64,000 bases of DNA from Escherichia phage phi92, in sequence record NC_023693.1. The stretch is one strand, 5' to 3'. Below are positions 1 through 64,000 of this stretch, one piece after another (positions within the stretch are counted from its first letter, which is position 1; each line of letters opens with the position of its first letter). The notes beneath the pieces were generated by a model that worked only from the letters and a program-made list of their open reading frames with translations, did no database searches and had not been told where the DNA came from. Position numbers and translations under genes: made by a program.

Positions 1-342
1 GTTGCGTCTTCTGGTACGCGAGATGATATCATTGATATGTTCGCTCGTTTTACAGGAACAGAAAAAGAAACGATCAATACATACGTTGGATTAAATAAAA
101 CATTCGACGTATTCTTTTATAATTTGTGTCTACAATCCGATCAGGCAGTAGCACAGTTACTTAACGTTTTCCCGATCCTAAGTAGTTATCGCTTAGGTGC
201 GAAAGCGGGTGCAGCCTTTGGTTTCACTTCCTATTATGCCACAACTCCACCTCATGGTATAGGTGGTTTAGGTTCTCTTTACACAGAGGCTGAAGGAGAT
301 GATACAGGGCGAATGACTATGCTGATAGCTCAAATAGAATAA
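1..342 (+). CDS. C-terminal part of a protein whose start lies upstream of the window (probable virion/tail-module protein)
   Basis: Frame is open from position 1 to the stop at 340-342; lies directly upstream of tail-fibre genes; no motif recognised. Confidence 0.35.
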   Translation, partial: VASSGTRDDIIDMFARFTGTEKETINTYVGLNKTFDVFFYNLCLQSDQAVAQLLNVFPILSSYRLGAKAGAAFGFTSYYATTPPHGIGGLGSLYTEAEGDDTGRMTMLIAQIE

Positions 343-355
343 GGAGTTACTCTTA

Positions 356-1336
356 ATGGCAAAGCCACAATACTACCCTGACTGGGCGACACAAACAGTA
401 ACCCTCCCAGGAACGGGAAACACAAACAAGATTAGACCAAAAGAAACCATCCGTAATGTTGGTATGGACTTTGGTCAGATTATGACTTGTGAAGAAATGA
501 ACTGGATCTTAAACAATATTGGGTCTTGGATTCGCTATATGCAAGATGAATTCTTCCCAACATTGCCTACTACATATCTTCCTATAGTCGGTACTAAAAT
601 TACAATGGCAGGTGATGCTACAGGTGAAGTTACATGGAATGGTAATGCTGCTGTAACATTATCTATTCAAGTAGTAGATAACAGCCATAATCACTTATCA
701 GCTAACATTACAGACGCAACATCAAACCAAGTTGTAGGGAATGTCCTTGTTAAGCGTGATAATGGTGGTGCTATCTATGCAGGTGATATTTACACTTGTG
801 GTACAGGTGCTACAGATCCTGCAACATTATTCTTTAGAAACTACAACGGACAAACAGTAGGTAATATGTCCTCTGAACCAGGTGCAGGTGGTCAACTCTA
901 TATTTATAGAATAAACCCATCAACTGGAGGAACATCTTGTGCAGTCCGTTTATATGATGCAGGTTATGTTTTAATAGACAATCCTCGTTCTAATTCTGGT
1001 CAAGATACTGGTAATGGTAATGCTCTTGTAAGATTAGATTATCTTAACTCAAGACTAAACTCATTGCAAAGTACACTGCAAAATAATATTAACAACGTTA
1101 ATAGCAACTTGCAAGGCCAAATTAATAACATTAACAATAGAGTTTCTTCTGTTGTGTCTTCTATCCGTCTAGGTACACGTATTAAAGCTGGTGTGTCTGA
1201 GTCTCGTTTCTATGCTGGTCACGTGATCACAGGTTGGGGTTTTGGTGACAAGAAAGAACTTCGTGGTGCTTGGTATTGGTCTGCTCCGCTACAATATTAC
1301 ATTAATGGTAGGTGGATAACAGTAACCAACGTTTAG
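356..1336 (+). CDS. tail fibre protein
   Basis: RBS aaggag upstream; N/Q/S-rich heptad segment NSRLNSLQSTLQNNINNVNSNLQGQINNINNR typical of fibre coiled coils; followed by a Tfa-like chaperone gene. Confidence 0.55.
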   Translation: MAKPQYYPDWATQTVTLPGTGNTNKIRPKETIRNVGMDFGQIMTCEEMNWILNNIGSWIRYMQDEFFPTLPTTYLPIVGTKITMAGDATGEVTWNGNAAVTLSIQVVDNSHNHLSANITDATSNQVVGNVLVKRDNGGAIYAGDIYTCGTGATDPATLFFRNYNGQTVGNMSSEPGAGGQLYIYRINPSTGGTSCAVRLYDAGYVLIDNPRSNSGQDTGNGNALVRLDYLNSRLNSLQSTLQNNINNVNSNLQGQINNINNRVSSVVSSIRLGTRIKAGVSESRFYAGHVITGWGFGDKKELRGAWYWSAPLQYYINGRWITVTNV

Positions 1337-1348
1337 TAAGGAGAACAC

Positions 1349-1900
1349 ATGAAAAAAGATGTTATTTACACTGGCTTTGAACTATATCAACCAGAATTGA
1401 CAGAAGAAAATGTCATCTATCTTTCAATAGGTGCTGGTTTTCTTAAAGATAAAGATGGTAATGATTGGTACGAAATTCAGAAATATTTATCCAAAAATTA
1501 CCCTGATGCCTATTTCTTAACTCTAGATCACAACAATGTAGTTGTTGCAGCTACGAAAGATGTTTCTACATATTTTCCCGCTGGTCTTACTGTTCTTGTA
1601 ACATACAATGTTCCAGATAAAATAGAAGAAGAAAGCAACCTAGGGTCGTGGAGATATGACAATGGTAAGTTTATTTCTCATAATGGGTTTGCAATAGAAG
1701 ATGCCAACCTTAAGATGGAAAAAGAATTAACTTGGGCCACAAATCAAATATCTGCAATTCAAGATTTAGAGGAATTACAAGGTTTATCTGAAGAACAAAA
1801 AGATTGGTTAGGAAAAGTTAAACTATATCGTGCAACACTGATTCAAATTAACGTTGAAGATGCACCTAATATAACTTGGCCTACAAGACCTAAGAAATAG
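1349..1900 (+). CDS. tail fibre assembly chaperone (Tfa-like)
   Basis: C-terminus WLGKVKLYRATLIQINVEDAPNITWPTRP resembles the conserved tail-fibre-assembly C-terminal signature; RBS aaggag. Confidence 0.5.
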   Translation: MKKDVIYTGFELYQPELTEENVIYLSIGAGFLKDKDGNDWYEIQKYLSKNYPDAYFLTLDHNNVVVAATKDVSTYFPAGLTVLVTYNVPDKIEEESNLGSWRYDNGKFISHNGFAIEDANLKMEKELTWATNQISAIQDLEELQGLSEEQKDWLGKVKLYRATLIQINVEDAPNITWPTRPKK

Positions 1901-1909
1901 GGGTAATGT

Positions 1910-2251
1910 ATGGAGCTAACAGAAGTATGGGATATCGCTAAAGAGGCGATTATCCCTCTTATTGGTGTAATCTGGGTGGTCTTCAAACAGAAGATAGATG
2001 ATATAGCAAGTGATTTGGATAAAATGGAAGACAAATACCGCGAACTAGAAAAGAAGTTGGTGTTTGTTGAATCCACTTATGCTACCAAAGCAGAACTTGC
2101 TCAAATGCTTAACCAGATCAACTCTACATTAATGGCAAATAATACTGCCTTAGAACAGAAGATTGAAAAAATAATGGATTTAAAAAATGCTCCTGTTCAA
2201 TTAATGCTAGAGGAGATTACGAAGCGCACACAAAGTAAGGACAAAAATTAA
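1910..2251 (+). CDS. small membrane-anchored coiled-coil protein, function unknown
   Basis: 113 aa ORF; hydrophobic segment IIPLIGVIWVVF then charged helical region. Confidence 0.35.
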   Translation: MELTEVWDIAKEAIIPLIGVIWVVFKQKIDDIASDLDKMEDKYRELEKKLVFVESTYATKAELAQMLNQINSTLMANNTALEQKIEKIMDLKNAPVQLMLEEITKRTQSKDKN

Positions 2252-4665
2252 TGGCGAATTTTCCAACATATCCTGCTACGACACTAGAACAAGGTGTTGA
2301 TCTGGTTATATTCTCGTCTAACCAGATGCATGATGTTATTAATGGGGATGCTACAGCAACTGTAGAAACCGAAACAGGTTTAATACCTACACTGCGTAAA
2401 GCACTTGTTGATAACTTCTTCTTTAAGAGTCCTGTTGCTTGGTCAGCAGGATCAACTGAAACTGTATTTAACCAGTTACGTTATTTTGAAAACGGTATCT
2501 TGAGTGGGTACTATTATGCCCCATCTGCCACTACTGCGAACCCTGTACCTATGCAGGGCACACCTGTAGGGGACAGTAACTGGACTCTGTACGCTCTTAA
2601 AACTGAACAGTTAGCTTCAGATGTGTATCCTTGGTATTTTAAAGGTGCTACAGGATATGAAACAGAAATCAGTCCTCCTTATATCTTTGATAATGCTATT
2701 GTCACCATTAACGGTGTAATTCAGATTCAAGGTGAAGCATTTACTATCAAAGATAGTAAAATTATTCTGGCAGAACCATTAGGTTTAGATCCGTCTACTG
2801 GTCTACCTAACAAATTGTTTGCTTTTATTGGTAAAACAACAGCCTCTACTTCTTACGTAGAGAAAAACCTTTTGTCATCTACCACTGGTGCAGCAATGGT
2901 TGGTCTTCCATCTGGAGGCAACCTGTTACAAGCTCAATACTTTGTAACGCCTGAGCAGTTTGGTGCAATTGGTGATGGAGTTACCGATGATACTCAAGCA
3001 ATTTTAAAAACTATTACTTTCGCTAACACGAATAACATTCAAGTACGTGCAGATAAGAATTATAGATTCACAAGCTCAATTGCTATGTCTGGTGTTCGTT
3101 GGTATGGTGGTACATTCACTGGTAACGGTGGAACAATGATTTCTACTGTGTCCTGTTGGATGGAAAACGTTCGCTTTGAAAAATGTTATGTTAAGATGTT
3201 AGGTGGTGATTGCCGATTCTATCGTAATATCTTCTCCAACGCAACATCTACAGCAGCATTCTTAATGCAAGCAATGACAAGTGAAGGTACGTTGGACTTC
3301 AGTTACAACGAAATGTATGGTTGTAAATATGCGATCCTGCAACAAGGTACTGGAGAAGTAATGACCTATGGGCGTTACTCTAACAACTATATTCACGATA
3401 TCAAAGGTGATGCTATTGAACTTAACGTAGTTCAAAAACACTACACTGAAGGTTTGATTATCGAGAATAACCACATTGCTAACGTAGATGCTTCTGGACA
3501 AGGTGCAAACTGGGGTATTGGTATTGGTGTAGCAGGTAGTGGCCCATATGGTGTTGATGTTCCTGATTCACAATATGTACGTAACTTCAGTATCGTTGGG
3601 AATAGGGTTTACAATTGCCGTCAATGTCTACACGTTGAAATGGGTAAAAACTTCACGATACGTGATAATGAAGTTTATCCTAACACAGCAGTTTCAACAG
3701 GTACAGGTTTAACTACTTGTGGTGTTGCATTATACGGATGCCAAGATTTTGAAGTTGATGGTTTAACTGGTTATCTGCTTAATGATCCATCTGTTTCAAC
3801 ACGCATGGTCTTTATTGACTGGGGTGTTAACAATGGTAGATATGCGGGGCCACCAATTAACTTTACAATTAAGAATTTGGATATTCCAGAATCTTCAATT
3901 GAGATTGCAACATCTGGATCAGATGCCTGGGAAAACTCTACAATTGTTAGTAATATCAATTGTAATGTTTTTAAATGGCGTGGGCTACCATCTAGCTCTA
4001 CCTTTAATAATATTCGTTGCCGTAGTATTGACTTTATTGGTCAACACGGAAGCGGAGAAGGAAGTGGTGGCGGTTTCTATACTCGCAGCCAATTCACGTA
4101 TATGAAGTGGGTAGGATGTACAGCACTTAGCGGAGATGAAACAACAGTTTCTTTTGCTAAAATCTACACTGATCGTTGCGATCAGGTTGGAAATAACTTT
4201 GGTGTTCCAACTGCTGTTGATGGTACAGGTCATCGTGGGCCAGTTTTAACTACTATTTCTGAACAATATTTTACAGCTTATGATGAATTCCCAGGTGGGC
4301 GTGAATTCCCTACTGGAACAGTTATTCATTGTGCAAGCGGTAAAAAACATGTTGTTACAGTAGGTGGTGCTTTCTTTAGTGACAACGAGAAAATAAAAGC
4401 AACTGTTACAGGTCAAACCTATCTACAGTCTAATGCTTTAAACTGGGCTAGTAATGGCTACGCTAAAGCAGCAGGTACTAAGATTGTTATTCCAGGTGCA
4501 GGTGCAAATGGCGGCGATCTTGTGACAACTATAGCACGTGCTACATACGTGACAAATAGTTTGTACACAATAGATATTGCAGATCCAATTGTAACACCTA
4601 CAGCAGAGAATACACAAATTAAAGCTCTGAATCCTGTTACTTTTGTTACTGTCAATAATGCTTAA
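2251..4665 (+). CDS. tailspike / depolymerase with pectate-lyase-like beta-helix
   Basis: 804 aa; motif FGAIGDGVTDDTQAI typical of pectate-lyase-fold tailspikes; repetitive G/N/T/V-rich beta-strand segments. Confidence 0.65.
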   Translation: MANFPTYPATTLEQGVDLVIFSSNQMHDVINGDATATVETETGLIPTLRKALVDNFFFKSPVAWSAGSTETVFNQLRYFENGILSGYYYAPSATTANPVPMQGTPVGDSNWTLYALKTEQLASDVYPWYFKGATGYETEISPPYIFDNAIVTINGVIQIQGEAFTIKDSKIILAEPLGLDPSTGLPNKLFAFIGKTTASTSYVEKNLLSSTTGAAMVGLPSGGNLLQAQYFVTPEQFGAIGDGVTDDTQAILKTITFANTNNIQVRADKNYRFTSSIAMSGVRWYGGTFTGNGGTMISTVSCWMENVRFEKCYVKMLGGDCRFYRNIFSNATSTAAFLMQAMTSEGTLDFSYNEMYGCKYAILQQGTGEVMTYGRYSNNYIHDIKGDAIELNVVQKHYTEGLIIENNHIANVDASGQGANWGIGIGVAGSGPYGVDVPDSQYVRNFSIVGNRVYNCRQCLHVEMGKNFTIRDNEVYPNTAVSTGTGLTTCGVALYGCQDFEVDGLTGYLLNDPSVSTRMVFIDWGVNNGRYAGPPINFTIKNLDIPESSIEIATSGSDAWENSTIVSNINCNVFKWRGLPSSSTFNNIRCRSIDFIGQHGSGEGSGGGFYTRSQFTYMKWVGCTALSGDETTVSFAKIYTDRCDQVGNNFGVPTAVDGTGHRGPVLTTISEQYFTAYDEFPGGREFPTGTVIHCASGKKHVVTVGGAFFSDNEKIKATVTGQTYLQSNALNWASNGYAKAAGTKIVIPGAGANGGDLVTTIARATYVTNSLYTIDIADPIVTPTAENTQIKALNPVTFVTVNNA

Positions 4666-4672
4666 TTAAAAA

Positions 4673-4690
4673 GGGGCGAAAGCCCCTTTA
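4673..4690 (+). terminator. rho-independent terminator hairpin
   Basis: GGGGC-GAAA-GCCCC followed by TTTA, immediately after tailspike stop. Confidence 0.5.
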
Positions 4691-4706
4691 TAAAAGGAGT
4701 AGTAAA

Positions 4707-6668
4707 GTGATTTTAACACGTCCAAATAGTGCCATTGCAGACATGGTAGAGTCTCGCTATAGAAAGCGTAGAAGTTTTGCAAGTGGTTTTACCTTAAGAG
4801 ATGCTCGTGAAGCATTGCTCTTTGAAACTGACGGTAACTACTATCAGTGGAAAGGTTCTCTACCTAAAGTTGTACCTGCTAACTCTACTCCTACATCTAC
4901 TGGAGGGATTTCAGATACAGCTTGGAAAAATGTGGGTAATGCAGATGACATTGCTCAAATAGAATCAGAATTAGATGCTATTGAAGCTGAAATTGAAGAT
5001 CTTAGAGAATCCATCCCAGAAGCTGGTAAATCAGCTTACCAAATTGCCGTAGACAATGGTTTCCAAGGTACTGAGACACAGTGGTTGGCTTCTTTAAAAG
5101 GTGATCCAGGTGCTCCATTAAAGCTACTAGGGACGCTATCTAATACCAACCAATTACCTACAACTGGAAACAATGCAGGGGATGCATGGATTGTAGGCGA
5201 GAATATGTATGCTTGGGATGGTACTGCTTGGAGAAAAGTAAACTCACAGGGGCCAGAAGGTAAATCTGCTTATGAAGTATGGCTTGCAGCAGGAAACGAA
5301 GGTACAGAACTAGATTATCTTGCCGCAATTAAAGGTGATAAAGGGGAGCCTGGCCCAGAGGGGCCACAAGGTGTGCCAGGTAATAATGCTAATGGTTTTG
5401 ATTACCAAGGCGCAGCTAATTCCGTTTCAGATCTTCCTTCTGCATCTCCTGGAAACACATCTCAAGCATGGAGTATTGGTACATATCTATACGTGTCAAA
5501 CGGTGTAGAATGGATCAATATGGGCGCTATAGTGGGGCCAAAAGGAGATAAAGGCGACAAAGGAGATAAGGGTAACACTGGTGATTCAGCTTATCAAGTC
5601 TGGTTAAATGCTGGTAACGTTGGTACTATTGACGAATATATTGCCTCTCTGAAAGGAGAAAAAGGTGATAAGGGAGACAAGGGTGATCAAGGTGCACAGG
5701 GTATACAAGGCTTGACGGGGCCAACTGGTGCAGGGTTGACCATTATTGACATTCTGACTAGCACTTCTGAACTACCACAAACTGGAGAAGATGGTGATGG
5801 TTATCTGATCAATAATGAACTTTGGGTCTGGTTGCAAGGAGCCACAGAGTGGACAAATGTTGGTCGTTTAGCTGGTACTCCAATCACTGCAAAAGGATAC
5901 GTTGCGTCTGCAAGTGCACTTCCTCCTACAGCCAATTACGGTGATGCTTATCTGACGGAAGATACAGGTCATCTTTACATTTACACCTATGATGAACAAA
6001 CTCAAACTGCTGAATATGTAGATATGGGTAGTTTGAAAGGTGATAAGGGTGAAAAAGGTGACGCTGGTACTAACGGTACAGACGGTGCAACTTGGATTGT
6101 TAAAACAACAGATCCAATCTCTAGTGATGGTAAACAAGGTGATTATGCCTTTAATATCTCCACTGGCGAGGTGTTCTTAAAAACATCTGCAACTATCTGG
6201 ACTTCTCAAGGTACACTACCTAGTATCACAGATGCACCTAGTGATGGTAAGACTTATGCTCGTAAAGATGGAGCATGGGAAGAACTCACTAATTCTGTAG
6301 ATGGTCAAGATATAGTTCCAACAAAAGTAACAACTAATTTTATAGAGGTTACAGCATATACTAACAATTCTGTTACAGGGGACTGGACACCTCCAGGAAC
6401 ACATAACATGAATGTGTTGAATCTTACTGGTAACTCTACTATAAAAGCATGGCCTGGTGTCGAAGATAGCACAAAACCTAAACCATTCTCTGCAATAGTT
6501 TATCTTATCCAAGATGCCACTGGAGGTCGTACTGTTACTTTAGATCCATCTTACAAAGTAATTGGTTCCAGTGATATTAATACAGATCCTAACGGAGTAA
6601 CAATACTACAACTAACATATTGTGGTGTTGGCGATTACGTGGATGCTATTGTTGCTAAACGCACATAA
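4707..6668 (+). CDS. tail fibre with collagen-like G-X-Y repeats
   Basis: 653 aa; runs GDKGEPGPEGPQGVPG and GPKGDKGDKGDKGNTGD and GEKGDKGDKGDQGAQGIQGLTGPTG; RBS aaggag. Confidence 0.6.
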   Translation: MILTRPNSAIADMVESRYRKRRSFASGFTLRDAREALLFETDGNYYQWKGSLPKVVPANSTPTSTGGISDTAWKNVGNADDIAQIESELDAIEAEIEDLRESIPEAGKSAYQIAVDNGFQGTETQWLASLKGDPGAPLKLLGTLSNTNQLPTTGNNAGDAWIVGENMYAWDGTAWRKVNSQGPEGKSAYEVWLAAGNEGTELDYLAAIKGDKGEPGPEGPQGVPGNNANGFDYQGAANSVSDLPSASPGNTSQAWSIGTYLYVSNGVEWINMGAIVGPKGDKGDKGDKGNTGDSAYQVWLNAGNVGTIDEYIASLKGEKGDKGDKGDQGAQGIQGLTGPTGAGLTIIDILTSTSELPQTGEDGDGYLINNELWVWLQGATEWTNVGRLAGTPITAKGYVASASALPPTANYGDAYLTEDTGHLYIYTYDEQTQTAEYVDMGSLKGDKGEKGDAGTNGTDGATWIVKTTDPISSDGKQGDYAFNISTGEVFLKTSATIWTSQGTLPSITDAPSDGKTYARKDGAWEELTNSVDGQDIVPTKVTTNFIEVTAYTNNSVTGDWTPPGTHNMNVLNLTGNSTIKAWPGVEDSTKPKPFSAIVYLIQDATGGRTVTLDPSYKVIGSSDINTDPNGVTILQLTYCGVGDYVDAIVAKRT

Positions 6669-6672
6669 TCAA

Positions 6673-6697
6673 AGCCCCTTCGGGGGCTTATTATTTA
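6673..6697 (+). terminator. rho-independent terminator hairpin
   Basis: AAGCCCC-TTCG-GGGGCTT followed by a T-rich run after the fibre gene. Confidence 0.5.
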
Positions 6698-6707
6698 AGG
6701 AGATTAA

Positions 6708-7316
6708 ATGTATCCTATTCCTTTATTTATGTCAACAACATCAGCTTCAGTAGTAACAGCTACATCTATAACTACTTCCTCTATTGGTATTGCAATAGTT
6801 GGTGGTAAAAAACAACTGACATACACAGTTACACCGGAAGATGGTGCATTATTTGATATAGCTTTTTCATCTTCAGATAATACCAAAATGGTTATAGATA
6901 ATAGTGGTATGATGGAGTTTGTTGCCGAAGGTGGTTTTGATGCAATAATGACAGCTAAAAATAATTTAGGTGCTGTCTTAACTGATCAATCTGGTGGCTA
7001 TGCTTCAGAATTAAGTGTGTACACTGAAAGTCTATCGGCTATGGATGTAGGCACTACTCAACAGTTGGTTGCTACAATCAGTCCAGAAGGTGCTAAAGAC
7101 CTTCCAGATATGGTAATTACATACACCACAACAGATCCAGAAGTAGCTACTGTAAGCCCTACAGGGTTAATAACTGCTCTTAAAGATGGCGGTTGCCGTA
7201 TAGGTTGTACTGCAACGTATCAAGGAACAGTTGTGGCCTCTGATAGGTCTTATTTAGGTGTTAATGCTATTCCTGTTATTTCTAATGTAACAGCCGTATC
7301 TTTAATAACTCAATAG
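6708..7316 (+). CDS. Ig-like (Big_2-type) domain protein
   Basis: 202 aa; T/S/V-rich beta-sandwich-like sequence with ...VATVSPTGLITALKDGGCRIGCTATYQG resembling bacterial Ig-like group 2 domains. Confidence 0.45.
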   Translation: MYPIPLFMSTTSASVVTATSITTSSIGIAIVGGKKQLTYTVTPEDGALFDIAFSSSDNTKMVIDNSGMMEFVAEGGFDAIMTAKNNLGAVLTDQSGGYASELSVYTESLSAMDVGTTQQLVATISPEGAKDLPDMVITYTTTDPEVATVSPTGLITALKDGGCRIGCTATYQGTVVASDRSYLGVNAIPVISNVTAVSLITQ

Positions 7317-8370
7317 CTACAGATGATTCGTTCATTAAAGAAGTTATTGTCTTTGCTGGACAAGATAACGTAAATGCACACTTTACAGAACTATCTGGTG
7401 CAAATAAAGCAGCAATGAGTAGCACAACAGCCCGTAATGCATATGCTACGCAACGTGGTTTAGCAAATGCTGAAGTTCTTCCGTGTTAAATACAGCTTCT
7501 GGATCATCAGCAGCAGATAAATATGCTGACGATAAAGCTGGAACAGGTACACCAGATAACTACTGGTATGATCTGGATAACACAGCAGATGGGCCATGCT
7601 TAACTAACTTTATCACTAAAGTCACACCTTATGCAAGTAAGGTTAAAGCAATTATTTGGGGACAAGGTGAAAATGATGCTGTATCAGCATCTTCGACTGT
7701 TGCAGGTAGGTACAGTAACACTACACGTTACCATGATGCTACGATAGCTATCTTTGATAAGATGCGTACAATAGTTCCTGCTTCTCAAGCAAAAATTGTT
7801 TGGCAGATCCTAGGACGTTCTTATTTATATGGTGTAGAAGTTAATGGTGTGGATTGGCAGAAGTACAGAAATGTACAAAGAACCATCTCTACAGCACGTG
7901 ATGATGTTATCATTGGTTCTTGGGTAGATGGTGCTGAACGTTACAGTGGTTATGTTTATGAAGAAGGTATTGATGGTCGTATCCATTATATTTCTTCTGT
8001 ATACCAAACAGCAGCTACAAAACTTGCTAAATCAGCAGCAGACGGTACAGATTTAACATCAACGTCACCTGTTTGGGTTGATATGTCTGTTCCAACAGGA
8101 GGAGCCGCTGTAAGACAAGCTAACCAAGATGTAATTATCTCTTGGGAACCAGCAGGATATACTAAACATTACTTCCGAAATGTAAACGTCCTCACAGCAG
8201 CAATTCTTACAGAACAAACCCTGGATACTAACACTTACACATTTACTTATGCAGATCAGGTTGAACAATATGGATTTGCAGCAGGTACAACAGTGTTTGA
8301 TGTTGCACACTATGATGCTGATAATGACGTGTTATCACCTCTTGTCAGATTTACAGTCAATGTTACATAA
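7286..8370 (+). pseudogene. SGNH/SASA-type carbohydrate esterase, reading frame interrupted
   Basis: N-terminal block FIKEVIVFAGQDNVNAHF is in one frame (about 7286-7489, no ATG start); remainder with IIWGQGENDA continues in another frame from GTG 7483 to 8370. Confidence 0.45.
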
Positions 8371-8377
8371 ACAAAAA

Positions 8378-8402
8378 GGAGCCATTAGGCTCCTTTTCTT
8401 TT
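8378..8402. terminator. bidirectional terminator hairpin at convergent strand switch
   Basis: GGAGCC-ATTA-GGCTCC flanked by A-run and T-run; + strand genes end at 8370, - strand genes end at 8406. Confidence 0.5.
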
Positions 8403-8405
8403 ATC

Positions 8406-8837
8406 TTAATCAGTGAAAATTACGCTTACATCTTCTTTAGAGAAGAGTTTATGATCTTCACCTTTTGTCTCAAGAGTTTCATACAGATTAAGAAGTTCTG
8501 AAACGTCTTTCTCTACCAGTTTCTTCAATGTTGCAATTTTCTGTTTGCGACTCTTAATACGTTCAGCTACAACCTTACGCTGGTATCCGGCAGTACGATA
8601 ACCTGAGAAAGTTACACCAGTGAGACTTGCAGTTACAGGATCGTAGTGACGTTCAATCTGAAATTTATTAAAAGGTACAGCGTCATCACGAATAATCTTA
8701 CCGCCATTACTTACTTGACGAAGACCAGTAACTTGCTCCAGTCGTGCCATAGAAATCTTTGGAGACAGACCAGAGTCTAGGTTCATACCATTGTTAATCA
8801 GTGCTTTCAGGGTGATTTTGCTGTTCAGTGTACTCAT
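8406..8837 (-). CDS. hypothetical protein
   Basis: 143 aa ORF; strong RBS ggagga upstream of the start; start overlaps the methyltransferase 3' end by 44 nt. Confidence 0.4.
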   Translation of the reverse strand: MSTLNSKITLKALINNGMNLDSGLSPKISMARLEQVTGLRQVSNGGKIIRDDAVPFNKFQIERHYDPVTASLTGVTFSGYRTAGYQRKVVAERIKSRKQKIATLKKLVEKDVSELLNLYETLETKGEDHKLFSKEDVSVIFTD

Positions 8838-9525
8838 TTAGTCGTTCCTCCGCTTGCTTAAAAATATTTACATCGGCTTCACAGCCAAAGTATTCTCTAC
8901 CTGTTAAAAGTGCCGCAACTTGTGTTGTTGCACTTCCAGAGAAGAAGTCTAAGACTACATCTCCTTCGTTGGTGTGTATATTAATAAGGTCACAAAACAA
9001 AGTCAAGTGTTTTTGTGTTGGATGAAAACGATCTGCTCCTTGATAGATAGGATACTCAAACACACCCTTATGGTAGGAAGCATTGAAGGTTGGCTTCGAA
9101 CCTTTAACACAAACAATAGCCATCTCTTTAGCGTTACTAAGATAGTTAACACCACTGTTGATGGGTACAGGGTTTGTTTTAATCCATTCAATAGTACGGA
9201 ACATACGAAAACCAAGCGGTTCAAGGATTTCACGTAGCTCCTGGATCTTCCAGATATCATACCAAACTATGCAAGTACCACCTTTTCTAAGCACCCTGTA
9301 GGCTTCTTTGAATACTTCTTTAAAGTAAGGAATATCTACAACATCCCAATCACCAAAGTTGTAAGATACACGGAATCTATCCGTATCTTTTCCAGTCGGC
9401 TCTCCAGATTGAAAATTTGTGTCACGAGAAATAGCATATGGTGGGTCAGTAAGAATCAAATCTACACTATTGCTTTCGAGGGTTTGCAGGTAGTTTAATG
9501 CGGTGTTGTTTACAAATTCGCTCAT
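8794..9525 (-). CDS. DNA methyltransferase (N6-adenine or N4-cytosine, DPPY type)
   Basis: Motif IV LILTDPPYA precedes motif I VVLDFFSGSATT; RBS aaggag; no restriction endonuclease gene recognised nearby. Confidence 0.7.
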   Translation of the reverse strand: MSEFVNNTALNYLQTLESNSVDLILTDPPYAISRDTNFQSGEPTGKDTDRFRVSYNFGDWDVVDIPYFKEVFKEAYRVLRKGGTCIVWYDIWKIQELREILEPLGFRMFRTIEWIKTNPVPINSGVNYLSNAKEMAIVCVKGSKPTFNASYHKGVFEYPIYQGADRFHPTQKHLTLFCDLINIHTNEGDVVLDFFSGSATTQVAALLTGREYFGCEADVNIFKQAEERLNEYTEQQNHPESTD

Positions 9526-9545
9526 TATATCTCCTTCAAAGAAAA

Positions 9546-9565
9546 GGAGCCGTTAGGCTCCTTAT
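9546..9565 (-). terminator. terminator hairpin
   Basis: GGAGCC-GTTA-GGCTCC with T-rich tail on the - strand, just downstream of the SSB-like gene. Confidence 0.45.
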
Positions 9566-9585
9566 ATTCACACAATACTTAACTA

Positions 9586-10533
9586 TTAGAAACAGTGCAG
9601 GAAGTTTCGACCATACTGCAAACCAATAGGAGCAAATGGGATATCATCATCGAAATCTTGAACAACAGGTTCTGATTCTTTCGGTGCTGGCTCTTTCTTC
9701 TCTACTTTTTTAGTTTCTTTCTTAACTTCTTGTACTGAGGTAGACATTCCACGGATAGCAGCAGCTACTTTATCAGACAAAGCAAGAACTTCACGAGCAG
9801 CTTCAATAATCTCTTCTGCCGTTACAGTTTTACCTGTATGATCACGACAAGCGTTAAGAATTGCGTGTCCAACTGAAGCACCAAGATCATAGTCAGTCGC
9901 AGCAGCGCCACGATCTTTAGCAATTTCTGCTTTCAGAGTAACAGTTGCAGATTGTACCACACCAGCCAAGTCGAAAGCATCACCTTTCACACCAGCACGT
10001 AGAAGCTCCAGAGCGCCGTTTACAGCGTGTCCTGTTTCAATCCCTACGGTATCACGTTTTTTGTAGTTAGGCTTGCTACCTTCGTTATTAGATGGCTTAT
10101 TTCCACCTTTTGAAGAAGATTGTGCTTGCTGAACACCTTCTGTTGAAAGAACAGTGATTTTACCTTTAGAGGAGTTGTAGTATGTTTTGCCATTCCATTC
10201 GGAAGGTTTAACATCTATAGTTACTTCTACACCTTTTTCGATAGTAATCCACTTATCACCATCTTTAACTTGCAGGTTTTCATGTTCTGGGTGCAGTTTA
10301 ACTTCACCTAGGCTAACCCAAACACCTTTATCATCAGCACCAGCACCTTTCTCTTTAATAAGCAGAGATGCTTTGTGAGTTGATTCAATTTTCTTATCTG
10401 GCTGACCTGCAACCTTAATATAAGAGACTTTCATTTCATCAAACTTATCCAGTTTGACATATTCAACGATACCTTCAGCCCAGAATGCTTCTTTTTTAGT
10501 ACGACGGTCGATTTCAGAATTAATTACTGGCAT
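9586..10533 (-). CDS. ssDNA-binding-like protein with SSB C-terminal-tip motif
   Basis: 315 aa; RBS gaggag; contains DFDDDIPF, identical to the acidic tip of bacterial SSB, near the C-terminus; Gly/Ser-rich linker before it. Confidence 0.45.
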   Translation of the reverse strand: MPVINSEIDRRTKKEAFWAEGIVEYVKLDKFDEMKVSYIKVAGQPDKKIESTHKASLLIKEKGAGADDKGVWVSLGEVKLHPEHENLQVKDGDKWITIEKGVEVTIDVKPSEWNGKTYYNSSKGKITVLSTEGVQQAQSSSKGGNKPSNNEGSKPNYKKRDTVGIETGHAVNGALELLRAGVKGDAFDLAGVVQSATVTLKAEIAKDRGAAATDYDLGASVGHAILNACRDHTGKTVTAEEIIEAAREVLALSDKVAAAIRGMSTSVQEVKKETKKVEKKEPAPKESEPVVQDFDDDIPFAPIGLQYGRNFLHCF

Positions 10534-10549
10534 AAATTCTCCTCTATAA

Positions 10550-10948
10550 TTACATTACTTTAACACAAAACTCTCGTAAAAGAGTAGCGTCAGTTTCTTC
10601 CAACAGGTATTTACCAAGACCAATACCAAATCCTATTTCACCACTTTCGAAATGGAGGATTTGTATCTTTTCTCCACCAAGGTTAATTACTTTTGCTTTT
10701 CCAGGATTATCCAAAACATCTCGTATTGTATCCTGTAGTAGCATTAGTTCACGTTTTGTGATAGTGGTTTCAGATATCTCTTTGTTTTCTACTCTCACTG
10801 TTAAACGGTTGTATCCACCAAAGAGACATAGTATTTGAATAAAAAAGGTATTATCTTGAGGTTCAACATCTTTTTTAGTTAGCTCAAGACGATTAGTTTC
10901 TCTACTGTAGAACGTCTCGACTAAGATTTTAGAACGATTATCTGTCAT
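10550..10948 (-). CDS. hypothetical protein
   Basis: 132 aa ORF with RBS gagga. Confidence 0.4.
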   Translation of the reverse strand: MTDNRSKILVETFYSRETNRLELTKKDVEPQDNTFFIQILCLFGGYNRLTVRVENKEISETTITKRELMLLQDTIRDVLDNPGKAKVINLGGEKIQILHFESGEIGFGIGLGKYLLEETDATLLREFCVKVM

Positions 10949-10991
10949 TCAAGTCCTCATAATAACACATAATTACAATGTTTGTCAACAC

Positions 10992-11585
10992 TTAAATTTT
11001 AAATTCTTCATTGTTAAATGAATCCAGTGTACGTACTTCTGGTTCTTTGGGAATGAAAACGTCTTTTACAAAGCGGAACATAGGGAAACGTTCTGCCATT
11101 TTACGGACGTGTGCTTCTTTACCTGTGTATCGGTGATTAATAGTGCAAATATTAGTTTTCAATGCAAATTCAAAATCTGGATGATATACATAATTTTGAC
11201 CATCCCAGTAACACAAGCAAATAGCTACATCAAAGTTCCATACGATTTCACTGCGTACACCTTCTTCCATGATCATAAAGTTAAACTTAAGATCTTTATA
11301 GTATGCTTCAAATACCCATTTCAAATGTGGTAGTTCGGCATAAGTGTGTTCTGTTTGCTTAGTAAGTTGTTTAACATTACGTGCACCAACACCCAACATC
11401 AAAAATTTCTCTACTAATACGAGTGTATTGTGGTTAGGCATACGCAAGTAAATATCAATATCTTGCGCAGGTTTCTCTAATCGCCAATCACGTACAGCGC
11501 CGCCAGCTACAATTGCAAACGGATCTACCAGTTGGCACATACGTAATACTTCTAAAGCTCGTACTTTTTGATCTTCAATATTCAT
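10992..11585 (-). CDS. nucleotidyltransferase (Pol-beta superfamily, CCA-adding-enzyme-like head)
   Basis: Motif IVAGGAVRDWRL...DIDIY matches the GGxVRD...DxD nucleotidyltransferase signature; RBS aggag. Confidence 0.45.
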   Translation of the reverse strand: MNIEDQKVRALEVLRMCQLVDPFAIVAGGAVRDWRLEKPAQDIDIYLRMPNHNTLVLVEKFLMLGVGARNVKQLTKQTEHTYAELPHLKWVFEAYYKDLKFNFMIMEEGVRSEIVWNFDVAICLCYWDGQNYVYHPDFEFALKTNICTINHRYTGKEAHVRKMAERFPMFRFVKDVFIPKEPEVRTLDSFNNEEFKI

Positions 11586-11722
11586 ATTTTCTCCTATCTC
11601 TTATGGTCTTTGCGTTATTCTAGATGTTCAAACATCTAATTATGAAATGGTTTAAAAGTGCGGAACAACCTTGGCAATAACAGATTGTTCCACATAAAAA
11701 CTCCTTTAAAATCAAAGAGTTG

Positions 11723-14700
11723 TCAGTGACAAGTTGACCATGAACTACCAACATCGTAACCAGCAGTGAGAGGTACATTAAGATTGTAATACTCACCAGC
11801 TTTATTAACAGCGATAGATGCTAATTCTCCAGCACGACTGTAGGCTGTAAACCAACCACCTTTCGGAGATTCATGTACGTTAGCCCAAATCTTGCCAGTA
11901 CGTTTCTCTTCCTCTTCTTTCCAGGCATTAACTTTATCCAAACATTCTTTATCAATTTTCTTTTGTTCCTCTGGATCATCAACTTGAGTCCAACCTAAAG
12001 ATTCTTTAGAGAACCATTTAAAATGCACCAGATCACGAGTTACTTCAAGCTGTGCTTCATCGTGATATGCAATCATTTGTTGAACGAATGACTTATTTTT
12101 CCAGTCATCAACAAAAAAGTCAACAGCTAATCCTTCTTCTTCGATAAGATCGTCGTAGATAACCATTGCTCTTTTTGCACAAATAACACCACCACTCTGG
12201 AACAGAGAGTTAAGTATTGCGTGTGCAGATCGTGTAGGTACTTTCCTACCATCAATACCAAGAATGTATTTCTTACCTGTTTTAACCCAAAAATCATGCA
12301 GACGTTCTTTAAGAAGCGCAAGAGGTTTTGCAGCTTCCCAGAAAGCATCGTATACAAGCTGTCCTGTATACATATCACTACCTATAGTTTTTGCTACTTT
12401 TGCAGCTTGAGCACCATAAGTAATACCATACTTAACAGATTTAGCAGGGCTTCGTTCAAACTTACGACCAATAGTGTCAGAAATACGTCGAGCCATCATT
12501 GTATGAACATCATTAGGTTTTTCCAATAATAGAGCATTACAATATTCGTGTGGTTCCTGCTCGTACCGCCAACAATTCCCTGTAATCGTGATGCAGTCTT
12601 TCTGACGCATAACCCATGTACCGAGTTCTGTTTGTGGACACCAAACATCTTCTACACCCCATTCTTCAATAGTCAGACTTTGAACAGGGATGTGAGAGCG
12701 GTTAGCCAACGTTGCCACTTTTACTTTCTGGTCTTTCGTATTGAAGGCTACAGAAATATTACCCCCATGAACCAGGTATGAGGCAGTTAAGGCTGCTTCA
12801 AAAAGTTCTCCTGGGTTCTGCGCCCAGCGCCAAACAGGTTTTTGTTTATGTTTGTGCCAGTAACCATCCGCAATCAAAAAACCTTCCAAGAAAGCCACAC
12901 GCTCGGCATGAGACATATTAACTACACGTTCTACCCACGGAACATCCCATTTACCTTGTTGAACAGAAGTTAAACTATTTACTTGATCTTGTTCCATGTT
13001 AAATGGAGCATTACAAATAATGTTATCTCCTGTGCAAAGCTCGGCAGTTGTTCTGACTTTAGGCACATAAGTATTCCCTGTACTACGAGTATTAACATAC
13101 CAACGGTGATCTGCTGTTGCACGATAAGTATGGGATTTTCCTTTAATCTCAAACGTCTTACTATTTTTATAGAAGACCTTACCTTTTACTTTAGTCCATT
13201 CTTTAAGTCCTGTTTCTGGGTTATATCCTAAGATTTCATCCCCTTCTTGTAGATCGTGATAACCAACCCAACCTTTACGGGTTAGTGCTTGTGCATCCAT
13301 AGGTACACAGTAGTGTGATTCTATTTTTGCCTCAAGAGAATCAAAGTCATAACCAATTTGGAAGTATTTTGGAACTTCTACACCAAATAAGTTACGCATT
13401 TCATATCCGTACAGAGATGTTACACGTGGGATATTTGCTACTAACCTATGTTTCATACGAGACGTAGCTGCATCACACGTTGCAGCAGGAGTTGGTATAC
13501 GACCATCAGCCCTTACTGCTGCCAGATAACCTTTATCGTAATCCTCTTCATCTTCTTCCCAATCAGCACCACCTCCTAGAATAGAGTTCCTACGGTGTTT
13601 ATACGTAAGATACTGCACAATCTGCGTAGCATAAGGAAACTTTTCACCTAGTGCTTCCAAGTTAGGACAAATATCTTTCTCTTGCCCTTTTGTAAAGGAA
13701 GGGTTAGTAAGCACTTTAACACCACGACCTTTAGCTTTAGCAATACGATCTCTTAGTTTCCATTCCAAAGTTTCTGGTGTGCACTCCAGATGATCACATC
13801 TGTCCTGGCAGAAGTTAGATGCCAATGTTTGATCAACATAGTCACGAATAGCTTTCTCCATTTGTGCTTCATCTTTCTTAATCTTAGTGCCAGATTTAAG
13901 AGTGATATCTTTATCTTTATATTCAGATGGACTCCAACCTAAACCAACTAACCAGTTTTTAATATGTGTCGTGTCGTCTAAAGTAGCAGGTACTGTAGGA
14001 TCACAAATAGGTTCTTCTGCTGGAATAGGTAGTTTAAACTCTTTACCTAAAGCAAATAACCACCAACCATCTTCTTTTTGTACAAGTTCACCAGAATGTT
14101 TCTCTGCAAACTTTATCATGTTACTTGAAGGTTCACCATTCTTTTTAAACTGTAGTTTAGGTGGAATGAATGATTTCAAATAACCTTTAGTAGCAGGTTT
14201 AGGAGGTAGCACAGGTTCTGCCTCTAAACGACATGCTTCCATTCGAGCATCCAGATCACGAATATTATCTTCTGCTTGTTTCATATTGAAAGCAAAGCCA
14301 CGGTGCTCTTGACGTGTAATAATATCCGCTACACGTTGTTCTAAGTTAAATGGTTCAGACCACTTATTATAATCACCCCACTCTTCCATCAAATAACGGA
14401 ACACTGCGGTGTTAGCTTTGTTATCGTAAATACAGTAATACAGCATATCTGCTGCAAATGTTTTAAATCTTTCAGTTTCAGGGATATTTTTTCTAAAATC
14501 AATTTTAACATCCCCTCCAGCTTTCTTAGATAACTCTGCCAGACTATGACCACCGAAGCGATCAGGGTTTAGTGTCTTACTTAAGATCATAGTATCACAA
14601 ATTTCAATGTTACTATTACCCCAAGTATTGTACTTAATACTGTAGTTGAGTTTAAAAAATAATTTAATTGCCAGTAAGTCAAAGTTAATGATGTTATGTC

Positions 14701-15037
14701 CAACTACTTTGGTAATTTTATAGTTTGAATTACCTTTAAATTTACCTGTTCCATTTACAAAATCAGGAAAATCTTTAAGAGGGAAATGGGTATATTCTAA
14801 ATGCTCATATTCCTCCAGTCGGTATTCATACTTTCCGTCAGTCTCAACATACGGACGACCATCGAAAAGATATTTATCACCATCATGGAAAGCAATAATC
14901 TCTCCAGTATCATGACTTTCGCACACAATACAGTGCATTGCAAAACTATCTTTTAAACGATATGGACTTGCCAAGTAATCTACACTTTCGTCATTAAGCA
15001 AGTTGTTACTTTCAATGTCGAAAGTAAAAGCTCCCAT
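11723..15037 (-). CDS. family A DNA polymerase with 3'-5' exonuclease domain, interrupted by an intein
   Basis: Exo I FDIES; motif A DFDSLEAKI; motif B RSPAKSVKYGITYG; motif C YHDEAQLEV; in-frame insertion between motifs A and B. Confidence 0.8.
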   Translation of the reverse strand: MGAFTFDIESNNLLNDESVDYLASPYRLKDSFAMHCIVCESHDTGEIIAFHDGDKYLFDGRPYVETDGKYEYRLEEYEHLEYTHFPLKDFPDFVNGTGKFKGNSNYKITKVVGHNIINFDLLAIKLFFKLNYSIKYNTWGNSNIEICDTMILSKTLNPDRFGGHSLAELSKKAGGDVKIDFRKNIPETERFKTFAADMLYYCIYDNKANTAVFRYLMEEWGDYNKWSEPFNLEQRVADIITRQEHRGFAFNMKQAEDNIRDLDARMEACRLEAEPVLPPKPATKGYLKSFIPPKLQFKKNGEPSSNMIKFAEKHSGELVQKEDGWWLFALGKEFKLPIPAEEPICDPTVPATLDDTTHIKNWLVGLGWSPSEYKDKDITLKSGTKIKKDEAQMEKAIRDYVDQTLASNFCQDRCDHLECTPETLEWKLRDRIAKAKGRGVKVLTNPSFTKGQEKDICPNLEALGEKFPYATQIVQYLTYKHRRNSILGGGADWEEDEEDYDKGYLAAVRADGRIPTPAATCDAATSRMKHRLVANIPRVTSLYGYEMRNLFGVEVPKYFQIGYDFDSLEAKIESHYCVPMDAQALTRKGWVGYHDLQEGDEILGYNPETGLKEWTKVKGKVFYKNSKTFEIKGKSHTYRATADHRWYVNTRSTGNTYVPKVRTTAELCTGDNIICNAPFNMEQDQVNSLTSVQQGKWDVPWVERVVNMSHAERVAFLEGFLIADGYWHKHKQKPVWRWAQNPGELFEAALTASYLVHGGNISVAFNTKDQKVKVATLANRSHIPVQSLTIEEWGVEDVWCPQTELGTWVMRQKDCITITGNCWRYEQEPHEYCNALLLEKPNDVHTMMARRISDTIGRKFERSPAKSVKYGITYGAQAAKVAKTIGSDMYTGQLVYDAFWEAAKPLALLKERLHDFWVKTGKKYILGIDGRKVPTRSAHAILNSLFQSGGVICAKRAMVIYDDLIEEEGLAVDFFVDDWKNKSFVQQMIAYHDEAQLEVTRDLVHFKWFSKESLGWTQVDDPEEQKKIDKECLDKVNAWKEEEEKRTGKIWANVHESPKGGWFTAYSRAGELASIAVNKAGEYYNLNVPLTAGYDVGSSWSTCH
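12575..13309 (-). other. intein inside the DNA polymerase gene (boundaries approximate)
   Basis: Starts CVPMDAQALTRKGW after motif A, contains TADH block and LAGLIDADG-like FLEGFLIADGYW, ends ...ITITGN before CWRY; extein then resumes with NDVHT as in T7 polymerase GDIHT. Confidence 0.5.
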
Positions 15038-15107
15038 TCTCCCTCCTTAAAATATTTCTAAAGTCTTAATTTGTTAATACTGTACCACAAATTAATTGTT
15101 TTGTAAA

Positions 15108-15125
15108 GGGGCTTTCGCCCCTTCT
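15108..15125 (-). terminator. terminator-like hairpin
   Basis: GGGGC-TTTC-GCCCC between the polymerase start and the upstream gene end. Confidence 0.35.
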
Positions 15126-15127
15126 TG

Positions 15128-15522
15128 TTATTTATTGTCAGCACTTAGTTGTACTTTAATAAGGCAATTAGGGACACCATTGGTATTTCTCAAGCCTACA
15201 CGTTCAATTTTAACAGTGCCTGTCAAACCATTAAAAGTGGAAACAATGTTATTAATGTTTTCATCCTTACTAGTGATATCAAGAATAACTTTATCACTGA
15301 CATTTTTCAACATACGATCTACAAGCTCTCCCACAAAACCACTGGTAGTTTGAATGAGAAGGTATAGACAACCATCCTCAAACCACAAATGTTCACCATA
15401 AGCATAACCGTATGGTTCTAATTCTGATCCGTCTTGAAATTTAAACTTAGCAATAGTTTTCGTATAATCATACGCTAAAGCAGAAGGGCATACCCCATAG
15501 AGGATGTTTTCGTTGTCTTTCA
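15128..15522 (-). CDS. hypothetical protein
   Basis: Start moved to the internal ATG (MKDNENILYG) with RBS aaggag, avoiding overlap with the primase-helicase gene. Confidence 0.45.
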
Positions 15523-15533
15523 TATTTTTCTCC

Positions 15534-17306
15534 TTAATAAGAACCAGCAGAAATATTTTCTGGGTTACTTGTGTATTGATCGTAATCGTGAAGTGTAGCT
15601 GTTTTAATCTCATAGAAGAAACTACCTGCTGCACCAGTCTCTGAGAACTCACGGTTCTTTAGAATGTAGCAATATGTGCGGTTACGTTCCATAGGATCTT
15701 CAGCTTGTTTATCACGCTCCAGCGCAATTGTGATACCAGCACCTTTAGCAAGGAAGCTACTACCCATTGCATCATCTTCTACAATATGTTCATTACTATT
15801 GTTAGAAGACTTTTTAACGTGTGAAATTACAACAATGGTTATTGCATACTCTTTCATAATGCGTTTGAGCCACGTCGCAAGTTCCTCTTGTTGTGACACG
15901 TCCATACCAGAAAGCAAATCAGAATAAGGGTCGATAACAAGAATGGTTACTCCGAAATAAATAATCATTTCCAGAACCTTCTCTTTAATCACATCTACGT
16001 TAGCTCCACGATCATCACAAACATAGAAACGTGGTGTTCCATCTTCTCGTTCGTAAAAATCACGAATCTTTTCCTCATTATCTTTTAAAATCTTTTCCTT
16101 CTCTTCTTTCGTTTTACGGTGAAGAGGGATATGCAAGAATGAAGACAGTAAGTTACGAGAATACTTCTTATACGTTGCCTCCAAAGATAAAATACCAAGA
16201 GTATGTTCTGGATGTGCAAGAATAATGTGCTTCGTAATCTCGTTAACCAACAGTGTCTTACCGATACTTGTTTTTGCAAGTATAACAGTAATTTCTTCTT
16301 CTACCAAGCCTCCACCTAACATATTTGAAGCAACACGCATGAATGGAGGAAGGGTGATCATTTTAGCTTCCAGGCATTCCAAGGCTGCTTCATACAGTAC
16401 GTTAGAAGCGTAAACACCAGCAGGTGTGTACAGTTTAGCTTTGAAAAAGCGATCAATAAAATGATCAATTTTTCCTTCTACTAGCGCCTGGTTAGGATCT
16501 TTAACATCCGTTAGTTCCATCACGTAAACTTTATTACGTGGTAAGATTTTAACACATTTCTCAACTGCTGCACGTCCAGCTTCATCATTATCCATACATA
16601 GAACAATCTTTTTAAATTGATCTAAGAATTTATAACGATGTTGAAGCTGCTTATGCAGAGATGTTTCGCCACAAGTACCAGATACTACAGCAGGAACAGG
16701 ATATTTACCACCCTTGTTATAATCTTTTAGCATCTGTGTTGCAGCCAGCATATCGTGTTCACCACCAACGATTAGAATAGTACCGCTGTGGTTACGATAT
16801 TTAAACTCCCCAAAAAGATCACAATCCTTTCCTGTTTCACCGATAGGATGTGAGAAATCTTTTGGATCGATACGTTGTTTATACCCAGCAATATTGTAAT
16901 CTTTAGTTGTAGGGTACAGTGTTGAAATTACTTCGCCAGTAGCTTCATCGTACATATAACGTACACCGAAAGGCTTAGAGATATCTTCACGAATACCTCG
17001 ATAACCTTTTGGATTAGTTCCAGTGCTGGCTTTTAGTTTATCATGTACTTCTGGATTAAACTCACTACCCAAGATATCCTCCTCTTCAATTTCTTCGCCG
17101 TGTGCATTTAACCATTTTTGATCAGGGATAGTAAAGCCACAAGAAAAACAATGTGCGCCTCGATGGTCTTCATCGGCATCTAAGCCATATACCATCAAAT
17201 TGTTTTGTGATCGATCACGCCCTCCTTTCATACAACGAGGACACCCAGTATGTCCTTCTTGACTTAGATCAATGTTATACCCATATTTATTTACAACATA
17301 AGACAC
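15534..17306 (-). CDS. DNA primase-helicase (T7 gp4-like)
   Basis: N-terminal zinc ribbon CPRC...CFSCGF; C-terminal DnaB-type helicase with Walker A AKTSIGKT and Walker B VIDPYSDL. Confidence 0.8.
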   Translation of the reverse strand: MSYVVNKYGYNIDLSQEGHTGCPRCMKGGRDRSQNNLMVYGLDADEDHRGAHCFSCGFTIPDQKWLNAHGEEIEEEDILGSEFNPEVHDKLKASTGTNPKGYRGIREDISKPFGVRYMYDEATGEVISTLYPTTKDYNIAGYKQRIDPKDFSHPIGETGKDCDLFGEFKYRNHSGTILIVGGEHDMLAATQMLKDYNKGGKYPVPAVVSGTCGETSLHKQLQHRYKFLDQFKKIVLCMDNDEAGRAAVEKCVKILPRNKVYVMELTDVKDPNQALVEGKIDHFIDRFFKAKLYTPAGVYASNVLYEAALECLEAKMITLPPFMRVASNMLGGGLVEEEITVILAKTSIGKTLLVNEITKHIILAHPEHTLGILSLEATYKKYSRNLLSSFLHIPLHRKTKEEKEKILKDNEEKIRDFYEREDGTPRFYVCDDRGANVDVIKEKVLEMIIYFGVTILVIDPYSDLLSGMDVSQQEELATWLKRIMKEYAITIVVISHVKKSSNNSNEHIVEDDAMGSSFLAKGAGITIALERDKQAEDPMERNRTYCYILKNREFSETGAAGSFFYEIKTATLHDYDQYTSNPENISAGSY

Positions 17307-17318
17307 ATGATTCTCCTA

Positions 17319-17588
17319 CTAAAATGATTCGTTTGTCTCCATAATATATTGCATTTCCAAATCTTCCATATGTTTCTTAAATTGGTAAACAATTTCCGAT
17401 GGGGAAATATCTATATCAAAAAGTTCTTTTGTACCAGAATAAAATCTAATACCATCAACAATAAGACCACCATAATAATCCCAATCACTTTCTCGTGAGA
17501 AAGGATTAGGTTCTTCATAATAGTAATCTACTTCAACAATAATAGGTTCTTTATTATCTTGTTTATACTCAAAATCAAAAGTGTTCAT
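17319..17588 (-). CDS. hypothetical protein
   Basis: 89 aa ORF in operon context. Confidence 0.35.
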   Translation of the reverse strand: MNTFDFEYKQDNKEPIIVEVDYYYEEPNPFSRESDWDYYGGLIVDGIRFYSGTKELFDIDISPSEIVYQFKKHMEDLEMQYIMETNESF

Positions 17589-18532
17589 TATAAATCCTCG
17601 ATAAGCAGTCTGCGGGTTTCATTTAAATCATCAATATTGTAGTTATCTCTTACATACTTAGCAAGAGCCAATCCTTTCTCAATACAAACATCAGGAGATT
17701 CGATTAAGTATTCTACAATATCTTTCCACTCTTTAACTGAATCAGCAAAGAAGATTAGATCTTTAAATTCTTCAGTATAGTAGTTCTCTCGTGGTGAACA
17801 AACGAGTGGCAAACCTTTAGCACCAGCTTCAAGAATTTTTAAATTACTTTTGGCATTATTAAAATGATTATTTACTAATGGAGCTATGGAGATTTGATGA
17901 CCATCGTATGCTTCCATATAACACTCATAAGGACGAATACCTTCATAAACACAACCTGGTTGAATATCTTCTTTAATTTGCAACCATTGAGCACTACTTA
18001 ACTCTTCGTGATCTCTACGAAATCCACATAAAGTTAAATCTTTACCAAAATCAGGAAGAATTGCTAAATCATGTTTATGTGTTTCACTTCCCGCCCAAAC
18101 TAGTGGACTTTTAGAATAACGGTCTTTAGTAAGAACAAACTGTCCTTCATCAAAAGGTAATCCGTTAGGCACAATATGTACATTATCATTGTATTGGCTT
18201 AATTCAACCTTTAATGCCGGAGTTGTTGTGGTTACAAGATCGCTTCTTTCAAGGAACCATTTTAGGTCATCTCGGATTTGATTTTCAAATAGTCCTTCAA
18301 GCATATGCCCTTCAGGAATAATTAAAGAATCATCCAGATCCATTACCAATTTAAACCCAATTTGTTTAAGAGCCAGGAAACCTGGCTTTCCACGTGTTGG
18401 TACTCCATTGAACACAAAAATATTATGCTTAGGATTAATGGTCAGTTTGCGTTTATATGGCAAAATGATTCTATGAAAATCACATACACTATACTTTTCA
18501 TTTCCGCGTGTGTCAAGAATAATATTAGGCAT
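17588..18532 (-). CDS. glycosyltransferase-like protein (paralog 1)
   Basis: 314 aa; clear paralog of the next gene (shared HRIILPY/HRIVMPF, VWAGSETH/IWAGGASH, ILEAGAKGLP); E-x7-E-like C-terminal motif of GT-B enzymes. Confidence 0.5.
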   Translation of the reverse strand: MPNIILDTRGNEKYSVCDFHRIILPYKRKLTINPKHNIFVFNGVPTRGKPGFLALKQIGFKLVMDLDDSLIIPEGHMLEGLFENQIRDDLKWFLERSDLVTTTTPALKVELSQYNDNVHIVPNGLPFDEGQFVLTKDRYSKSPLVWAGSETHKHDLAILPDFGKDLTLCGFRRDHEELSSAQWLQIKEDIQPGCVYEGIRPYECYMEAYDGHQISIAPLVNNHFNNAKSNLKILEAGAKGLPLVCSPRENYYTEEFKDLIFFADSVKEWKDIVEYLIESPDVCIEKGLALAKYVRDNYNIDDLNETRRLLIEDL

Positions 18533-18543
18533 ATAACTCCTTG

Positions 18544-19557
18544 TTAAAGACTTTCAATAACTTGACGACGCAGTTCATTGGCATCTGCAAGATTATAATT
18601 AAGACGAACGTGTTCTGCAAGCATCATACCACGATCTTCTGTGTATCTAGGATTCCTAATTAGCTTGACAACTTCATAGTGCCAAGATGCTTTAGAGTCT
18701 GCATAGATAACAGCCTTTGCATCTACCGGATTGAAGTACGGCAGCACAGGAGAACAGATAATAGGAAGACCCTTTGCACCTGCTTCCAAAATCTTCAAAT
18801 TGCTTTTACAGTTGTTGAAGTCATTATCTACCAGAGGAGCAATTGCAATACTATGACCGTCATACACAGACATATACTCACCTAAATTTTTAATAGCTGG
18901 TTTATACTGTGCATTTGGAATTTTACGTTTTATTTTAACCCACTCCGCAGTAGTTAGATACTGACTATTATTTCCAACAGGTGCAGAAGGATACACTTCA
19001 TACCCTGCAATTGTCAATAGTGTATCATCAAATGTATTAGCTACAAGAGATAAATCAGGCTCATGGCTTGCTCCTCCAGCCCAGATAATAGGTGTGTCAG
19101 AACTACGGTCTTTTGTCAAAGTAAATTGACCTTCGTCGTAAGGTAGTGCGTTTCTAATTACGACAACATTACGATTTAAATGACGAATTTTGTAAGCTAG
19201 GTATTCTGTTGTTACAGTAACAACATCTGCTAACTTAACCATCTCTACAATAGTCTTTGAATGATTAGTAAATACGCCAGCCATATAATGTTCAGGATTA
19301 AGTGAATAAAAGTCATCTAAATCAACAATAATCTTAACACCTTGTGCCTTCAGGCGTTTAACCTCGTCTGCTCCACGAGAATACACTCTATTAAAAACTA
19401 AAACGTCTTTCTTAGGTTTAAATGTATTTCCAGCAAATGGCATTACAATACGATGGTAATCACAACCACTGCCTAACTTATTATCACACTTAAGTACAGG
19501 AGTATTAGGATTTACCATATTTTTGAGCCTCCTCATAAGAGATAAAAGTTTTACCAT
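18544..19557 (-). CDS. glycosyltransferase-like protein (paralog 2)
   Basis: 337 aa; paralog of 17588-18532. Confidence 0.5.
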   Translation of the reverse strand: MVKLLSLMRRLKNMVNPNTPVLKCDNKLGSGCDYHRIVMPFAGNTFKPKKDVLVFNRVYSRGADEVKRLKAQGVKIIVDLDDFYSLNPEHYMAGVFTNHSKTIVEMVKLADVVTVTTEYLAYKIRHLNRNVVVIRNALPYDEGQFTLTKDRSSDTPIIWAGGASHEPDLSLVANTFDDTLLTIAGYEVYPSAPVGNNSQYLTTAEWVKIKRKIPNAQYKPAIKNLGEYMSVYDGHSIAIAPLVDNDFNNCKSNLKILEAGAKGLPIICSPVLPYFNPVDAKAVIYADSKASWHYEVVKLIRNPRYTEDRGMMLAEHVRLNYNLADANELRRQVIESL

Positions 19558-20191
19558 TGCGAAGATCCTCCAGAGATTGTTTATATTGTTCCCAGTTTAC
19601 ACCAATCCCCTGTTCTTTCTCTTCTTTTGACAGATTCGCAAAAGGTAAAGGATTGTCTCCAAACACATCATCAGGATGGATAAACGCCATAATTCGAATA
19701 GGACATGGCACGCCTTGAATACCTCGGTTCAAACCTGCCAGTGGAACGCGATGAATCCACTCTGCATCTTCATATCCATAACCGTGGGTGTATGAGCGGA
19801 AATAGCCAGCTTTCTCAATAACTGCACGGGAATACATACCAAACTGGCACATACCTAGTTCCCAAATAACCACTTCCCCTTCAATACCTTTTACTTTATC
19901 TTTAAAGTATTCAGGCATACCAAAGAAATCCCAACCATTTTCCTTCGCCTGTTTTACAAAATATGTTTCCCAACCTGGAACAACAGGATAACAATCATCA
20001 TCAAAAATAAACCAGTAGTCATACCCTTCATCATAAAACTTTTTCATCAGTTCATTACGGGCATATGCAACACCTTTTCGTTCACGATCATACTGTACAA
20101 CAAAAGTAGCATTAGGATCAGTTACAAGATAATCTTTAAGAGGACGCTTACCTACAGTAATAACACCAACACCAATTTTTGTATTTTCCAA
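19505..20191 (-). CDS. GT-A-like glycosyltransferase
   Basis: 228 aa; DxD-type acidic motif YWFIFDDDCYP after a Rossmann-like N-terminus. Confidence 0.45.
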   Translation of the reverse strand: MENTKIGVGVITVGKRPLKDYLVTDPNATFVVQYDRERKGVAYARNELMKKFYDEGYDYWFIFDDDCYPVVPGWETYFVKQAKENGWDFFGMPEYFKDKVKGIEGEVVIWELGMCQFGMYSRAVIEKAGYFRSYTHGYGYEDAEWIHRVPLAGLNRGIQGVPCPIRIMAFIHPDDVFGDNPLPFANLSKEEKEQGIGVNWEQYKQSLEDLRNGKTFISYEEAQKYGKS

Positions 20192-20200
20192 AATAACTCC

Positions 20201-20764
20201 TTAAATAATTTTATTCATGTCTTGACAATGTAAAAGGTGTGAAACAGCTTTTCTAGGATCATCATTACCTAAACGGTATGTGTGAAATAAATATAACCCA
20301 CGTAGTAAACCTAGCCTTTTATTGTTAGCGTGCAATGCTTTAGAGAAAATTATATCAAACTGTATTGATCTTTCCTCAAAAGGAATTTCATTCCACAGAC
20401 TCTTACGAAAGAGAAGAAAGAATCCTGCTAAGATAGCATCTGTAGGTACTTCCTCTATTGAGTTTCCCCATTCTAGATGTGCTCTTTTTGCAATCTCAAT
20501 GTGGTGTAATATATTCGGATCTTCACTTCTTTCATTATTAAATAATTGATATGTTGATCCCAATCTGTTACAAGATGCACCAAGAACATCAAAATCAGGA
20601 TTTGAACGGACAATTGATTCCAGCCAAGCAGGTTGTTCTGGAAGAAGAAACATTGTATCAATGTCTCTTAGGCAAATCCAACTATCTTCTGGTAAGACAC
20701 TTATTGTGTCATTGATACCTTTTCCAATATCTCCAGAAAGATAGGGAGTTATGTGAAATATCAT
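20201..20764 (-). CDS. hypothetical protein (possible fourth glycosyltransferase-like gene)
   Basis: 187 aa ORF contiguous with the glycosyltransferase operon; acidic motif ICLRDIDTMF. Confidence 0.35.
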   Translation of the reverse strand: MIFHITPYLSGDIGKGINDTISVLPEDSWICLRDIDTMFLLPEQPAWLESIVRSNPDFDVLGASCNRLGSTYQLFNNERSEDPNILHHIEIAKRAHLEWGNSIEEVPTDAILAGFFLLFRKSLWNEIPFEERSIQFDIIFSKALHANNKRLGLLRGLYLFHTYRLGNDDPRKAVSHLLHCQDMNKII

Positions 20765-20821
20765 ACTCCCTCCGTATTATTACTTTAGCATTTTTAGACT
20801 AAAAAGTCCAAATGGTTTTAC

Positions 20822-21016
20822 CTATTGATTACGTTTTGCGAGTTCCATTTGGATAGCTAAACTGTGATCTCGTGCTTCCATATATTCTTTATATGTTTCA
20901 TTAAGATGATCACGACAAACATCACGCAGTTTAATCAGTTTATCTGTAGGGATACCACTAAGATCATCCCAAGATTTTACAACTTCACCAGTATCATTGA
21001 TCCCAATGGTTTTCAT
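20822..21016 (-). CDS. hypothetical protein
   Basis: 64 aa ORF. Confidence 0.3.
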   Translation of the reverse strand: MKTIGINDTGEVVKSWDDLSGIPTDKLIKLRDVCRDHLNETYKEYMEARDHSLAIQMELAKRNQ

Positions 21017-21272
21017 CTACAACCTCCTTAATTGCTACAGCACAGTTTTTGCAGATACACTGCCCTTTACCTTTAGAAATCTGGATGTAAGGTTCATTTT
21101 CATTTTCGCCCTTACGTGAGTCATATATTACAGAATTGAAGCACACAACGCAAATATTTTTTAAGATTGTATACTTATCAACTTTCTTTTTTGTTTTAAA
21201 GTTAACTTCAATAACATCAGCCATCAGTGTAACACTCCCAGTATGTTGCTTTGTGACATAACCATAGAACAT
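20994..21272 (-). CDS. zinc-ribbon protein
   Basis: 92 aa; paired CVVC...CICKNC cysteine motifs. Confidence 0.4.
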   Translation of the reverse strand: MFYGYVTKQHTGSVTLMADVIEVNFKTKKKVDKYTILKNICVVCFNSVIYDSRKGENENEPYIQISKGKGQCICKNCAVAIKEVVDENHWDQ

Positions 21273-21502
21273 TCAACATTATCGTGACTACGTGAAAAAC
21301 GTTCCCAAACATCTTCATCGACTCGTAAAGCTATACAAGGATAGACGTTATCATTGATCATTTCAATTGAATAAACATCCACATTGTCTTCGTCTTCGAT
21401 GAACATCATTGCAAACTGTTCTAAATGTTTCCTAATGTAATGTACATCCTCTTCTGTAAGACCAATAACAAGATAACTTGCAACGATAACGCCATCTTTC
21501 AT
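21224..21502 (-). CDS. hypothetical protein
   Basis: 92 aa ORF. Confidence 0.35.
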   Translation of the reverse strand: MKDGVIVASYLVIGLTEEDVHYIRKHLEQFAMMFIEDEDNVDVYSIEMINDNVYPCIALRVDEDVWERFSRSHDNVECSMVMSQSNILGVLH

Positions 21503-21512
21503 CTATATCTCC

Positions 21513-22022
21513 TTAGCGATAGAATTGATGTTCTTTGTAGCGGTACACTAGAACCATATCTTTTTCCCAGTGTGCTCTTATTGTAGATTTTTTAAAGTAT
21601 AATGCTCCTTTTGTAATATCTAATGCAATTCGTAATTCTGGAAAATGCGTATCGAGATAAAGTAGACGTTCTGCTATAGCCTTAGCTTCCTTCCACTTAT
21701 CACGTTCCATAACGTTGAATGTCTTTGTGTAAGAGAATTGTCCTTTTTGAAACAAAACTTCTTTTATAGTATCAGGGAAATATGAATCTCTAGCCCTATT
21801 CAATACTACATTACCAACAGCAGACATACCGCGCTTTCCTTGATTACGACTTTCTGCATAGATTGCACAAGCTAATAGATTTTCTTTACTATCACGCTTT
21901 GTACACTTGTGAACTACTTTAGCAGTTTTTACGTTTGCAGCTTCGGCTTGCGCCACAACAGGTGTAAATGTAAAAGCAGTTAAGGATAGTAACGCAATTG
22001 CGACAAAGGTTTTTATTGACAA
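21513..22022 (-). CDS. secreted cell-wall hydrolase (SleB/CwlJ-like)
   Basis: N-terminal signal peptide MSIKTFVAIALLSLTAFTFTPVVAQA; core AIYAESRNQG...VGNVVLNRA resembles the SleB-type hydrolase domain. Confidence 0.5.
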   Translation of the reverse strand: MSIKTFVAIALLSLTAFTFTPVVAQAEAANVKTAKVVHKCTKRDSKENLLACAIYAESRNQGKRGMSAVGNVVLNRARDSYFPDTIKEVLFQKGQFSYTKTFNVMERDKWKEAKAIAERLLYLDTHFPELRIALDITKGALYFKKSTIRAHWEKDMVLVYRYKEHQFYR

Positions 22023-22114
22023 ACTTGCCTCCTATTTTGTTAAACGAACTTTTATTGTAACACAGAAGAGGCTGTTTTGCAAGTGGAGGGGGATTATCCC
22101 CCTCTTACACTCTG

Positions 22115-22717
22115 TTAGATATTGTAAACCTTTGTATGAGTTACTACACCATCTTCTACAAAATCAATACGTTCTTGATCCGTAACTAGTGCAGACAACA
22201 CTTTAAATTTAATTTTTACACGTTCAAAAGCTGGTTGACCATCTTTAAGATAATTATGTTCAGTTGTCACTGTCTTGTTTACAAAATCAATTTTTGCTTT
22301 ACCGTTTTCGCGTAGGTGGAATGTTTTTCCTGCTTTGTACACAATTTCAACATTACCTTCGAGAATAATTCCTTCAAAAAGTTCACCATCTTCTTCATTT
22401 TCTTCACTTTTGAACAGACGACGAAACTCTTCCATATCAAGATAAACAACATCTTCAGGATGACTATCAGTAAGGTATGTCCTACCATCCATTAACCCGA
22501 AATATTGCCAGACTGCAGAATAAACATCACAATTTGATCCTGCGGTTTCCTTTAGTTTAGTTCCACGGATTACTTCATAAACTTCAAAATTAAAACCAGA
22601 CTGCAAAGCATTAAACAGTACATCACTAACTTCTAAAGCATAATCTTCATTGTTGTCAATATCCACAAGAAAATTACCGCTACGAATAAGTTTTTGACCT
22701 ACTAAAGTAATACCCAT
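22115..22717 (-). CDS. hypothetical protein
   Basis: 200 aa ORF. Confidence 0.4.
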   Translation of the reverse strand: MGITLVGQKLIRSGNFLVDIDNNEDYALEVSDVLFNALQSGFNFEVYEVIRGTKLKETAGSNCDVYSAVWQYFGLMDGRTYLTDSHPEDVVYLDMEEFRRLFKSEENEEDGELFEGIILEGNVEIVYKAGKTFHLRENGKAKIDFVNKTVTTEHNYLKDGQPAFERVKIKFKVLSALVTDQERIDFVEDGVVTHTKVYNI

Positions 22718-22742
22718 TGTTTTCTCCTCTTCTATTTAAAAT

Positions 22743-22758
22743 ATGCGCCCCGAAGGGC
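22743..22758 (-). terminator. terminator-like hairpin
   Basis: GCGCCC-CGAA-GGGCGC immediately downstream of the TerD-like gene. Confidence 0.35.
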
Positions 22759-22769
22759 GCTATGATTTA

Positions 22770-23366
22770 TTACTCGAACCAATCGTCGCCAGCGCCAAAC
22801 GCTTTAACTACATCGTAAATATCAAGCCCAGCTTTACCCACACCATACGCTTTCAGTTTCCATTCGCTATCTTCTCGCACCAGGGAGGCAACGTGGCAAA
22901 TGGTGTTACCTGCAAGTTCTGGAGCCAAGAAGTCAAAGTCCAGCAGTTCAACATTACGTTCATCATCGAAGATTTTAAGGAAACCTTCGGTAGCGTGACC
23001 AAGGCGTTTCTTACCCGTTTCGTCATCAATAGTAATTACGAATGCAATTTCCTGTGCTTCAGCAGAGATATTATCCAGTGTAACATCAATCTGCTCCATT
23101 TGTCCTACACCGTCACGAACATCTTCACCTGCAAAAGTAGAACGTTCAGGATCAAATTTCTGTGCGTAGCATACCAGGTGGCGAGGAGACAACAGTTCCG
23201 GCAGACCAGATGCATTGTGTCGGCAAATCAGAGCACTAACATCCAGATCCAGTTTTTCGTTAGATTTCCAAGAGAATTCCAGACGAATGCGTTTCAGTGC
23301 TGGTGCGATCTTTTTCAGGGAAACTTTTTCGCTAGAACCTTTTTTCAGGGAAATTTTCTGAGTCAT
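22770..23366 (-). CDS. TerD-domain stress-response protein
   Basis: 198 aa; N-terminus ISLKKGSSEKVSLKK and overall pattern typical of the TerD family. Confidence 0.65.
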   Translation of the reverse strand: MTQKISLKKGSSEKVSLKKIAPALKRIRLEFSWKSNEKLDLDVSALICRHNASGLPELLSPRHLVCYAQKFDPERSTFAGEDVRDGVGQMEQIDVTLDNISAEAQEIAFVITIDDETGKKRLGHATEGFLKIFDDERNVELLDFDFLAPELAGNTICHVASLVREDSEWKLKAYGVGKAGLDIYDVVKAFGAGDDWFE

Positions 23367-23438
23367 AATTTATTATCTCCTTTGTTGTTAATTTACGTTG
23401 TCTATTTTACTAATCTTTTCTACAAAGTCAAGCGTTTT

Positions 23439-24233
23439 TTACGCTTTTGCTCCGAATTTTTTAACCCACTCACCAAACTCTTCGGATAACAGTTTATCGT
23501 AAAGTTCTTCGTCAGACAAGGACAAATCTGCAATACCGATAAAATCAACATTATCGTATTCTTTTGCCAAGTCTTTCAGGAATTTAAAGTTTGCATTACC
23601 TACACCAACCATAAACCAGTAAACAGGAGTGTTGCGGTGTTTGTTCAGCAAACTACGTACTGCTGAAGTATCCATGTTCTCCCCGTCAGTTTGGAAGAAA
23701 ATCATTGCAGGAGTACGATCAACTTGTGCATCAGTATCTACAACCTGTTCTACAACAGTACGTGTAACTTCTACACGTTCTTTTTTACCAGTTAGTTTAG
23801 CAAGGAAACCCTTAGCCGGAACTTCTTCATACTCAACGACTTCGCGTGTAATATTTTTCATAGGTACACTACCGAAGTATGTATCATAGATCTCTTGCAT
23901 TACTGGGGCATAAGCTGTACCACCATTGATGCAAACATTAGACATACAAGAGCCGACATAATCATCATATACATCAGCCGTTGCGGGAGGCAGTTCAAAA
24001 GAAGAACTATTGAAAGCCCACATGTCAATCTGTGCATTATCATCAAATTTCATACCAAACGGCAGCAGCTTACCTACAAAATCACTAACAGTGCCATCAC
24101 GATACAGCTCACACATACTACCCGAAATATCTAAGGCGCTACCGACACGAAGAACAACATCGTTAATCTTTTTCTTACGCAGAGATACGGTAAGAGTTTC
24201 TTGACGTTTTTTAAGACTGATTTTATTGGACAT
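23439..24233 (-). CDS. vWA-domain protein with TerD-like N-terminus
   Basis: ISLKKRQETLTVSLRKK N-terminus; MIDAS-like DISGSM, GGTAY and FFQTDGENMD blocks of a von Willebrand A domain. Confidence 0.55.
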   Translation of the reverse strand: MSNKISLKKRQETLTVSLRKKKINDVVLRVGSALDISGSMCELYRDGTVSDFVGKLLPFGMKFDDNAQIDMWAFNSSSFELPPATADVYDDYVGSCMSNVCINGGTAYAPVMQEIYDTYFGSVPMKNITREVVEYEEVPAKGFLAKLTGKKERVEVTRTVVEQVVDTDAQVDRTPAMIFFQTDGENMDTSAVRSLLNKHRNTPVYWFMVGVGNANFKFLKDLAKEYDNVDFIGIADLSLSDEELYDKLLSEEFGEWVKKFGAKA

Positions 24234-24234
24234 A

Positions 24235-24504
24235 TTATTTCTCCTTTCTGAGTGTAATGTTAGTAACTTCTAAATCCACTTCTACCATTTCTGTATCATA
24301 TGAAATACAGCTAAGTTGACCTCTTTGTGAACCGTTCAGACACATTGCTTGGTTTGTATTAACCTTAATAAACACTAAGTTTCTGAACGTATCTAAACCA
24401 GCATCTTGATAGGCAACATAATATACAAATGTATCACCTGCGTCAAGTTCTCCAAAACATTTAGGTTCATCTGATTCGTCGTCTTTGATATTAAATTTAA
24501 GCAC
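24235..24504 (-). CDS. hypothetical protein
   Basis: 89 aa ORF. Confidence 0.35.
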   Translation of the reverse strand: MLKFNIKDDESDEPKCFGELDAGDTFVYYVAYQDAGLDTFRNLVFIKVNTNQAMCLNGSQRGQLSCISYDTEMVEVDLEVTNITLRKEK

Positions 24505-25060
24505 TATCTTCTCCTTTACCTACTTTCAAGCCTAAATAGAAAGCCTCTCTAGTGATTTTTTGCAACTCGTTTAAAGAGATAGTTACAACTAAATCATCTT
24601 CAATTTCTAGTTTTGAGTCTTCTTCTGTCTCAATGCAAGTATTATGCACTTTGTGGTAAGGATTGTCAACACGTTTAAATTTATTATTTTCAGTGCTGAA
24701 GAAGCAATCTGGATCTTCTTCCCCATCACCCCAACCCTGGTTAGGATCTTCTTCAGATCTTTCTGTTGGGATCTCACCTGTAAAGTGTTCTTCTAATACC
24801 AGAGCAATCCCATCTCCAAGATCGGAAGAGAACATCAAATTACAAACTTCTTCCCAAGGCATAGACCACTTAAATCTTTTACGATTGCCATGTTTATCTT
24901 CTTCGTTAGAGAAAACACTACCATAGCTATCATAATTCCCATACATCTCTTCGACAACCTTACCACCTTTCAAAAGAAATAGGTAGCAAGGAGAGCCATC
25001 GAAAGAGGTAGAGAGAGCAGCATTACCAGACTCTTTGCACAAGAAACTAAAACACCCCAT
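24497..25060 (-). CDS. hypothetical protein
   Basis: 187 aa ORF. Confidence 0.4.
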   Translation of the reverse strand: MGCFSFLCKESGNAALSTSFDGSPCYLFLLKGGKVVEEMYGNYDSYGSVFSNEEDKHGNRKRFKWSMPWEEVCNLMFSSDLGDGIALVLEEHFTGEIPTERSEEDPNQGWGDGEEDPDCFFSTENNKFKRVDNPYHKVHNTCIETEEDSKLEIEDDLVVTISLNELQKITREAFYLGLKVGKGEDSA

Positions 25061-25260
25061 TATACACCAGCCTTAAGATCAATTAAAGCCAAAGTTGTTT
25101 CAGAGTGTGTTTGCTCGTCTACAGGCGCAGTCATATGATAATACAAAAAATCTTCGGCATCATACCAATCTGATTCTTGACCTTGTTTCCAACCATCAAT
25201 GAAAGCATCTTCCATAATGGTTTGCAATTCTTCACGAGTTAAGTGAATATCTTTACTCAT
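25060..25260 (-). CDS. hypothetical protein
   Basis: 66 aa acidic ORF. Confidence 0.35.
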   Translation of the reverse strand: MSKDIHLTREELQTIMEDAFIDGWKQGQESDWYDAEDFLYYHMTAPVDEQTHSETTLALIDLKAGV

Positions 25261-25493
25261 TACACATTCTCCTCTTTTACCAATTCCATCGTTGAATTGT
25301 CAAAACCATCTTTAGAAGAATAGGTATAGACAGAACGTAGTTCTCGCAGGACAGTGAATACATTAGGATCATCTAACCAAGCATCCTGGAGGAGAACATA
25401 ACGATCTTCATTGTCATACTGAACAGCAATCATAGAACCAGACAGTTTGTAAATTTTAATATTCATAATATATTTCTCCTTAAAGTAGACCAC
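25260..25493 (-). CDS. hypothetical protein
   Basis: 77 aa ORF. Confidence 0.35.
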   Translation of the reverse strand: MVYFKEKYIMNIKIYKLSGSMIAVQYDNEDRYVLLQDAWLDDPNVFTVLRELRSVYTYSSKDGFDNSTMELVKEENV

Positions 25494-26583
25494 GTTTAAC
25501 AGTTTGAATCATACCATCTTCAAGAGATTGCACTTCTTGAATGTAATCAATACGGGCAGCACGGGCTTCAGTGTTGATTCGGTTAGTTTCTTCCAACATT
25601 TTAACTAAGTTTTCTTGATCACGACGTAATGTTTCAATATCCAATACTTGACGATTAGCAAGTTGTGTAGCTTCAATTTGGTTTTGTGCAGCCAGATCAC
25701 TACCCATTGCAATAGCAGCATTAAATTCATTCAGTACATTGTTCTGTGTATCGGCTGCTTTCTTCTGGCGTAGACTTTCAATATACATAGAAAAGTTTGC
25801 AGAGTAAGCAGGGATAACATTATTCACAATATTACGGGCTGATCGCATCAAACTTGCAGATACTTTCTGCATACTTTGTACACGTGGCCCCATCTGAACA
25901 CACAGTAAGCGTAAGGCTTTCAGGTCTGCAATACGAATTTCAAGCAGATCCATAGTATCACGAGTACGCTGACGCTCTTCTACGTCATTTTCAGGCAGTG
26001 TATTAAGGCGAATTTCTTCTTTTTCATAAGTAGCTGTTAGAAGCTCTATATCTCTGTTTAAGCTAAGAGCATATTTTGCAATAGCCTCTTCTAAACGTTG
26101 CAGATATCGTAAAGAATCTTCTTCTTTTTTCAAGTCTGTTTGGAGTGTCTTTACCAAACCTTCAATACGGTTATTAATGGTGTCAAATTCTCCAAACAAA
26201 TCTTCTTTCATACCTAAAACTTTTTTAACTAGTTTACCTAAACCTTTAGATTGTTTAATAGAGTTAGGATCAAGTTGCTTTGCTTGCTTAATAAGTGCAG
26301 TTAAACGTTCACTCATTTCATCTCCCTGAGATGAACGCTGGTGTTTAAGCACTTCAGCATTAAGGTTACGAAGAGTAAGTCCTGCATCAGCACCAACCTG
26401 TTCAATCTCTTCACGCGACATTGGAGGCAGCATTTGTACAGGTCGTGCAACAGCAGGGGCATATACAGGGCTTGCATCCATAGCACTTGGAGCAAACAAA
26501 GACTTACTTTTTTCTGTTGTTGCCGTGAATACACTCATTTCAGACGGTTTGCTTTTTACGGCACTGATAAAAGGACTGGACAT
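25480..26583 (-). CDS. TelA-like (toxic anion resistance family) protein
   Basis: 367 aa, long helical coiled-coil-like sequence resembling the TelA/KlaA family. Confidence 0.55.
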   Translation of the reverse strand: MSSPFISAVKSKPSEMSVFTATTEKSKSLFAPSAMDASPVYAPAVARPVQMLPPMSREEIEQVGADAGLTLRNLNAEVLKHQRSSQGDEMSERLTALIKQAKQLDPNSIKQSKGLGKLVKKVLGMKEDLFGEFDTINNRIEGLVKTLQTDLKKEEDSLRYLQRLEEAIAKYALSLNRDIELLTATYEKEEIRLNTLPENDVEERQRTRDTMDLLEIRIADLKALRLLCVQMGPRVQSMQKVSASLMRSARNIVNNVIPAYSANFSMYIESLRQKKAADTQNNVLNEFNAAIAMGSDLAAQNQIEATQLANRQVLDIETLRRDQENLVKMLEETNRINTEARAARIDYIQEVQSLEDGMIQTVKRGLL

Positions 26584-26651
26584 TCAATTTCCTCCATATT
26601 CTTTAGTAAATGGTGATACCTCTGTACCACCATCATAACACAAATTAAGTA

Positions 26652-27521
26652 TTAAACAAACATATCTAAATAATTTGTAGTAATAAATGCTCCATCTGCT
26701 TCCAGATTAACATAACCAGTAGCATTAGTGGTTAAGAAATCCAGATCGAAGGACTCTTTAACACCCCGTACCTCAACACGAGAGATATCGAATACAGGTA
26801 GTGTAACAGCCTCTTCGTGCAATACCGTACCTTTGTAGGTTGCCTTAATGATAAACTTGATATTACCTGTTCCAGCATCATATAAAACACTTTCAAACCC
26901 TTTGAGAGTATATTTATCACCAGAGGTGAAGTGCAAAGTTGCTTTGTTTACAGTACGGTTCTTACGAGGAGTTCCTTTCACACGTTTATGATCACTACGT
27001 CTTTTGCATTTAGGAATGAATACAAACGATACACTCTCAAGAAAGGTATCAACATCAAGGATTTTAATATCCTCTGTTGCAGCAAATTTTGAAGTAGTTG
27101 CATCAAAATGCTTTTCCCTGCGATCATACATAAAGATATCAAACCGATCTTCTAAATCAAACCGATCTTCTAAATCAAACAAATTATGCAGTTTAATTTC
27201 AGAATGCTTGCACATTGCAGCAACCTTAAACTCTTCAAAACGTGGGTGTTCTACAAGTTCTTCAAGTTTTACACCAAAGACAGTATATTGTTTCGAAGTT
27301 TTTTCTGGTGTTGGCATTACAGAAGCATAATCACCGATTGCGCTCTTAAAGCAAAATTGTTCTTGACCTGTATTTTTACCAACGAATTTACAGTATTCGT
27401 CATCGTGCATACTTTCCTGGGTAGTACCAACAAACTCAAAACCATCTTTATTCTTCTCAAGGATTTCTTGATTAAAGATCCAACCTTCCAGGCGATATAC
27501 TTTACCAACTTCTAGTTTCAT
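26652..27521 (-). CDS. hypothetical protein
   Basis: 289 aa ORF; contains an exact 18-bp in-frame tandem duplication (EDRFDL twice). Confidence 0.4.
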   Translation of the reverse strand: MKLEVGKVYRLEGWIFNQEILEKNKDGFEFVGTTQESMHDDEYCKFVGKNTGQEQFCFKSAIGDYASVMPTPEKTSKQYTVFGVKLEELVEHPRFEEFKVAAMCKHSEIKLHNLFDLEDRFDLEDRFDIFMYDRREKHFDATTSKFAATEDIKILDVDTFLESVSFVFIPKCKRRSDHKRVKGTPRKNRTVNKATLHFTSGDKYTLKGFESVLYDAGTGNIKFIIKATYKGTVLHEEAVTLPVFDISRVEVRGVKESFDLDFLTTNATGYVNLEADGAFITTNYLDMFV

Positions 27522-27556
27522 CTGTTTCTCCTTCTTATTTAATCTGTATTAAATTA

Positions 27557-28162
27557 TTAACGACGACGTGAGCTACTAAAACTACGTTTCGACGAAGAAT
27601 AACTTTTCGAAGACTTACTATAAGAGCTAATAGGGCTTGAGTAAGACTTACGAGCAGAGTAATCACTATTCACTTTCGTTGTTGATGGGCGTGAATACGT
27701 TTGTACACTTTGCTGCTTAATTGTGTTTTGTTTAGTGGTTGTATATGTATTTCCTTGTTTATCATAAAAACTATGCTTTTGTGTTGTATATGCTTTACTG
27801 TTAGTTGTAGGAGCAGCGTTGTTATTAATAATTGTTGTGTTGCTACCACCATCTCTATAACCGCCACCGCCACTATTACCACTCAACATATGACCAAGAA
27901 GCATACCTGTAGCAAACTCACCTACACCAGAAGAACCACTGCCGCCTCCTTGCACAACAACTGTTGAAGGTTGTGCAGGTGCTGCTTGAACAACTTGAGG
28001 TGCAGGCTGATTTACATATTGTTCATCTACCATCTGATTTGGTGTTTGTTGGTAACGTTGATTTTGTACATTTTCAGAATCATCACAACCTACCAGCAAT
28101 GCACTACCTAAAACAACTGCAACAATAAAAGATTTAATGTTTTTCATTTGTAACCCTCTCAT
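27557..28162 (-). CDS. lipoprotein with low-complexity Q/S/T/Y-rich region
   Basis: Signal peptide with lipobox LLVGC; G-rich and S/Y/K-rich low-complexity C-terminus. Confidence 0.45.
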   Translation of the reverse strand: MRGLQMKNIKSFIVAVVLGSALLVGCDDSENVQNQRYQQTPNQMVDEQYVNQPAPQVVQAAPAQPSTVVVQGGGSGSSGVGEFATGMLLGHMLSGNSGGGGYRDGGSNTTIINNNAAPTTNSKAYTTQKHSFYDKQGNTYTTTKQNTIKQQSVQTYSRPSTTKVNSDYSARKSYSSPISSYSKSSKSYSSSKRSFSSSRRR

Positions 28163-28340
28163 TTAAAGTCTCAACACAATTTTTAAAATCCCTAGAGAAA
28201 CAATACATCTGTTCTCCGTTCCTGTTGATAGTAATTGTATGGTTATCAATATATGTTGTCAAGATAAAAATCAAACAAAACAACCCTAGAGCAAAACAAA
28301 TATTTTCAAACAGAATCCAAAGAACACGTAAAACCACCAT
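28134..28340 (-). CDS. small membrane protein
   Basis: 68 aa, hydrophobic segment; overlaps start of downstream gene. Confidence 0.3.
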   Translation of the reverse strand: MVVLRVLWILFENICFALGLFCLIFILTTYIDNHTITINRNGEQMYCFSRDFKNCVETLNERVTNEKH

Positions 28341-28379
28341 CAGATCACCTCAACAAAGCCCCCGAAGGGGCTTAATGAA

Positions 28380-29357
28380 TTAAGCAACAGTCTGGTCTTC
28401 TTTTTCAGGGAAGATTAAACTTGCAACAACACCCAACCCAAGAGTACCTAACACAATATACATACTGATCGTCGGATCAATGTGTGCTGGCAGGAAACTG
28501 GCTTTTGCGTGCAGAGTTTCTGCAAACGGGTGATACATCAGTTTTACACCCACAAACACCAGGACTACGATAACTGCTTTCTCCAGATGAACCAAATATT
28601 TCAGTGCAACACTAAGGACAAAGAACAGAGCACGTAGACCTAAGATTGCACAGAGCATCGAAGAGAACACTAGCAGAGGTTCTTGTGTCACTGCAATCAC
28701 TGCTGGAACAGAGTCTACTGCAAAGATTACGTCAACCATTTCCATTACAAACACACAAACCAGAGCCGGAGTTGCTACACGAACACCATTTTTGATTGTG
28801 AAGAACTTCTCACCATCCATCTGATCAGATACAGGGAACAGCTTACGAACAATGCGAGTAGCCCAGTGTTTAGAGTAATCAACTTCTGCATCATTATCTC
28901 CAGCGAATACCATTTTAGCCGCACAGAAAAGGATGACAGCACCGAAGAAGATATTAACATACCAGCCCAAACTCAACAAGTAAGTACCTACTGCTACAAA
29001 CACACCTCGGAAGACAATCGCACCTGCAATACCCCAAAGTAGAATCTTGTGCTGCAAGTGTGTGCTTTTAATACCAAAACTTGCGAATACTGCTACAAAT
29101 ACTACTAAGTTATCTACAGAAAGAGATTTCTCCAACACATACCCACTCAAGAACAAGCTCGCAAAATCAGCACCGTGTTGGAAGTATACAAAACCATAGT
29201 AGGCTAATGATACCCCAATCCAGAAAATTGACCAGCCAATTGCAGATTTAAATGAAATTTCTTTGTTTTCTCTGTGTCCAAAGAAATCAATACAAATCGA
29301 CAAGACTAAAATACCCACTAAAACAACCACATCAATAATTGGGAAACCCAGTTGCAT
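28380..29357 (-). CDS. TerC-family integral membrane protein
   Basis: 325 aa with multiple hydrophobic helices and conserved acidic residues in helices, as in TerC. Confidence 0.6.
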   Translation of the reverse strand: MQLGFPIIDVVVLVGILVLSICIDFFGHRENKEISFKSAIGWSIFWIGVSLAYYGFVYFQHGADFASLFLSGYVLEKSLSVDNLVVFVAVFASFGIKSTHLQHKILLWGIAGAIVFRGVFVAVGTYLLSLGWYVNIFFGAVILFCAAKMVFAGDNDAEVDYSKHWATRIVRKLFPVSDQMDGEKFFTIKNGVRVATPALVCVFVMEMVDVIFAVDSVPAVIAVTQEPLLVFSSMLCAILGLRALFFVLSVALKYLVHLEKAVIVVLVFVGVKLMYHPFAETLHAKASFLPAHIDPTISMYIVLGTLGLGVVASLIFPEKEDQTVA

Positions 29358-29375
29358 TCTTTTCTCCTCTTTAAT

Positions 29376-29396
29376 GCGGAGGACAATCCTCCGCTC
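29376..29396 (-). promoter_or_regulatory. hairpin in leader of TerC-like gene
   Basis: GCGGAGG-ACAAT-CCTCCGC located between the - strand RBS and the upstream gene. Confidence 0.3.
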
Positions 29397-29434
29397 TATG
29401 TCGTATACTATAAACTGTTTTTAAAGAAAGTCAA

Positions 29435-29683
29435 CTAGTTCAGTTCTGTAATTTTAAGTTTATCTTCTTTGTTAATGATAGGGAAAGCTACAGCATCACC
29501 TACATCATCAATAAAGCAAATAGCAAGACCACCTTCCACTTTGCTAACCTGACCATTAAAGGCGTGATACGGGGCAGGAACAATATCTCCATCTTCAAGG
29601 AGAATAGCCTCATAAACCTTACCAATAGTACAATCACGAGTGTTTTTAAATTTTTCAAGCACTTCAACATTTACTTTACGCAT
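29435..29683 (-). CDS. hypothetical protein
   Basis: 82 aa ORF. Confidence 0.35.
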   Translation of the reverse strand: MRKVNVEVLEKFKNTRDCTIGKVYEAILLEDGDIVPAPYHAFNGQVSKVEGGLAICFIDDVGDAVAFPIINKEDKLKITELN

Positions 29684-29697
29684 ATAAAGATCCTCTC

Positions 29698-29904
29698 TTA
29701 TTTGTTAGATTGAAAGATACCACGAAGTACCGCAAGAATGAACGTCACACAGACTACACTCCAAAACGTTACAGGAACATGATGCCAGTCTAAACCGATA
29801 ATGTCAATCATATAGTTGTATGCTAAAAGCAGTAGCCAACTAGGGATTAACACAATCAAGAACACAACAATAAAACAACCTAATACTGCTAAAACACCTG
29901 CCAT
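29698..29904 (-). CDS. small membrane protein
   Basis: 68 aa with two hydrophobic helices. Confidence 0.35.
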   Translation of the reverse strand: MAGVLAVLGCFIVVFLIVLIPSWLLLLAYNYMIDIIGLDWHHVPVTFWSVVCVTFILAVLRGIFQSNK

Positions 29905-29913
29905 ACTTTCTCC

Positions 29914-30630
29914 TTATTTCAGTTTGTAAACAATTACATTTAAACCTTTGTTCACTAGAGTTTCTTCGATCATAAGTTTTACAATATTCCAAGAACCTCC
30001 AGCCAAACCACAACCAAGCATTGGTAAACCTACAATTTTACCGCCTGAAGATACAACATCGTCTCCCATACTATCTAACGCATTGTAGATAGCTTCATAA
30101 TTCAGGTCACGCTTACCTTCCTCACGACGACTATAACCATATTGTCCATATAAATTATAAATTGTCAAATTGTTTTCTGTATACTTAGTAAACGTACCTA
30201 ATTTTTTATAATCACCACGTTTAGTGGCACAATCTGCTTTAAACGCACCAGGCCACTTGCTTTTAATTTTTGGTGCAATACCACTACCCATAGTGCAAAA
30301 ACAGTTACAGCAGTGTGCTATAGCGTCTATATCGCCTCTCTCGGCTGCTGCTAAAAGATCACCGTATACCTCAATGATACCTGCTGGATAACTTGTTACA
30401 ATTTCATCTTCCCAGTACATTTGCTCTACACCACCGATCAGTGCAAAGTTTTGTGTAATGCGATCATCAATATAATTAAGACCTGAAACATACACAGCAT
30501 ATTCATCCTGTGCTGTAATACCTTGTACACGAATTCTTAAGACACCATCTTTATCTGTTGCTACACGCCCAAAATCTTTTTCTGTAATATTGGTGATAGG
30601 ATCTCCGAAAGTCGTCACTTTATTAGACAT
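29914..30630 (-). CDS. macro-domain (ADP-ribose binding/hydrolase) protein
   Basis: GDIDAIAHCCNCFCTMGSGIAPKI and GLPMLGCGLAGGSW match macro-domain signature blocks; start set to ATG (MSNKV) with RBS aaagggga, 2 nt after the upstream stop. Confidence 0.5.
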   Translation of the reverse strand: MSNKVTTFGDPITNITEKDFGRVATDKDGVLRIRVQGITAQDEYAVYVSGLNYIDDRITQNFALIGGVEQMYWEDEIVTSYPAGIIEVYGDLLAAAERGDIDAIAHCCNCFCTMGSGIAPKIKSKWPGAFKADCATKRGDYKKLGTFTKYTENNLTIYNLYGQYGYSRREEGKRDLNYEAIYNALDSMGDDVVSSGGKIVGLPMLGCGLAGGSWNIVKLMIEETLVNKGLNVIVYKLK

Positions 30631-31480
30631 AATAATCCCCTTTAACATTAGATTTGTTGATAATGTTGCTTTCAAAAAATTGACGCAGGAAATCAAAGTT
30701 CTCTTTGTATTTTTCAATATTATTGTAACCTTCTGCAAGGCAACCAAAGAACAGTTGTTCTACATAATACAAAGGAAGTTGTGAAAGTGCAATTTTAAAA
30801 TCAACTTCGCTTTGACTCATTAGATACTTAATAGGACGAACCAAACATTTAGCATCAGTTTCTTGCTTAATCATTTTAATAAAAGCTGCCAGGTTATTGA
30901 TATAGTTGAAGTTAAGTGCAGCTTCGGTGTTGGCTTCTGTACCTTCATACTTTGCAAAGTACAGGAAAAACGTATCGTTTTCAACACCTTCTTTGTCTAA
31001 AATTTCAATAAGTTTTTCTTCGTGTGTACCTGTAATATTAACATCATCAATGAAAATCAGATTTTTATCGCCCCAAAAATCACGATTGATAGAGAAAGTA
31101 TCACCATCGATCAAAGCCTTACGATCTTCTTTGCTAAGAAATCCATAATCATTGATATAGCTCACTTTACGATGAACGATATCCCACTCTACTGCTTTAC
31201 CTCCTTTGATAGAGATTAGGTAGTTGAGGTGATCTACAAAATGTTCAGATAACACTGTAGCTGCATTTTTAACATAGTTATATGGAGATGGAATAACAAC
31301 AAAACTTTCATTTACCAGTCGTTCTTCATATTTAGAAAAGAAACTTTCAGCCAGAATGCGTCCCATTCTTTTTGCTGCCTGGTTGCTGCCAAACTTTAGT
31401 TTGGAATAATCTGCAATGTTAAATTTTGCTTCCTTCAGGTTAGTAAAAGTATTAGCAAAATGTTGAATTTGATTACGCAT
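30623..31480 (-). CDS. phosphoribosyltransferase-fold protein
   Basis: PRPP-binding-type motif NLIFIDDVNITGTHEE. Confidence 0.5.
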   Translation of the reverse strand: MRNQIQHFANTFTNLKEAKFNIADYSKLKFGSNQAAKRMGRILAESFFSKYEERLVNESFVVIPSPYNYVKNAATVLSEHFVDHLNYLISIKGGKAVEWDIVHRKVSYINDYGFLSKEDRKALIDGDTFSINRDFWGDKNLIFIDDVNITGTHEEKLIEILDKEGVENDTFFLYFAKYEGTEANTEAALNFNYINNLAAFIKMIKQETDAKCLVRPIKYLMSQSEVDFKIALSQLPLYYVEQLFFGCLAEGYNNIEKYKENFDFLRQFFESNIINKSNVKGDYYV

Positions 31481-32129
31481 TAATAAGTTCCTCTTTTTTA
31501 AGTTTAGCCAACAAGTCTTCTGGATTAATAATATGACAGAACTTCATCCCTATGTCAACAGCTTTTCCATCATAAATCAAACTATCTCCAACGTGTAAAA
31601 TCTCCTCTGGTGCGAGATCAAACGTTACCATTTCATCAAAAGAGAGTTTAAAAAACCTAGGATCTGGTTTACACAAGCAAAACTCATCAGAAAAATGCAT
31701 AAAGTCAAATGGTAATTTTGTCAAGCCAGAATATACAGCTAAGAAACTACCAGGTACAAAATTAGTATTGCTCTTAATACTCAAAGAGTAGGTTGAACTT
31801 AGCTCTTCCAACTTCTTGCAAAGTTCAGGATTCAAGGTTGGAGGATGTTTTATAAACATTGCTAAACAGTCTCTTTTTAACCCATCCACTTTATCAAGAT
31901 CAATGTTCAAACGAGTAGAAAGTGTTACCCAAGCATCCTTAGACGTTCCACAAATGCCTTTTTCTGCTTTTAAATCCAAGAGAGTTTTTACCTCTTTATA
32001 TACGGTAGCTGCTTCTACCTCAGAACAAGAGGCATACTCGGCAATAACCTTGTTGCGCTCTTCTGCATACAAAGGGTTAGCAGTAATAAGAGTATTCCAT
32101 ACATCAAAAGAAATATGCTTAACAGTCAT
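31473..32129 (-). CDS. HAD-superfamily hydrolase-like protein
   Basis: Motif I-like FDVWNTL (second Asp replaced), motif II SIKSNT, motif IV GDSLIYDGK; start set to ATG (MTVKHISF) after RBS ggagga. Confidence 0.5.
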   Translation of the reverse strand: MTVKHISFDVWNTLITANPLYAEERNKVIAEYASCSEVEAATVYKEVKTLLDLKAEKGICGTSKDAWVTLSTRLNIDLDKVDGLKRDCLAMFIKHPPTLNPELCKKLEELSSTYSLSIKSNTNFVPGSFLAVYSGLTKLPFDFMHFSDEFCLCKPDPRFFKLSFDEMVTFDLAPEEILHVGDSLIYDGKAVDIGMKFCHIINPEDLLAKLKKEELINA

Positions 32130-32131
32130 TT

Positions 32132-32287
32132 TTAATCCTCCGTCCAAAAGAATATCATCTGCTTAATTTTATTGATTTCTTGATGTAGTAACTTTCCAGC
32201 ATGTGATTGATCTTTAATATTGACAGCAAGAATTTCAAGTTCCGTTAGTTTTTCTTGGATAGCTTTATATTCATCATCTGTAAGCAT
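32132..32287 (-). CDS. small hypothetical protein (51 aa)
   Basis: ATG with RBS aagggga; in-frame stop overlaps RBS of the HAD gene; below track size cut-off. Confidence 0.35.
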   Translation of the reverse strand: MLTDDEYKAIQEKLTELEILAVNIKDQSHAGKLLHQEINKIKQMIFFWTED

Positions 32288-32298
32288 TTTCTTCCCCT

Positions 32299-32502
32299 TT
32301 AGAATGGTAATCTTTGTATGTCACTTATCCCCACACCAAGAAGTCTAGCAATATCCTTATCTAAAAGCAACTCTTTTTGTTCTAAAATGTTAATCAGATC
32401 TCCTAATACTTCTTTAATGTCACGATCATTTTTAGCAACGTGACCACCTGCCGTATCAACTTTATCTTTAAAAACAAAGTAATGATCCATAATACCCTCC
32501 AT
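32299..32502 (-). CDS. hypothetical protein
   Basis: 67 aa ORF. Confidence 0.35.
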   Translation of the reverse strand: MEGIMDHYFVFKDKVDTAGGHVAKNDRDIKEVLGDLINILEQKELLLDKDIARLLGVGISDIQRLPF

Positions 32503-32509
32503 ATAAATA

Positions 32510-32528
32510 AAGGAGGCTTTCGCCTCCT
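32510..32528 (-). terminator. terminator hairpin
   Basis: GGAGGC-TTTC-GCCTCC with flanking A/T runs, downstream of the ATPase gene. Confidence 0.45.
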
Positions 32529-32536
32529 TTTATCAC

Positions 32537-33697
32537 TTAGTAAGAACGAGCACCAAACACATACTCTGTGTAGTTTTTACGTTCTTTGTTTTTAATAACA
32601 ACTTCAATGTTGTTGCCTTTATCATCGGTGAACACAAAGTGATAACCGTCACCACCCATTGTACGGATGTGTTTTTCATCATACGTCAGCAAGATACGGT
32701 CTACACCCCAGTAGTAGTCACCTTCTTCATCTTTGTCTTCTACTGTAACGACCCCTTCCATTTCAGGAAGATGTTCTTCTCCTAGCTTATGGTCTACAGC
32801 TACAACATAACGATTACCGCTAAACAAACCCTGTGCTGTCATACCGTCAATATCGGTATCTGCCGAAACATCTCCTGTACGATCTACACCGTTGACTTTC
32901 AGAAGTTTAACTTCTTTTGCAGCATAGCGGTGTTCAGTAATACTGATACCCATTAATGCAAGTGCATCAGAGAATTTGTCATTAGGGTAACGGTTAAGTT
33001 CTTCTACTAATGACTGAACAATATCAAAGTTCAAGTCCACGGAAAGATTATAAAGCGTTTCAAAATCTGGTAAAAAGGCTTTGTTCTCCAGATTTTTAGC
33101 CAGATAGTCATCCATAGTAGCTTTAGGTAGTTTCTTATAGCTAAAGCTGTAGAAAATACGGCTAGGACGATTACGCAAAAATTCTGATACATAACCATCG
33201 TTTTTAGTCAATACAAACAGCTTGTCGTAGCCACCTACACCATCCAGCAGGGTAAGCAAGCCATCCTGTGCATCTTTTTCAGCATACAGTTTATCAAATT
33301 CATCGATCATAATCATCACAGGTTGTGTGATTTTAGACATAAAATTGATAAAGCCTTCGCCATTAAAAGCACTACCGATAGGAATAGTAGGAATACCCAT
33401 TTCACGAAGAGCAGAAGACAGCATTTTAGCTTGCAAAGTTTTACCGCTACCCTTCGTACCCTCAAGGAGAACACCTGTGTTTTTACCTTTGCGGCTAAGG
33501 AACGTCTTGATAATACGTTCTGATTTATCATCAGTATCACCGTATGTTACTGAAGGGACTTCCATATCGTTTTTAGGATACAGGAAGAACTCACCACTTT
33601 GAGTAACACCTACACCAAAAGTTCCTGCTGGAATTTCTTCAATATCTGTACCAGACTTCTGACGCAGGAAGATTTGATTGCCGAATACTGTAAACAT
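32537..33697 (-). CDS. P-loop ATPase (paralog of 48994-50121)
   Basis: Walker A GTKGSGKT, Walker B IMIDEFDKL; long collinear similarity to the + strand ATPase. Confidence 0.5.
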   Translation of the reverse strand: MFTVFGNQIFLRQKSGTDIEEIPAGTFGVGVTQSGEFFLYPKNDMEVPSVTYGDTDDKSERIIKTFLSRKGKNTGVLLEGTKGSGKTLQAKMLSSALREMGIPTIPIGSAFNGEGFINFMSKITQPVMIMIDEFDKLYAEKDAQDGLLTLLDGVGGYDKLFVLTKNDGYVSEFLRNRPSRIFYSFSYKKLPKATMDDYLAKNLENKAFLPDFETLYNLSVDLNFDIVQSLVEELNRYPNDKFSDALALMGISITEHRYAAKEVKLLKVNGVDRTGDVSADTDIDGMTAQGLFSGNRYVVAVDHKLGEEHLPEMEGVVTVEDKDEEGDYYWGVDRILLTYDEKHIRTMGGDGYHFVFTDDKGNNIEVVIKNKERKNYTEYVFGARSY

Positions 33698-33717
33698 AGT
33701 TTTCTCCTCTATTTAAT

Positions 33718-34188
33718 TTAGTCAGATTCCCAAATGTTGTCTTTCTTAATCCACATTCGTTGATTATCTGAACCTCTATAACGTTTCGTTGTTGGTTGAT
33801 TCATATCATACTTACCATCTATCACTATGTCAACCAGTTTTTTAATTTTTTCTGGAATTTCCTCAAAAAGATATCCTGTATATAAGACAATATCTTTTTT
33901 GTTTCCAAAACAATCTCTTACCTTCTCAAGAACATACTCTACAGTGTCAATGTTCTCTTTGTCAAGAGGTTCACCACCTAAAACTGTTAATCCTTTAATG
34001 AAAGGTCGAGATAAATCTTTCAAGATAAGATCTAATGTTTCAGTAGTGAACTCTTGTCCGTAGTTATACGACCAGGCTTTCTGGTTAAAGCAGCCACGGC
34101 AACCGTGGCTACAACCGCTCACCCACAAAGAGCATCTTACACCGTCACCGTTGAGCATGTCAACAGGTTCATATCCGGCGTAATTCAA
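33718..34188 (-). CDS. nrdG: anaerobic ribonucleotide reductase activating protein (radical SAM)
   Basis: CSHGCRGC radical-SAM cysteine cluster near N-terminus; 156 aa; adjacent to nrdD. Confidence 0.75.
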   Translation of the reverse strand: MNYAGYEPVDMLNGDGVRCSLWVSGCSHGCRGCFNQKAWSYNYGQEFTTETLDLILKDLSRPFIKGLTVLGGEPLDKENIDTVEYVLEKVRDCFGNKKDIVLYTGYLFEEIPEKIKKLVDIVIDGKYDMNQPTTKRYRGSDNQRMWIKKDNIWESD

Positions 34189-35164
34189 AAATGTTTCTCC
34201 CTTTCTAGTACCTCTTGCATTTTACCTTTATTATAAGGGCGAGAGTTAGGGGCAGAAAGGTATCCTGACACTCTTCTGATCACAGATATGGATTCTTCTT
34301 CATGATTACCGCAACTTGGACACTCGAAGCCTTTAGCCGTTGCTTTAAATTCACCATGAAAACCACATTTGAAACACTGATCTACAGGTTGGTTCACGCC
34401 AAAATAAGGAATTTTATTGTAGGCATAATCTACAAGAGTTTCCAGTGCTTGCAAGTTATTTTTAAGGTTTGGTGTTTCTACATAACCTATGTTCCCACCA
34501 TTACTAATTTGTGCAAAACCTTCCTCATAATCCCACTTTTGGAACGGGGTAGTGTGCATCCATACAGGTTGATGGAAAGAGTTTGTCAAGTAGTCACGAT
34601 CAATAGAACCAGGATAGCGATCATTTAACGCTTTGGCAAATTTATAGCACAAGGATTCTGCTGGTGTTCCATACAAACTAAAAGCTAAACCAGAACGTTC
34701 TTTAAATGTGCCACAGATATCCTTCATATATTGAAGGATGTTTTTACCCATTGCTTTTGGATTGGTGTTACCTGGGTATAAAATCTCCATAGCTTCTGCT
34801 AAACCTACATAACCGATACTAATAGAGGCATAACCACCTTCGAATAGTTTACCAATCTCTTCATTAGCTTCTAATCGAGCTAAAGCCCCTTCCATAAACA
34901 ATGTAGGGTTTTGAGATGCTTTGGTATGTCTAATACGGTTAACACGTAGCATATGTGCCTTATACGCCATCTCCATATGTTGTTCCAACAGTTCAGTAAA
35001 TAAGATGCCCTTTTCACGGGACTCTGCTGCAATGATAGGTAAGTTTAAAGAAACTACGCCTAAGTTGAAACGACCATCATATTTTTCACCTTGCTCTGTT
35101 GCATAGTATGACAAGAAACTTCTACACATTATGTTCAAAGTGGCTCGCAAGGCCACTCCCGCAC
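34185..35164 (-). CDS. nrdD: anaerobic ribonucleoside-triphosphate reductase, exon 2
   Basis: Glycyl-radical region RRVSGYL and C-terminal CFKCG...CPSCG zinc site; frame open upstream of the track start into the intron. Confidence 0.7.
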
Positions 35165-35398
35165 CATTACGTGCTGCTGCATGTCACCATGCAGATCAGA
35201 CTATATCTTCATGCTTAAAGCATGTCTACCATTTGGGGTGTCATAGGCTTACACCCTACGCTGCTACATTCATCACAGCTAGTCGTTAGGCATTTCGTAA
35301 CAGTACCCCCTTCTTCTGTGTTGGGAGTTCTGTTACGTTTAGCACGGGATTGTCTCGTTGAGAGTTCCCCCGTTTAGGCAGATTTTACATGAGCAGTT
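35165..35398 (-). ncRNA. group I intron (T4 td/nrdD-like), ORF-less; splice sites approximate
   Basis: About 235 nt interrupt nrdD; - strand reads ...TCTGCCTAAACGGGGGAACTCTCAACGAGACAATCCCGTGCTAAAC... closely resembling the conserved core of the T4 td intron as recalled from memory. Confidence 0.6.
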
Positions 35399-36263
35399 AT
35401 AGTTTACCCATGCTTGTGACGCGACCATCTGAAGATCCTGTAACTTCTTTGTTTAAAGGTACAGAGATAAAATCAGGATAAATGCGTTCAGCACAACACT
35501 CCATTGCCAGTTGCTTCAAATCATAGTTTGGATCGCCAGCTTTCATGTTAACACCATCTTCCAAGAAGAAGATAACTTTAGGAAACACAGGAGTTACCCT
35601 ATCTTTTCCTAATCCTTGTTTGTGCACCATTAGGTAGTTTTTAGTGATCATTCTACCAAAAGCAGAGGTATCCAAACCTAAACTAATTGTTATAAAAGGT
35701 GACTGACCATTTACACTCATTAGAGTGTTCACCTGGTAGATTAAAGTTTGCATTGCATCATAGACCTGTTTATCTACCATACGCATAGCAATATCATAAT
35801 CGCCAACATCGGCATATATTTTATTAAAACTTGCTTTAACGTATTGACTAAGCCCAGTATCAACATGTGCACAAGTTTGTCCACCATATTGGCTAGAAGC
35901 TACTGCTTGAATAATTTGAGTTAGGACAGTAGTCGCTACACCGATAGATTTTGGTTTTTCAATATGTGCATTACCAATACGGAAACCGTTCTCAAGCATA
36001 TCTTGGTAATTTACCAGGCAACAATTAGTTAAAGGTGAGAGTAAATAATCTAAATCGTGAATGTGACCATACCCACTTTTATGCCATTCTGCCAGATCTT
36101 CCGGTAAAATATGGGTCATTGCCATGTGCTTGCTTAGGATACCTGCTAGTAAATCTCGGTGAGTATTAACAATCATTGCAGGTTTGTTTGCATTTTCACG
36201 AGTAAATTCTTCGGATGTTTGTTCGAGGAATCCGATTACATCCTCATATAGTTTTTGGGTCAT
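35399..36263 (-). CDS. nrdD: anaerobic ribonucleoside-triphosphate reductase, exon 1
   Basis: 288 aa N-terminal portion ending a few codons into the intron; contiguous in function with exon 2. Confidence 0.7.
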
Positions 36264-36284
36264 TAATCCTCCGTGGAAAATAAA

Positions 36285-36301
36285 AGCCAGCTTAATGCTG
36301 G
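36285..36301 (-). terminator. terminator hairpin
   Basis: GCCAGC-TTAAT-GCTGGC with T-run on the - strand. Confidence 0.4.
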
Positions 36302-36352
36302 CTTTAGGGTGGATCTTTATTTTAAATCTTTTTCGTAAGATTGTCCTTGATC

Positions 36353-37303
36353 TTAGTCAAGGTTTTTGGTAATACGTGTACAACCGTCAGAAGTCAAACC
36401 GTCAAATTGAGTTTCCCAAGTGCCATGAATATTTCGGAACAATGTTGTTACACCTTTTGGTTCATTAATAATGATTGCCATAACAAGTTTAGGATCGATA
36501 ACAGACATAATCTTTTCCTCAATACCCTCTGTAATAACATTATTGCGCACAATATTAATTGCATCTTCTTGTACAGTAAGAACACTTACGTTCTTAAGAG
36601 TATATACCTGCTGTGTAGTGTAAATGATACGAACATAACTTACAGAACGAGTAGGCACAGGTTTACGCGGTCGGCGAAAACGTGGTTTTGGTGAAGATTC
36701 AGTCTTACTTTCATTTTTTGAATAATACTCCTCAAACAGTTTAGTAAATGTTTTTACATCAACTACAAACCGATCTTTCCGATATGGAGAATTCTTATGT
36801 GCACCATTAATACCACTGTTTTCATCGAAGAAAGTAATGTTTTCTTCAGTTGAATACATTAGATAATGATCTGCATTTTTCCAATGTGGTTGTGGACAAC
36901 GAGGATTACAAACGGAAAGCAGATAACTAATATCTTCTTCCGTGGCATCAGTATCCAGGAAACACGTATTATGCACAGTCAGTTGTACTTTTTCAGCCAT
37001 ATCTTTTTCTTTATCCTCTTTAGCAAGATATTCAGTACGAATAATCTCCAGAAAATTTTCAGGTGTTACTTCCATAAATGTATATTCAGGATGAAGTTCC
37101 ATATATTCAAATCCACAACCATCTAATTGCTGTAGAAAGTTAGGGTAGAAGAACAAATCATTAACACTGTGAATCAGATCATTGATTTCTGCTTCAGTTG
37201 TGTAACCAAAACTCTTGTGAATTGCTTCGTTAAGAATATGCAGGATACCCATCTCTTCTGCTGCTTTTTTAACTTCCAGTTTATTAGCGTAAAATGCAAT
37301 CAT
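36353..37303 (-). CDS. hypothetical protein
   Basis: 316 aa ORF. Confidence 0.4.
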   Translation of the reverse strand: MIAFYANKLEVKKAAEEMGILHILNEAIHKSFGYTTEAEINDLIHSVNDLFFYPNFLQQLDGCGFEYMELHPEYTFMEVTPENFLEIIRTEYLAKEDKEKDMAEKVQLTVHNTCFLDTDATEEDISYLLSVCNPRCPQPHWKNADHYLMYSTEENITFFDENSGINGAHKNSPYRKDRFVVDVKTFTKLFEEYYSKNESKTESSPKPRFRRPRKPVPTRSVSYVRIIYTTQQVYTLKNVSVLTVQEDAINIVRNNVITEGIEEKIMSVIDPKLVMAIIINEPKGVTTLFRNIHGTWETQFDGLTSDGCTRITKNLD

Positions 37304-37320
37304 TATGTTCTCCTTCTAAA

Positions 37321-37755
37321 TTAGTTTAAAATTTCTTTTGCAATGGTAGAAGCAAGTTTTCCATCATATTGGTTCGGATACTCTGCTTTAAGGTGTTTCA
37401 TCATATCTGGCATTTTCTTGCCTGTCAAGGCAAATTCTTCGGCAATAGCTCGAAGATCATCTTCAGATAGCATTTCTGGTAAATATTTTTCCAGGGTGGT
37501 GATATCACGCATAGCTCGCTCACATTTGCTAATGGAGGCATTAACTTTCTTAAGCGAGTCTAGTTCCTCTTTAGCGTGTGCAATACCAATCTTAACAATG
37601 TTAATCATAATATCATCTTCTGATTTATTCAGATTTGCCTTTTGAGTACGAGCAAGGTCAAACTCACCAATAATATTAGTTAACAAAGCAAAAGCACCCT
37701 TATCGGTTGTACGTGCTAAGATACGATCTGCTTTCATTTGTGTCACAATAGACAT
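37321..37755 (-). CDS. GatB/YqeY-domain protein
   Basis: C-terminal ...LKAEYPNQYDGKLASTIAKEIL typical of the GatB/YqeY helical domain. Confidence 0.45.
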   Translation of the reverse strand: MSIVTQMKADRILARTTDKGAFALLTNIIGEFDLARTQKANLNKSEDDIMINIVKIGIAHAKEELDSLKKVNASISKCERAMRDITTLEKYLPEMLSEDDLRAIAEEFALTGKKMPDMMKHLKAEYPNQYDGKLASTIAKEILN

Positions 37756-37767
37756 TCTATTCTCCTC

Positions 37768-38340
37768 TTATTTGCTAATGATTTGAATCTTATTTACAAC
37801 ACGGTTTATTGCCAGTGAAGCCCTAGGCTCCGCAATACCTGTTGCATAGATATAAGGATGACCTTTTGGAGACTCCCTCATACCGAATGAACCTAATTCT
37901 AAACCATATTCATCCTCTACGTCAACCCCAATATTAGTGGGTACTAAATATGTTTTAACTCCATAATAAGTAGAGAAGAAACAGCGCATAGAGTTAGCAT
38001 ACTCTTCAATTGTAGCATCAGGGTAGAACTCAATCAACTCCAATTTCAAGAAAATATTAAAATGGGTATCATCTAAATTTTCTTCTGTGCGGTAACATGG
38101 TGTTAGTGCCATATACGGATTACCTGCTGCAAATTCAAAACCATCCTTCTCCATTTGCAGGAAAGATTGTTCTGCACTAGCTACATAGTATTTACCGTTA
38201 GGATGCCCTAATGGGCGATCCTCTTTATTTTCTGGTAGTGTATACGCCAGTATATCAGCATCCACGAGATATGGAACTTCTAACATTTGTGCAAATCGAC
38301 CATAGTAATCAATAGCTTGAGCTATTACTGCAACATTCAT
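37768..38340 (-). CDS. hypothetical protein
   Basis: 190 aa ORF. Confidence 0.4.
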   Translation of the reverse strand: MNVAVIAQAIDYYGRFAQMLEVPYLVDADILAYTLPENKEDRPLGHPNGKYYVASAEQSFLQMEKDGFEFAAGNPYMALTPCYRTEENLDDTHFNIFLKLELIEFYPDATIEEYANSMRCFFSTYYGVKTYLVPTNIGVDVEDEYGLELGSFGMRESPKGHPYIYATGIAEPRASLAINRVVNKIQIISK

Positions 38341-38588
38341 GATCGACCTCCATTGCGGAATGCACGTTTAGTAATGTTTGACATAGTGATCAAATCTTGA
38401 AGCGTCATACCAGGAAAATGCTGTTCAAGAACACCTTCAACAGCGCCTACAATATCTGATAACTCAATAAGTTGCATCAGCTTGCAATCTTGATCAATAG
38501 CATCTTGAAGTTCATAAAGCTCTTCTTGAATCTTAGCAATAGAACCGTATTTCTCTTTGCTAATCTCCTTCAAATGATACCCTGCCAC
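38337..38588 (-). CDS. MazG-like nucleotide pyrophosphohydrolase (all-alpha NTP-PPase) candidate
   Basis: 83 aa; acidic helical motifs IQEELYELQDA and ELSDIVGAVEGVLE. Confidence 0.35.
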   Translation of the reverse strand: MAGYHLKEISKEKYGSIAKIQEELYELQDAIDQDCKLMQLIELSDIVGAVEGVLEQHFPGMTLQDLITMSNITKRAFRNGGRS

Positions 38589-38598
38589 TTTAACCCCC

Positions 38599-41373
38599 TT
38601 AGTTTACCAGTTTATTTATATCGGGTAAAAGATTTATTTCACCTAAAAAATCACCTTCACCTTCCTCTAACCAACTCTCATATGCTTGTGCATGATTATA
38701 GTTACCATCAAAAGAATCTGCAACAAATTTTTCTACAGTTTTTCGAGATGTGCCAGCGCCAAATACACCAAGTTTAATACCATTGATCGGTAAAGTGGTG
38801 CTTGTTGGTACTTTCTCTGTTGCAACACGGTTGATATCTATAATCTCCTGTACGGTTGTGTTCCATTGTAAGCATTTAACACAACGGGTATGCGCTACAT
38901 ACAGTAGGTTTCGCTCTGCCTCTTCCAGTCCTACCCATTCACCAGTCTTTTTATCATAGTTGGAAGGAAAATCATTAGCAACAATAACCTGATCCCACTC
39001 CAAACCTTTAGACTTGTGTGCTGTAGTCAGTGTGACTTTTGCTGTAGGAGAATTTCTATGCGTTCTAAGTGTATGTGCTATAGTGTTCGCCTTACCAGAA
39101 ACTACGATGTTTAACAAGCGTTTAGCATCTGGATCAGCCTCTGCACACTCAACAAATTCATTCCAATCTGCGTAAGGTAATACAGTTTCATGTTTTACTT
39201 TCTCAATATCTCCTCTCCGAAGAGCATTAACACTATCTACCATAGAGATAAAATCCCTGGTATCTACGTTAATAATAATTTCTTCCCCATTTGCAATACG
39301 ATCCATTGCCTCCATAAGCAAGGTTAAATTCTTGCGAAAGATGATAGTGTAAGGTTTTGTATAGTCTACAACATCTGATTTGTAGCTACCTACTACAGTA
39401 TCAAAGCCTTTACCAACCAAAGGATGACGCAAAGGTTCTTTATCGCTTAAAATCATATTGGCAATGTTTGCCACTTTGGGGCCAAAACGGAAGCAAGCAG
39501 TTAATGGAAGCTCTGCCCCATACTTAGCTGTTTCAATCATCATATTAGAGCTACCTCTAAATTGATAAATGCAGTTGTGGCTAAGAATTTCATTGCCAAA
39601 GAAGTTAGCAGTATCCTCTACTTCAATATCATAATAGATACCCTCACTATCTACAATGTCCACAATCTCTTCTGCCGTTACAGTATCACCATCTTTTACC
39701 AACACAGACATGCCTTTAAACAAACCCGCTGCCGGAATTAAGTTATATTTGGCAGTGTCTACAGAGGACATGCATTCTTTTAAAGATGCAAACGGAACTA
39801 TTTCAAGGATCTTTTGTGCAAAACTCAATGCTTCACGATAAGAATTGAAATACTTACGTACACGGTAACGACCTTCCAATTTAGCAACACTTACGCTTAC
39901 ACCTGCTTTAATGAGTGAAGCATAGATCGGCATTTCACTTTCTGTCCACTCAAAACTGACTTGTGTTCCTTTACAACCTTGTGCTCGCAAAGTCACTGTT
40001 AACATTTTTCTTTCATCTACTGCACAATTGATGCTGTGCCAATGTGGATAAGCAAAATGATAGTCTTTATCCTCTAAAAGTTTAAAACCATTCTGTCCGA
40101 ATTGTTCAAAGATGTTATTGATCCTTTCTTGATTAATGCCGCGTGAACTTGCTTCAAATACACAAGTAGGAATGCCATATTGTAAACTGTATGCCATTTC
40201 TTTTTCCATAGCAGCTTCGCGATTTTCAACAATGTCCAACACCCATAATTTCTGTGCTTTTTCAGAACGTGTACGTTGCCCCAGTTTAGAAAAACCTTCT
40301 TTATCATCGAATTTGTTAGTGATCCCTACTCGGAAACCTAAATCTTTCCTCCACATTAGGTATACCACCATCTGGTCATCTTTCAGAACATAGGATGAAG
40401 CCCAAATACGATGGTTATGTGTCATATCTAAAGTTTTACCTGTAGCAGTAATAATATTCCTACCTTTTGTACGTGTAGATAAAGTTTTATTTGTTACTTT
40501 TCTAAATGTAACTTTACCATTAGAATAAGACTCTACCTTATCACCGATTTGCAGGTCTTTCATTGTAACCTGACCATTCTCGGTGTTAAGTACCGTGTTT
40601 TCCGACACACATTGGAATTCATCGCCCACTACCACAATTTGTTTTGCAGATTTAGCATTTCGCAGAATAGACAAGAATGCAGGGTTAACATCCTGGAATT
40701 CATCACCAAAAATAATATCATAACCAAGATCAGCACCAGACAATTCAAACAATTTTACATAGGTGTCATGCGTCATCAAAGTATCTGTATTAGGATCAAT
40801 GCGCTCTCGCCACAATTGTTTTGCATACTTAACTACTTCTGTAATTAGTTTGTGTTCGTTAATACCTTTTCTTTTAATATCTGCAAGATGTACACTAGGA
40901 AAATGTTTACGGCTGATAAAAGGATCATCCGAAAATTCAAACTTACCTACGGTTTGCTTGATCATTAAACCGATCATAGCACGAGTTAAAAGTGTTTTCC
41001 CTCGTTTATCAATAAGATTATTAATCTTAAATTTCTTTGCTATCTCGCTACCTGTACCTGCAACGTTAACATACTGTCCTTCTGGTCGTGACAGTTTTGC
41101 ACGTAAACGATGATCCAGGAATTGATAGCAAATAGAATGCAATGTACGGCATTCTACATTTAGTGGCATCTTACGTCGTGCTTCTTCTGCCATGCTTTTA
41201 TTGAAAGCTAAGTAAAGAATGCGATCTTCTGTACTGTTAGCCAGCAAATAAAGTGTTGACGTTTTGCCTGATCCAGATTTAGCTTGGATAGTTAAAAAGC
41301 GATGGTCTGGAAAAGCCTCCTTAATAGCTGTTTGCTCTTCTGTTGGAGTGAAGCTCAAATCTTTCTTAGCCAT
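38599..41373 (-). CDS. UvrD/Rep-like SF1 DNA helicase interrupted by an intein
   Basis: Walker A AKSGSGKT, motif II GDEFQDVN, motif III split as VVGDEFQ / CIYQFRGSS; start set to ATG (MAKKDL) with RBS agagagg. Confidence 0.75.
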   Translation of the reverse strand: MAKKDLSFTPTEEQTAIKEAFPDHRFLTIQAKSGSGKTSTLYLLANSTEDRILYLAFNKSMAEEARRKMPLNVECRTLHSICYQFLDHRLRAKLSRPEGQYVNVAGTGSEIAKKFKINNLIDKRGKTLLTRAMIGLMIKQTVGKFEFSDDPFISRKHFPSVHLADIKRKGINEHKLITEVVKYAKQLWRERIDPNTDTLMTHDTYVKLFELSGADLGYDIIFGDEFQDVNPAFLSILRNAKSAKQIVVVGDEFQCVSENTVLNTENGQVTMKDLQIGDKVESYSNGKVTFRKVTNKTLSTRTKGRNIITATGKTLDMTHNHRIWASSYVLKDDQMVVYLMWRKDLGFRVGITNKFDDKEGFSKLGQRTRSEKAQKLWVLDIVENREAAMEKEMAYSLQYGIPTCVFEASSRGINQERINNIFEQFGQNGFKLLEDKDYHFAYPHWHSINCAVDERKMLTVTLRAQGCKGTQVSFEWTESEMPIYASLIKAGVSVSVAKLEGRYRVRKYFNSYREALSFAQKILEIVPFASLKECMSSVDTAKYNLIPAAGLFKGMSVLVKDGDTVTAEEIVDIVDSEGIYYDIEVEDTANFFGNEILSHNCIYQFRGSSNMMIETAKYGAELPLTACFRFGPKVANIANMILSDKEPLRHPLVGKGFDTVVGSYKSDVVDYTKPYTIIFRKNLTLLMEAMDRIANGEEIIINVDTRDFISMVDSVNALRRGDIEKVKHETVLPYADWNEFVECAEADPDAKRLLNIVVSGKANTIAHTLRTHRNSPTAKVTLTTAHKSKGLEWDQVIVANDFPSNYDKKTGEWVGLEEAERNLLYVAHTRCVKCLQWNTTVQEIIDINRVATEKVPTSTTLPINGIKLGVFGAGTSRKTVEKFVADSFDGNYNHAQAYESWLEEGEGDFLGEINLLPDINKLVN
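39574..40611 (-). other. intein (about 346 aa) inside helicase motif III
   Basis: Begins CVSENTVLNTENGQVT right after GDEFQ, ends ...NEILSHN directly before CIYQFRG. Confidence 0.6.
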
Positions 41374-41374
41374 T

Positions 41375-41851
41375 TCAACCTCTCTTAATTTGTTTAACAA
41401 GCATAGGAACAAAATCTCGTTTTAAAATTTGTTCAATAATATGATCAGGTAGCTGTTGGAAATTATAATTAAAAGCTACTGTCTCACCTTTAGGTGTTTC
41501 TACCCGCACATATAACATGTTACGAAGTTTATCCACTTGTGCTGTATATTCTAAACCATGTAATTGATGTATTGCAAACATCAAATCGTCAGTTTCAGTT
41601 TGGAATCTATCACTTCCTTGCATCAAGGACAAGGTAAAAGGTAGATTTTCCCTAAGAGCCACCTTCTTAGGCACTAGTGAAGGGAAATACTCCCCAATAA
41701 CTTCCTGTGTAAGCTGAATACACTCTTTTTCAAGCTGGTTTTGTTCCTTGAGTTCACAAACACTTTTTTGTAAAGTGTTAACCTCTTTTTGCAAAGCTGC
41801 TAGTTGAGCACTTAACTTTCTTTTTTGATTACGACCAAAACGTTTAGACAT
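41375..41851 (-). CDS. hypothetical protein
   Basis: 158 aa ORF, N-terminal coiled coil. Confidence 0.4.
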   Translation of the reverse strand: MSKRFGRNQKRKLSAQLAALQKEVNTLQKSVCELKEQNQLEKECIQLTQEVIGEYFPSLVPKKVALRENLPFTLSLMQGSDRFQTETDDLMFAIHQLHGLEYTAQVDKLRNMLYVRVETPKGETVAFNYNFQQLPDHIIEQILKRDFVPMLVKQIKRG

Positions 41852-41859
41852 ATTTCCCC

Positions 41860-42375
41860 CTAGTAAAACCCCTTAACAATTTGTATTAACTCGGCACAAC
41901 GGTTGACCAACTTTTCCTCATACAATACACGTTGTGGCATATGTTGTATAATATACTCCATTTGCTCATGCCATGTCCACTTTTCTTTTTTGTCTGGGAT
42001 AACATCACTAGCACGAGAATTATCTTTTAATGTTTGTATAATCCAATTGCTTGGAAAGTGCTCTCCACCTTTCTTAAATGGTTTATAGTGGCCTAGAGTA
42101 AATTGAGAATCCCCTGTTAGAGCACCCAATTTATTTAGATGGATAATCAAACTACGAAACACGTAGTATTCATAGATGTTATCCACCGTATAGCAAGCAT
42201 AATATTTCAAGATGCCCTTATCTCGCGGATACTTACCAACATCCAGATTGCACCAGTTGACATTTTCTGGATCATAGTGGTGTTCCTTAAGCCATATTTC
42301 TCTTTCATCAAAGTCTGGATATATTACCGCCCTGCTTACAGAGTCAACAAGTGGAGATTGAGCATCAAAAAACAT
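41860..42375 (-). CDS. hypothetical protein
   Basis: 171 aa ORF. Confidence 0.4.
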   Translation of the reverse strand: MFFDAQSPLVDSVSRAVIYPDFDEREIWLKEHHYDPENVNWCNLDVGKYPRDKGILKYYACYTVDNIYEYYVFRSLIIHLNKLGALTGDSQFTLGHYKPFKKGGEHFPSNWIIQTLKDNSRASDVIPDKKEKWTWHEQMEYIIQHMPQRVLYEEKLVNRCAELIQIVKGFY

Positions 42376-42397
42376 TATATTTTTCCTTATTGGTTTA

Positions 42398-42763
42398 TTA
42401 AACGTTTTCTAAATCTTTTAAGGCATTACCCAACGTTAGAACAATAACATCGTTTGCTGCCTCTTCCCCATTGATATTGGTGAAATTTGGTGTGACAAAA
42501 GTAACCATATAAAACTCGTCCACCTGGAAGACAGCAATAACACCATCCATCTTAACATCTTGACGAAAGGAAAAACCAATCATCTTCTCTTGCAAAGGCA
42601 TATCCCCTTCCTTCATTACTGCCAGGGAGTCTTCAGGAATGTTATATTTATCTGCTCCGATGTAGATGTATGTAATGTTATCTTTATCGTGATGATACAG
42701 GGTTGCTTTTTCCATATCTAAACCTGACAGATCAAATACGTTAATTTCTTGTATAGTCTTCAT
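42398..42763 (-). CDS. hypothetical protein
   Basis: Start set to internal ATG (MKTIQEINVF) preceded by RBS gggagga. Confidence 0.4.
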   Translation of the reverse strand: MKTIQEINVFDLSGLDMEKATLYHHDKDNITYIYIGADKYNIPEDSLAVMKEGDMPLQEKMIGFSFRQDVKMDGVIAVFQVDEFYMVTFVTPNFTNINGEEAANDVIVLTLGNALKDLENV

Positions 42764-43127
42764 AAATATCCTCCCAAATCCAATAATCATCTGTGTAAGT
42801 AGGATGCCTTTTATCCCACTCTGTTCTAGCCCAAGCAACCGCTGCTACCAACACATCACCATGACAAGGTTGAGGTGCGCAGAAGCAAACTAAGTCTTTC
42901 CCTTCTAATTCTAACAAATCCTCAAGAGTGATTTTACCACAACGAATTTGCTCCCACAACCACTCTTTATATCTTTGTATAGTTGATCCTCGTGGTTCAT
43001 CATCCTTTAACTTAAAAGGATTTGCAAACTTTGAGGCTTTTAACCCCATATGAGGCATAGCTCTGCCAATGTACACTGCACCTTCAGGTATTACTTTACC
43101 TAAGTGGTAAAAATTTAATACTTTCAT
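42741..43127 (-). CDS. DUF4326-like protein
   Basis: Start set to MKVLNFYHL; conserved KDLVCFCAPQPCHGDVL block. Confidence 0.4.
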   Translation of the reverse strand: MKVLNFYHLGKVIPEGAVYIGRAMPHMGLKASKFANPFKLKDDEPRGSTIQRYKEWLWEQIRCGKITLEDLLELEGKDLVCFCAPQPCHGDVLVAAVAWARTEWDKRHPTYTDDYWIWEDIYEDYTRN

Positions 43128-43128
43128 A

Positions 43129-43479
43129 TTAACCCAAACACATCTGTGCAATCAAGCCTTGTATAAATTTATTAGCTTCTTTACTGTCGTAGTCAGTCTC
43201 TTCTGGATATCCATCTTCATCGTACACAACTGTACCTTCAATATACCCTGCCTCAATTAAGGCGCGGATCATATCAAATTGCCAGCATGAATTACCAAAT
43301 GGACGTTTACCATTAAAACACTCTTCTTCTCTCCATAACGTAGAGAGTAGTTGTCGGAAATATTCCCGTACAGTGACAGTACCAAGATCTGAATCCTCAA
43401 ACATAACATCCAAGGCATCAGGATTGCTTTTCTCTACATAAGGAATATATTTAACACCATTAATAGTTACATCAAGCAT
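43129..43479 (-). CDS. hypothetical protein
   Basis: 116 aa ORF. Confidence 0.4.
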   Translation of the reverse strand: MLDVTINGVKYIPYVEKSNPDALDVMFEDSDLGTVTVREYFRQLLSTLWREEECFNGKRPFGNSCWQFDMIRALIEAGYIEGTVVYDEDGYPEETDYDSKEANKFIQGLIAQMCLG

Positions 43480-43842
43480 TTATTTCTCCTTATCATCATA
43501 TTCTAGGAACATATCTGCACGATATGCTTTACGCTCTTCAAACTTAGCAGGATCTACAACAATAAGCAATACAAGGTTAACATCTAAATACTTCTTAACA
43601 AATAGAAATAAATCTTTTCCACAGTTAAAACCTACACCAGTATAGGCATCCCCATATTGATCTACTGATTTAATCTTCTTACTAACCGTACATTCTATGC
43701 TATTCTTTTCTTCTTGGTATAAGGCTTTTCCACCCCAATATGTAAAGAATTTAGTACCGTCAGCACCAAGTTTAAAACCTTCTGTTGCATGTCCAGCAAA
43801 TGAAAGTAAACATAACCAAGTGATCATCAGGTACTTTAGCAT
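43480..43842 (-). CDS. secreted protein
   Basis: Start set to MLKYLMITWLCLLSFAGHA (signal peptide) with RBS gggtgg. Confidence 0.4.
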   Translation of the reverse strand: MLKYLMITWLCLLSFAGHATEGFKLGADGTKFFTYWGGKALYQEEKNSIECTVSKKIKSVDQYGDAYTGVGFNCGKDLFLFVKKYLDVNLVLLIVVDPAKFEERKAYRADMFLEYDDKEK

Positions 43843-43843
43843 T

Positions 43844-44326
43844 TTAACCACCCAATTGCAAATGTTTAGAAAGAACAATATCCCACTGATCACCACAACC
43901 GTTATCTATGCGGAACATAATGTACGTATCATCTTCTTCTACGACATACCGTACCTCATAGGAATTACAACAGCCTTCCCAATTTTTAACGGCTTCTGGT
44001 GTATGATGTGTAAGAATTTCATTACCATCATATGACCAAAACAAAGGGGTAAGGTTTTCGAACGTCAGTGAAGTAGGGTTTACTTCATCTTTAACTGCTT
44101 CCTCATATTCTTTGTGTGTTTGTACTGCTTTAGTTAGTGTACTCATGTTTATCTCCTTTTCTCCTTCTTGACTACGGAGGATAGCGAACTCTCTAAACTC
44201 CACCTCACGCCATGTTTTTAGGTAGTGCTTTATAATTTGATCAACATCTGCCTGTTCAACATTACTTTTCAAGCAATAGTAATCATGGTCTTCGCCCATT
44301 CTACCCCATATGCTATACATTGTCAT
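43844..44326 (-). CDS. hypothetical protein
   Basis: 160 aa ORF. Confidence 0.4.
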   Translation of the reverse strand: MTMYSIWGRMGEDHDYYCLKSNVEQADVDQIIKHYLKTWREVEFREFAILRSQEGEKEINMSTLTKAVQTHKEYEEAVKDEVNPTSLTFENLTPLFWSYDGNEILTHHTPEAVKNWEGCCNSYEVRYVVEEDDTYIMFRIDNGCGDQWDIVLSKHLQLGG

Positions 44327-44594
44327 CTGATTGATCCTTTACATTGTTCTTGGCATACACAGGAATAACATCATTGTGATCTTTATTACTTTCATCTGTT
44401 AAAGCCCAAAACAATTTACCTGCTGGATGTTTAAAGATGTAAGCAATAGGTTCCTCTTCCTGTGCTTCTTTACTACGGATGCCATCCCGCCAGGCAAGCC
44501 AAGTGTAGATCATCATCTCTTGACGTTCTTCTTCATTAGGCCACAGATGTGGTAGAAAGTTTTTATCAAACCATTGCTTAAACTCTTCAGTCAT
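44313..44594 (-). CDS. hypothetical protein
   Basis: 93 aa ORF. Confidence 0.35.
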   Translation of the reverse strand: MTEEFKQWFDKNFLPHLWPNEEERQEMMIYTWLAWRDGIRSKEAQEEEPIAYIFKHPAGKLFWALTDESNKDHNDVIPVYAKNNVKDQSDDNV

Positions 44595-44604
44595 AATCTA
44601 CTCC

Positions 44605-44769
44605 TTAGCGTACAAAATTAACTTCTGCTTCTTTCAGCTTTGACACTTCTACATAACCACCATGATCATCTTTAATCCATTCTTTTCCTTTACGGATGAT
44701 AACAGGGTAGGTAGAGTGAGTAAGTTTAGGTACAGATCTTTTTGTTTTAGTGATAGAAATATTTTGCAT
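44605..44769 (-). CDS. small hypothetical protein (54 aa)
   Basis: ATG preceded by RBS aaggag; basic peptide MQNISITKTKRSVPK...; below track size cut-off. Confidence 0.4.
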   Translation of the reverse strand: MQNISITKTKRSVPKLTHSTYPVIIRKGKEWIKDDHGGYVEVSKLKEAEVNFVR

Positions 44770-44888
44770 AGTAATCTCCTTAGTAAATTTTACATAGAGT
44801 CTAGATTATTTAGTAGATAGAGTCAATAACTAATTACTGTTAGATCTGTATTTTGTCTTCCATACACGATGGTAAACTTCAACAGGTT

Positions 44889-45095
44889 CTAACTTCCAAT
44901 GTTCAGGACTAGTTCAGGACAATATCTACAAAAGAGAAATAGATAGATAACTAAGACAGGTATTAAATAGTAAAATGGTATACGCTCATAACCATACTTA
45001 CGAGATAACATGTAGACATATAGATAGGGTATAACAATTAATCCTATAACTATAAGTAAGAAGAGAAGTATAAACTTTAGTGTAGTAATATCCAT
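44889..45095 (-). CDS. small membrane protein
   Basis: 68 aa with two hydrophobic helices. Confidence 0.35.
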   Translation of the reverse strand: MDITTLKFILLFLLIVIGLIVIPYLYVYMLSRKYGYERIPFYYLIPVLVIYLFLFCRYCPELVLNIGS

Positions 45096-45259
45096 AGCAT
45101 TCTCCTATACAGTAATATACTCTGTTCCTGCCCCTCCATGAGTGACAGGAACAATATCTATAGAGAATACTAACTCGCTTCGCTCGTCACCTTTCAGGTT
45201 TAGGGTAGCATGTTTTTCTGAAAAAGTCAATACTCTCCACAAAACTTTACAAAATACTT

Positions 45260-45532
45260 TTACATAGGTACAACAGAGTCTGTTTTGAAGTCGTACATAT
45301 GATTTACACCTGTGATTTTTGACATAGAGATTGCACGTTTAGCACCTGCAATTACCTGGTCTGTCTTCTTAATCTCTTCACGGAACTTACGTACAGTTAA
45401 AGAGAAGAAACGATGATCCATCCATTGACGATTCACACGATCACGCTTGAAGTGACGGAAATCTTCAATCTGTTTATTGCGCAATCGGCGCAGTACATGT
45501 AATAGTTGATAGTAAGGGTGTTTATTTTTCAT
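45260..45532 (-). CDS. hypothetical protein
   Basis: 90 aa basic ORF. Confidence 0.35.
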   Translation of the reverse strand: MKNKHPYYQLLHVLRRLRNKQIEDFRHFKRDRVNRQWMDHRFFSLTVRKFREEIKKTDQVIAGAKRAISMSKITGVNHMYDFKTDSVVPM

Positions 45533-45535
45533 AAT

Positions 45536-45964
45536 TTATTCTCCAAATCGAAAATCGTCAATATCATCAAACCATACACAATGGCGAGTCCTTTCTTTTT
45601 CTGTTGCAGACATTGTTTCAACAGCTTTAGGACTAAGCACAACAGGAATGTAACGAACAGGTCGTTCATAATAGTAGCCATACTTTTCTGTATTAGCTGC
45701 CTCAAAGACTTTACGGCGTTCTTCAAGATCTTCTATGGTGAATCCTACCATATAACCATCATATTTGCTACCCCATCCTTCCTCACTTTCAACAATTGGA
45801 GTATAAAAGCCGTTACGCGTCTCTGGCGCTGGTTTTTCTTGAGTCTGAAGGCAAGCCTCCCATCCTGCTTTAAAGACGTTATAGAGCGATTTACGCACGT
45901 TATGAGTGCCGCTTTCACTTGCTGGATAGAGTTCATTAAATTTGTCTTGAATTTGTTGTGTCAT
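45536..45964 (-). CDS. hypothetical protein
   Basis: 142 aa ORF. Confidence 0.4.
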   Translation of the reverse strand: MTQQIQDKFNELYPASESGTHNVRKSLYNVFKAGWEACLQTQEKPAPETRNGFYTPIVESEEGWGSKYDGYMVGFTIEDLEERRKVFEAANTEKYGYYYERPVRYIPVVLSPKAVETMSATEKERTRHCVWFDDIDDFRFGE

Positions 45965-46107
45965 ACTCGCCCCTTAGTGATTATTTGACCAGCTAAACAA
46001 ATAGCTTGTAGTACAGTAAAGAAGTAGCCTAATTTTACACTACCTAGTACCCAGAATGCAATGTTTGCAAACAAACAAAAAGTAATATTAAGTTTAAAGA
46101 ATAACAT

Positions 46108-46308
46108 TTAATCCCCTTCATATTTAGGTAAAGGCATATATGCCACAATAGGAGGGTAATCAAAGTGAAAATGATGGTTCACCACAATAATCTTACCAGA
46201 CATACTTTTATGCACTTCACAATACCCTTTTTCACCATCTTCCATTACCACCACATACTCACCTAGTGGAATATCGTATGGATCTTCTACTTTTACCCAT
46301 CCTGTCAT
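46108..46308 (-). CDS. hypothetical protein
   Basis: 66 aa ORF. Confidence 0.35.
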   Translation of the reverse strand: MTGWVKVEDPYDIPLGEYVVVMEDGEKGYCEVHKSMSGKIIVVNHHFHFDYPPIVAYMPLPKYEGD

Positions 46309-46472
46309 TTTGTAAACTCCTCATAGTAAGGTAAAGCCTTGATCAGTTGTTCTGAAGTGCCATTTTGCACCCACGTAACACCATTGTCAACAGAAACATA
46401 CCCTTTTTTGTCAATAAATTTACGCAGACAGCCAGTGAACTTATTTTTGTAGATAACCATGTTTACTCCTTG

Positions 46473-46829
46473 TTACATCCACAGATTATGGAAATACTTA
46501 GCAAACAAAATGCGACCTTCTAAACGATCTTGCCGCTGTTTTTCATTAACTTCTTCTGGTGGAGTTGAATCCTTAAAAGAGGACTCCATTTTTTCAAGAA
46601 TTTCTAGCCAGTGTTCTGCTGCTCGTTCTTCCATATAAGGTAGATAGTCACCTTTAGCGTGTGGGTACATCCGACGAAGTAACCCACTAGGAATTTTAAC
46701 ATTGTTTGTGGCTATCACTTTTGCACGATATGCAGAAAGTGCATTGTAAATCAGTTTACTTAGTGTCACATCTAGATCAAGAAGATCACTCTCTTCAAAT
46801 TGAATTTCATCGTGTACAATTTTCATCAT
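46473..46829 (-). CDS. hypothetical protein
   Basis: 118 aa ORF. Confidence 0.4.
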   Translation of the reverse strand: MMKIVHDEIQFEESDLLDLDVTLSKLIYNALSAYRAKVIATNNVKIPSGLLRRMYPHAKGDYLPYMEERAAEHWLEILEKMESSFKDSTPPEEVNEKQRQDRLEGRILFAKYFHNLWM

Positions 46830-47110
46830 GCCTTCTCCCGATCTGCGTCTAATTTCAACAAGAAAGCTGTATACTCTTCCGAGCCTTGGTGTAAAAACAT
46901 GCGATAAGAGCTTACCAGTTTCTTCGTTGTTGTATAACGTTCCATTTCCCCAACAACACCCCCACCCAGTGTGTAGAGCACAACACCCTCAAACCCAACA
47001 TGAGTTACTACTTCAACCAAATCTGTGTTATCTCAATGGTAGTTAGGTGACACAATAAGATCGCCAACTGCCAGTTTAATGTTTGCTGCTTCGTCTTGTG
47101 AATAGTACAT
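46826..47110 (-). CDS. hypothetical protein interrupted by an in-frame TGA (readthrough, recoding or pseudogene)
   Basis: ATG at 47110 with strong RBS gaggag; 25 codons, TGA at 47033-47035, then 94 further in-frame codons with no RBS of their own. Confidence 0.4.
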
Positions 47111-47122
47111 TTTGTTCTCCTC

Positions 47123-47413
47123 TCACATTAAGACACGTTTTGTATCAATGGGGGCATTGTCGAACATGTTTATCACTTTGTCAAGTTTGTGTATTAACTC
47201 GTTCGTAATGTTCCACTCTTTGTATGATCTCCATTGTTTCTTATTCTCACCTACCTGGTGTAAAACTTTGATTGGTGCATTCAAACGTACATTGCGTTCT
47301 TTGTCCTCTTCAAAAGAGGCTAACCATTTTTCGTTATGCCCATGAACAGCAATAATAATGCCAAAACCATCAAAAGTTTCTGTAATATTCTTAGTTGCTA
47401 GTGTGATGTTCAT
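47123..47413 (-). CDS. hypothetical protein
   Basis: 96 aa ORF with RBS agagg; first gene of the - strand block. Confidence 0.4.
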   Translation of the reverse strand: MNITLATKNITETFDGFGIIIAVHGHNEKWLASFEEDKERNVRLNAPIKVLHQVGENKKQWRSYKEWNITNELIHKLDKVINMFDNAPIDTKRVLM

Positions 47414-47473
47414 ATCTAACCTCTTTTGTTACGATGCACACAGAGTACCAGAAATTAATTTCAGATCAAGTAT

Positions 47474-47502
47474 TGACATACTGTTTTATTGTGCTAATCT
47501 TA
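47474..47502 (+). promoter_or_regulatory. sigma70-like promoter in divergent intergenic region
   Basis: TTGACA at 47474-47479 followed by AT-rich -10 candidates; region 47414-47522 separates divergent gene blocks. Confidence 0.35.
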
Positions 47503-47522
47503 ATGCATACACAAATGAGAGG

Positions 47523-48084
47523 AGATAAACGAATGCAAAACATCGATCTTACTTGGATAGAAGCCAAAGAAGCAATGTTAAAAGGCAAACGCGTTAAACA
47601 TAAATACTTTTGCGAAGGAGAATGGTTTGAAATGCGTAACCGATCCCTTGTAGATGAAAAAGGGAATGACATGGGACAATGGTTCAAAAATGAAATTTGG
47701 CAGGGGACAGGTTGGTCTATAGTTGAAGAGCAGCCTAGCCCAAGCGCACTGTTTAGCCCTATTATGTATCGCGTTATCGGTGCTTTAGTTGTTGATCACG
47801 GGATTGCAGTGGAAAAAGAATGCTGGGAAGAGGTATCTTTTTTCAACCTGGCTTCTTATGCAAAAAGCCATATGCACTTGTTTGAAGAAGGGGATGAATT
47901 TGTTCTTCGTATGCGATATGGCAAAGAATTCAGATTACCACTTGATAACGATGTAGACACTGTTGTAAAATGGTTAGCAGAGCATTACGCTTACGATGCA
48001 ATTTGTGGTCGCAGCTTCGGCAACGAACGCTGGGACATGATTTGTGAAAAATATGATTTTGAGCCGGAGTACGGAGTTTTATAA
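47523..48084 (+). CDS. hypothetical protein (DUF2829-like N-terminus)
   Basis: Start set to ATG (MQNIDLTWIEAKEAMLKGKRV) with RBS gaggag. Confidence 0.4.
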
Positions 48085-48335
48085 TGTTAAGTATCAAACC
48101 TAAAATGATAACAGAAGACGAAGCAGACTTTATTTTCAAATGTGGACGTGTATGGAGAGAATTCACAAAAGGAAATGAAGTGGTTGTTGTTGTCGAACAC
48201 AAGATATCTATCCAGGATCTGTTTGGACAATATGTTGATGTTATTAAATTAGGTATTGACAAGGGTTTAGTTGAGGTGTTAACATTAGATCAAGTTGAAG
48301 CAGAGCACCTCGATAAAGTAGTGGTTGAATTTTAA
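48084..48335 (+). CDS. hypothetical protein
   Basis: 83 aa ORF; start overlaps previous stop (taATG). Confidence 0.4.
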   Translation: MLSIKPKMITEDEADFIFKCGRVWREFTKGNEVVVVVEHKISIQDLFGQYVDVIKLGIDKGLVEVLTLDQVEAEHLDKVVVEF

Positions 48336-48355
48336 AATACAGACGGGAGAAAGGT

Positions 48356-48529
48356 ATGAGTTTCTTTGTTACAGTATTTATGGCTATCTGGATTGTAGTC
48401 TCACTCGTTCTTTTCCTGGTGGGTTGTCTGGAAGAGATTAAGAAAGCGGTTATTTGCGGTTTCTTTGGCTTTATTATCTCTCCTGCCTGGATGTGGTTCT
48501 TCATTATGATTGGTTTCCTTAAAAGGTAA
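48356..48529 (+). CDS. small membrane protein (57 aa)
   Basis: RBS gggaga; two hydrophobic helices MSFFVTVFMAIWIVVSLVLFLVG...; below track size cut-off. Confidence 0.4.
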   Translation: MSFFVTVFMAIWIVVSLVLFLVGCLEEIKKAVICGFFGFIISPAWMWFFIMIGFLKR

Positions 48530-48543
48530 GTGAGGAATAAAGA

Positions 48544-48981
48544 ATGAGTAAAACAAACGCAATCGCAGATAAAGCAACTGATGTACTTCTGAACATGGTT
48601 AACGTCACTATTCAAACAATGAGTGATGTTGTAGAGTTTGGAAAACAACAAATTCCAGAAGTAATCCATCAATTATTAGTGTGGAAAGCAGTATCCGCAG
48701 GTTTATGGCAACTTTTTAGTATTTGCTTTATGTTTATTACTTTTATTGCTGTGCGGAACATCGTAAAAGCAATTAAAGATAAAGAATGCCTGTGGTCACG
48801 AGATCGCTATGGTGAAGTATCTGCTTTACCTATTGTTGGTCTTGTTGTCTGTGCTTTCTTTTTCTTTTTAGGATTTGTTATTTTCTTTTCGAATTTTGAT
48901 TGGCTAAAAATCATTATTGCACCAAAAGTGTATCTGATTGAATTTGCTGCTGATTTAATTCGTTCATCTCAACAAAGATAA
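48544..48981 (+). CDS. membrane protein
   Basis: 145 aa with three hydrophobic segments; RBS gaggaa. Confidence 0.4.
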   Translation: MSKTNAIADKATDVLLNMVNVTIQTMSDVVEFGKQQIPEVIHQLLVWKAVSAGLWQLFSICFMFITFIAVRNIVKAIKDKECLWSRDRYGEVSALPIVGLVVCAFFFFLGFVIFFSNFDWLKIIIAPKVYLIEFAADLIRSSQQR

Positions 48982-48993
48982 AAAGGGGTTAAA

Positions 48994-50121
48994 ATGAAAT
49001 ACACGATTTATGGTGATATTGTAAGTGTAAATAAAGATATGGGCGTGGAATCTAACTATCTTCCACCTGGATTCTATACTGTTAGTCGTGATCCCCTTGG
49101 CAATTATTTTTTAAGCCGTGGTAATCTAACAGGTGTACCGGATGTTCTGTATGGTGAAACAGAAAAACGAGCAAATCACGTTATTCGTACATTCCATCGC
49201 CGGAGTGCACAAGGTAAAAATACAGGCTTGCTTCTGACAGGAACTAAGGGCAGTGGTAAAACTATGTTAGCCAAGCTCATTAGTCGTGACCTTGTAGAAG
49301 AAGGTATTCCAACTATTATGGTTACTCAAGCCTACAGTGATGCTAATTTCATTGAACTTATTAGCAAGATCACCGACAAAGCAGTAATTATTTTTGACGA
49401 ATTTGATAAAGTATACGAGAAGAAACAAGATCAAGAAGCACTTCTCACTTTGTTAGACGGTACTGGTAGTGGTAATAAACTGTTTATTTTGACTAAAAAC
49501 AGTGGTTTTATCTCGGAATTCTTTTTAAATCGTCCTAGTCGTGTGTTTTATAATTTTAATTATGATAAAATCTCACTAGAAACCATGATTGACTATTTAG
49601 ATAAAAACCTGGATAACAAAGCACACTTTGATAATTTCCAAAGACTTTGGGATGTAAGTTTAGAGTTGTCCTTTGATGTGATCCAAGGTATAGTAGAAGA
49701 ACTTAATTTCTACCCTGATTTATCCTTTAAAGAATGCATCTCTATGATGGGTGTTTCTTTAGGTGGTGGTAATAAATGGGATATCAGCAGCGTTGTTATT
49801 AATGGAAAACTTCAGAAAGTTAGCTGGGTATCTAGTTGGCATAACTTTACACCTGCAATCTTTTTAGGTGGCTCGTGCACACTAGACGTGTACTTGTCAT
49901 CTCCAAGTGATGCAGATTCTAAAGAAGCCCTTGCTAATAGCTCTTACGTGGTTTTTGATGATGAAGGCGATGCTCGAATTCCATTGAACGCAACAAAAAT
50001 GAAAGCAGATCTTATTACAGGCGGTAAAATCGTTGTGTTTAGTGATGATCCAGAAGATTCTTTCCGTATTGTTCTGGAACCAACTATCACCAATGGTGCA
50101 ACTTTGGCAAGCGTGTTTTAA
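48994..50121 (+). CDS. P-loop ATPase (paralog of 32537-33697)
   Basis: Walker A GTKGSGKT, Walker B IIFDEFDKV; collinear similarity to the - strand ATPase over most of its length. Confidence 0.5.
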   Translation: MKYTIYGDIVSVNKDMGVESNYLPPGFYTVSRDPLGNYFLSRGNLTGVPDVLYGETEKRANHVIRTFHRRSAQGKNTGLLLTGTKGSGKTMLAKLISRDLVEEGIPTIMVTQAYSDANFIELISKITDKAVIIFDEFDKVYEKKQDQEALLTLLDGTGSGNKLFILTKNSGFISEFFLNRPSRVFYNFNYDKISLETMIDYLDKNLDNKAHFDNFQRLWDVSLELSFDVIQGIVEELNFYPDLSFKECISMMGVSLGGGNKWDISSVVINGKLQKVSWVSSWHNFTPAIFLGGSCTLDVYLSSPSDADSKEALANSSYVVFDDEGDARIPLNATKMKADLITGGKIVVFSDDPEDSFRIVLEPTITNGATLASVF

Positions 50122-50135
50122 GTAAGCCAGCAAAT

Positions 50136-50160
50136 AAAAACCCGCTTCGGCGGGTTTTCT
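50136..50160 (+). terminator. rho-independent terminator
   Basis: AAAAACCCGC-TTCG-GCGGGTTTTCT. Confidence 0.55.
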
Positions 50161-50195
50161 TGCATTAATGCCAGATTTAATAAGAGGAGTAGTAG

Positions 50196-51386
50196 ATGGC
50201 AGCACCAAAATCATGGGAACAATATAAAGAAGAGTGTCAACCAATAGCAGAGAGTAAGCAAATCCAAATCTTAGGATGGACGGGAGAATGGAAAGGGAAC
50301 AAGACTAAACTTAAGCTATCTTGCTCTGATCATGGAGAGTGGAACACCACGAACATTAATGATTTTAAGAATGGACGTGGTTGTCCGGCATGTACAAGTA
50401 ATAAGTCGTTAACATGGGAAACAGAATTGCCGATCTTAGAAGAGATAGCACAGAAGAAGGGGTATCAAGTGTTAGGGTACGTTGGAGAATGGAAAGGGGT
50501 TAATACAAAACTTGATTTGTTGTGTCATTGTGGGAATAGATGGCAAAGTACAATTATTAAGACATTTAAACGTGTAAATGGTTGTCCACAGTGTAGAATA
50601 GAGAAGGTAAAGCAAGCCAGTACGAAGTCAGATGATGAAAGGATCGCCTCTTTCCTTGCTAAGCGGGATTATCCAGAAGGAACTATCTTTAAACGATCTG
50701 ATCGGACTACCTTGCAAGGTCGTGCAGTTTATTGGTTTGTGTATTGCCCTATCTGTGCACAAGATGAAATAACGAAAGCTGGGTTATGTAGTGGATGGTT
50801 TGAAAGTACAGCAGGGGATTTGCAAAAAGGGACTGCCGCTTGTCGTTGTAGTAAGTCCCCTAAATACACAGACGATCAGAATACATTCCGTGCAATGAAG
50901 GTATGCGAGGATAACGGTTATCAGTTTGTTGGTTGGGTTGATAAGGTAGGAACACAGTCTAAGTTTAAATATCTGTGTCCAGAACACGGGGTACAAATTA
51001 TAACATTGGGTAGTATGGTTAGGGGTCATGGATGCCCTGAATGTGCTGGTAATAGTCAACAGCAATTATATATTAACATTGTTAAAGATAATGATATTAC
51101 CGTTGCTCTTAAGTTTGGCATAGCTAAAGATAGCGACAGGCGATTAAACAGTCAAAATAGCCGTAATCTGTTTTTTATGGAGCGTATTTGTTTATATGAT
51201 TTTAGTACAGTGAAACAATGTAAGGCTACTGAAAGAGCTATAAAGAAAAAATTAAAAACTGGTATTTTAACGGCAAGAGAGTTGAAAGACGGTTATACAG
51301 AAACAGTAAGTGTTTCTGATTTGGAAAATCTTCAAAAAATTATTACACAATATGGTGGCAAATTGGTATATAGTAAGGAGGTGTAA
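50196..51386 (+). CDS. zinc-ribbon repeat protein with C-terminal T5orf172 (GIY-YIG-like) domain
   Basis: Repeated units GW.GEWKG..TKL.L.C..HG.W...GCP.C; C-terminal LYINIVK...ALKFGIAKDSDRRLNSQN. Confidence 0.5.
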   Translation: MAAPKSWEQYKEECQPIAESKQIQILGWTGEWKGNKTKLKLSCSDHGEWNTTNINDFKNGRGCPACTSNKSLTWETELPILEEIAQKKGYQVLGYVGEWKGVNTKLDLLCHCGNRWQSTIIKTFKRVNGCPQCRIEKVKQASTKSDDERIASFLAKRDYPEGTIFKRSDRTTLQGRAVYWFVYCPICAQDEITKAGLCSGWFESTAGDLQKGTAACRCSKSPKYTDDQNTFRAMKVCEDNGYQFVGWVDKVGTQSKFKYLCPEHGVQIITLGSMVRGHGCPECAGNSQQQLYINIVKDNDITVALKFGIAKDSDRRLNSQNSRNLFFMERICLYDFSTVKQCKATERAIKKKLKTGILTARELKDGYTETVSVSDLENLQKIITQYGGKLVYSKEV

Positions 51387-51938
51387 ATGCGGATTACTGA
51401 TAAGTATGTGTTCTTCTTCTCGGCAAAAGATGAATTTAGCAACTGGTATCTATCATCTTTTATTGAACCTTTAGCACCCAAGTATAATAACTCTATTACA
51501 AGTTCTGTTGAATTTACTTGTGTGGAACAATATATGATGTGGAGAAAAGCATGTTTGTTTTATGATTACAATATTGCATCTTCTATTTTAATCGGAGATC
51601 TCAGATATACAGGAGAAAAAGAACAAGCATATTATAAGCGACTAGGTAGATTAGTTAAAGATTATGATGAAGACACCTGGACTTCTTTACGGGAGAAGAT
51701 TGTCAAACGTGGTTTGTATCTTAAATACACACAAAATGAAGATCTCAAAAATAAACTTATCGCTTACGCAGATAAGGAGTTCGTAGAGGCAAGCCCCTAT
51801 GATTCTATTTATGGTATCAAAATGGGGATGTGGGATCGGGACGTGGAAAATAAGGATTGTTGGAAAGGACAAAATCTTTTAGGAAAATGGCATACAGACC
51901 TTGCTGTTTATCTAAAAACACAATCTGATATTTCCTGA
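51387..51938 (+). CDS. NADAR (YbiA-like) domain protein
   Basis: FFFSAKDEFSNWYLSSF, EQYMMWRKA and EASPYDSIYGIKMG blocks match NADAR signature positions; RBS aaggagg. Confidence 0.5.
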   Translation: MRITDKYVFFFSAKDEFSNWYLSSFIEPLAPKYNNSITSSVEFTCVEQYMMWRKACLFYDYNIASSILIGDLRYTGEKEQAYYKRLGRLVKDYDEDTWTSLREKIVKRGLYLKYTQNEDLKNKLIAYADKEFVEASPYDSIYGIKMGMWDRDVENKDCWKGQNLLGKWHTDLAVYLKTQSDIS

Positions 51939-52154
51939 TATTTTGAAAATTTTTATTTTTATAAAAAGGGGTGTGGGTTTCATGTACGGAAATTCACCCT
52001 CTGCACAGTATACCCAGAGTAAGTATTATTCTATACTCTGTTAATAAAGTATTTAATTTGTTTGTTGGACTATGGTATCTGGTTTTTAAAAGACACATTA
52101 TCTCTTAACTACTATTTATAACAGAACAGTAAAATCATTTTTATAAAAAGGACA

Positions 52155-52355
52155 AAATTATTTAAAGTTTTTACTAGATTTTTGGCTACAAATTTTGAAA
52201 ATGAAAAGTTCAAGTTTGGTCAAAATTATTTAAAGTTTTTGTACGTATTTCTATCCAGATTTTGAAAATGAAAACTTCAATTTTTTAAAAATTCCCCAGT
52301 TTATTTAAAGTTTTTTTGCCTTTTTCCGTAGAAAAATCAAAAATGAAAAGTTCAA
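52155..52355. repeat. three tandem imperfect direct repeats (iterons, about 70-75 bp)
   Basis: Each unit contains TTATTTAAAGTTTTT ... TTTGAAAATGAAAA(G/C)TTCAA. Confidence 0.6.
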
Positions 52356-52378
52356 TTTCGTGTTTTTATGGGTGTGCG

Positions 52379-52500
52379 GATGATAATCATTCTCATTTGT
52401 AAATGAGAATCATTATCATTTAATTATGTAAGTGATAATCATTCTCACTAAGAGAATGAGAATCATTAGCAAATGAGAATTTTTCTCATTTAGAGAATAA
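52379..52500. promoter_or_regulatory. cluster of palindromic operator-like sites (Fur-box-like)
   Basis: GATAATCATTCTCATTTGTAAATGAGAATCATTATC near-perfect 36-bp palindrome, plus GATAATCATTCTCA...GAATGAGAATCATTAGC and AAATGAGAATTTTTCTCATTT. Confidence 0.45.
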
Positions 52501-52753
52501 CGCGCAGGGGTGGTGTTTGTCTCGCGCTCCCGTGTCCCCTCGCCATACAATAAGAATAGCATAACCAACAACAAAAGCAAGCGATTATTTTTATCTTTAC
52601 ATTTCTTTACAAATTTATTTTAGACGAGCTACCGGCGATCAACCTTCCAACCAGTAGTGCCCTGGTATGTTAGCCCCGCCTTTACGCCGTGGGGGTGGCG
52701 CTTCCTCTTCTGTATGTAAAACAGTATAAGCCCGATCCCTGGGCTTGTCAAGA

Positions 52754-53020
52754 TTATTTTTTGTTTTCTTGCCAGGATAGGACACCTAACCAAAAATACA
52801 TGTCGCCCCGCGCCCCTGGTGGGATCTTGCTTTCCCCGCCGCCACTGCAAGCCCATAGATAACCATTTGCGAACGTATCAAAATGATCTATCTCTTCCAC
52901 CTTATGATCGCCCAGGTTGAGAACGGTTTCAACCTTTAAGCCCGTTGCGCTTGCTACCTGGTGCACCGTGCCGCCTTGCCAGCCCAATGAGTGCATGAGG
53001 TGTGAAGTAGTATTTGTCAT
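52754..53020 (-). CDS. hypothetical ORF in GC-rich island (uncertain)
   Basis: 88 aa ORF with weak RBS; local GC content visibly higher than the surrounding phage DNA. Confidence 0.25.
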   Translation of the reverse strand: MTNTTSHLMHSLGWQGGTVHQVASATGLKVETVLNLGDHKVEEIDHFDTFANGYLWACSGGGESKIPPGARGDMYFWLGVLSWQENKK

Positions 53021-53131
53021 GGTATCGCCCTTTCTTTGATGTGCGCCCTGGTTGGCGCGGTAGAAAGATAATAGCCCTTTCCTTTATAGATAGCAAGCAA
53101 AAAAGAAATGAAAAAAGATTAAAAAAAGGGG

Positions 53132-53160
53132 TTGACGTTCCTCACCTGGTAGCGTATTAT
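53132..53160 (+). promoter_or_regulatory. sigma70-like promoter
   Basis: TTGACG, 17-bp spacer, TATTAT. Confidence 0.4.
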
Positions 53161-53287
53161 TCATCTTGTCGAGGGGGGCGAGGCACAACGACAATAAACA
53201 AAAGGAGGGCGCAATGCAGGACGGGCAAAGGTGAGGATCTCCACAATCCACCGTCACAATAACATTACTTATAAAAGGTTGATAACG

Positions 53288-53392
53288 ATGATCAAGAAAG
53301 AAAACAGCTTGACGGTTGGAACGATTAACGCTATTTTGTTAGCCGTTCCAGTGTGGATCACTGTAGCAATTGTTGTTTCAATCATTCTATAA
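53288..53392 (+). CDS. small membrane peptide (34 aa)
   Basis: MIKKENSLTVGTINAILLAVPVWITVAIVVSIIL; below track size cut-off. Confidence 0.35.
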   Translation: MIKKENSLTVGTINAILLAVPVWITVAIVVSIIL

Positions 53393-53402
53393 GGCGTACA
53401 CT

Positions 53403-53684
53403 ATGAGCAAGGTAATTAATCATAAAGAGTTAAGCCCTACCCTTTCAATGAGTGAATGTACCGATGGTTTTTGGCTGTATGATGATACGCGCGGCATGAA
53501 TTTAGCCATGCGTGAAAAAACAGAAGAGGCGGCGTATATTAAAGCCCTGGAATACTACCAACGACGACTACAGGAAGTAGAAAGTAATTATAAAAGCCTG
53601 AAATCAAAGGTTGATCATTTTGTCGGTCAAGTAGTGGAAGAGGAAGAAGATCACTATTGCGAACGGTGCGGATCATATAGCTGA
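53403..53684 (+). CDS. hypothetical early protein
   Basis: Start set to ATG (MSKVINHK); track ORF starts upstream in the same frame. Confidence 0.4.
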   Translation: MSKVINHKELSPTLSMSECTDGFWLYDDTRGMNLAMREKTEEAAYIKALEYYQRRLQEVESNYKSLKSKVDHFVGQVVEEEEDHYCERCGSYS

Positions 53685-53693
53685 AAAAGATTG

Positions 53694-53750
53694 TTGACAA
53701 CGTTTGAAAAAGTAGTAATATGTATCACATAGGGCGGCAATAGTGCCGCT
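53694..53750 (+). promoter_or_regulatory. early promoter + conserved leader hairpin (cassette 1)
   Basis: TTGACA, 16 bp, TAATAT, then GGCGGCA-ATAG-TGCCGCT hairpin. Confidence 0.55.
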
Positions 53751-53773
53751 CATAACAGAAGAGAGAAATAATC

Positions 53774-54046
53774 ATGGCATCATATAGCGCATCAATGATC
53801 GTAATGGGTATCACTGGTAAACCTATGTGCGGTGGCGGATCTTTCGCTAATATTAATATTGATGGGCGTTTATCCCTGGATGCAGCGATCACCGTGGCAC
53901 GGGAAACATTTAAAAAAGAATGTAATTTCAATAAGCAAGATTATTTAGGTTTCGCTATTGAAAAAACCGCGCGCTTTGTGGATTATAAAAGCCCGAAAAT
54001 GATCGACACTACACTAAAAGCGCAAGATGTAGCGTTTTTGCTTTAA
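53774..54046 (+). CDS. hypothetical early protein
   Basis: 90 aa ORF downstream of cassette 1. Confidence 0.45.
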   Translation: MASYSASMIVMGITGKPMCGGGSFANINIDGRLSLDAAITVARETFKKECNFNKQDYLGFAIEKTARFVDYKSPKMIDTTLKAQDVAFLL

Positions 54047-54049
54047 GGT

Positions 54050-54109
54050 TTGACACTGAAAAATAATTGGGTAATATATACCACATAAGGCGGGAAATGG
54101 TTTCCCGCC
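54050..54109 (+). promoter_or_regulatory. early promoter + leader hairpin (cassette 2)
   Basis: TTGACA, 16 bp, TAATAT, then GGCGGGAAA-TGG-TTTCCCGCC. Confidence 0.55.
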
Positions 54110-54134
54110 AGGCCATCAAAGAAAGGGTAACACA

Positions 54135-54497
54135 ATGAGCAAGCAAATCAATACTATCATGTTAAACCTGGTATCTTTCCGCGACGACGTGAAAAATCTT
54201 TCGCGTGAAGCAGTGGATGCACGGATCGAAAGCTATCGCACGCAGATCGCAACATTGCCGCTAAAATGTGATCAACATGCCGCTAATATGATGCTTAATG
54301 CTATGCTTAAAAAGATGATTCAGTGTGATCTTACCCTGGCTTATGAATATGCTGGCGATCTCTTTGTAACGTATAATAAGCCCGTTCCAGGTATGAGCAC
54401 CACGGAAGAATTGCATGCCTTAAATCTGCGACAAGATGCATGGGATAACATGCGCCGTGTTATGGTATGGGTAGAAAGCGGTAAAATTTACGAATAA
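54135..54497 (+). CDS. hypothetical early protein
   Basis: 120 aa ORF, RBS aagaaaggg. Confidence 0.45.
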   Translation: MSKQINTIMLNLVSFRDDVKNLSREAVDARIESYRTQIATLPLKCDQHAANMMLNAMLKKMIQCDLTLAYEYAGDLFVTYNKPVPGMSTTEELHALNLRQDAWDNMRRVMVWVESGKIYE

Positions 54498-54503
54498 AAA
54501 CGG

Positions 54504-54557
54504 TTGACATTGCACTAAAACCTGATAAGCTATCTTAAAGCGGGAATTGTTCCCGCT
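54504..54557 (+). promoter_or_regulatory. early promoter + leader hairpin (cassette 3)
   Basis: TTGACA, 16 bp, TAAGCT, then AGCGGGAA-TTG-TTCCCGCT. Confidence 0.5.
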
Positions 54558-54575
54558 TACATAGGATAAAACTTT

Positions 54576-54722
54576 ATGAAACAATATGTAATGAGTATTC
54601 ACACCAAAAACGGCGCTACTGTTACGACTCCGGCACGGTTTGCACTTGTAAACCGTTGCAAGAGACTAAAACGAGAGTTAAAAAATAACCGTGCAACGGG
54701 CTTTAAACGCTGGGGAGGATAA
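54576..54722 (+). CDS. small basic protein (48 aa)
   Basis: MKQYVMSIHTKNGATVTTPARFALVNRCKRLKRELKNNRATGFKRWGG; its end provides RBS ggagga for the next gene. Confidence 0.4.
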   Translation: MKQYVMSIHTKNGATVTTPARFALVNRCKRLKRELKNNRATGFKRWGG

Positions 54723-54724
54723 TC

Positions 54725-54985
54725 TTGTTTTTTCTAAAAGTTTTTGATAATGTGATCGCTTTTGAACATGCTACAACGTTCAACCTGGCGAGATACGCTA
54801 TCAGGTTTAAAGATAATGTTTATCCCCGTGCTGGCGGCGGTTACACTATTTTTAATCATCGTAATGCGCAACTAACAGATATAACGAATCCAGATCCTGG
54901 AGTGTATCGCATAGGCTGGCTACCGTCAAAAGACGCTGCAAGCATGTTTAAGGTGTGTAAACTACTAACAGAAGAGGCGAACTAG
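54725..54985 (+). CDS. hypothetical early protein (TTG start)
   Basis: 86 aa; TTG start 5 nt after RBS GGAGGA; translationally coupled to the preceding small ORF. Confidence 0.4.
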   Translation: MFFLKVFDNVIAFEHATTFNLARYAIRFKDNVYPRAGGGYTIFNHRNAQLTDITNPDPGVYRIGWLPSKDAASMFKVCKLLTEEAN

Positions 54986-54986
54986 C

Positions 54987-55541
54987 ATGGGGCGTGAATA
55001 TGTGATCCAGTCCTGGGTAAAGCATGATGCTAATGATCCGCGCATAATACCAGACGACATGATCGATCACATGGTAGGGTATAGCGGGGAGCAGATAGGA
55101 AATCGAGCGGCAAAGAGCAACGGCAACACCAGGACGCGATCCGTTCGCCCTGGATGGCTGGCGAATGGTAACGCTGACATTGCAAGCGCCGCAGATCCAA
55201 GCGATGATGCTAAAAATAATCCCTTATACAGCATTGATCCGGCTTTTAAGGTGTTAGAAGAGTATCCCGCTAAATTAGCCGCACTAGATAAGGCATACGA
55301 AGAAAAGCGCATGGCATGGACTGTATACAACACCGCTAAAATGGTGCTAGATGCAAAATTGATTAAAGCCCAGGAGAAGATCAATAAACTTGTTACCATA
55401 GCGCAAGAGGAAGACCAGGACGACCAGGAGGAAGAGGAAGAAATCATGCCTAACCTGGAAGAGGAAGAGATCCAGCCATACATGCCGACGGAAGAGGAAA
55501 AAAGACAAGCCTTAAAAAATTACGAAAATTGTATTGTGTAA
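54987..55541 (+). CDS. hypothetical protein with strongly acidic C-terminus
   Basis: 184 aa ending QEEDQDDQEEEEEIMPNLEEEEIQPYMPTEEE. Confidence 0.45.
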   Translation: MGREYVIQSWVKHDANDPRIIPDDMIDHMVGYSGEQIGNRAAKSNGNTRTRSVRPGWLANGNADIASAADPSDDAKNNPLYSIDPAFKVLEEYPAKLAALDKAYEEKRMAWTVYNTAKMVLDAKLIKAQEKINKLVTIAQEEDQDDQEEEEEIMPNLEEEEIQPYMPTEEEKRQALKNYENCIV

Positions 55542-55544
55542 GGC

Positions 55545-55600
55545 TTGACATATGCAAACAAGCCCCGTAATATATACCACATAGAGCGGGGCAACGCCTC
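55545..55600 (+). promoter_or_regulatory. early promoter + weaker leader hairpin (cassette 4)
   Basis: TTGACA, 17 bp, TAATAT, then GGGGC-AAC-GCCTC. Confidence 0.45.
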
Positions 55601-55621
55601 AAAGGTGAAATAAAAAATCAC

Positions 55622-55649
55622 TTGACACCTGAAATCAGTAAGCTATAAT
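55622..55649 (+). promoter_or_regulatory. consensus sigma70 promoter (no hairpin)
   Basis: TTGACA, 16-bp spacer, TATAAT (perfect consensus), tandem to cassette 4. Confidence 0.55.
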
Positions 55650-55686
55650 GCTTATATAAATTAAAGCGTTACTAAGGAATAAAATC

Positions 55687-56052
55687 ATGGCTAAAAATAT
55701 CAATGTTTCTGCTTATGCTACCCTGGCTAACACTGCTAAAATTGAACTATCCAGCATTGAAGCGGTACATATTAGCGCCCGTCGCTGGTTTCAAAAGTCT
55801 TATGGTAATACTTATTTCTCTTTGATGGTTGACGTTGAGATCGGCGGTAAACTGATTGAAGTCGTTAACGTTCCGTTTCAATATGGTTATGGTGATCATT
55901 TTGATACCGTCGCCCTGGAAGAGTTTAGCAAGGTTATCAACCTGGAAGGTAAAGACTTTTCAAATTATGCTTACCTTTCCCGTTTTTGCCGTGACAATGG
56001 GATCGCTGTATACAGTCATGCAAGCGATGTTAAACGTAAAAAAGATTTATAA
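55687..56052 (+). CDS. hypothetical early protein
   Basis: 121 aa ORF, RBS aaggaa. Confidence 0.45.
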   Translation: MAKNINVSAYATLANTAKIELSSIEAVHISARRWFQKSYGNTYFSLMVDVEIGGKLIEVVNVPFQYGYGDHFDTVALEEFSKVINLEGKDFSNYAYLSRFCRDNGIAVYSHASDVKRKKDL

Positions 56053-56058
56053 AAAGCA

Positions 56059-56116
56059 TTGACAGCACGAATAAAAAGCATATAATACTTATATCGAGAG
56101 CGGGAATAGTTCCCGC
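56059..56116 (+). promoter_or_regulatory. early promoter + leader hairpin (cassette 5)
   Basis: TTGACA, 16 bp, TATAAT, then GCGGGAA-TAG-TTCCCGC. Confidence 0.55.
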
Positions 56117-56140
56117 CTCACTGAAAAAGAGATTAACATC

Positions 56141-56380
56141 ATGGCTAAATCTAAAATGTACAACGGTCACAAAAATAAAACTCATTGGAATGTAAGCCTT
56201 TGGATCAACAACGATGAAGGTTTTTATAATCTTGCGCGTGAATTTATCGCAGCTAACACCAATAAGAATGACGCAGCGCGGGATATGATGTTATTTCTTG
56301 AAAGTATGGATCAAGATAAAACGCCAGACGGTTACAAGTTCAGTAAAACTGCAATCCGTGCCGCTATGGTAGGAATGTAA
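56141..56380 (+). CDS. hypothetical early protein
   Basis: 79 aa ORF. Confidence 0.45.
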   Translation: MAKSKMYNGHKNKTHWNVSLWINNDEGFYNLAREFIAANTNKNDAARDMMLFLESMDQDKTPDGYKFSKTAIRAAMVGM

Positions 56381-56389
56381 TAAAATAGC

Positions 56390-56449
56390 TTGACACTGTT
56401 TTTTATTCTGGTATAGTTTATCACATAGGGCGGGAAATGGTTTCCCGCC
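56390..56449 (+). promoter_or_regulatory. early promoter + leader hairpin (cassette 6)
   Basis: TTGACA, 16 bp, TATAGT, then GGCGGGAAA-TGG-TTTCCCGCC. Confidence 0.55.
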
Positions 56450-56471
56450 AAATCAAAGAAAGGTTATAATT

Positions 56472-56699
56472 ATGGCTATCGTTATTGTTCGCGTATCCGG
56501 TACGGTTGGAAGCTCCCAGGTAGTAGCAGTTATCACAGAGAAGAAAGGGGATGATCTTCACTCTTCCTTGAATAGCTGGGCGGTCGCTAATTTTGGTCAG
56601 TGGTCGAGCGTCGAGTATATCGAATCCTACCAGGTGCCGACGATTAGCCTAACCGATCTAAATGTTGATCGCTTGTTGTGCCTGGATGCATTAAACTAA
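56472..56699 (+). CDS. hypothetical early protein
   Basis: 75 aa ORF. Confidence 0.45.
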   Translation: MAIVIVRVSGTVGSSQVVAVITEKKGDDLHSSLNSWAVANFGQWSSVEYIESYQVPTISLTDLNVDRLLCLDALN

Positions 56700-56707
56700 A
56701 AATAATC

Positions 56708-56764
56708 TTGACAAGATAACTAAAATTAGTAAAATGTAATTCATAGGGCGGCAATAGTGCCGCT
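56708..56764 (+). promoter_or_regulatory. early promoter + leader hairpin (cassette 7)
   Basis: TTGACA, 16 bp, TAAAAT, then GGCGGCA-ATAG-TGCCGCT. Confidence 0.55.
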
Positions 56765-56785
56765 CATAGTGAGAGAGATTATCAA

Positions 56786-57001
56786 ATGGCTAATATCCGC
56801 ACACTGTTAAAAAATGCAAAGCAGGTTTTATTTTCTGATCACGATCATTTCAATAAAGACATTACAGGCGTGAAAAATCTTAAAGATGTAAAGGATGTAA
56901 TAGGTATTCGCGGATCTTTACGTAAAGGTGACATATACGGTAACAAGGTGCAATATAAACTGTCAAAAGATTATGATTTTACTTTGACATTTATTTCATA
57001 A
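56786..57001 (+). CDS. hypothetical early protein
   Basis: 71 aa ORF. Confidence 0.45.
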   Translation: MANIRTLLKNAKQVLFSDHDHFNKDITGVKNLKDVKDVIGIRGSLRKGDIYGNKVQYKLSKDYDFTLTFIS

Positions 57002-57007
57002 AACCGC

Positions 57008-57068
57008 TTGCAATACTGCAAAAATAAAGTAAACTGTATTCATCAAGGCGGTGGAATAGCCCACCGCC
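57008..57068 (+). promoter_or_regulatory. early promoter + leader hairpin (cassette 8)
   Basis: TTGCAA, 16 bp, TAAACT, then GGCGGTGG-AATAGC-CCACCGCC. Confidence 0.5.
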
Positions 57069-57092
57069 TAACAAAGAGAAGAGGAAAACATC

Positions 57093-57263
57093 ATGATCAC
57101 TTTCGCTACCCGTGAAGCCGCTCGCAACGTTGCACGTAAAGTTAATGCCGCCAACCTGGGCGCTACGCTTAAAGCCCCGGTAAAAGATGAATCAGGTAAA
57201 TGGATCTTTCCTGGTCTGCGTCACGCTGATAAGCTGGGAACATTAACGTTAAAAAACAAATAA
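57093..57263 (+). CDS. small hypothetical protein (56 aa)
   Basis: MITFATREAARNVARKVNAANLGATLKAPVKDESGKWIFPGLRHADKLGTLTLKNK; RBS gaggaa; below track size cut-off. Confidence 0.4.
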   Translation: MITFATREAARNVARKVNAANLGATLKAPVKDESGKWIFPGLRHADKLGTLTLKNK

Positions 57264-57270
57264 TATCCGT

Positions 57271-57329
57271 TTGACAGTAGCATCATTTAGAAGTAAAGTA
57301 ACAACAACGGCGGGGAATGGTTTCCCGCC
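57271..57329 (+). promoter_or_regulatory. early promoter + leader hairpin (cassette 9)
   Basis: TTGACA, 17 bp, TAAAGT, then GGCGGGGAA-TGG-TTTCCCGCC (one G-T position). Confidence 0.55.
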
Positions 57330-57349
57330 AACAATAAAGAGATAAGATT

Positions 57350-57709
57350 ATGAAATCAGTAAAAGCAATTAAAACTTACATTGTGTCGGCTATTTCTTTT
57401 GAAGGTACTACAACAGAAAAAGAAAAGATCACCGAACTGATGCGCCGTTTTAAGTCTGAATACTGGTATCAATCTAATCGTGATCGTTATAATAACAACA
57501 TGGTACAAGCTGTTAAAAGCTGGTTACAAGGTTTACCGTCAGAAATAAATATTGCTTTTAATTATAACGAGATCGATCACTTATTAATCGAATGGAAGTG
57601 TATAAAAGAAACAAGCAAAGAAACAACCGTTACCCGTGAGCGGGAAAATTATTGGTTATATATTGCAAGCATGATCGTAACTTTGGCAAAATATCATAAA
57701 GTAGCGTAA
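57350..57709 (+). CDS. hypothetical early protein
   Basis: 119 aa ORF. Confidence 0.45.
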   Translation: MKSVKAIKTYIVSAISFEGTTTEKEKITELMRRFKSEYWYQSNRDRYNNNMVQAVKSWLQGLPSEINIAFNYNEIDHLLIEWKCIKETSKETTVTRERENYWLYIASMIVTLAKYHKVA

Positions 57710-57723
57710 TCGAGAGGAAAAAC

Positions 57724-57861
57724 ATGAACGCATCACAGCAGATCGAAAAATTCAACCGCAGCAAGGCGCGTAAAGATTGGAACGAAGAGATCACCAAAAA
57801 AGGCGACAAGCGGAACAAAACAAAAAGAGATCGCAGCACAAAAAGATACTGGAACGAATAA
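57724..57861 (+). CDS. small basic protein (45 aa)
   Basis: RBS gagagga; MNASQQIEKFNRSKARKDWNEEITKKGDKRNKTKRDRSTKRYWNE. Confidence 0.35.
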   Translation: MNASQQIEKFNRSKARKDWNEEITKKGDKRNKTKRDRSTKRYWNE

Positions 57862-57867
57862 CAAAAA

Positions 57868-57890
57868 GGGCGCAATAAGCGCCCTTTTAG
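57868..57890 (+). terminator. rho-independent terminator
   Basis: GGGCGC-AATAA-GCGCCC followed by TTTT. Confidence 0.55.
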
Positions 57891-57978
57891 CTTATATAGG
57901 GGCTTGTTACCCATAGGCAATGGTAACGCCAGGGCAAGCCTATAAATCAACGTTAGACGGCTTTACAGGAGCTTTAAA

Positions 57979-58161
57979 ATGAGATTAGAAGAAATAAGCA
58001 AGGCACTAGCCCAGGGGCAAAGGTTATGCGCCAGATATCGTGATCAATATGGCTTCATAACTAGCGGCGTGATCCTGGGGATTGAAGGCAATAAGATTTT
58101 TATTGACACGTTGAAAAACGTTGTATATAGTGACAATATAATCTCAATAAAACATATATGA
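57979..58161 (+). CDS. hypothetical protein
   Basis: 60 aa ORF, RBS aggag. Confidence 0.4.
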   Translation: MRLEEISKALAQGQRLCARYRDQYGFITSGVILGIEGNKIFIDTLKNVVYSDNIISIKHI

Positions 58162-58169
58162 GGCAAGAA

Positions 58170-58571
58170 ATGAAAAAATTATTGATCGCTGGTTTAATCT
58201 CTTTTGGTATGGTTGGAACATCTAGCGCGGCGATATCCTCCACAGTAGCAGAATTAAGCGCCGTTGATGCAATGGAAAACGTCATGCTTATTAATAATGC
58301 GATCCCCGATGAAATCATGGAGGATTCACACATGATCGCTTATGGTGCTGTTACACAACTAACGGCAAAAATAGATAAATCTATTGTTAATGGCTTAAAT
58401 GAAGATGTACCATGTGAAATTATTACCAGTGTGCTGACTACTCAAAATTTTACACCGTGGTTAAAAAGTATTCAAAAAGTACACAGTACAGCCGCAGATC
58501 GTAGCAATGAAAAACTAGTGTCAGCACTTGCAACGTATACCCTAGCAAAATGCACTGAAATAAAAGATTGA
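58170..58571 (+). CDS. secreted/periplasmic protein
   Basis: Start set to MKKLLIAGLISFGMVGTSSAA (signal peptide) with RBS gagg. Confidence 0.45.
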   Translation: MKKLLIAGLISFGMVGTSSAAISSTVAELSAVDAMENVMLINNAIPDEIMEDSHMIAYGAVTQLTAKIDKSIVNGLNEDVPCEIITSVLTTQNFTPWLKSIQKVHSTAADRSNEKLVSALATYTLAKCTEIKD

Positions 58572-58596
58572 CAGCATAGAAAGCACGTTATAAGAT
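58568..58596 (+). promoter_or_regulatory. sigma70-like promoter (no hairpin)
   Basis: TTGACA, 17 bp, TAAGAT. Confidence 0.4.
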
Positions 58597-58618
58597 ACAC
58601 ACAACAAAGGAGAACTAC

Positions 58619-58921
58619 ATGAACGGCATAGCTAAAACGTTTTTTCTTTTTTCTGGTGTAAATGATCCATCAATAAAAGTCGATAGTGTAAAAGAAAACA
58701 ATACTATCACCGCTAAATTGTTTCAAGATGAAACAAATAACGTGCTAATCATTAATCTTAAAGAAATAACGAAAGGTTATTATACTATTGCTTACCATGC
58801 AATCTATCATGCTGGTACTAGTGAGGAAGTGCAAACAAGCAACAACGAAAGCGCGGCGCTACCTGGTGATCTGGTGCTGGGCGTTATCAGTTTAATTGTC
58901 AATGATTTTTTTAAGGAGTAA
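58619..58921 (+). CDS. hypothetical protein
   Basis: 100 aa ORF, RBS aaggag. Confidence 0.45.
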   Translation: MNGIAKTFFLFSGVNDPSIKVDSVKENNTITAKLFQDETNNVLIINLKEITKGYYTIAYHAIYHAGTSEEVQTSNNESAALPGDLVLGVISLIVNDFFKE

Positions 58922-58925
58922 AACC

Positions 58926-59021
58926 ATGCCCTATTTACATTTATTTTTCGGGATCTTATTGTCAGGATCTTTTTTCTTCTGTATACTTGTTTCTATTGTA
59001 AACCACGTTTTAAGACATTAA
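58926..59021 (+). CDS. small membrane peptide (31 aa)
   Basis: MPYLHLFFGILLSGSFFFCILVSIVNHVLRH; RBS aaggag. Confidence 0.35.
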   Translation: MPYLHLFFGILLSGSFFFCILVSIVNHVLRH

Positions 59022-59030
59022 GGAAACAGC

Positions 59031-59150
59031 ATGAAAATTATTCCCGTACAATATAGCGTAATAAATCCAGCATACGAGGAAGGAAGGAAAACAAGCATGG
59101 TTTTATGTTATATTGCTACTATAACCATGTTGTTATATATTGTGTTTTAA
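59031..59150 (+). CDS. small membrane peptide (39 aa)
   Basis: MKIIPVQYSVINPAYEEGRKTSMVLCYIATITMLLYIVF; RBS taaggaa. Confidence 0.35.
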   Translation: MKIIPVQYSVINPAYEEGRKTSMVLCYIATITMLLYIVF

Positions 59151-59179
59151 TAGGTTTTATAGTTGTACGCTTTAAAGGC

Positions 59180-59207
59180 TTGACAATTTTTTGTTATGCT
59201 TTAAAAT
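59180..59207 (+). promoter_or_regulatory. sigma70-like promoter (no hairpin)
   Basis: TTGACA, 16 bp, TAAAAT. Confidence 0.45.
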
Positions 59208-59250
59208 ATATCTTGAAAACGGCAAAGGCCGCAAACAAAAGGGTAAAATT

Positions 59251-59574
59251 ATGAAATCTGTGATCGGTGTTTATTTGGATAACTCTGATTTTTTCTATCA
59301 TCGCGCGCGTTTACTTGATGCTATTGAAATGATAGAATCAGGCTTTAAAGAGTATCGCCTTGCACATGATGACCTGGAAGCATTACAGGGCAATAGTGTT
59401 TTTACATTGCAAGCGAAAGCACTATGCAAAAGCCGGATCGACATTGCGAGCAAAAAGATAGAACGCGGCATGTCCTGGTTGCGCACCGCAGAAATCAACA
59501 TGGGGCAATGGTACGGCGAAAACTTAGAAAATAAACATGCTTTTGTCAATGTAGAAAATATTGAAGATTATTGA
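59251..59574 (+). CDS. hypothetical early protein
   Basis: Start set to ATG (MKSVIGVY) with RBS aaaaggg. Confidence 0.45.
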   Translation: MKSVIGVYLDNSDFFYHRARLLDAIEMIESGFKEYRLAHDDLEALQGNSVFTLQAKALCKSRIDIASKKIERGMSWLRTAEINMGQWYGENLENKHAFVNVENIEDY

Positions 59575-59636
59575 TTGACAGCACACTGAACTGGTAGTAT
59601 ATTGTATCTCATAGAGCGGGGAAATGGTTTCCCCGC
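59575..59636 (+). promoter_or_regulatory. early promoter + leader hairpin (cassette 10)
   Basis: TTGACA, 17 bp, TATATT, then GCGGGGAAA-TGG-TTTCCCCGC. Confidence 0.55.
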
Positions 59637-59656
59637 CTTAAAAGAAGAGATAAGCT

Positions 59657-59941
59657 ATGAAGATCACAAAAGCACTTTCCAACTATGCAGCACGTCGCGG
59701 CTTATGTTTAACCGTTGAAAACCTGGGGAAAGAAGATTTTTTGTGCTTTTGGGAGCTTGAGAATGATAATGAGTGGATCTTCTCTTATTCTATCTGCGAA
59801 GATCAAAACGGTTGTTTATTAACCTGGCGCGGTAATATCTATCTACCGGAAGAAATCAAAGAAGAATTGCCAGGCACGATCATGACTGAGAAACAGCTTA
59901 AGGAAGTGATTAATTTTGTAGGGCAAAACATTAAAAAATAA
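59657..59941 (+). CDS. hypothetical early protein
   Basis: 94 aa ORF. Confidence 0.45.
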   Translation: MKITKALSNYAARRGLCLTVENLGKEDFLCFWELENDNEWIFSYSICEDQNGCLLTWRGNIYLPEEIKEELPGTIMTEKQLKEVINFVGQNIKK

Positions 59942-59942
59942 T

Positions 59943-60000
59943 TTGACACTAGGCAAACAACGTAGTAAAGTTTATCACATAGGGCGGCAATAGTGCCGCT
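59943..60000 (+). promoter_or_regulatory. early promoter + leader hairpin (cassette 11)
   Basis: TTGACA, 17 bp, TAAAGT, then GGCGGCA-ATAG-TGCCGCT. Confidence 0.55.
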
Positions 60001-60022
60001 CACAACTAAAAGAGAAATCAGC

Positions 60023-60217
60023 ATGGCGCTTAAAAAACTAACAAGCAATACTCGTTGGGATGAAATCGACGGGGAAGTATACATTTTCGCCCGTAAACCA
60101 GGTGATCAAAAATGGTCAAAGGCTTTTACTTGCCACCCTGCAACAATAGACCTGATAAAAAGGGAAGGTCTACGTGAAGCAGTAGCGAGAAGTTTACTGA
60201 TCCCTTATAAAAAATAG
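60023..60217 (+). CDS. hypothetical early protein
   Basis: Start set to ATG (MALKKLTSN). Confidence 0.45.
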   Translation: MALKKLTSNTRWDEIDGEVYIFARKPGDQKWSKAFTCHPATIDLIKREGLREAVARSLLIPYKK

Positions 60218-60218
60218 T

Positions 60219-60279
60219 TTGACAATATGCTGTTATCTGGTAAAGTGTACGACATAGGGCGGGGCAATAAGGCAACGCC
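60219..60279 (+). promoter_or_regulatory. early promoter + degenerate leader hairpin (cassette 12)
   Basis: TTGACA, 16 bp, TAAAGT, then GGCGGGGCAATAAGGCAACGCC with only a short GGCG/CGCC stem. Confidence 0.4.
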
Positions 60280-60301
60280 ACACATCAGAAAGGGAAAGAT
60301 T

Positions 60302-60538
60302 ATGACTATAGCAACAGTATTAACCGCCGTTAAAACCGCAGAATCATCCGGCTTGCATGTTGAGATTATAGATCAACCAGGTGGCGATCTCCTTGTCCAG
60401 GTTTACCCGCCGAAAGTAGGGGATGATTATTATTGGTGCTATTCTGATACGTTCGAACAAGTAGACACGAAAGCGATCACGGCTTTTATTTTAAAAGCTA
60501 TTGAAGAAAATAACTTTCATTATAACATCAATCAATAA
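60302..60538 (+). CDS. hypothetical early protein
   Basis: Start set to ATG (MTIATVLTAV) with RBS aagggaaag. Confidence 0.45.
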   Translation: MTIATVLTAVKTAESSGLHVEIIDQPGGDLLVQVYPPKVGDDYYWCYSDTFEQVDTKAITAFILKAIEENNFHYNINQ

Positions 60539-60558
60539 ACCATAAGCGGGGTAGCATC

Positions 60559-60663
60559 ATGTTAGAGAAAATTTTCACGGTTGTAATAGTGGGCCTGGCG
60601 TTATCGGTTGGATTGGTTGCAACTATGGCTAACATGATCCTATCTTCCCACGGTATCGGCTAA
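60559..60663 (+). CDS. small membrane peptide (34 aa)
   Basis: MLEKIFTVVIVGLALSVGLVATMANMILSSHGIG. Confidence 0.3.
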   Translation: MLEKIFTVVIVGLALSVGLVATMANMILSSHGIG

Positions 60664-60677
60664 AAGAGAAACACAAC

Positions 60678-61064
60678 ATGAAAACAGAAATCATTATTGA
60701 AATCATCAACGGTTATAAAGAAGCCTTTATTTTTGCCGAACCAGCGACGGATCACAATGGGGAATATATTGAGAATCTAGACGATTATGATTTTTCTCCT
60801 AGCGCCCTGAAACGTATTACCAGCGATGTGACCGCCTTTTGTAGTGCCAATGTTGCCGCTATCTCTGAGGCAATGAGCGACGGCGCTACAGCAAACCAGA
60901 TCGGGAATGATTTACATTTCACCCGTAACGGTCACGGCGTAGGCTTTTGGGATCGCCCTGAAATATACACTACTAACACCGCCAACCGCCTAACAAATGC
61001 AGCTAAATTAATGCCATCGGTGCATGCTTACATTGGTGAAGATAATTTGATTTATATTGAATAA
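60678..61064 (+). CDS. hypothetical early protein
   Basis: 128 aa ORF. Confidence 0.45.
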   Translation: MKTEIIIEIINGYKEAFIFAEPATDHNGEYIENLDDYDFSPSALKRITSDVTAFCSANVAAISEAMSDGATANQIGNDLHFTRNGHGVGFWDRPEIYTTNTANRLTNAAKLMPSVHAYIGEDNLIYIE

Positions 61065-61070
61065 AAAGTA

Positions 61071-61129
61071 TTGACACCGATCCCCAATATGGTACTATTT
61101 ACCACGTAGGCGGGAAGTGGTTTCCCGCT
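61071..61129 (+). promoter_or_regulatory. early promoter + leader hairpin (cassette 13)
   Basis: TTGACA, 16 bp, TACTAT, then GGCGGGAAG-TGG-TTTCCCGCT (two G-T positions). Confidence 0.55.
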
Positions 61130-61186
61130 AAATGAGAGATTATCATTATGTTCGATATCAGCCTGGACAAATAAGAGATTCCCATA

Positions 61187-61732
61187 ATGAACGCCTTGAT
61201 CGACAAAAAAACCTTTCTTAATAACGCCTACGTTAATGAACTACTTTCATCCGGTCGCTGGGTTAGCCACGGATCTGACCTTCAAACATGGCTAGATGAG
61301 TGCGACGAGGTTCCCGCCGCCTTTTCAGGTAAAAATTTGCAGCAGGTTATAAATGATACTGAATTTTTAAACTTCTTCCGTGAGTGGTTAAGCTGCCGCT
61401 TTGATTTTGCTATGAAATATCTGATCCAAGACATTAACCAACACACGGTTATTCGGCGGGCGGTATACCTAACCCCGGCACAAAAGGCCGAAATATTGCC
61501 CGGTTCTTTTGTTAATGTTGGTAAATATTGGACAGTATCCAGGACTGTGGAGCCATACGGGGCCACCTACACAAAGGATCGGGAGATAGTAACAATCACC
61601 ACAGAGTTAGACCTTAATTCAATCGACCTTATTCAGACGATGATCTCTCGCATGGACTATATTAATGGAGATTATGAAATGGAGATACAAACAAAGGAAA
61701 ACTTACCTGTAAAAATTCTCGCTATAGAATAG
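61187..61732 (+). CDS. hypothetical early protein
   Basis: 181 aa ORF. Confidence 0.45.
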   Translation: MNALIDKKTFLNNAYVNELLSSGRWVSHGSDLQTWLDECDEVPAAFSGKNLQQVINDTEFLNFFREWLSCRFDFAMKYLIQDINQHTVIRRAVYLTPAQKAEILPGSFVNVGKYWTVSRTVEPYGATYTKDREIVTITTELDLNSIDLIQTMISRMDYINGDYEMEIQTKENLPVKILAIE

Positions 61733-61755
61733 CCCGCTGCCCGGCGGGTTTTCTT
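61732..61755 (+). terminator. rho-independent terminator
   Basis: GCCCGC...GCGGG stem followed by TTTTCTT. Confidence 0.5.
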
Positions 61756-61788
61756 ACAGTTTTTTACAATTCTACCTATTGACACCGG

Positions 61789-61839
61789 ATCGCCCTTATA
61801 CTAAGATGTATCACGTAAGGCGGGAAGTGGTTTCCCGCC
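61789..61839 (+). promoter_or_regulatory. early promoter + leader hairpin (cassette 14)
   Basis: TTGACA, 17 bp, TAAGAT, then GGCGGGAAG-TGG-TTTCCCGCC. Confidence 0.55.
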
Positions 61840-61857
61840 AGATATAGGAGTCATATC

Positions 61858-62088
61858 ATGATCGAACAAATTAAACGCGCTGAGGCTATTAACGGTAATG
61901 TGATCTATTTTGTCAACAATAACGAAAAAGGCGTACCATATGCGGCGGTAATAGTACAGCCTGACGGCGATTATTGGTTTACTGTATACGGATCTTATTC
62001 TTTTGGGCGTCCAGTACATGATAAAATTTTGGAAGTAGCTAATCCCACTGGGAAGAATATCACAGTAGAAAAATTCTATGAAAAATAA
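61858..62088 (+). CDS. hypothetical early protein
   Basis: 76 aa ORF, RBS aggag. Confidence 0.45.
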   Translation: MIEQIKRAEAINGNVIYFVNNNEKGVPYAAVIVQPDGDYWFTVYGSYSFGRPVHDKILEVANPTGKNITVEKFYEK

Positions 62089-62163
62089 CTTGCTTTATAG
62101 CCTCTGTTAATTTATAGTTATCGTGTAGGGCAAACAATTTTAAACGGTAAACGAGGAATCTCC

Positions 62164-62547
62164 ATGAGCAATATCATCAACCTGGCGGCGACTGTAAACG
62201 GTAAAGATTTTAACGGCGCTGTAGATCGTGATCCTATGTGGTGCTTATCAGTGTTTAAAGGCGATCTGGTTGAAGTTAGAACAACCGAAGGGTATAGCGA
62301 TGATTATAAATGTGAGATTCATTTGCACAACTGGTACACGGGTAAAACTTATGCGCTGAATCATGCGTTTATCGGGAAAATTGAATATCGCGAGATGATC
62401 GACGAGGAAACCGGGCAAGATTTTAGCGACTATGTTTATATTCGTTCAGAAACATTAGCCGAACGTTTGATCGAGAAAATGAAAGCAAAAAATAAAATTA
62501 ATTTAACTCATTGGATTGATATAACAAACGATCCAGCTTATCAGTAA
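62164..62547 (+). CDS. hypothetical early protein
   Basis: 127 aa ORF, RBS gagga. Confidence 0.45.
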   Translation: MSNIINLAATVNGKDFNGAVDRDPMWCLSVFKGDLVEVRTTEGYSDDYKCEIHLHNWYTGKTYALNHAFIGKIEYREMIDEETGQDFSDYVYIRSETLAERLIEKMKAKNKINLTHWIDITNDPAYQ

Positions 62548-62563
62548 ATAACATTTCATACCA

Positions 62564-62589
62564 GGGCGCTTATTGCGCCCTTTCTTTTT
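62564..62589 (+). terminator. rho-independent terminator closing the early array
   Basis: GGGCGC-TTATT-GCGCCC followed by TTTCTTTTT. Confidence 0.6.
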
Positions 62590-62803
62590 ACCTAAATAAA
62601 GATGATAGCTTTTACCTATCAAAAACGTTCACCGAAAAAAGTGAATAGATCGCGGTATCGAGCTAATCAAGGAGCAGATGAACAACCATACCATGAAGAT
62701 CATAAGGCGCTTACAACGTGTTTTAGACCGCTTATTTTTAATTTCTCAATGTAACTATCGGGCAAAAACAGCCTTTTTCTTGTCTTTCCTCTTAAATGAT
62801 AAT

Positions 62804-63948
62804 CATTCTTATTTATAGCTGATTATTTATGCAATAAACTGCATAATGCAATAATGATAATCATTCTTAACTTAAGACCATCTAACCTATAAAATAATAA
62901 GCTATCTAACTAAATTAAACCTAATTATCTCACTTTTATTTATAACTTACTGTTATTATCTCATTGATAACATTGTATTAAACAACAATAACTAATATAA
63001 ATCATTACTAAGCTAACTATAATCTATCTAACCCTTAAAACTACAATTATAATCTATCAAATTGTTGCACAAAGTAACTATTAAATTGTTAGTAACATTA
63101 CTAAATAATTTACATCCTACTTATTTATGATCTAATCTTTACCTCCCTATCTATTACCTAAATAACCATTTCATGTAGTAATCATTTCATACAATAACTA
63201 TAACAAGAAATATAATTCGCAAGCGTATCATTAGCAGCCTATGCCGGACACATAGGCGGCTAATAATAACGCAACTACACACCCCACATAATAACCATCA
63301 CCGATAGTTATTATTTGTGCTTATGTAGCTTGCAACAATTGCAAGCGCAACAATATACGAGAGTATATTGTATTCCCTTACATTGTTGCGGTGCGTTATT
63401 ATTAGCTAATGTTTAGAACATTGGCTATAATATAAGCTAAATAATAAGCTATGCAATAATAAACATGGTGAATAATGACATTGATGATCATAATGCGCCA
63501 CCCTCCAGGGGGCGCTATGTGTACACAAAGAAATCTTTCTTGTCAAGAAAAATATCATCACTATTGCGCAAAATTATTTACATCTGAATAGATGATTTTT
63601 CATACTATTGCCCCCATAATTATCTTTATTTGTTACCCCTAAATATCCTATTTGTTGAGCCTACTTTCTTAAAAGCGCAATAAATCAGAATTATCTTGAT
63701 TTTTAGTCGGTTTTATAGTATAGAAAATATGTAAATGATAATCATTATCAGCTATCTTCCACGGGTGGCACTATTTCACGCCAGATCATTTCATTTGACA
63801 AGGTGTATATAGATGTTTAGACTTGCCAAGCCATTGATTTACTTAGAATTTATCTGTTTTGTTGTGAGTAGTACCTTTCTTGCTCAGAAAATAATCAAAA
63901 GTCTTATAAGTCATTGAATGATAATGCAAATGATAATTATTCTCATTG
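62804..63948. promoter_or_regulatory. non-coding AT-rich region with four Fur-box-like sites and short repeats
   Basis: AAATGATAATCATTCTTA at 62804 and 62852, AAATGATAATCATTATC at 63733, AATGATAATGCAAATGATAATTATTCTCATTG at 63916; recurring (A)TCTATCTAAC motifs; no ORF of 60 aa or more. Confidence 0.4.
63259..63406. repeat. nested inverted-repeat structure
   Basis: Exact 14-bp inverted repeat GCTAATAATAACGC / GCGTTATTATTAGC enclosing palindrome GCTTGCAA-CAA-TTGCAAGC and inverted repeat CGCAACAAT...ATTGTTGCG. Confidence 0.5.
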
Positions 63949-64000
63949 ATATTTGAGGGGGACGGTCGGCAGAAATCGGGGGGCGCTGAAAATCGCGTTA

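What the first reader, a model, noticed from the sequence alone, without database searches (positions are those of the whole stretch)
52155..52355. Three tandem 70-75 bp iterons in the large intergenic region
Units beginning at about 52156, 52222 and 52300 share TTATTTAAAGTTTTT and TTTGAAAATGAAAA(G/C)TTCAA cores with variable spacers. Tandem AT-rich iterons next to palindromic protein-binding sites are typical of replication origins or packaging signals. Their position between the middle-gene and early-gene blocks fits an origin.
Basis: inference. Interest (0 to 1): 0.5.

Follow-up and report, generated by a model that had tools for sequence, protein, structure and literature searches.

The report
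Conserved triple repeat in phage control region
Three tandem AT-rich repeats in a phi92-like E. coli phage are real and are conserved in number and spacing across two phage subfamilies, so they are probably a protein-binding array such as a replication origin, though no experiment has tested this.

Summary
Three units start at 52155, 52222 and 52297 (spacing 67 and 75 bp). Each has an exact 15-mer (TTATTTAAAGTTTTT), a variable 24-25 bp spacer and an exact 16-mer (AAAATGAAAASTTCAA). These motifs occur nowhere else in the 64 kb window.

The window is a Justusliebigvirus (phi92-like). Within the genus all six variable positions in the array fall outside the two cores. Related genera, and Vequintavirinae with a quite different unit sequence, also carry three units, spanning 141-143 bp from first to third.

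The array is one part of a roughly 1 kb non-coding module found in 356 phage records. Its order is: array, Fur-box-like palindromes, a GC-rich conserved element, then a conserved minus-strand sigma-70 promoter firing back towards the array. The module lies about 11.7 kb (8%) from the physical genome end, at the inner edge of the early-gene block. Its palindromes match the phage T5 injection-stop region.

The origin reading is plausible: a promoter feeding an untranslated transcript into easily melted repeats, as in T7. It is unproven, and the units are not classical iterons. The main rivals are a T5-like DNA-entry checkpoint and a regulatory boundary array. Packaging is unlikely. I found no description of the module in the searched literature.

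The parts
52155..52217 (.). Repeat unit 1: core A TTATTTAAAGTTTTT (52158-52172), 25-nt spacer, core B AAAATGAAAAGTTCAA (52198-52213)
   Evidence: Within-genus variable positions 52175, 52184 and 52186 all lie in the spacer.
52222..52284 (.). Repeat unit 2: core A at 52226-52240, 24-nt spacer, core B AAAATGAAAACTTCAA at 52265-52280
   Evidence: Variable positions 52244 and 52253 lie in the spacer and 52286 lies between units.
52297..52359 (.). Repeat unit 3: core A at 52301-52315, 24-nt spacer, core B AAAATGAAAAGTTCAA at 52340-52355
   Evidence: No variable position among six Justusliebigvirus sequences.
51925..51943 (.). Left edge of the module: two copies of (T)GATATTT, 10 bp apart, directly after the stop codon of the NADAR gene. 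Steph (Stephanstirmvirinae) and Veq (Vequintavirinae) relatives have 2-3 copies at the same place.
   Evidence: Relatives seen.
52381..52488 (.). Cluster of five Fur-box-like palindromes (TGAKAATNATTMTCA, at least 14 of 15 matching) starting at 52381, 52404, 52433, 52457 and 52474
   Evidence: expectation 0.1 per 64 kb. Matches the published Fur consensus AATGAgAATcATTctCATT and the iron box GATAATGAGAATCATTATT. Similar to the T5 injection-stop region.
52497..52715 (-). GC-rich conserved non-coding element. It includes CTTTACAnnnnCTTTACAA (about 52590-52609) and the 26-nt stretch GTTAGCCCCGCCTTTACGCCGTGGGG (52669-52694), which is invariant across two subfamilies. It is a candidate untranslated transcript of the promoter at 52751..52723.
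   Evidence: one compensatory G-C/A-U pair, 7 versus 4 sequences; the plus strand folds about as well but without covariation; no Rfam family.
52723..52751 (-). Conserved sigma-70-type promoter TTGACA-17-TATACT with an A/T-rich upstream stretch, pointing towards the palindromes and the repeats
   Evidence: 11 of 12 matches. Hexamers are kept and spacer sequences differ in 11 representatives and in phage V5. A homing-endonuclease gene sits downstream of it in L022.
52754..53020 (-). Small minus-strand gene (88 aa, PHROG 19316, function unknown) between the module and the early promoter
   Evidence: Annotated in relatives.
53132..53160 (+). Sigma-70-type promoter TTGACG-17-TATTAT at the start of the roughly 9.4 kb block of small early genes that runs towards the genome end
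   Evidence: Conserved in relatives.
63733..64000 (.). Start of the 342-bp direct terminal repeat, mapped from BME3. It puts the physical right end at about window position 64072.

Best explanation
The three units are a cis-acting array of binding sites for a lineage-specific, probably phage-encoded, DNA-binding protein. The array is one fixed-geometry component of a conserved non-coding module.

The most likely role is the core of a transcription-activated replication origin. Host RNA polymerase would start at the conserved minus-strand promoter (52751..52723). It would make an untranslated, G-rich transcript that runs through the Fur-box-like palindromes into the easily melted repeat region. 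There the bound protein and the transcript would open the duplex, so that the phage's T7-like primase-helicase and PolA-type polymerase can start.

Shown here:
- the repeats themselves;
- selective conservation of their two cores;
- the conserved number of units and the 141-143 bp span;
- the conserved promoter and its orientation;
- the low duplex stability of the region.

Inferred, not shown:
- that a protein binds the cores;
- that the promoter's transcript reaches the array;
- that replication starts here.
For: 1. Selection acts on the cores. Six Justusliebigvirus sequences have only 6 variable positions in 52155-52360, all in spacers or between units. The 194 bp of non-coding DNA just upstream has 29.
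2. Number and geometry are conserved while sequence turns over. There are three units spanning 141-143 bp in 17 of 20 loci across Stephanstirmvirinae and Vequintavirinae. The Vequintavirinae unit (GGGTTCTCGATCG...CGTATTT...GAAAAAATTTTT) is unrelated in its first core. Neighbouring elements (Fur-like palindromes, GC-rich element) keep their sequence across subfamilies. This pattern fits a co-evolving phage protein and site pair.
3. The motif is absent from the rest of the window, so it is not a general promoter. No sigma-70 promoter is conserved inside the units (and direct reading). Neither strand has excess RNA structure (z = +0.58 and +1.11). It therefore acts as DNA.
4. A strong sigma-70 promoter with conserved hexamers and variable spacers points at the array in all 11 representatives and in V5. 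The RNA is non-coding in most phages.
5. 52017-52216 is the second least stable 200-bp stretch of the 64 kb window.
6. The phage group has a T7-type replisome: PolA and a gp4-like primase-helicase (rV5 paper; Mydo annotation).
7. From established knowledge: the T7 primary origin is promoters followed by an AT-rich stretch at the early/middle gene border. T4 oriF/oriG and lactococcal phage c2 also use a promoter plus an untranslated transcript.
Against: - Units are about 56 bp and bipartite with a 67/75 bp period, unlike 17-22 bp iterons.
- The promoter is 370-560 bp from the array, with five Fur-like sites between them.
- No initiator family is recognisable in neighbouring genes.
- There are no DnaA or IHF sites.
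- GC skew of the plus strand falls rather than rises across the site, and the cumulative minimum is at 47-48 kb, where gene orientation flips.
- An even less stable region lies near the terminus, at 62857-63056.
- The palindromes shared with T5 lie, in T5, in a region thought not to be an origin.
- No experimental replication data exist for any of these phages.
Confidence: 0.35

Rival explanations
1. The array is part of a DNA-entry checkpoint equivalent to the phage T5 injection stop signal. The right-terminal 8% of the genome, holding the early genes, would enter first. Transfer would pause at the module, and the repeats, together with the Fur-like palindromes, would be the cis site where the pause is set or released.
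For: - The array lies about 11.7 kb from the mapped physical end of a genome of about 147 kb, which is 8%. The T5 first-step-transfer DNA is 7.9%.
- The palindrome cluster next to the array is the only part of the query that matches other phage families, and in T5 it falls inside the annotated injection stop signal.
- The order of element types is the same as in T5 Repeat Region 3, reading from the terminus: early genes, palindromes, family-specific direct repeats (nine DRD copies in T5), then TTATCTCAA motifs. These motifs appear in T5, GAP31, Mydo and anhysbys but not as an exact motif in this window.
- Fur-like boxes bracket the early block in this window, in Mydo and in T5.
- The conserved minus-strand promoter points towards DNA that would not yet have entered.
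- Vequintavirinae share the daunorubicin sensitivity of T5-like phages; this is circumstantial.
Against: - No A1, A2 or dmp homologues by tblastn.
- No DnaA boxes, which are the centre of Davison's model.
- The terminal repeat is 342 bp, not about 10 kb.
- Similarity to T5 is limited to the palindromes, which a shared host factor could explain.
- Which end enters first is unknown.
- The T5 stop signal has never been mapped to a particular repeat.
- No report of two-step transfer in these myoviruses turned up in the searched literature.
Confidence: 0.17
2. The array is a regulatory or boundary element: operator-like sites for a phage regulator, possibly acting with host nucleoid proteins. It would insulate the upstream plus-strand operon from the early block, stop read-through of the minus-strand transcript, or time the early-to-middle switch. 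It would have no role in replication or DNA entry.
For: - The array separates two co-directional gene blocks that have their own promoters.
- It faces an oncoming transcript from the conserved minus-strand promoter.
- The module is densely packed with several different short repeats: GATATTT, Fur-like boxes with a 29-bp period, and CTTTACA direct repeats.
- The V5 units contain TCGATAAATT, which I recall as the H-NS high-affinity motif. That is memory, not a test.
- From established knowledge, phi29 p4/p6 is a precedent for a repeat-based switch region between early and late promoters.
Against: - The array is 370-1000 bp from the nearest convincing promoters, which is far for operators.
- A conserved three-unit, 142-bp geometry is not needed for a simple roadblock.
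- No regulator gene has been identified.
Confidence: 0.25
3. The array is a packaging recognition (pac/cosB-like) site for the small terminase subunit.
For: - Three repeated protein-binding elements recall lambda cosB (R3, R2, R1); this is from established knowledge.
- A Fur-like palindrome also sits exactly at the start of the terminal repeat at 63733-63750, so similar sequences lie at a real terminus.
Against: - The mapped terminal repeat is 11.7 kb away.
- The three-unit motif is absent from the terminal region.
- Known DTR phages keep packaging signals within a few hundred bp of the cut.
Confidence: 0.04

Closest known systems
Phage T7 primary origin of replication (promoters phi1.1A/B followed by an AT-rich region, at the border of early and middle genes)
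   Same: - A promoter directs an untranslated or leader transcript into an easily melted AT-rich stretch.
- It lies near the leading 8-15% of a terminally redundant linear genome, at the edge of the early block.
- The replisome is of the T7 type (PolA plus a gp4-like primase-helicase).
   Different: - The promoter is a host sigma-70 type and lies 370-560 bp away, not adjacent.
- The AT-rich part is organised as three long bipartite repeats, which T7 lacks.
- Fur-like palindromes lie between promoter and repeats.
- Nothing has been shown experimentally.
Iterons of theta-type plasmid and phage origins (for example lambda ori, P1 oriR, pSC101)
   Same: - Several direct repeats with conserved cores.
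- Lineage-specific sequence, suggesting a cognate protein.
- Next to AT-rich DNA, inside a non-coding control region.
   Different: - The unit is about 56 bp and bipartite, with a 67/75 bp period rather than 17-22 bp.
- There are no DnaA boxes.
- No initiator gene is recognisable nearby.
Phage T5 Repeat Region 3 / injection stop signal
   Same: - About 8% from a genome end, at the inner border of the host-takeover genes.
- A long non-coding stretch packed with nested repeats.
- The same AATGAKAATNATTMTCATT palindromes.
- Family-specific direct repeats on the distal side of the palindromes.
   Different: - No DnaA boxes.
- No long terminal repeat.
- No A1 or A2 genes.
- The T5 direct repeats are nine copies of a 15-mer, not three 56-bp units.
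- The T5 region lacks the GC-rich element. I did not examine T5 for an equivalent of the minus-strand promoter.
Lambda cosB (three gpNu1-binding R elements plus an IHF site)
   Same: Three repeated protein-binding elements next to a host-factor site.
   Different: It lies 11.7 kb from the genome terminus, and the units are far longer.

Membership tests
Iterons (initiator-binding direct repeats of theta-type origins) | Three or more direct repeats with a conserved sequence | tested here: met
   Three units with exact 15-mer and 16-mer cores.
Iterons (initiator-binding direct repeats of theta-type origins) | Unit length about 17-22 bp, usually phased at about two helical turns | tested here: not met
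   Bipartite units of about 56 bp with periods of 67 and 75 bp.
Iterons (initiator-binding direct repeats of theta-type origins) | Cognate initiator (Rep) gene adjacent or overlapping | tested here: inconclusive
   Pfam and PHROG scans of neighbouring genes give NADAR, a CapR/T5orf172 endonuclease, a generic AAA ATPase and unknowns, with no Rep or initiator family. An unrecognised initiator cannot be excluded.
Iterons (initiator-binding direct repeats of theta-type origins) | Adjacent AT-rich unwinding element and host DnaA/IHF sites | tested here: inconclusive
   The AT-rich, low-stability requirement is met. There are no DnaA boxes in 51900-53300. The only IHF consensus match in that interval is at 53272, about 900 bp beyond the array.
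Iterons (initiator-binding direct repeats of theta-type origins) | Supports initiation of replication | not testable with these tools
   Needs marker-frequency analysis, 2D gels or a plasmid origin assay.
T7-type transcription-dependent origin | Promoter directing transcription into an AT-rich region | tested here: inconclusive
   A conserved sigma-70 promoter points at the array, but it is 370-560 bp away. Whether the transcript reaches the array is unknown.
T7-type transcription-dependent origin | T7-like replisome (PolA, gp4-type primase-helicase) | not tested
   Taken from the rV5 paper and the Mydo annotation. I did not check it in this window.
T5 injection stop signal (Repeat Region 3) | Located about 8% from the first-entering end, at the inner border of the pre-early genes | tested here: inconclusive
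   The distance is met: 11.7 kb of about 147 kb. Which end enters first is unknown.
T5 injection stop signal (Repeat Region 3) | Cluster of PalE-J type palindromes | tested here: met
   BLAST similarity to the annotated T5 injection stop signal. The motif scan finds the same sites.
T5 injection stop signal (Repeat Region 3) | Paired DnaA boxes (IRD'spacerIRC') | tested here: not met
   No TTWTNCACA, and nothing within 1 mismatch of TTATCCACA, in 51900-53300.
T5 injection stop signal (Repeat Region 3) | Lies within or at the edge of a terminal repeat of about 10 kb | tested here: not met
   The terminal repeat is 342 bp and lies 11.7 kb away.
T5 injection stop signal (Repeat Region 3) | A1 and A2 proteins needed for second-step transfer | tested here: not met
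   tblastn of all 16 T5 left-terminal-repeat proteins against the window and 50 kb of Mydo gives nothing below E = 0.01. Remote homologues are not excluded.
T5 injection stop signal (Repeat Region 3) | Two-step DNA transfer | not testable with these tools
   Needs shearing or time-resolved entry experiments.
Terminase recognition site (cosB/pac) | Within a few hundred bp of the packaging cut or terminus | tested here: not met
   11.7 kb from the mapped terminal repeat.
Fur box (for the neighbouring palindromes, not the repeats) | Match to the 7-1-7 / 19-bp Fur consensus | tested here: met
   Five sites with at least 14 of 15 matches to TGAKAATNATTMTCA at 52381-52488, against an expectation of 0.1 per 64 kb. 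Published consensus AATGAgAATcATTctCATT and iron box GATAATGAGAATCATTATT. Binding by E. coli Fur was not tested.

The most novel reading that the evidence does not exclude
The three-unit array and the Fur-box-like palindromes could together form a DNA-transfer checkpoint equivalent to the T5 injection stop signal. On this reading rV5-like and phi92-like myoviruses deliver their genome in two steps: first the right-terminal 8%, carrying the early genes, then the rest. Host Fur, whose candidate sites bracket the first-entering segment in T5, Mydo and this phage, would be the shared trans-acting factor. The lineage-specific repeats would bind the phage protein that releases the pause.
Probability: 0.1. 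Interest if true: 0.85.

Novelty: new variant of a known kind. Interest (0 to 1): 0.5.

Why it matters
- No origin of replication, and no cis-acting control site of any kind, has been defined for the rV5/phi92/phAPEC8 group. These are broad-host-range myoviruses used in phage therapy collections. The rV5 paper marks only a 'non-coding' box and reports that skew analysis failed to find an origin.
- This work delimits a roughly 1 kb module present in 356 phage records, with ordered, separately testable parts. Its three-unit, 142-bp geometry has survived complete turnover of the unit sequence.
- The module gives the long-unsolved T5 injection-stop region an outgroup for the first time. The two regions share the Fur-box-like palindromes but not the DnaA boxes. 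That bears directly on the DnaA-based model for T5 and suggests Fur as a candidate factor. Davison's T5 preprint does not mention Fur, and a literature search for Fur boxes in virulent phages returned nothing relevant.

Tried and rejected
- **General phage promoter.** Rejected. The motifs occur only here in 64 kb, and no conserved -35/-10 pair fits either strand (and direct reading).
- **Structured RNA or small RNA genes.** Rejected. Both strands fold no better than shuffles, and there is no Rfam hit in 51500-53600 and no tRNA.
- **Tiny ORFs starting at the ATG in core B.** The peptides would be 6-19 aa, with differing sequence and no ribosome-binding site. Dismissed from the sequence alone.
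- **Host or plasmid origin of the module.** No relevant match in plasmids (only chance 26-nt hits in Bacillus) and none in 5,426 E. coli genomes. The GC-rich anchor occurs in one 4-kb metagenome-assembled contig only.
- **AAA ATPase 2 kb upstream as initiator.** Only generic AAA similarity, and it is not adjacent to the module in Vequintavirinae.
- **GC skew as origin evidence.** The turning point follows gene orientation at 47-48 kb.
- **Homology of early proteins to T5 A1, A2 or dmp.** None found.
- **Strand of the GC-rich element.** Only weakly resolved. One compensatory pair and the promoter favour the minus strand, but the plus strand gives a similar energy.
- **Literature searches for a description of this module or for transcriptomes of these phages.** Nothing found. 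The phi92 genome paper is not held in the library.

Full report
**What the window is.** The 700 bp around the finding are 97-99% identical to Justusliebigvirus phages (phi92-like, subfamily Stephanstirmvirinae) such as BME3, JohannJBalmer and muut. In those records the repeats are unannotated. The only repeat_region features, in muut and alia, cover the palindromes next door.

**The observation.** Three units are present. TRF finds a period of 67 with score 180. The repeat finder gives three 63-nt copies at 52155, 52222 and 52297, spaced 67 and 75 bp apart. Each unit has three parts:
- an exact 15-mer, TTATTTAAAGTTTTT (52158, 52226, 52301);
- a spacer of 24-25 nt with variable sequence;
- an exact 16-mer, AAAATGAAAA(G/C)TTCAA (52198, 52265, 52340).

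Neither core occurs elsewhere in the 64 kb, apart from one 2-mismatch match to the first core. The period is 67/75 rather than 70-75, and unit 3 lacks the TTTG start of the second core.

**Is it under selection?** Six Justusliebigvirus sequences were aligned. Only six positions vary in 52155-52360: 52175, 52184, 52186, 52244, 52253 and 52286. All lie in spacers or between units. The 194 bp of non-coding DNA just upstream has 29 variable positions. The first core (TTATTTAAA) and the general form of the second core persist in Phapecoctavirus (L004/L005) and in a Klebsiella member of the subfamily (L003), again as three units.

**A conserved three-unit geometry with sequence turnover.** The nearby 26-nt invariant sequence GTTAGCCCCGCCTTTWCGCCGTGGGG served as an anchor to collect 13 more loci from IMG/VR. 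Vequintavirinae-like phages (GAP31, Mydo and relatives) carry three tandem units at the same place. Their sequence is different: GGGTTCTCGATCG..TTTTC..AAATCGTATTT..GAAAAAATTTTT.
- The distance from the first to the third unit is 141-143 bp in 17 of 20 loci. It is 67+75 in Stephanstirmvirinae and 74-78+63-67 in Vequintavirinae.
- Phage V5 itself has a more degenerate three-unit array.
- The FBKp34 lineage has yet another repeat sequence.
- The flanking Fur-like palindromes and the GC-rich element, by contrast, keep their sequence across both subfamilies.

The simplest reading is that the repeats bind a lineage-specific, co-evolving protein, probably phage-encoded, while the invariant neighbours are read by something shared. 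This is inference.

**The module around the array.** From left to right in the window:
- 2-3 copies of GATATTT directly after the last upstream gene (51925-51943);
- an AT-rich stretch;
- the three units (52155-52359);
- five Fur-box-like palindromes (52381-52488);
- a GC-rich conserved non-coding element (52497-52715);
- a minus-strand sigma-70 promoter, TTGACA-17-TATACT (52751..52723; 11 of 12 matches);
- a small minus-strand gene of unknown function (52754..53020; PHROG 19316);
- the plus-strand promoter TTGACG-17-TATTAT (53132-53160), which opens a 9.4 kb run of small early-type ORFs.

The minus-strand promoter keeps its hexamers and its A/T-rich upstream stretch in all 11 representatives, while the spacer sequence changes. 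It is also present in V5. In one Mydovirus-like contig a homing-endonuclease gene has inserted just downstream of it, in the same orientation. The module is present in 356 phage records. It is absent from plasmids and E. coli genomes and essentially absent from bacterial genomes.

**Position in the genome.** BME3 (99% identical here) was reported to have 342-bp direct terminal repeats. Its annotated DTR maps to window 63733-64000 and would run about 72 bp past the window end. The array is therefore about 11.7 kb, or 8% of about 147 kb, from the physical right end, at the inner edge of the early block. Mydo has the same layout: module, then 9 kb of small plus-strand genes, a bidirectional terminator, then a poorly coding stretch.

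**What the array is not.**
- It is not a promoter family. The motifs are unique to this locus, and there is no conserved -35/-10 pair.
- It is not a structured RNA (z = +0.58 and +1.11). There are no Rfam or tRNA hits.
- It is not near the packaging cut.
- It contains no DnaA or IHF sites.

**Best explanation.** I favour a protein-binding array that forms the core of a transcription-activated origin, at confidence 0.35.
- For: a conserved host-type promoter sends a non-coding transcript towards AT-rich repeats, the second least stable 200 bp in the window. The site lies at the border of the early genes near one genome end. The phage group has a T7-type replisome. From established knowledge, T7 (promoters plus an AT-rich region at the class I/II border), T4 oriF/oriG and lactococcal phage c2 are precedents.
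- Against: the units are unlike classical iterons. The promoter is 370-560 bp away with Fur-like sites in between. No initiator is recognisable. GC skew gives no support. An even less stable stretch lies near the terminus. No replication data exist, and the rV5 authors could not locate an origin.

**The T5 connection.** The palindromes beside the array are the only part of the query with similarity outside the two subfamilies. In T5 they fall inside the annotated injection stop signal.
- One Phapecoctavirus copy shares 29 of 31 nt with a T5 copy, read directly.
- A scan for TGAKAATNATTMTCA (at least 14 of 15) finds nine sites in the window, against an expectation of 0.1. All nine lie either in the module or in the terminal non-coding region (62797, 62855, 63736, 63931).
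- The same bracketing of the early block is seen in Mydo and in T5, where sites lie at 233, 9658 and 9693.
- The motif equals the published Xanthomonas Fur consensus AATGAgAATcATTctCATT and resembles the iron box GATAATGAGAATCATTATT. Davison's analysis of the T5 region does not mention Fur.

Location (8% versus 7.9%), the order of element types and these palindromes all argue for a functional parallel with T5 Repeat Region 3. The absence of DnaA boxes, of A1/A2/dmp homologues and of a long terminal repeat argue against membership. I rate a T5-like entry checkpoint at 0.17, a purely regulatory or boundary role at 0.25, and packaging at 0.04.

**Novelty.** The searched literature contains no description of the array or of the module. 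The rV5 paper shows only a 'non-coding' box. I file the array as a new variant of a known kind, namely repeat arrays in phage control or origin regions. It stands out for long bipartite units and for a three-unit, 142-bp geometry conserved across complete sequence turnover.

Noticed in passing
window 52381-52488, 62797-62869, 63736-63750, 63931-63945; L025 (Mydo) 27580, 37397, 38100, 38248; L011 (T5) 233, 9658, 9693: Fur-box-like palindromes (TGAKAATNATTMTCA, at least 14 of 15). All nine in the window lie in the module or in the terminal non-coding region, so they bracket the early-gene block. The same bracketing appears in Mydo and in T5, where the sites are the PalE-J palindromes of the injection stop region. 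One site sits exactly at the start of the 342-bp terminal repeat. In several lineages the boxes are spaced 29 bp apart. Davison's T5 preprint does not mention Fur.
   Followed up: partly
window 52497-52715 (minus strand), promoter 52751..52723: A GC-rich non-coding element downstream of a conserved sigma-70 promoter. It includes a 26-nt stretch invariant across two subfamilies and a hairpin with one compensatory pair (G-C in 7 sequences, A-U in 4, in both subfamilies). No Rfam family matches. It may be an undescribed early phage RNA, but the strand is only weakly resolved.
   Followed up: partly
L022 6420-7013 (minus strand), a Mydovirus-like IMG/VR contig: An HNH-type homing-endonuclease gene (197 aa) is inserted inside the GC-rich conserved element at the CCGGCGAT site, downstream of the conserved minus-strand promoter. 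It splits the element in two, while the three repeats and the palindromes are retained.
   Followed up: partly
window about 52590-52609; same position in L003, L004, L007, L008, L012-L019: A direct repeat CTTTACAnnnnCTTTACAA with an 11-bp period is conserved in every lineage. From memory it resembles direct-repeat sites of OmpR/PhoB-type response regulators. This was not tested.
   Followed up: no
window 51925-51943; L003 about 1270-1300; L004 about 1155-1175; L007 about 980-1015; L008 about 975-1010; L034 about 885-915: Two or three copies of GATATTT, 10-12 bp apart, lie directly after the stop codon of the gene upstream of the module. They are conserved in both subfamilies.
   Followed up: no
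L006 (T5) 1060-1100; L007 about 1121; L008 about 1098, 1187, 1209; L004 about 1344, 1368: The motif TTATCTCAA(A) occurs 1-3 times on the distal side of the direct-repeat arrays in T5, GAP31, Mydo and anhysbys, in the same relative position. It was not found as an exact motif in the window, where the nearest is TTATCTAAA at 51908.
   Followed up: no
window 62600-64000 and L010 (BME3 record 145300-147371): There is a non-coding stretch of about 1.4 kb before the genome end, and it contains the least stable DNA of the window (62857-63056). In the BME3 record a segment of roughly 0.8 kb (window 63242-64000 and beyond) appears twice in tandem, and the annotated 'DTR-L' is not at the record end. The exact terminal structure deserves rechecking against raw reads.
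   Followed up: partly
window 50196-51386 (plus strand): The gene two positions upstream of the module encodes a protein with four CapR-homology domains plus a T5orf172 domain (PHROG 681, 'endonuclease'). It is likely a homing-type endonuclease.
   Followed up: no
L002 4213-4323 (JohannJBalmer bas62_0107), roughly window 52112-52222, minus strand: A 36-aa CDS annotated in one relative overlaps repeat unit 1. The muut record does not annotate it. It is probably a spurious call in non-coding DNA.
   Followed up: no

What the first reader, a model, noticed from the sequence alone, without database searches (positions are those of the whole stretch)
52379..52500. Palindromic operator cluster resembling Fur boxes upstream of the early array
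Within about 120 bp there are three palindromes built on GATAATCATTCTCA / TGAGAATCATTATC and AAATGAGAA-TTTT-TCTCATTT. Their hexamer composition (GATAAT, CATTAT) matches the classical Fur-box architecture. Related sites recur after the early array at 62.8-63.9 kb, so the early region is bracketed by the same motif. They may be bound by host Fur (iron-responsive early expression or Fur titration) or by a phage regulator of similar specificity.
Basis: partly seen in the sequence, partly recalled or inferred. Interest (0 to 1): 0.6.

Follow-up and report, generated by a model that had tools for sequence, protein, structure and literature searches.

The report
Fur-box arrays flanking phage early genes
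A virulent E. coli phage carries clusters of DNA sites that look exactly like binding sites for the host iron sensor Fur, placed at both edges of its terminal early-gene block and inside its terminal repeats, and the same sites turn out to make up the unexplained palindromes at phage T5's DNA-injection stop region.

Summary
The window is the right-hand 64 kb of a Justusliebigvirus (phi92/phAPEC8-like). At 52379-52490 there are five 19-bp inverted repeats, not three.

- **Fur match.** Scored with a matrix built from ten validated E. coli Fur operators, they reach 17.5-24.6 bits, against 12.8-21.0 for the real operators.
- **Other sites.** Four more sites lie at 62795, 62853, 63734 and 63929. 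No other site of 14 bits or more exists in a whole genome-equivalent.
- **Position.** By homology, the window ends at the physical genome end. The last two boxes sit inside the 343-bp terminal repeat. Cluster A lies 11.5 kb (7.8%) from that end, at the inner edge of the early-gene array.
- **Conservation.** The arrangement recurs across Stephanstirmvirinae and Vequintavirinae.
- **T5.** Palindromes E, G/H and I at the 7.9% injection-stop region of T5 are the same boxes, including one identical 19-mer. The two phage groups share no detectable proteins in these regions.
- **No phage Fur.** No Fur homologue was found in either group.

Host Fur is the best candidate binder. The boxes do not sit on conserved promoters, so they are not classical operators of the early array. 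Their function is inferred, not shown.

The parts
52155..52359 (.). Three AT-rich direct repeats of about 63-75 bp (iteron-like), immediately left of the boxes
   Evidence: family D1, spacing 67 and 75 bp; GC 0.22. Three direct repeats of different sequence occupy the same position in KB57, CR3 and EC152.
52379..52397 (.). Fur-type box A1, GATGATAATCATTCTCATT
   Evidence: PWM 19.8 bits; one mismatch to TGATAATNATTATCA.
52402..52420 (.). Fur-type box A2, AATGAGAATCATTATCATT; forms a 40-bp palindrome with A1
   Evidence: PWM 24.6 bits. Inverted repeat I5 is 95% complementary. The 19-mer is identical to T5 9577-9595, palindrome G/H.
52431..52449 (.). Fur-type box A3, AGTGATAATCATTCTCACT
   Evidence: PWM 19.2 bits.
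52449..52473 (.). Fur-type box A4 (52455-52473, AATGAGAATCATTAGCAAA) with a weaker partner shifted by 6 bp (52449-52467)
   Evidence: PWM 17.5 and 10.9 bits. The 6-bp offset is the arrangement described for Fur arrays (PMC2189734).
52472..52490 (.). Fur-type box A5, AATGAGAATTTTTCTCATT; positional homologue of the proximal box conserved in all relatives
   Evidence: PWM 18.2 bits. In 16 of 17 divergent loci a box lies 182-197 nt (235 nt in one locus with an insertion) upstream of the anchor TAGCCCCGCC...; the Ro1-like L022 has about 930 bp inserted between box and core.
52499..52720 (.). Conserved non-coding core, GC 0.47, including a tandem TCTTTACA repeat
   Evidence: 70-88% identical in distant Vequintavirinae where the flanks are not alignable. 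Alignments. No Rfam family. Weak RNAalifold support on either strand.
52723..52751 (-). Conserved sigma-70 promoter reading leftward through the core toward the boxes (TTGACA-17-TATACT)
   Evidence: 11 of 12 match. The -35 and -10 hexamers and the 17-bp spacing are conserved while the spacer diverges in 15 or more phages.
53774..62754 (+). Early array of small ORFs, the block bracketed by the boxes (context)
   Evidence: ORFs; annotations of relatives; terminator at 62563-62581.
62795..62813 (.). Fur-type box B1, AATGATAATCATTCTTATT
   Evidence: PWM 22.0 bits.
62847..62871 (.). Fur-type box B2 (62853-62871) with a partner shifted by 6 bp (62847-62865)
   Evidence: PWM 15.6 and 12.8 bits.
63658..64000 (.). 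Right direct terminal repeat; the physical genome end is at 64000
   Evidence: The 343-bp DTR annotated identically at both ends of UAB_1 aligns to 63658-64000 at 96.8%, and that record's last base aligns to window 64000. A 342-bp DTR was reported for BME3 by PhageTerm (PMC12210895).
63728..63752 (.). Fur-type box T1 inside the DTR (63734-63752, contains perfect TGATAATCATTATCA) with a partner shifted by 6 bp
   Evidence: PWM 18.0 and 12.7 bits; zero mismatches to the 15-mer; 248 bp from the right end.
63795..63823 (+). Promoter-like site inside the DTR, between boxes T1 and T2 (TTGACA-17-TAGACT)
   Evidence: 10 of 12 match. In the left copy of the DTR it would read into the left-end genes. 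Function not shown.
63923..63947 (.). Fur-type box T2 inside the DTR (63929-63947, AATGATAATTATTCTCATT) with a partner shifted by 6 bp
   Evidence: PWM 23.9 and 14.3 bits; 53 bp from the physical end.

Best explanation
The palindromes are high-affinity operator-type sites for the host ferric uptake regulator Fur, each a 9-1-9 inverted repeat that would bind one dimer.

A packaged genome carries about 11 strong sites:
- two in each 343-bp terminal repeat;
- two about 1.15 kb inside the right end;
- five at the inner edge of the roughly 10-kb terminal early-gene array.

Proposed mechanism (inferred). When the linear DNA enters an iron-replete cell, abundant Fur-Fe2+ occupies these arrays. They then act as protein-bound boundary or roadblock elements at the two edges of the terminal early block and at the DNA ends. 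They would do three things:
- stop the leftward transcript from the conserved promoter at 52751-52723 before it reaches the iterons and the upstream operon;
- damp the promoter in the terminal repeat;
- soak up Fur as the genome copies multiply.

This would make events at the genome terminus responsive to host iron status.

What is shown: the sequence match to Fur sites, their positions and their conservation. What is inferred: Fur occupancy in vivo and every functional consequence.
For: 1. A PWM built from 10 experimentally supported E. coli K-12 Fur sites gives leave-one-out scores of 12.8-21.0 bits for the real sites and 15.6-24.6 bits for the nine phage sites. Coordinates came from PMC2189734 and sequences were extracted. 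Sites of 14 bits or more: 10 observed against 0.37 expected.
2. The ryhB operator (AATAATAATCATTCTCATT) and the fhuA operator (TATAATAATCATTCTCGTT) carry the same ATTCTC half-site. The fecI operator carries TGAGAAT.
3. The flanking AA/TT fits the 9-1-9 single-dimer model, and four sites have the partner shifted by 6 bp that is typical of Fur arrays.
4. Specificity control: in 300 kb of E. coli DNA the same threshold finds 14 sites. Ten are the training operators and three more are Chen-predicted Fur sites that were not used in training.
5. No other site of 14 bits or more occurs in a whole genome-equivalent of about 145 kb.
6. The boxes are conserved in position in 16 of 17 divergent Stephanstirmvirinae and Vequintavirinae loci, on Escherichia, Salmonella, Klebsiella, Cronobacter and Enterobacter hosts. 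The adjacent iterons differ by genus.
7. Unrelated T5-like phages carry the same boxes, yet tblastx finds no shared proteins. That favours a shared host factor.
8. tblastn finds no Fur homologue in either phage group.
9. A similar 38-nt sequence lies about 150 bp upstream of a TonB-dependent siderophore receptor gene on a Pantoea plasmid.
Against: - No binding or expression data exist.
- The boxes do not overlap a strong, conserved sigma-70 promoter. The putative rightward promoter at the proximal box has a variable -11 base and, in this window, no -35 hexamer.
- Sites are discrete and phased: exactly 29 bp apart in several relatives and 17-29 bp apart here. Native E. coli operators are mostly tightly overlapping.
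- Pairs of boxes form higher-order palindromes with strong hairpin potential, which Fur binding does not require.
- Placement inside terminal repeats and at about 7.8% from a physical end, as in T5's injection-stop region, points to a role in DNA-end or DNA-entry handling rather than iron regulation.
- The nearly invariant asymmetric proximal box, TGATAAT-C-ATTCTCA, suggests a constraint beyond the Fur consensus.
Confidence: 0.5

Rival explanations
1. The boxes are cis-acting elements for handling the linear DNA. They would mark the limits of a first-entering terminal segment (an injection-pause signal like T5's iss), or serve in end protection, end pairing or packaging. They would be read by a phage protein, by the ejection machinery or as DNA structure (cruciforms). 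On this reading the likeness to Fur boxes is incidental, or Fur is only an accessory factor.
For: - Boxes T1 and T2 lie inside the 343-bp terminal repeat, 248 and 53 bp from the physical end.
- Cluster A lies 11.5-11.6 kb from that end, which is 7.8-7.9% of 147,769 bp.
- In T5 the same boxes are palindromes E, G/H and I at 9473-9636. They abut the annotated 'major nick 7.9%' and the calculated first-step-transfer shear point at about 9618.
- T5-like phages also have a box 120-230 bp from the left end.
- Boxes are phased at exactly 29 bp in several relatives, form higher-order palindromes and have strong hairpin potential (z = -7.25).
- Short direct repeats adjoin the boxes in both phage groups.
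Against: - No A1, A2 or dmp homologues are found in the Justusliebigvirus genome-equivalent, and no DnaA boxes lie near cluster A. The T5 machinery is therefore not shared.
- Two-step transfer has never been reported for rV5-like phages in the literature searched.
- It is unknown which end enters first.
- The distance fraction varies: by my own arithmetic from record coordinates, about 7.0% in PHB05 and 8.1% in VEcB.
- A purely incidental match of nine sites to the top of the Fur score range, in two unrelated phage families, is unlikely.
Confidence: 0.3
2. The boxes belong to an iteron-type replication origin. The three direct repeats would bind a phage initiator, the conserved leftward promoter would supply an activating or primer transcript, and the palindromes would bind an accessory host factor or help the DNA melt.
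For: - Three genus-specific direct repeats lie in a 22% GC stretch next to the boxes.
- The same layout of three repeats, then boxes, then core, then an inward-facing promoter recurs in KB57, CR3 and EC152.
- The repeats in Vequintavirinae are rich in GATC.
Against: - No DnaA boxes occur in 52-54 kb.
- The cumulative GC-skew minimum is at about 47 kb, where gene orientation switches, not at 52.4 kb.
- The equivalent T5 region is not where T5 origins were mapped (Davison, 10.1101/866236).
- This reading does not explain the boxes at 62.8-63.9 kb or those in the terminal repeat.
Confidence: 0.12
3. The boxes act as a Fur decoy. They regulate no phage gene; instead, replicating genomes titrate Fur and de-repress host iron uptake. 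That would supply iron for the phage's di-iron class I ribonucleotide reductase.
For: - Each genome carries about 11 strong sites plus 4 overlapping sites.
- The phage encodes class I RNR alpha and beta subunits and a glutaredoxin.
- Multicopy Fur boxes de-repress Fur-controlled genes in the Fur titration assay, the method cited in PMC2189734 for recovering several of its listed sites (the assay principle is my own knowledge).
Against: - A decoy needs no fixed position. Yet the boxes are held at fixed distances from the core, at block boundaries and in the terminal repeat.
- T5 degrades host DNA within minutes of infection, which would make de-repression of host genes pointless there.
Confidence: 0.07
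4. The palindromes are chance products of AT-rich DNA with no function.
For: The surrounding DNA is AT-rich, with GC 0.22-0.30.
Against: - 10 sites of 14 bits or more against 0.37 expected, and 5 against 0.03 for the 19-bp consensus.
- The positions are conserved across subfamilies while the flanking DNA diverges.
Confidence: 0.01

Closest known systems
E. coli Fur operators (ryhB, fhuA, entC, fecI, sufA, cirA; the 19-bp Fur box, 7-1-7 and 9-1-9 models)
   Same: - The sequence class is the same. The phage 19-mers score 15.6-24.6 bits on a matrix built from these operators.
- AATGATAATCATTCTCATT, the proximal box in many relatives, differs from the ryhB operator at 2 of 19 positions.
- Partners shifted by 6 bp occur, as in native arrays.
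   Different: - The phage sites are not placed over the -35/-10 of an iron-related gene.
- They are discrete and phased at 17-29 bp rather than mostly overlapping.
- They lie in a virulent phage, at the boundaries of a gene block and inside terminal repeats.
Phage T5 'repeat region 3', the injection stop signal region: palindromes E, G/H and I with direct repeat C (Heusterspreute 1987; Wang 2005 annotation; Davison bioRxiv 10.1101/866236)
   Same: - One 19-mer, AATGAGAATCATTATCATT, is identical in both.
- Both clusters hold 3-5 boxes in a large non-coding region next to short direct repeats.
- Both lie at the inner edge of a terminal block of early genes, 7.8-7.9% from a physical end.
- Both phages have further boxes within a few hundred bp of the DNA ends.
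   Different: - No paired DnaA boxes and no A1, A2 or dmp homologues.
- The terminal repeat is 343 bp, not about 10 kb.
- The adjacent repeats are 3 copies of about 70 bp, not 9 copies of about 14 bp.
- Two-step DNA transfer is not known for this phage group.
- The T5 papers read here do not mention Fur.
Fur sites on temperate phages and prophages: sitABCD on lambdoid coliphages, and the nohA/nohB clusters in the Qin and DLP12 prophages
   Same: Fur-type sites are carried on phage DNA. The nohA site is bound by Fur in gel shifts and lies upstream of a Nu1-like packaging gene (PMC6969025; PMC2189734).
   Different: Those sites control cargo genes or sit in resident prophages as part of the host regulon. 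Here the phage is virulent and the sites flank non-coding control regions and the DNA termini.
Iteron-type origins with transcriptional activation (plasmid oriV, T7 and T4 origin promoters)
   Same: Direct repeats in AT-rich DNA lie next to a promoter that reads toward them.
   Different: No DnaA boxes, no skew switch at this position, no adjacent initiator gene identified, and the T5 counterpart is not an origin.

Membership tests
Fur operator (E. coli-type Fur box) | Sequence match to the Fur consensus or weight matrix at the level of validated sites | tested here: met
   Phage sites score 15.6-24.6 bits against 12.8-21.0 bits (leave-one-out) for 10 validated operators. They show 0-3 mismatches to TGATAATNATTATCA, against 0-4 for the real sites.
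Fur operator (E. coli-type Fur box) | Inverted-repeat architecture of 7-1-7 or 9-1-9 type, one dimer per unit | tested here: met
   All nine sites are odd-length inverted repeats centred on one base, with AA/TT flanks as in the 9-1-9 model.
Fur operator (E. coli-type Fur box) | Overlapping sites 6 bp apart, allowing binding of several dimers | tested here: inconclusive
   Four of nine sites have a partner shifted by 6 bp, scoring 10.9-14.3 bits. The main boxes are instead spaced 17-29 bp apart.
Fur operator (E. coli-type Fur box) | Overlap with the promoter of the repressed gene | tested here: not met
   No strong, conserved sigma-70 promoter overlaps the boxes. Only 9-of-12 promoter-like matches arise from the palindromes themselves, and the -10-like nnGAAT after the proximal box is variable at -11.
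Fur operator (E. coli-type Fur box) | Metal-dependent binding by Fur, and fur- or iron-dependent expression | not testable with these tools
   Needs EMSA or footprinting, ChIP, a Fur titration assay and infection of fur mutants.
T5-type injection stop region (repeat region 3) | Cluster of DRC/palindrome units in a large non-coding region at the inner edge of the terminal early block, about 8% from a physical end | tested here: met
   Identical 19-mer and similar cluster. Cluster A is 7.8-7.9% from the right end, as defined by homology to the annotated DTR of UAB_1.
T5-type injection stop region (repeat region 3) | Paired DnaA boxes in inverted repeats C/D | tested here: not met
   No TTWTNCACA between 48.1 and 64 kb.
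T5-type injection stop region (repeat region 3) | A1 and A2 genes in the first-entering segment | tested here: not met
   tblastx of T5 1-11500 against the whole Justusliebigvirus genome-equivalent gives no hits at E of 0.01 or less. Remote homologues could be missed.
T5-type injection stop region (repeat region 3) | Two-step DNA transfer that halts at the site | not testable with these tools
   Needs shear or qPCR entry experiments.
Iteron-type replication origin | Direct repeats in an AT-rich unwinding region, DnaA boxes or an initiator gene, and a skew switch | tested here: inconclusive
   Repeats and AT-richness are present. DnaA boxes are absent. The skew minimum is at about 47 kb, not here.
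Fur-regulated small RNA (RyhB/PrrF-like) | Fur box over the promoter of a structured, terminated sRNA | tested here: not met
   No Rfam match at gathering score, and only a meaningless PrrF hit at E = 7. The rightward promoter is not conserved. RNAalifold gives -15 to -18 kcal/mol over about 230 nt, with one clearly covarying pair (AU in 8 sequences, GC in 7).

The most novel reading that the evidence does not exclude
Arrays of Fur-type boxes may be a shared, convergently used boundary signal that delimits the first-entering, early-gene end of linear phage genomes in Enterobacteria. On this reading:
- rV5/phi92-like myoviruses, like T5, deliver or expose a terminal segment of about 8% of the genome first;
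- the long-unexplained T5 injection stop signal works through host Fur, or another protein that reads Fur-type boxes, bound at palindromes E to I;
- the boxes in the terminal repeats capture or protect the DNA ends.

This would tie phage DNA entry to the host iron sensor.
Probability: 0.2. Interest if true: 0.9.

Novelty: new variant of a known kind. Interest (0 to 1): 0.7.

Why it matters
Fur boxes are textbook elements, but they are known on phage DNA only as switches for cargo genes of temperate phages.

What is different here:
- Top-scoring Fur-type sites are a conserved structural feature of virulent phage genomes.
- They sit at both edges of the terminal early-gene block and inside the terminal repeats.
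- They recur in two unrelated phage groups, rV5/phi92-like and T5-like.

If Fur binds them, two consequences follow:
- The host iron sensor is wired into the earliest steps of infection. That bears on phage therapy in iron-limited tissue.
- A concrete, testable candidate emerges for the cis-acting palindromes of the T5 injection stop signal. [quoted passage not shown]

A fur mutant, an iron chelator and a gel shift would test this.

Tried and rejected
1. **tRNA or known RNA family.** ARAGORN finds none. Rfam finds only a distant group I intron, and the low-score hits over the palindromes are miRNA-like noise.
2. **Fur-controlled sRNA made from the conserved core.** The rightward promoter is not conserved. 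Consensus folding is weak on both strands, with one clearly covarying pair. Not supported, although the conserved leftward promoter suggests that some transcript is made.
3. **Small protein in the core.** Indels are not multiples of three and the conservation is contiguous. Rejected.
4. **Phage-encoded Fur.** tblastn with E. coli Fur finds 31 records, none of them rV5-like or T5-like.
5. **A DNA-binding protein shared with T5's terminal region.** tblastx finds no hits.
6. **DnaA and IHF sites near cluster A.** None relevant.
7. **Origin by GC skew.** The skew follows transcription direction and its minimum is at 47 kb.
8. **BLAST of the cluster against E. coli genomes and plasmids.**
   - The matches are too short to be very informative.
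   - One useful hit lies upstream of a Pantoea TonB-dependent receptor gene.
   - A 20-nt exact match in IncF-type plasmids covers the spacer, not a box.
9. **The DTR annotation in the BME3 record.**
   - It is offset by about 73 bp, and the record carries a triplicated segment.
   - I relied instead on the clean, identical terminal repeats of UAB_1.
10. **Other E. coli regulators considered from memory.** These were ArgR, Zur, Cra, CRP, TyrR, NsrR and PerR. Their consensus sequences differ in symmetry or in the core bases. This was not tested with matrices.
11. **Literature.** No paper in the searchable library describes Fur boxes in T5-like or rV5-like phages.

Full report
**What the window is.** The region 51800-53200 is 96-98% identical to many Justusliebigvirus genomes (phi92/phAPEC8-like myoviruses, Stephanstirmvirinae), such as JohannJBalmer, alia, VEcB and BME3. 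The finding lies in a 1.8-kb stretch (51939-53773) with almost no annotated genes, between rightward genes. In phage alia the palindrome is annotated only as 'repeat_region', with no function given.

**Checking the observation.**
- The sequence is as described.
- There are five units, not three, of the form AATGA(T/G)AATCATT(C/A)TCATT. The 19-mers start at 52379, 52402, 52431, 52455 and 52472.
- Boxes 1+2 and 3+4 also form larger palindromes. As single-stranded DNA the 125 bp fold far better than shuffles (z = -7.25).
- TGAGAATCATTATC at up to 2 mismatches occurs 11 times against 0.97 expected. All 11 hits lie at 52.4 kb or 62.8-63.9 kb.
- The classical 19-bp Fur consensus at up to 3 mismatches occurs 5 times against 0.03 expected.
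- The recurrence after the early array is real: sites at 62795, 62853, 63734 (a perfect TGATAATCATTATCA) and 63929.

**Are they Fur-quality sites?**
- I took the centre coordinates of the strongest sites in footprinted, gel-shifted or otherwise regulated E. coli K-12 promoters from Chen et al. 2007 (PMC2189734).
- I fetched those stretches of MG1655 and recovered the sites.
- I built a symmetric 19-bp matrix from ten of them: fepA-fes, fepD-entS, entC, sufA, ydiE, cirA, fecA, fecI, ryhB and fhuA.
- Leave-one-out scores of the real operators are 12.8-21.0 bits. The nine phage sites score 15.6-24.6 bits.
- Four phage sites have a weaker partner shifted by exactly 6 bp, the arrangement Chen et al. 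describe for Fur arrays.
- I had worried that the recurrent G/C at the fourth position of each half-site (TGAGAAT / ATTCTCA) pointed to another protein. That worry is removed: the ryhB and fhuA operators contain ATTCTC and fecI contains TGAGAAT.
- In the window, 10 sites reach 14 bits against 0.37 expected from first-order Markov shuffles.
- In 300 kb of E. coli control DNA the same threshold finds 14 sites. Ten are the training operators and three more are Chen-predicted sites that were not used for training.
- Across a whole genome-equivalent (JohannJBalmer 1-50 kb and 88.5-144.8 kb, plus the window) no further site reaches 14 bits.

**Conservation.**
- A distant BLAST showed that the DNA just right of the boxes (about 52472-52720) is 70-88% identical in Vequintavirinae whose flanks no longer align. 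These include PVP-SE1, CR3, KB57 and GAP31, and the region is unannotated in all of them.
- Alignment of 17 non-redundant loci shows a conserved module with four parts:
  - three direct repeats of about 65-75 bp, whose sequence differs by genus (AT-rich here, GATC-rich in CR3, KB57 and EC152);
  - one to five Fur-type boxes, phased at exactly 29 bp in several phages;
  - a proximal box 182-197 nt (235 nt in one locus with an insertion) from an invariant anchor in 16 of the 17 loci;
  - a non-coding core of about 230 bp and a minus-strand sigma-70 promoter. Its -35 and -10 hexamers and 17-bp spacing are conserved while the spacer is not (window 52751-52723, 11 of 12 match).
- The one exception, the Ro1-like locus L022, keeps its boxes but has about 930 bp inserted between them and the core.
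- The bracketing is conserved too. In the Seunavirus EC152 the boxes at 254 and 283 are followed by a 10-kb array of small genes. A 1.6-kb non-coding region then carries boxes at 11178, 11673 and 11714. A Mydovirus-like contig shows a second pair about 10 kb from the first (L020).

**What the boxes are not.**
- They are not tRNA or any Rfam family.
- The core is not coding: its indels are not multiples of three.
- The core has only weak consensus structure on either strand, with one clearly covarying pair.
- The boxes do not sit on a conserved promoter. The -10-like nnGAAT after the proximal box varies at the critical -11 base, and this window lacks a -35 there.
- The first early-array gene starts 1.3 kb further right, behind its own promoters.
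- The cluster is therefore not a classical operator of the early array.
- No DnaA boxes lie nearby, and the GC-skew minimum is at 47 kb. An origin is possible but unsupported.

**The genome ends.**
- The BME3 paper reports 342-bp direct terminal repeats found with PhageTerm (PMC12210895). That record's annotation is offset and partly duplicated.
- Salmonella phage UAB_1 annotates identical 343-bp repeats at both ends of its record.
- The UAB_1 repeat aligns to window 63658-64000 at 96.8%, and the last base of that record aligns to window base 64000.
- By homology, the window therefore ends at the physical right end of the genome.
- Boxes T1 and T2 lie inside the terminal repeat, 248 and 53 bp from the end. 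They are therefore also present at the left end.
- Boxes B1 and B2 lie about 1.15 kb from the right end.
- Cluster A lies 11.5-11.6 kb from the right end, which is 7.8-7.9% of 147,769 bp.
- The early array is thus a terminal block, transcribed toward the end and bracketed by the boxes.

**The T5 connection.**
- BLAST with the 125-bp cluster finds 589 phage records, mostly rV5-like and T5-like phages of Escherichia and Salmonella.
- In T5 (AY587007.1) the matches are the annotated palindromes E, G/H and I with direct repeat C, in 'repeat region 3'.
- They score 18.9, 24.6 and 20.1 bits. The 19-mer at 9577-9595 is identical to window 52402-52420.
- They sit just before the annotated 'major nick 7.9%' (9661-9668). 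They span Davison's calculated first-step-transfer shear point of about 9618.
- T5, pork29 and Seafire also carry a box of 17-18 bits at 120-230 bp from the left end. It lies inside dmp, so coding constraint may explain its conservation.
- The T5 papers I read describe this region only as repeats and palindromes and propose DnaA. Fur is not mentioned. Searches found no paper on Fur boxes in these phages.
- tblastx of T5 1-11500 against the whole Justusliebigvirus genome-equivalent gives no hit. tblastn with Fur finds no homologue in either group.
- Two unrelated phage families that share hosts but no detectable proteins here thus carry the same motif in the same kind of place. The neighbouring repeats, by contrast, are lineage-specific. 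This pattern is best explained by a conserved host protein, and Fur is the only E. coli regulator I know with this consensus.

**Most likely mechanism.**
- I consider it very likely that Fur binds these sites in vitro. This is an inference from the scores.
- My working model is inferred. Fur-Fe2+ occupies about 11 strong sites per genome and forms bound boundary elements at both edges of the terminal early block and at the DNA ends.
- These elements would stop the conserved leftward transcript before the iterons, damp the promoter-like site in the terminal repeat (63795-63823) and sequester Fur as copies accumulate.
- The phage encodes a di-iron class I ribonucleotide reductase, so an iron link is plausible, but it is not shown.
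- The main rival is that the boxes are DNA-entry or DNA-end signals and that the Fur likeness is secondary. The terminal placement, the phasing, the higher-order palindromes and the T5 parallel all support it.
- The two readings are not mutually exclusive.

**Verdict.**
The Fur-box reading is supported at the sequence and comparative level. The reading of the cluster as an operator upstream of the early array is not supported.
- The context is new, and it turns the T5 injection stop signal into a directly testable question.
- I rate this a new variant of a known kind, with interest 0.7.

Noticed in passing
window 63658-64000: By homology to the identical 343-bp terminal repeats annotated at both ends of Salmonella phage UAB_1, this is the right direct terminal repeat. 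Window base 64000 is then the physical genome end, and the window is the last 64 kb of a linear genome.
   Followed up: yes
window 52499-52751: A conserved non-coding core of about 230 bp, with a tandem TCTTTACA repeat at about 52594-52613. Next to it is a minus-strand sigma-70 promoter (TTGACA-17-TATACT) conserved across Stephanstirmvirinae and Vequintavirinae. There is no Rfam family and only weak structure support. It may give an uncharacterised leftward transcript.
   Followed up: partly
window 52155-52359; L008 ~2590-2790; L006 ~2590-2770; L044 ~60-190: Three iteron-like direct repeats always lie to the left of the boxes. Their sequence is genus-specific: AT-rich here and GATC-rich in Vequintavirinae. 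That suggests a lineage-specific binding protein.
   Followed up: partly
window 35177-35451 (-): Group I catalytic intron (Rfam RF00028, 70.6 bits, E = 6.6e-16).
   Followed up: no
L043 (T5 AY587007.1) 231-249; L045 124-142; L046 17-35 and 218-236: T5-like phages carry a Fur-type box of 17-18 bits at 120-230 bp from the left physical end, inside the 3' part of dmp. Seafire has another box 17 bp from its PhageTerm-defined end.
   Followed up: partly
L005 3107/3136/3165/3194; L006 2832/2861/2890; L018; L019: In several relatives the boxes are spaced exactly 29 bp apart, about 2.75 helical turns. Native E. coli Fur operators are not reported to show this regularity.
   Followed up: no
L022 6125-7085: A Raoultella phage Ro1-like contig has about 930 bp inserted between the box pair and the conserved core. 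The two parts of the module can therefore be separated.
   Followed up: no
L037/L038 (BME3 PP239276.1): The BME3 record carries three copies of the terminal-repeat region. Record positions 1-788 repeat at 146168-146956. Its 'DTR-L' feature is offset by about 73 bp relative to the repeat defined in UAB_1. This looks like an assembly or annotation artefact.
   Followed up: yes
E. coli K-12, Table 4 of PMC2189734: Strong Fur clusters, one of them confirmed by gel shift, lie 133 and 233 bp upstream of nohB and nohA. These are the Nu1-like packaging genes of the cryptic lambdoid prophages DLP12 and Qin. It is another case of Fur sites next to phage packaging regions.
   Followed up: no
L029 (E. coli plasmid NZ_CP020521.1) ~2500-2530: Small E. 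coli plasmids of about 13 kb carry AATGAGAATTATTATCATT next to TTGTCA promoter-like hexamers, upstream of small hypothetical genes and a MarR-family gene.
   Followed up: no
window 62870-63200: A very AT-rich non-coding stretch between the early array and the terminal repeat, with many short TATCTAAC-like repeats.
   Followed up: no
window 52754-53020 (-): An 88-aa minus-strand ORF with a GWQGGT-HQV motif ends just before the conserved leftward promoter. Vequintavirinae have an unrelated ORF of about 60 aa at the same place.
   Followed up: partly

What the first reader, a model, noticed from the sequence alone, without database searches (positions are those of the whole stretch)
52500..53060. 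GC-rich island embedded in AT-rich intergenic DNA
About 550 bp (for example CGCGCAGGGGTGGTG..., GTCGCCCCGCGCCCCTGGTGGG...) are visibly more GC-rich than the rest of the window. The island carries only a doubtful - strand ORF (52754-53020, 88 aa, weak RBS) and overlapping frames. Compositional outliers in phage genomes are often recent horizontal acquisitions (morons) or structured RNAs.
Basis: seen in the sequence. Interest (0 to 1): 0.45.

Follow-up and report, generated by a model that had tools for sequence, protein, structure and literature searches.

The report
Conserved phage small-RNA gene island
The GC-rich patch is real, but it is not foreign DNA: it is a module conserved in phi92/rV5-like phages that holds a small protein gene under purifying selection and, next to it, a promoter-driven ~100-nt folded RNA (pseudoknot, hairpin and invariant tail) that matches no catalogued RNA family and has no known function.

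Summary
Observation confirmed. Window 52495-53060 has 49.6% GC against 37.8% overall, the highest of any 566-nt stretch, and its left flank has 25.6% GC. The window is a phi92-like (Justusliebigvirus) coliphage.

The island is not a recent acquisition. It is syntenic in 235-246 phage records.
- The "doubtful" 88-aa ORF (52754-53020, minus strand) is a real gene. Intact homologues reach down to 39% identity and dN/dS is 0.15-0.31. The predicted fold is confident and all-helical, with no match to a solved structure.
- Downstream, a sigma-70 promoter (TTGACA-17-TATACT, 52751-52723) sits before a ~100-nt non-coding element (52621-52718, minus strand). The promoter is kept in 45 of 46 distinct upstream regions.
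- The element is 80-86% identical across two phage subfamilies and also occurs in Aeromonas phages.
- Covariation supports a 5' H-type pseudoknot and a hairpin, followed by an invariant tail (core AUCGCCGGUAG): 86% of cells paired against 25-45% in slid controls.
- It matches no Rfam family and no tRNA.

Best reading: an early, stand-alone small RNA whose folded 5' part presents the invariant tail to a conserved partner. The function is inferred, not shown. Rivals are an origin primer or leader, a DNA-level element, and a plus-strand RNA.

The parts
52495..53060 (.). GC-rich island as a whole (GC 0.496)
   Evidence: highest-GC 566-nt stretch of the 64-kb window.
52621..52718 (-). Conserved non-coding element, read as a small RNA: purine-rich 5' leader, H-type pseudoknot, hairpin, invariant tail
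   Evidence: Covariance model R1 scores 99.1 bits, E=3e-23, and this is the only hit in the window. The element is 80-86% identical in distant genera. 1-nt indels between homologues exclude coding.
52685..52700 (-). Pseudoknot stem S1: RNA CGCC (52700-52697) pairs with GGCG (52688-52685). The loop between them carries S2a, CCCC (52694-52691)
   Evidence: S1 is CGCC/GGCG in most sequences, and GGAC/GUCU or AGAC/GUCU in Aeromonas phages (compensatory changes); 97% of cells paired.
52674..52677 (-). Pseudoknot stem S2, 3' arm: RNA GGGG pairs with the S1-loop CCCC
   Evidence: S2 occurs as CCCC/GGGG, CUCC/GGGG, CCAA/UUGG, CCAG/CUGG and CCAU/AUGG. At position 3 there are 40 C-G and 16 A-U. At position 4 there are 39 C-G, 9 A-U, 2 U-A, 1 G-C and 6 mismatches.
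52648..52669 (-). Middle hairpin (RNA CAUACCAG ... CUGGUUG) with a bulged U and a variable loop
   Evidence: all 6 modelled pairs change on both sides, and 90% of cells are paired.
52625..52648 (-). Invariant tail GGAAGGUUGAUCGCCGGUAGCUCG, with no conserved pairing partner found (core AUCGCCGGUAG = 52629-52639)
   Evidence: Invariant columns. Identical in the Aeromonas phage 2L372D group.
52723..52751 (-). Promoter P2 (-35 TTGACA 52751-52746, 17-nt spacer, -10 TATACT 52728-52723). The spacer is a GC-rich hairpin that also looks like the terminator of the upstream ORF
   Evidence: 11/12 promoter match, and a terminator-like site at 52746-52728; at least 9/12 match in 45 of 46 distinct homologous upstream regions, with the -10 ending 0-5 nt before the element in nearly all, and spacer hairpins of different sequence.
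52754..53020 (-). ORF88: real gene for an 88-aa all-helical protein of unknown function (phrog_19316)
   Evidence: intact homologues at 39-99% identity; alignment; dN/dS 0.15-0.31. AlphaFold pLDDT 93.7; no significant Pfam hit (best E 0.089, below cut-off) and no credible PDB sequence or fold match.
53068..53096 (-). Candidate promoter P1 for ORF88 (TTGCTA-17-TATTAT)
   Evidence: 9/12 match. Position inferred only.
52495..52545 (.). GC block (GC 0.647) with the conserved core GGTGTTTGTCTC. Role unknown
   Evidence: conserved in 26 distinct homologues, but RNAalifold finds no consistent fold on either strand (-1.35 and -1.5). GC content.
52594..52611 (.). Two TCTTTACA boxes 10 bp apart, just downstream of the RNA tail
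   Evidence: Sequence. Conserved in rV5/phi92-like homologues and absent in the Aeromonas phage.
52381..52488 (.). Context, outside the island: five palindromic boxes TGA(G/T)AATCATT(C/A)TCA that resemble the Fur 7-1-7 box
   Evidence: 21 matches in the window against 3.5 expected; repeat family D2 and the inverted-repeat pairs in 52375-52492.
52155..52359 (.). Context, outside the island: three 63-nt direct repeats (iteron-like) in 25% GC DNA
   Evidence: family D1. Analogous triple repeats of different sequence occur in KB57, CR9, 4MG and an Erwinia phage.
53132..53160 (+). Rightward promoter TTGACG-17-TATTAT at the head of a run of small genes, diverging from the island
   Evidence: 10/12 match. 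The same motif is at the same place in KB57 and 4MG.

Best explanation
The island is an old, conserved module of phi92/rV5-like phages, and it is GC-rich because of what it encodes. On the minus strand it holds, in order: (1) a small gene (ORF88) for an 88-aa helical protein; (2) a hairpin that ends that transcript and lies inside the spacer of a strong host-type (sigma-70) promoter; (3) a ~100-nt non-coding RNA that starts near 52716. The RNA folds into a compact H-type pseudoknot (S1 4 bp, S2 4 bp, A-rich third loop) followed by a hairpin of variable sequence, and then carries an invariant, apparently single-stranded tail (GGAAGGUNGAUCGCCGGUAGC).

Proposed mechanism: the RNA is made early by host RNA polymerase and acts in trans. 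The folded 5' domain stabilises and presents the invariant tail, which binds a partner that is conserved across hosts or across these phages (an RNA or a protein).

Shown: the composition, the coding status of ORF88, conservation of the promoter, and covariation of the helices. Inferred: transcription, timing, single-strandedness of the tail, trans action and the partner.
For: - Composition.
- Conservation and synteny.
- ORF88 is coding.
- The element is non-coding: 1-nt indels between homologues.
- Structure: 83-87% of cells paired against 25-46% when partners are slid; covariation score 0.20-0.26 against 0.076 or less; 0 of 500 shuffles reach the observed score.
- Pseudoknot stem S2 occurs in five sequence versions.
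- Promoter: at least 9/12 match in 45 of 46 distinct upstream regions, at a fixed distance in nearly all.
- Copy number: one per phage locus.
- In the Aeromonas phage 2L372D the element stands alone between small genes, with its own -10 and a terminator hairpin about 30 nt after the tail, and with no iterons nearby. This indicates a self-contained RNA gene.
- In phage Ro1 an HNH endonuclease gene cuts one copy at the tail, and a second, intact copy with its own promoter is present. This suggests that an intact copy is needed.
Against: - No expression data exist for any of these phages (literature).
- No terminator-like site lies downstream on the minus strand in the window, so the 3' end is undefined.
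- Single-sequence folding energy is not better than shuffles (z -0.74).
- Wobble pairs favour the minus strand only weakly, 4 against 2, so the strand call rests on the promoter.
- S2 has exceptions: position 4 is mismatched in 6 of 57 distinct sequences.
- No complementary target was found in the window or in an E. coli rRNA operon beyond chance.
- Part of the alignment was fitted by a model containing S2 and the hairpin, which biases the counts towards them (tool caveat). The independent MAFFT alignment gives the same picture.
Confidence: 0.6

Rival explanations
1. Cis-acting origin transcript. P2 (and a possible P3 further left) fires leftward into the adjacent AT-rich region with three iteron-like repeats and five palindromic boxes. 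The structured RNA would be the 5' part of a primer or activator transcript for a lytic origin, as with ColE1 RNA II, or the T7 and T4 origins that combine a promoter with an AT-rich segment.
For: In all rV5/phi92-like genomes examined, the element lies next to a ~0.6-kb non-coding region with triple long repeats, short repeats and palindromic boxes. No ORF follows the RNA on the minus strand. The rV5 paper reports a 'non-coding' box and an unlocated origin.
Against: In Aeromonas phages the same RNA is a stand-alone gene closed by a terminator, with no iterons or boxes nearby. The strongest conservation lies in the RNA's tail, not at any RNA-DNA transition point. The iteron sequences are not conserved between subfamilies, while the RNA is.
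Confidence: 0.15
2. DNA-level element. The conserved sequence and its hairpins act as DNA: a protein-binding site, a single-stranded DNA structure during replication or packaging, or a homing-endonuclease target kept conserved by gene conversion.
For: Watson-Crick covariation cannot tell RNA from single-stranded DNA. An HNH endonuclease gene is inserted exactly at the invariant tail in Ro1. Some genome records start or end near this region.
Against: A promoter is conserved at a fixed distance in 45 of 46 lineages. The few G-U pairs lie on the promoter's strand. A pseudoknot with an A-rich third loop is typical of RNA (established knowledge). Homing alone does not explain compensatory changes in three helices.
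Confidence: 0.1
3. Plus-strand small RNA or antisense pair. The element is transcribed rightward from the TCTTTACA / TGnTATAAT region and ends at the S1 hairpin plus a pyrimidine run, possibly as an antisense partner of the minus-strand RNA.
For: There is a terminator-like site on the plus strand at 52685-52700. Extended -10-like TGTGTATAAT motifs lie left of the element in Vequintavirinae. Two A-C cells on the minus strand would be G-U on the plus strand.
Against: The stem has only 4 bp and the tail is C/U-mixed. The left-hand promoter-like motifs are absent in Aeromonas phages and weak in the window. The plus-strand fold has z -0.06.
Confidence: 0.08
4. Recently acquired foreign DNA (a moron) whose GC content reflects its donor.
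For: The region is a compositional outlier. It has its own promoter and terminator-like hairpin. Its DNA aligns to higher-GC Vequintavirinae where the flanks do not.
Against: It is present and syntenic in 235-246 records across two subfamilies. ORF88 homologues are also GC-rich relative to their own loci in four of five phages checked. The GC-rich parts are stems and hairpins under structural selection.
Confidence: 0.03

Closest known systems
Small H-type pseudoknot RNAs (preQ1-I and SAM-II riboswitch aptamers; the pseudoknot at the 5' edge of the T4 gene 32 mRNA operator)
   Same: It has a compact two-stem pseudoknot of about 30 nt, with a 1-2 nt first loop and an A-rich third loop, placed close to the 5' end of a transcript. 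The comparison itself rests on my own knowledge.
   Different: There is no match to any Rfam model. No ORF or expression platform follows it. It is followed instead by a hairpin and an invariant tail. No ligand is indicated.
Promoter-proximal cis-acting phage RNAs such as HK022 put
   Same: It is a structured RNA encoded immediately downstream of a host-type phage promoter, with stems that covary.
   Different: put RNAs are two stem-loops that act on the transcribing polymerase to read through terminators into genes. Here there is a pseudoknot, no downstream genes, and a terminator right after it in the Aeromonas version.
Origin primer or activator transcripts (ColE1 RNA II; T7 phi1.1A/B promoters plus an AT-rich region; T4 oriF/oriG)
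   Same: In the window, promoter(s) point into an AT-rich, repeat-laden non-coding region.
   Different: The RNA also occurs without any such region. RNA-DNA hybrid formation cannot be tested here.
Trans-acting bacterial and phage small RNAs, and protein-binding decoy RNAs (Hfq-type sRNAs, Y RNAs, 6S RNA)
   Same: It has its own promoter, a length of about 100-150 nt, a structured body and a very conserved unpaired segment.
   Different: The enterobacterial versions have no Rho-independent terminator with a U-tail. ARAGORN finds no tRNA-like domain. There is no Rfam match to YrlA, 6S or any other family. No target was found.
Phage morons
   Same: It is a compositionally deviant insert-like unit with its own promoter and terminator-like hairpin.
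   Different: It is not patchy: it is conserved in position across two subfamilies.

Membership tests
Any Rfam 15 family (4227 models) | Covariance-model match at or near the gathering score | tested here: not met
   permissive scans (E up to 1) of the window region, four divergent homologues, one metagenome homologue (L191) and six weaker metagenome candidates give only chance hits elsewhere (miRNA and snoRNA models, all far below their cut-offs).
tRNA / tmRNA | Cloverleaf or tmRNA structure detectable by ARAGORN | tested here: not met
   0 genes in the window; 0 in nine homologous loci. The tRNA annotations over the element in OY978796 and OY757067 are displaced features.
Riboswitch / cis-regulatory leader | Structured aptamer with covariation | tested here: met
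Riboswitch / cis-regulatory leader | A regulated ORF or expression platform directly downstream on the same strand | tested here: not met
   only short minus-strand ORFs follow (the nearest is a 54-aa TTG ORF at 52416-52580, across the palindromic boxes). In the Aeromonas phage a terminator follows.
Trans-acting small RNA gene | Own promoter at a conserved distance | tested here: met
Trans-acting small RNA gene | Defined 3' end (intrinsic terminator) | tested here: inconclusive
   No terminator-like site lies downstream on the minus strand in the window. One is present about 30 nt after the tail in Aeromonas phage 2L372D.
Trans-acting small RNA gene | Complementary target or bound partner | tested here: inconclusive
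   Matches in the 64-kb window are at chance level. In the E. coli rrnH operon the best match is 9 nt against 23S rRNA nt 104. The rest of the phage genome, host mRNAs and proteins were not tested.
Origin primer transcript (ColE1 RNA II / T7 / T4 type) | Constant association of the transcript with an AT-rich or iteron region downstream | tested here: not met
   The association holds in rV5/phi92-like phages but is absent in the Aeromonas phage.
Origin primer transcript (ColE1 RNA II / T7 / T4 type) | RNA-DNA hybrid and initiation of DNA synthesis at its end | not testable with these tools
   This needs replication-intermediate mapping.
Moron / recent horizontal acquisition | Patchy presence among close relatives | tested here: not met
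   138 records match the wider 1.4-kb region and 235-246 match the island or element; 123 records cover at least 80% of the island.
Moron / recent horizontal acquisition | Deviant base composition | tested here: met
Helix-turn-helix DNA-binding protein (for ORF88) | Match to an HTH family profile or fold | tested here: not met
Fur-binding site (for the flanking palindromes) | Match to the 7-1-7 consensus TGATAATNATTATCA (consensus recalled from my own knowledge) | tested here: met
   five boxes at 52381-52488 lie within 1-2 mismatches of the searched palindrome TGAGAATCATTCTCA. Read by eye against the Fur consensus they differ at about 1-3 positions. One perfect Fur box is at 63736-63750. Binding itself cannot be tested here.

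The most novel reading that the evidence does not exclude
The element is the founding member of an undescribed, widespread family of phage small RNAs. Its invariant tail (AAGGUNNAUCGCCGGUAGC) would engage a universally conserved cellular machine or a conserved phage protein as part of early host takeover or counter-defence. The family would reach beyond enterobacterial and Aeromonas myoviruses to phage-like metagenome contigs that carry what I recognise as Bacteroidetes-type promoters (TAnnTTTG, consensus from my own knowledge). There, hairpin-plus-tail genes occur singly and as convergent pairs.
Probability: 0.15. Interest if true: 0.8.

Novelty: new variant of a known kind. Interest (0 to 1): 0.55.

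Why it matters
phi92/rV5-like phages are common therapeutic and model coliphages, yet their roughly 1.2-kb "non-coding" region has never been explained. This work gives that region an anatomy. It contains a real small gene, a promoter nested around a terminator hairpin, and a covariation-supported RNA with a pseudoknot and an invariant 11-nt core shared with Aeromonas phages. If the RNA is made and acts in trans, it would be a new, testable example of a lytic phage using a structured RNA early in infection. The invariant tail offers a direct handle for finding its partner. At the least, annotation pipelines should stop leaving this locus blank or filling it with spurious ORFs and displaced tRNA features.

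Tried and rejected
- **Known RNA family:** three permissive Rfam scans found nothing.
- **tRNA or tmRNA:** ARAGORN found none. The tRNA features over the element in two OY records are displaced annotations.
- **Protein-coding reading of the 130-nt element:** rejected because homologues differ by 1-nt indels and the overlapping ORFs are not maintained.
- **Thermodynamic support:** minimum free energy z-scores are -0.74 (minus strand) and -0.06 (plus strand), which is uninformative. The nested long-range helix from RNAalifold (GGCGG/UCGCC) was dropped because its 5' arm is not kept in Aeromonas or type-B sequences.
- **Strand from wobble pairs:** only 4 against 2, too weak to decide.
- **Targets of the tail:** matches in the 64-kb window are at chance level. 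In the E. coli rrnH operon the best complement is 9 nt against 23S rRNA. A first duplex-energy script timed out.
- **ORF88 function:** no significant Pfam hit, PHROG of unknown function, no credible PDB sequence or fold match.
- **GC block 52495-52545 as a second structured RNA:** no consistent fold on either strand.
- **Host origin of the element:** a 24-nt core pattern hits one MAG contig among 185,579 genomes.
- **Literature:** no transcriptome, origin mapping or RNA description for these phages.

Full report
**Identity of the window and check of the observation.**
The region 51900-53300 is 97-98% identical to Justusliebigvirus (phi92-like) coliphages such as alia, JohannJBalmer (Bas62) and KKP_3264. 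The compositional claim holds. In 200-nt windows GC is 0.455-0.555 between 52500 and 53099, after a trough of 0.22-0.26 between 52000 and 52499. The stretch 52495-53060 has GC 0.496 against 0.378 for the window, and it is the highest of all 566-nt stretches. In related records the region is annotated, if at all, with scattered "hypothetical proteins" and repeat regions.

**The ORF is a real gene.**
The 88-aa minus-strand ORF (52754-53020) has intact homologues at 39-99% amino-acid identity in Phapecoctavirus, Avunavirus, Klebsiella and Certrevirus-like phages. They share the N-terminal motif LMxALGWQGGTVHQVAxxTGL and a C-terminal FWxGV. Pairwise dN/dS against four homologues is 0.15-0.31. AlphaFold gives a confident five-helix model (pLDDT 93.7). 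Nothing identifies its function:
- Pfam gives no significant hit (best E 0.089, below the cut-off).
- PHROGs gives phrog_19316, of unknown function.
- A PDB profile search gives only marginal hits.

Its GC3 of 0.528 is three standard deviations above the window's long ORFs. In KB57, 4MG and Ro1 the same slot holds a different small gene (61-63 aa). The KB57 product matches DUF7170, and the other two resemble it by eye.

**A conserved non-coding element.**
Distant blastn showed that one sub-segment (about 52594-52720) stays 80-86% identical in Vequintavirinae of Klebsiella, Cronobacter, Salmonella, Enterobacter, Pectobacterium and Erwinia. Nothing else in the region aligns there, and most records annotate nothing at that spot. 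Homologues differ by 1-nt indels, so the element does not code. A 24-nt core pattern occurs in about 145-150-kb phage contigs and in only one MAG contig among 185,579 genomes. A shorter pattern and blastn also found the element in the Aeromonas phage 2L372D group and in further viral and metagenome contigs.

**Promoter and strand.**
Directly right of the element lies TTGACA-17-TATACT on the minus strand (52751-52723, 11/12 match). In 46 distinct homologous upstream regions, 45 keep a match of at least 9/12 with a 17-18-nt spacer. The -10 ends 0-5 nt before the element in nearly all of them. The spacer is usually a GC-rich hairpin, often with what look like GNRA-type loops, whose sequence differs between lineages while its pairing is kept. 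In the window the scan also flags it as a terminator-like site. I read this as the terminator of the upstream small gene nested inside the next promoter; that reading is inference. Wobble pairs favour the minus strand only 4 to 2, so the strand assignment rests on the promoter.

**Structure.**
Read on the minus strand, the element consists of:
- a purine-rich leader;
- stem S1 (CGCC/GGCG);
- stem S2, formed between the S1 loop and a segment 6-7 nt downstream of S1;
- a hairpin with a bulged U and a variable loop;
- the tail GGAAGGUUGAUCGCCGGUAGCUCG.

On a MAFFT alignment of 37 distinct sequences, 83.4% of cells pair, against 25-45% when the partners are slid. The covariation score is 0.196 against 0.056 or less, and 0 of 500 shuffles reach it. 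On model-guided alignments of 42 and of 58 matches (57 distinct rows) the figures are 86.6% and 85.9% paired, with scores of 0.262 and 0.240 against 0.076 or less. All six hairpin pairs change on both sides.

A fixed-rule parse gives S1a(4)-L1(1-2)-S2a(4)-L2(1-2)-S1b(4)-L3(6-7)-S2b(4) in every sequence:
- S2 appears as CCCC/GGGG, CUCC/GGGG, CCAA/UUGG, CCAG/CUGG and CCAU/AUGG.
- S1 appears as CGCC/GGCG, GGAC/GUCU and AGAC/GUCU.
- Six of 57 distinct sequences have a mismatch at the fourth S2 pair.
- One Aeromonas-like lineage carries 52-53 nt, which I read as three extra hairpins, inside L3 without losing S2.

These loop lengths fit a classical H-type pseudoknot (established knowledge). Single-sequence folding energies are not informative. 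The model hits once per phage locus and once in the window.

**Two sequence types and an endonuclease insertion.**
A "type B" version has a different S2, a different hairpin and a slightly different tail context. It occurs in Klebsiella phages FKP3 and NDO71, while their relatives carry type A, so the types do not follow taxonomy. In Raoultella phage Ro1 a 197-aa ORF matching PHROG HNH endonucleases (E 8e-79) is inserted exactly at the tail of a type-A copy. An intact type-B copy with its own promoter follows it. The locus therefore recombines between phages, and an intact copy is retained.

**What it is not.**
It matches no Rfam 15 family and no tRNA or tmRNA. It is not a riboswitch-like leader, because no conserved ORF follows. 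It is not a recent foreign insert.

**What it most likely does.**
In the Aeromonas phage the element is a self-contained unit between small genes. It has a perfect -10, the pseudoknot, the hairpin, the identical tail, and a bidirectional terminator hairpin about 30 nt further on, with no iterons nearby. That argues for an independent small RNA gene rather than a leader or primer tied to the neighbouring repeats. The part under the strongest constraint is the tail, for which I found no conserved pairing partner within the element. I therefore favour a trans-acting RNA whose folded 5' domain presents this tail to a conserved partner. This is inference. I found no target in the 64-kb window or in an E. 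coli rRNA operon, and no expression data exist. The rivals, with my weights, are:
- an origin-activating or primer transcript, 0.15;
- a DNA-level element, 0.10;
- a plus-strand or antisense RNA, 0.08;
- a moron, 0.03.

**Why the island is GC-rich.**
The RNA (GC 0.57), the promoter-spacer hairpin, the GC block at 52495-52545 (GC 0.65) and ORF88 (GC 0.50) are each GC-rich. The RNA is at 0.53-0.67 GC in enterobacterial phages whatever their genome GC, and at 0.39-0.49 in Aeromonas-type versions. This fits selection on stable helices. The ORF88 homologues are also GC-richer than their loci in four of five phages checked.

**Surroundings.**
To the left lie three 63-nt direct repeats and five palindromes that resemble Fur boxes. 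The same architecture, with different repeat sequences, is found in KB57, CR9, 4MG and an Erwinia phage. This corresponds to the unexplained "non-coding" box on the rV5 map and is a plausible origin or regulatory hub, but that is outside what I could test.

**Verdict.**
The most interesting content is a candidate new phage RNA family with solid comparative support for its structure and none yet for its function.

Noticed in passing
window 51925-52494: An AT-rich (25.6% GC) non-coding stretch holds GATATTT x2, three 63-nt direct repeats (52155-52359) and five Fur-box-like palindromes (52381-52488). The same layout, with different repeat sequences (GATC-rich in Vequintavirinae), occurs in KB57, CR9, 4MG and an Erwinia phage. 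It is a candidate replication origin or regulatory hub.
   Followed up: partly
window 62560-64000: A second large AT-rich non-coding region carries more Fur-like boxes at 62797, 62855, 63736 (a perfect TGATAATCATTATCA) and 63931. Fur-type boxes are enriched in the window: 21 matches against 3.5 expected.
   Followed up: partly
L018 (Raoultella phage Ro1) 6290-7135: An HNH endonuclease gene (197 aa, phrog_953) is inserted at the invariant tail of the RNA element. The phage carries one truncated type-A copy, used as the endonuclease gene's 5' leader, and one intact type-B copy with its own promoter.
   Followed up: yes
L124, L188, L122, L171, L078 (metagenome contigs): These short genes are preceded by what I recognise as Bacteroidetes-type promoters (TAnnTTTG). 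Each has one or two hairpins followed by AAGGUNNAUCG(CC/AA)GGUA(G/A)C and a U-run. In L122 and L078 two different subtypes converge tail to tail. They score 24-34 bits with the model and match no Rfam family. One contig encodes a phage tail-collar protein. They may be distant relatives.
   Followed up: partly
window 52723-52751 and homologues: A terminator-like GC hairpin, often with what look like GNRA-type loops, sits inside the 17-18-nt spacer of a sigma-70 promoter. The pairing is conserved while the sequence changes across lineages. This is an unusually compact terminator-within-promoter arrangement.
   Followed up: partly
window 54576-54722 (+): A 48-aa basic ORF (MKQYVMSIHTKNG...KRWGG) is the only protein shared (54% identity, E 6e-12) between this window and the first 16 kb of Aeromonas phage 2L372D. 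In both phages it lies within about 2-3 kb of the RNA gene.
   Followed up: no
window 50196-51938 (+): A 396-aa ORF with four CapR homology repeats plus a T5orf172 domain (endonuclease-like; phrog_681) is followed by a NADAR (YbiA-like) gene directly upstream of the non-coding region. The first gene differs in length between close relatives.
   Followed up: no
GenBank OY978796.1 and OY757067.1 (L027, L195): The tRNA and CDS features in these Klebsiella phage records overlie the element and neighbouring non-coding DNA. For OY978796 (L027) ARAGORN finds no tRNA there. OY757067 (L195) shows the same displaced pattern but was not re-scanned. The feature coordinates appear shifted relative to the sequence.
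   Followed up: yes
GenBank MG065639, MG065645, MG065650: Records named 'Campylobacter phage' A150, A145 and B15 are 93-100% identical to these coliphages across the island or element, so the host labels look doubtful.
   Followed up: no
window 52495-52545: A GC block (65% GC) has the conserved core GGTGTTTGTCTC between the palindromic boxes and a possible third leftward promoter. It is conserved in 26 distinct homologues but shows no consistent fold.
   Followed up: partly
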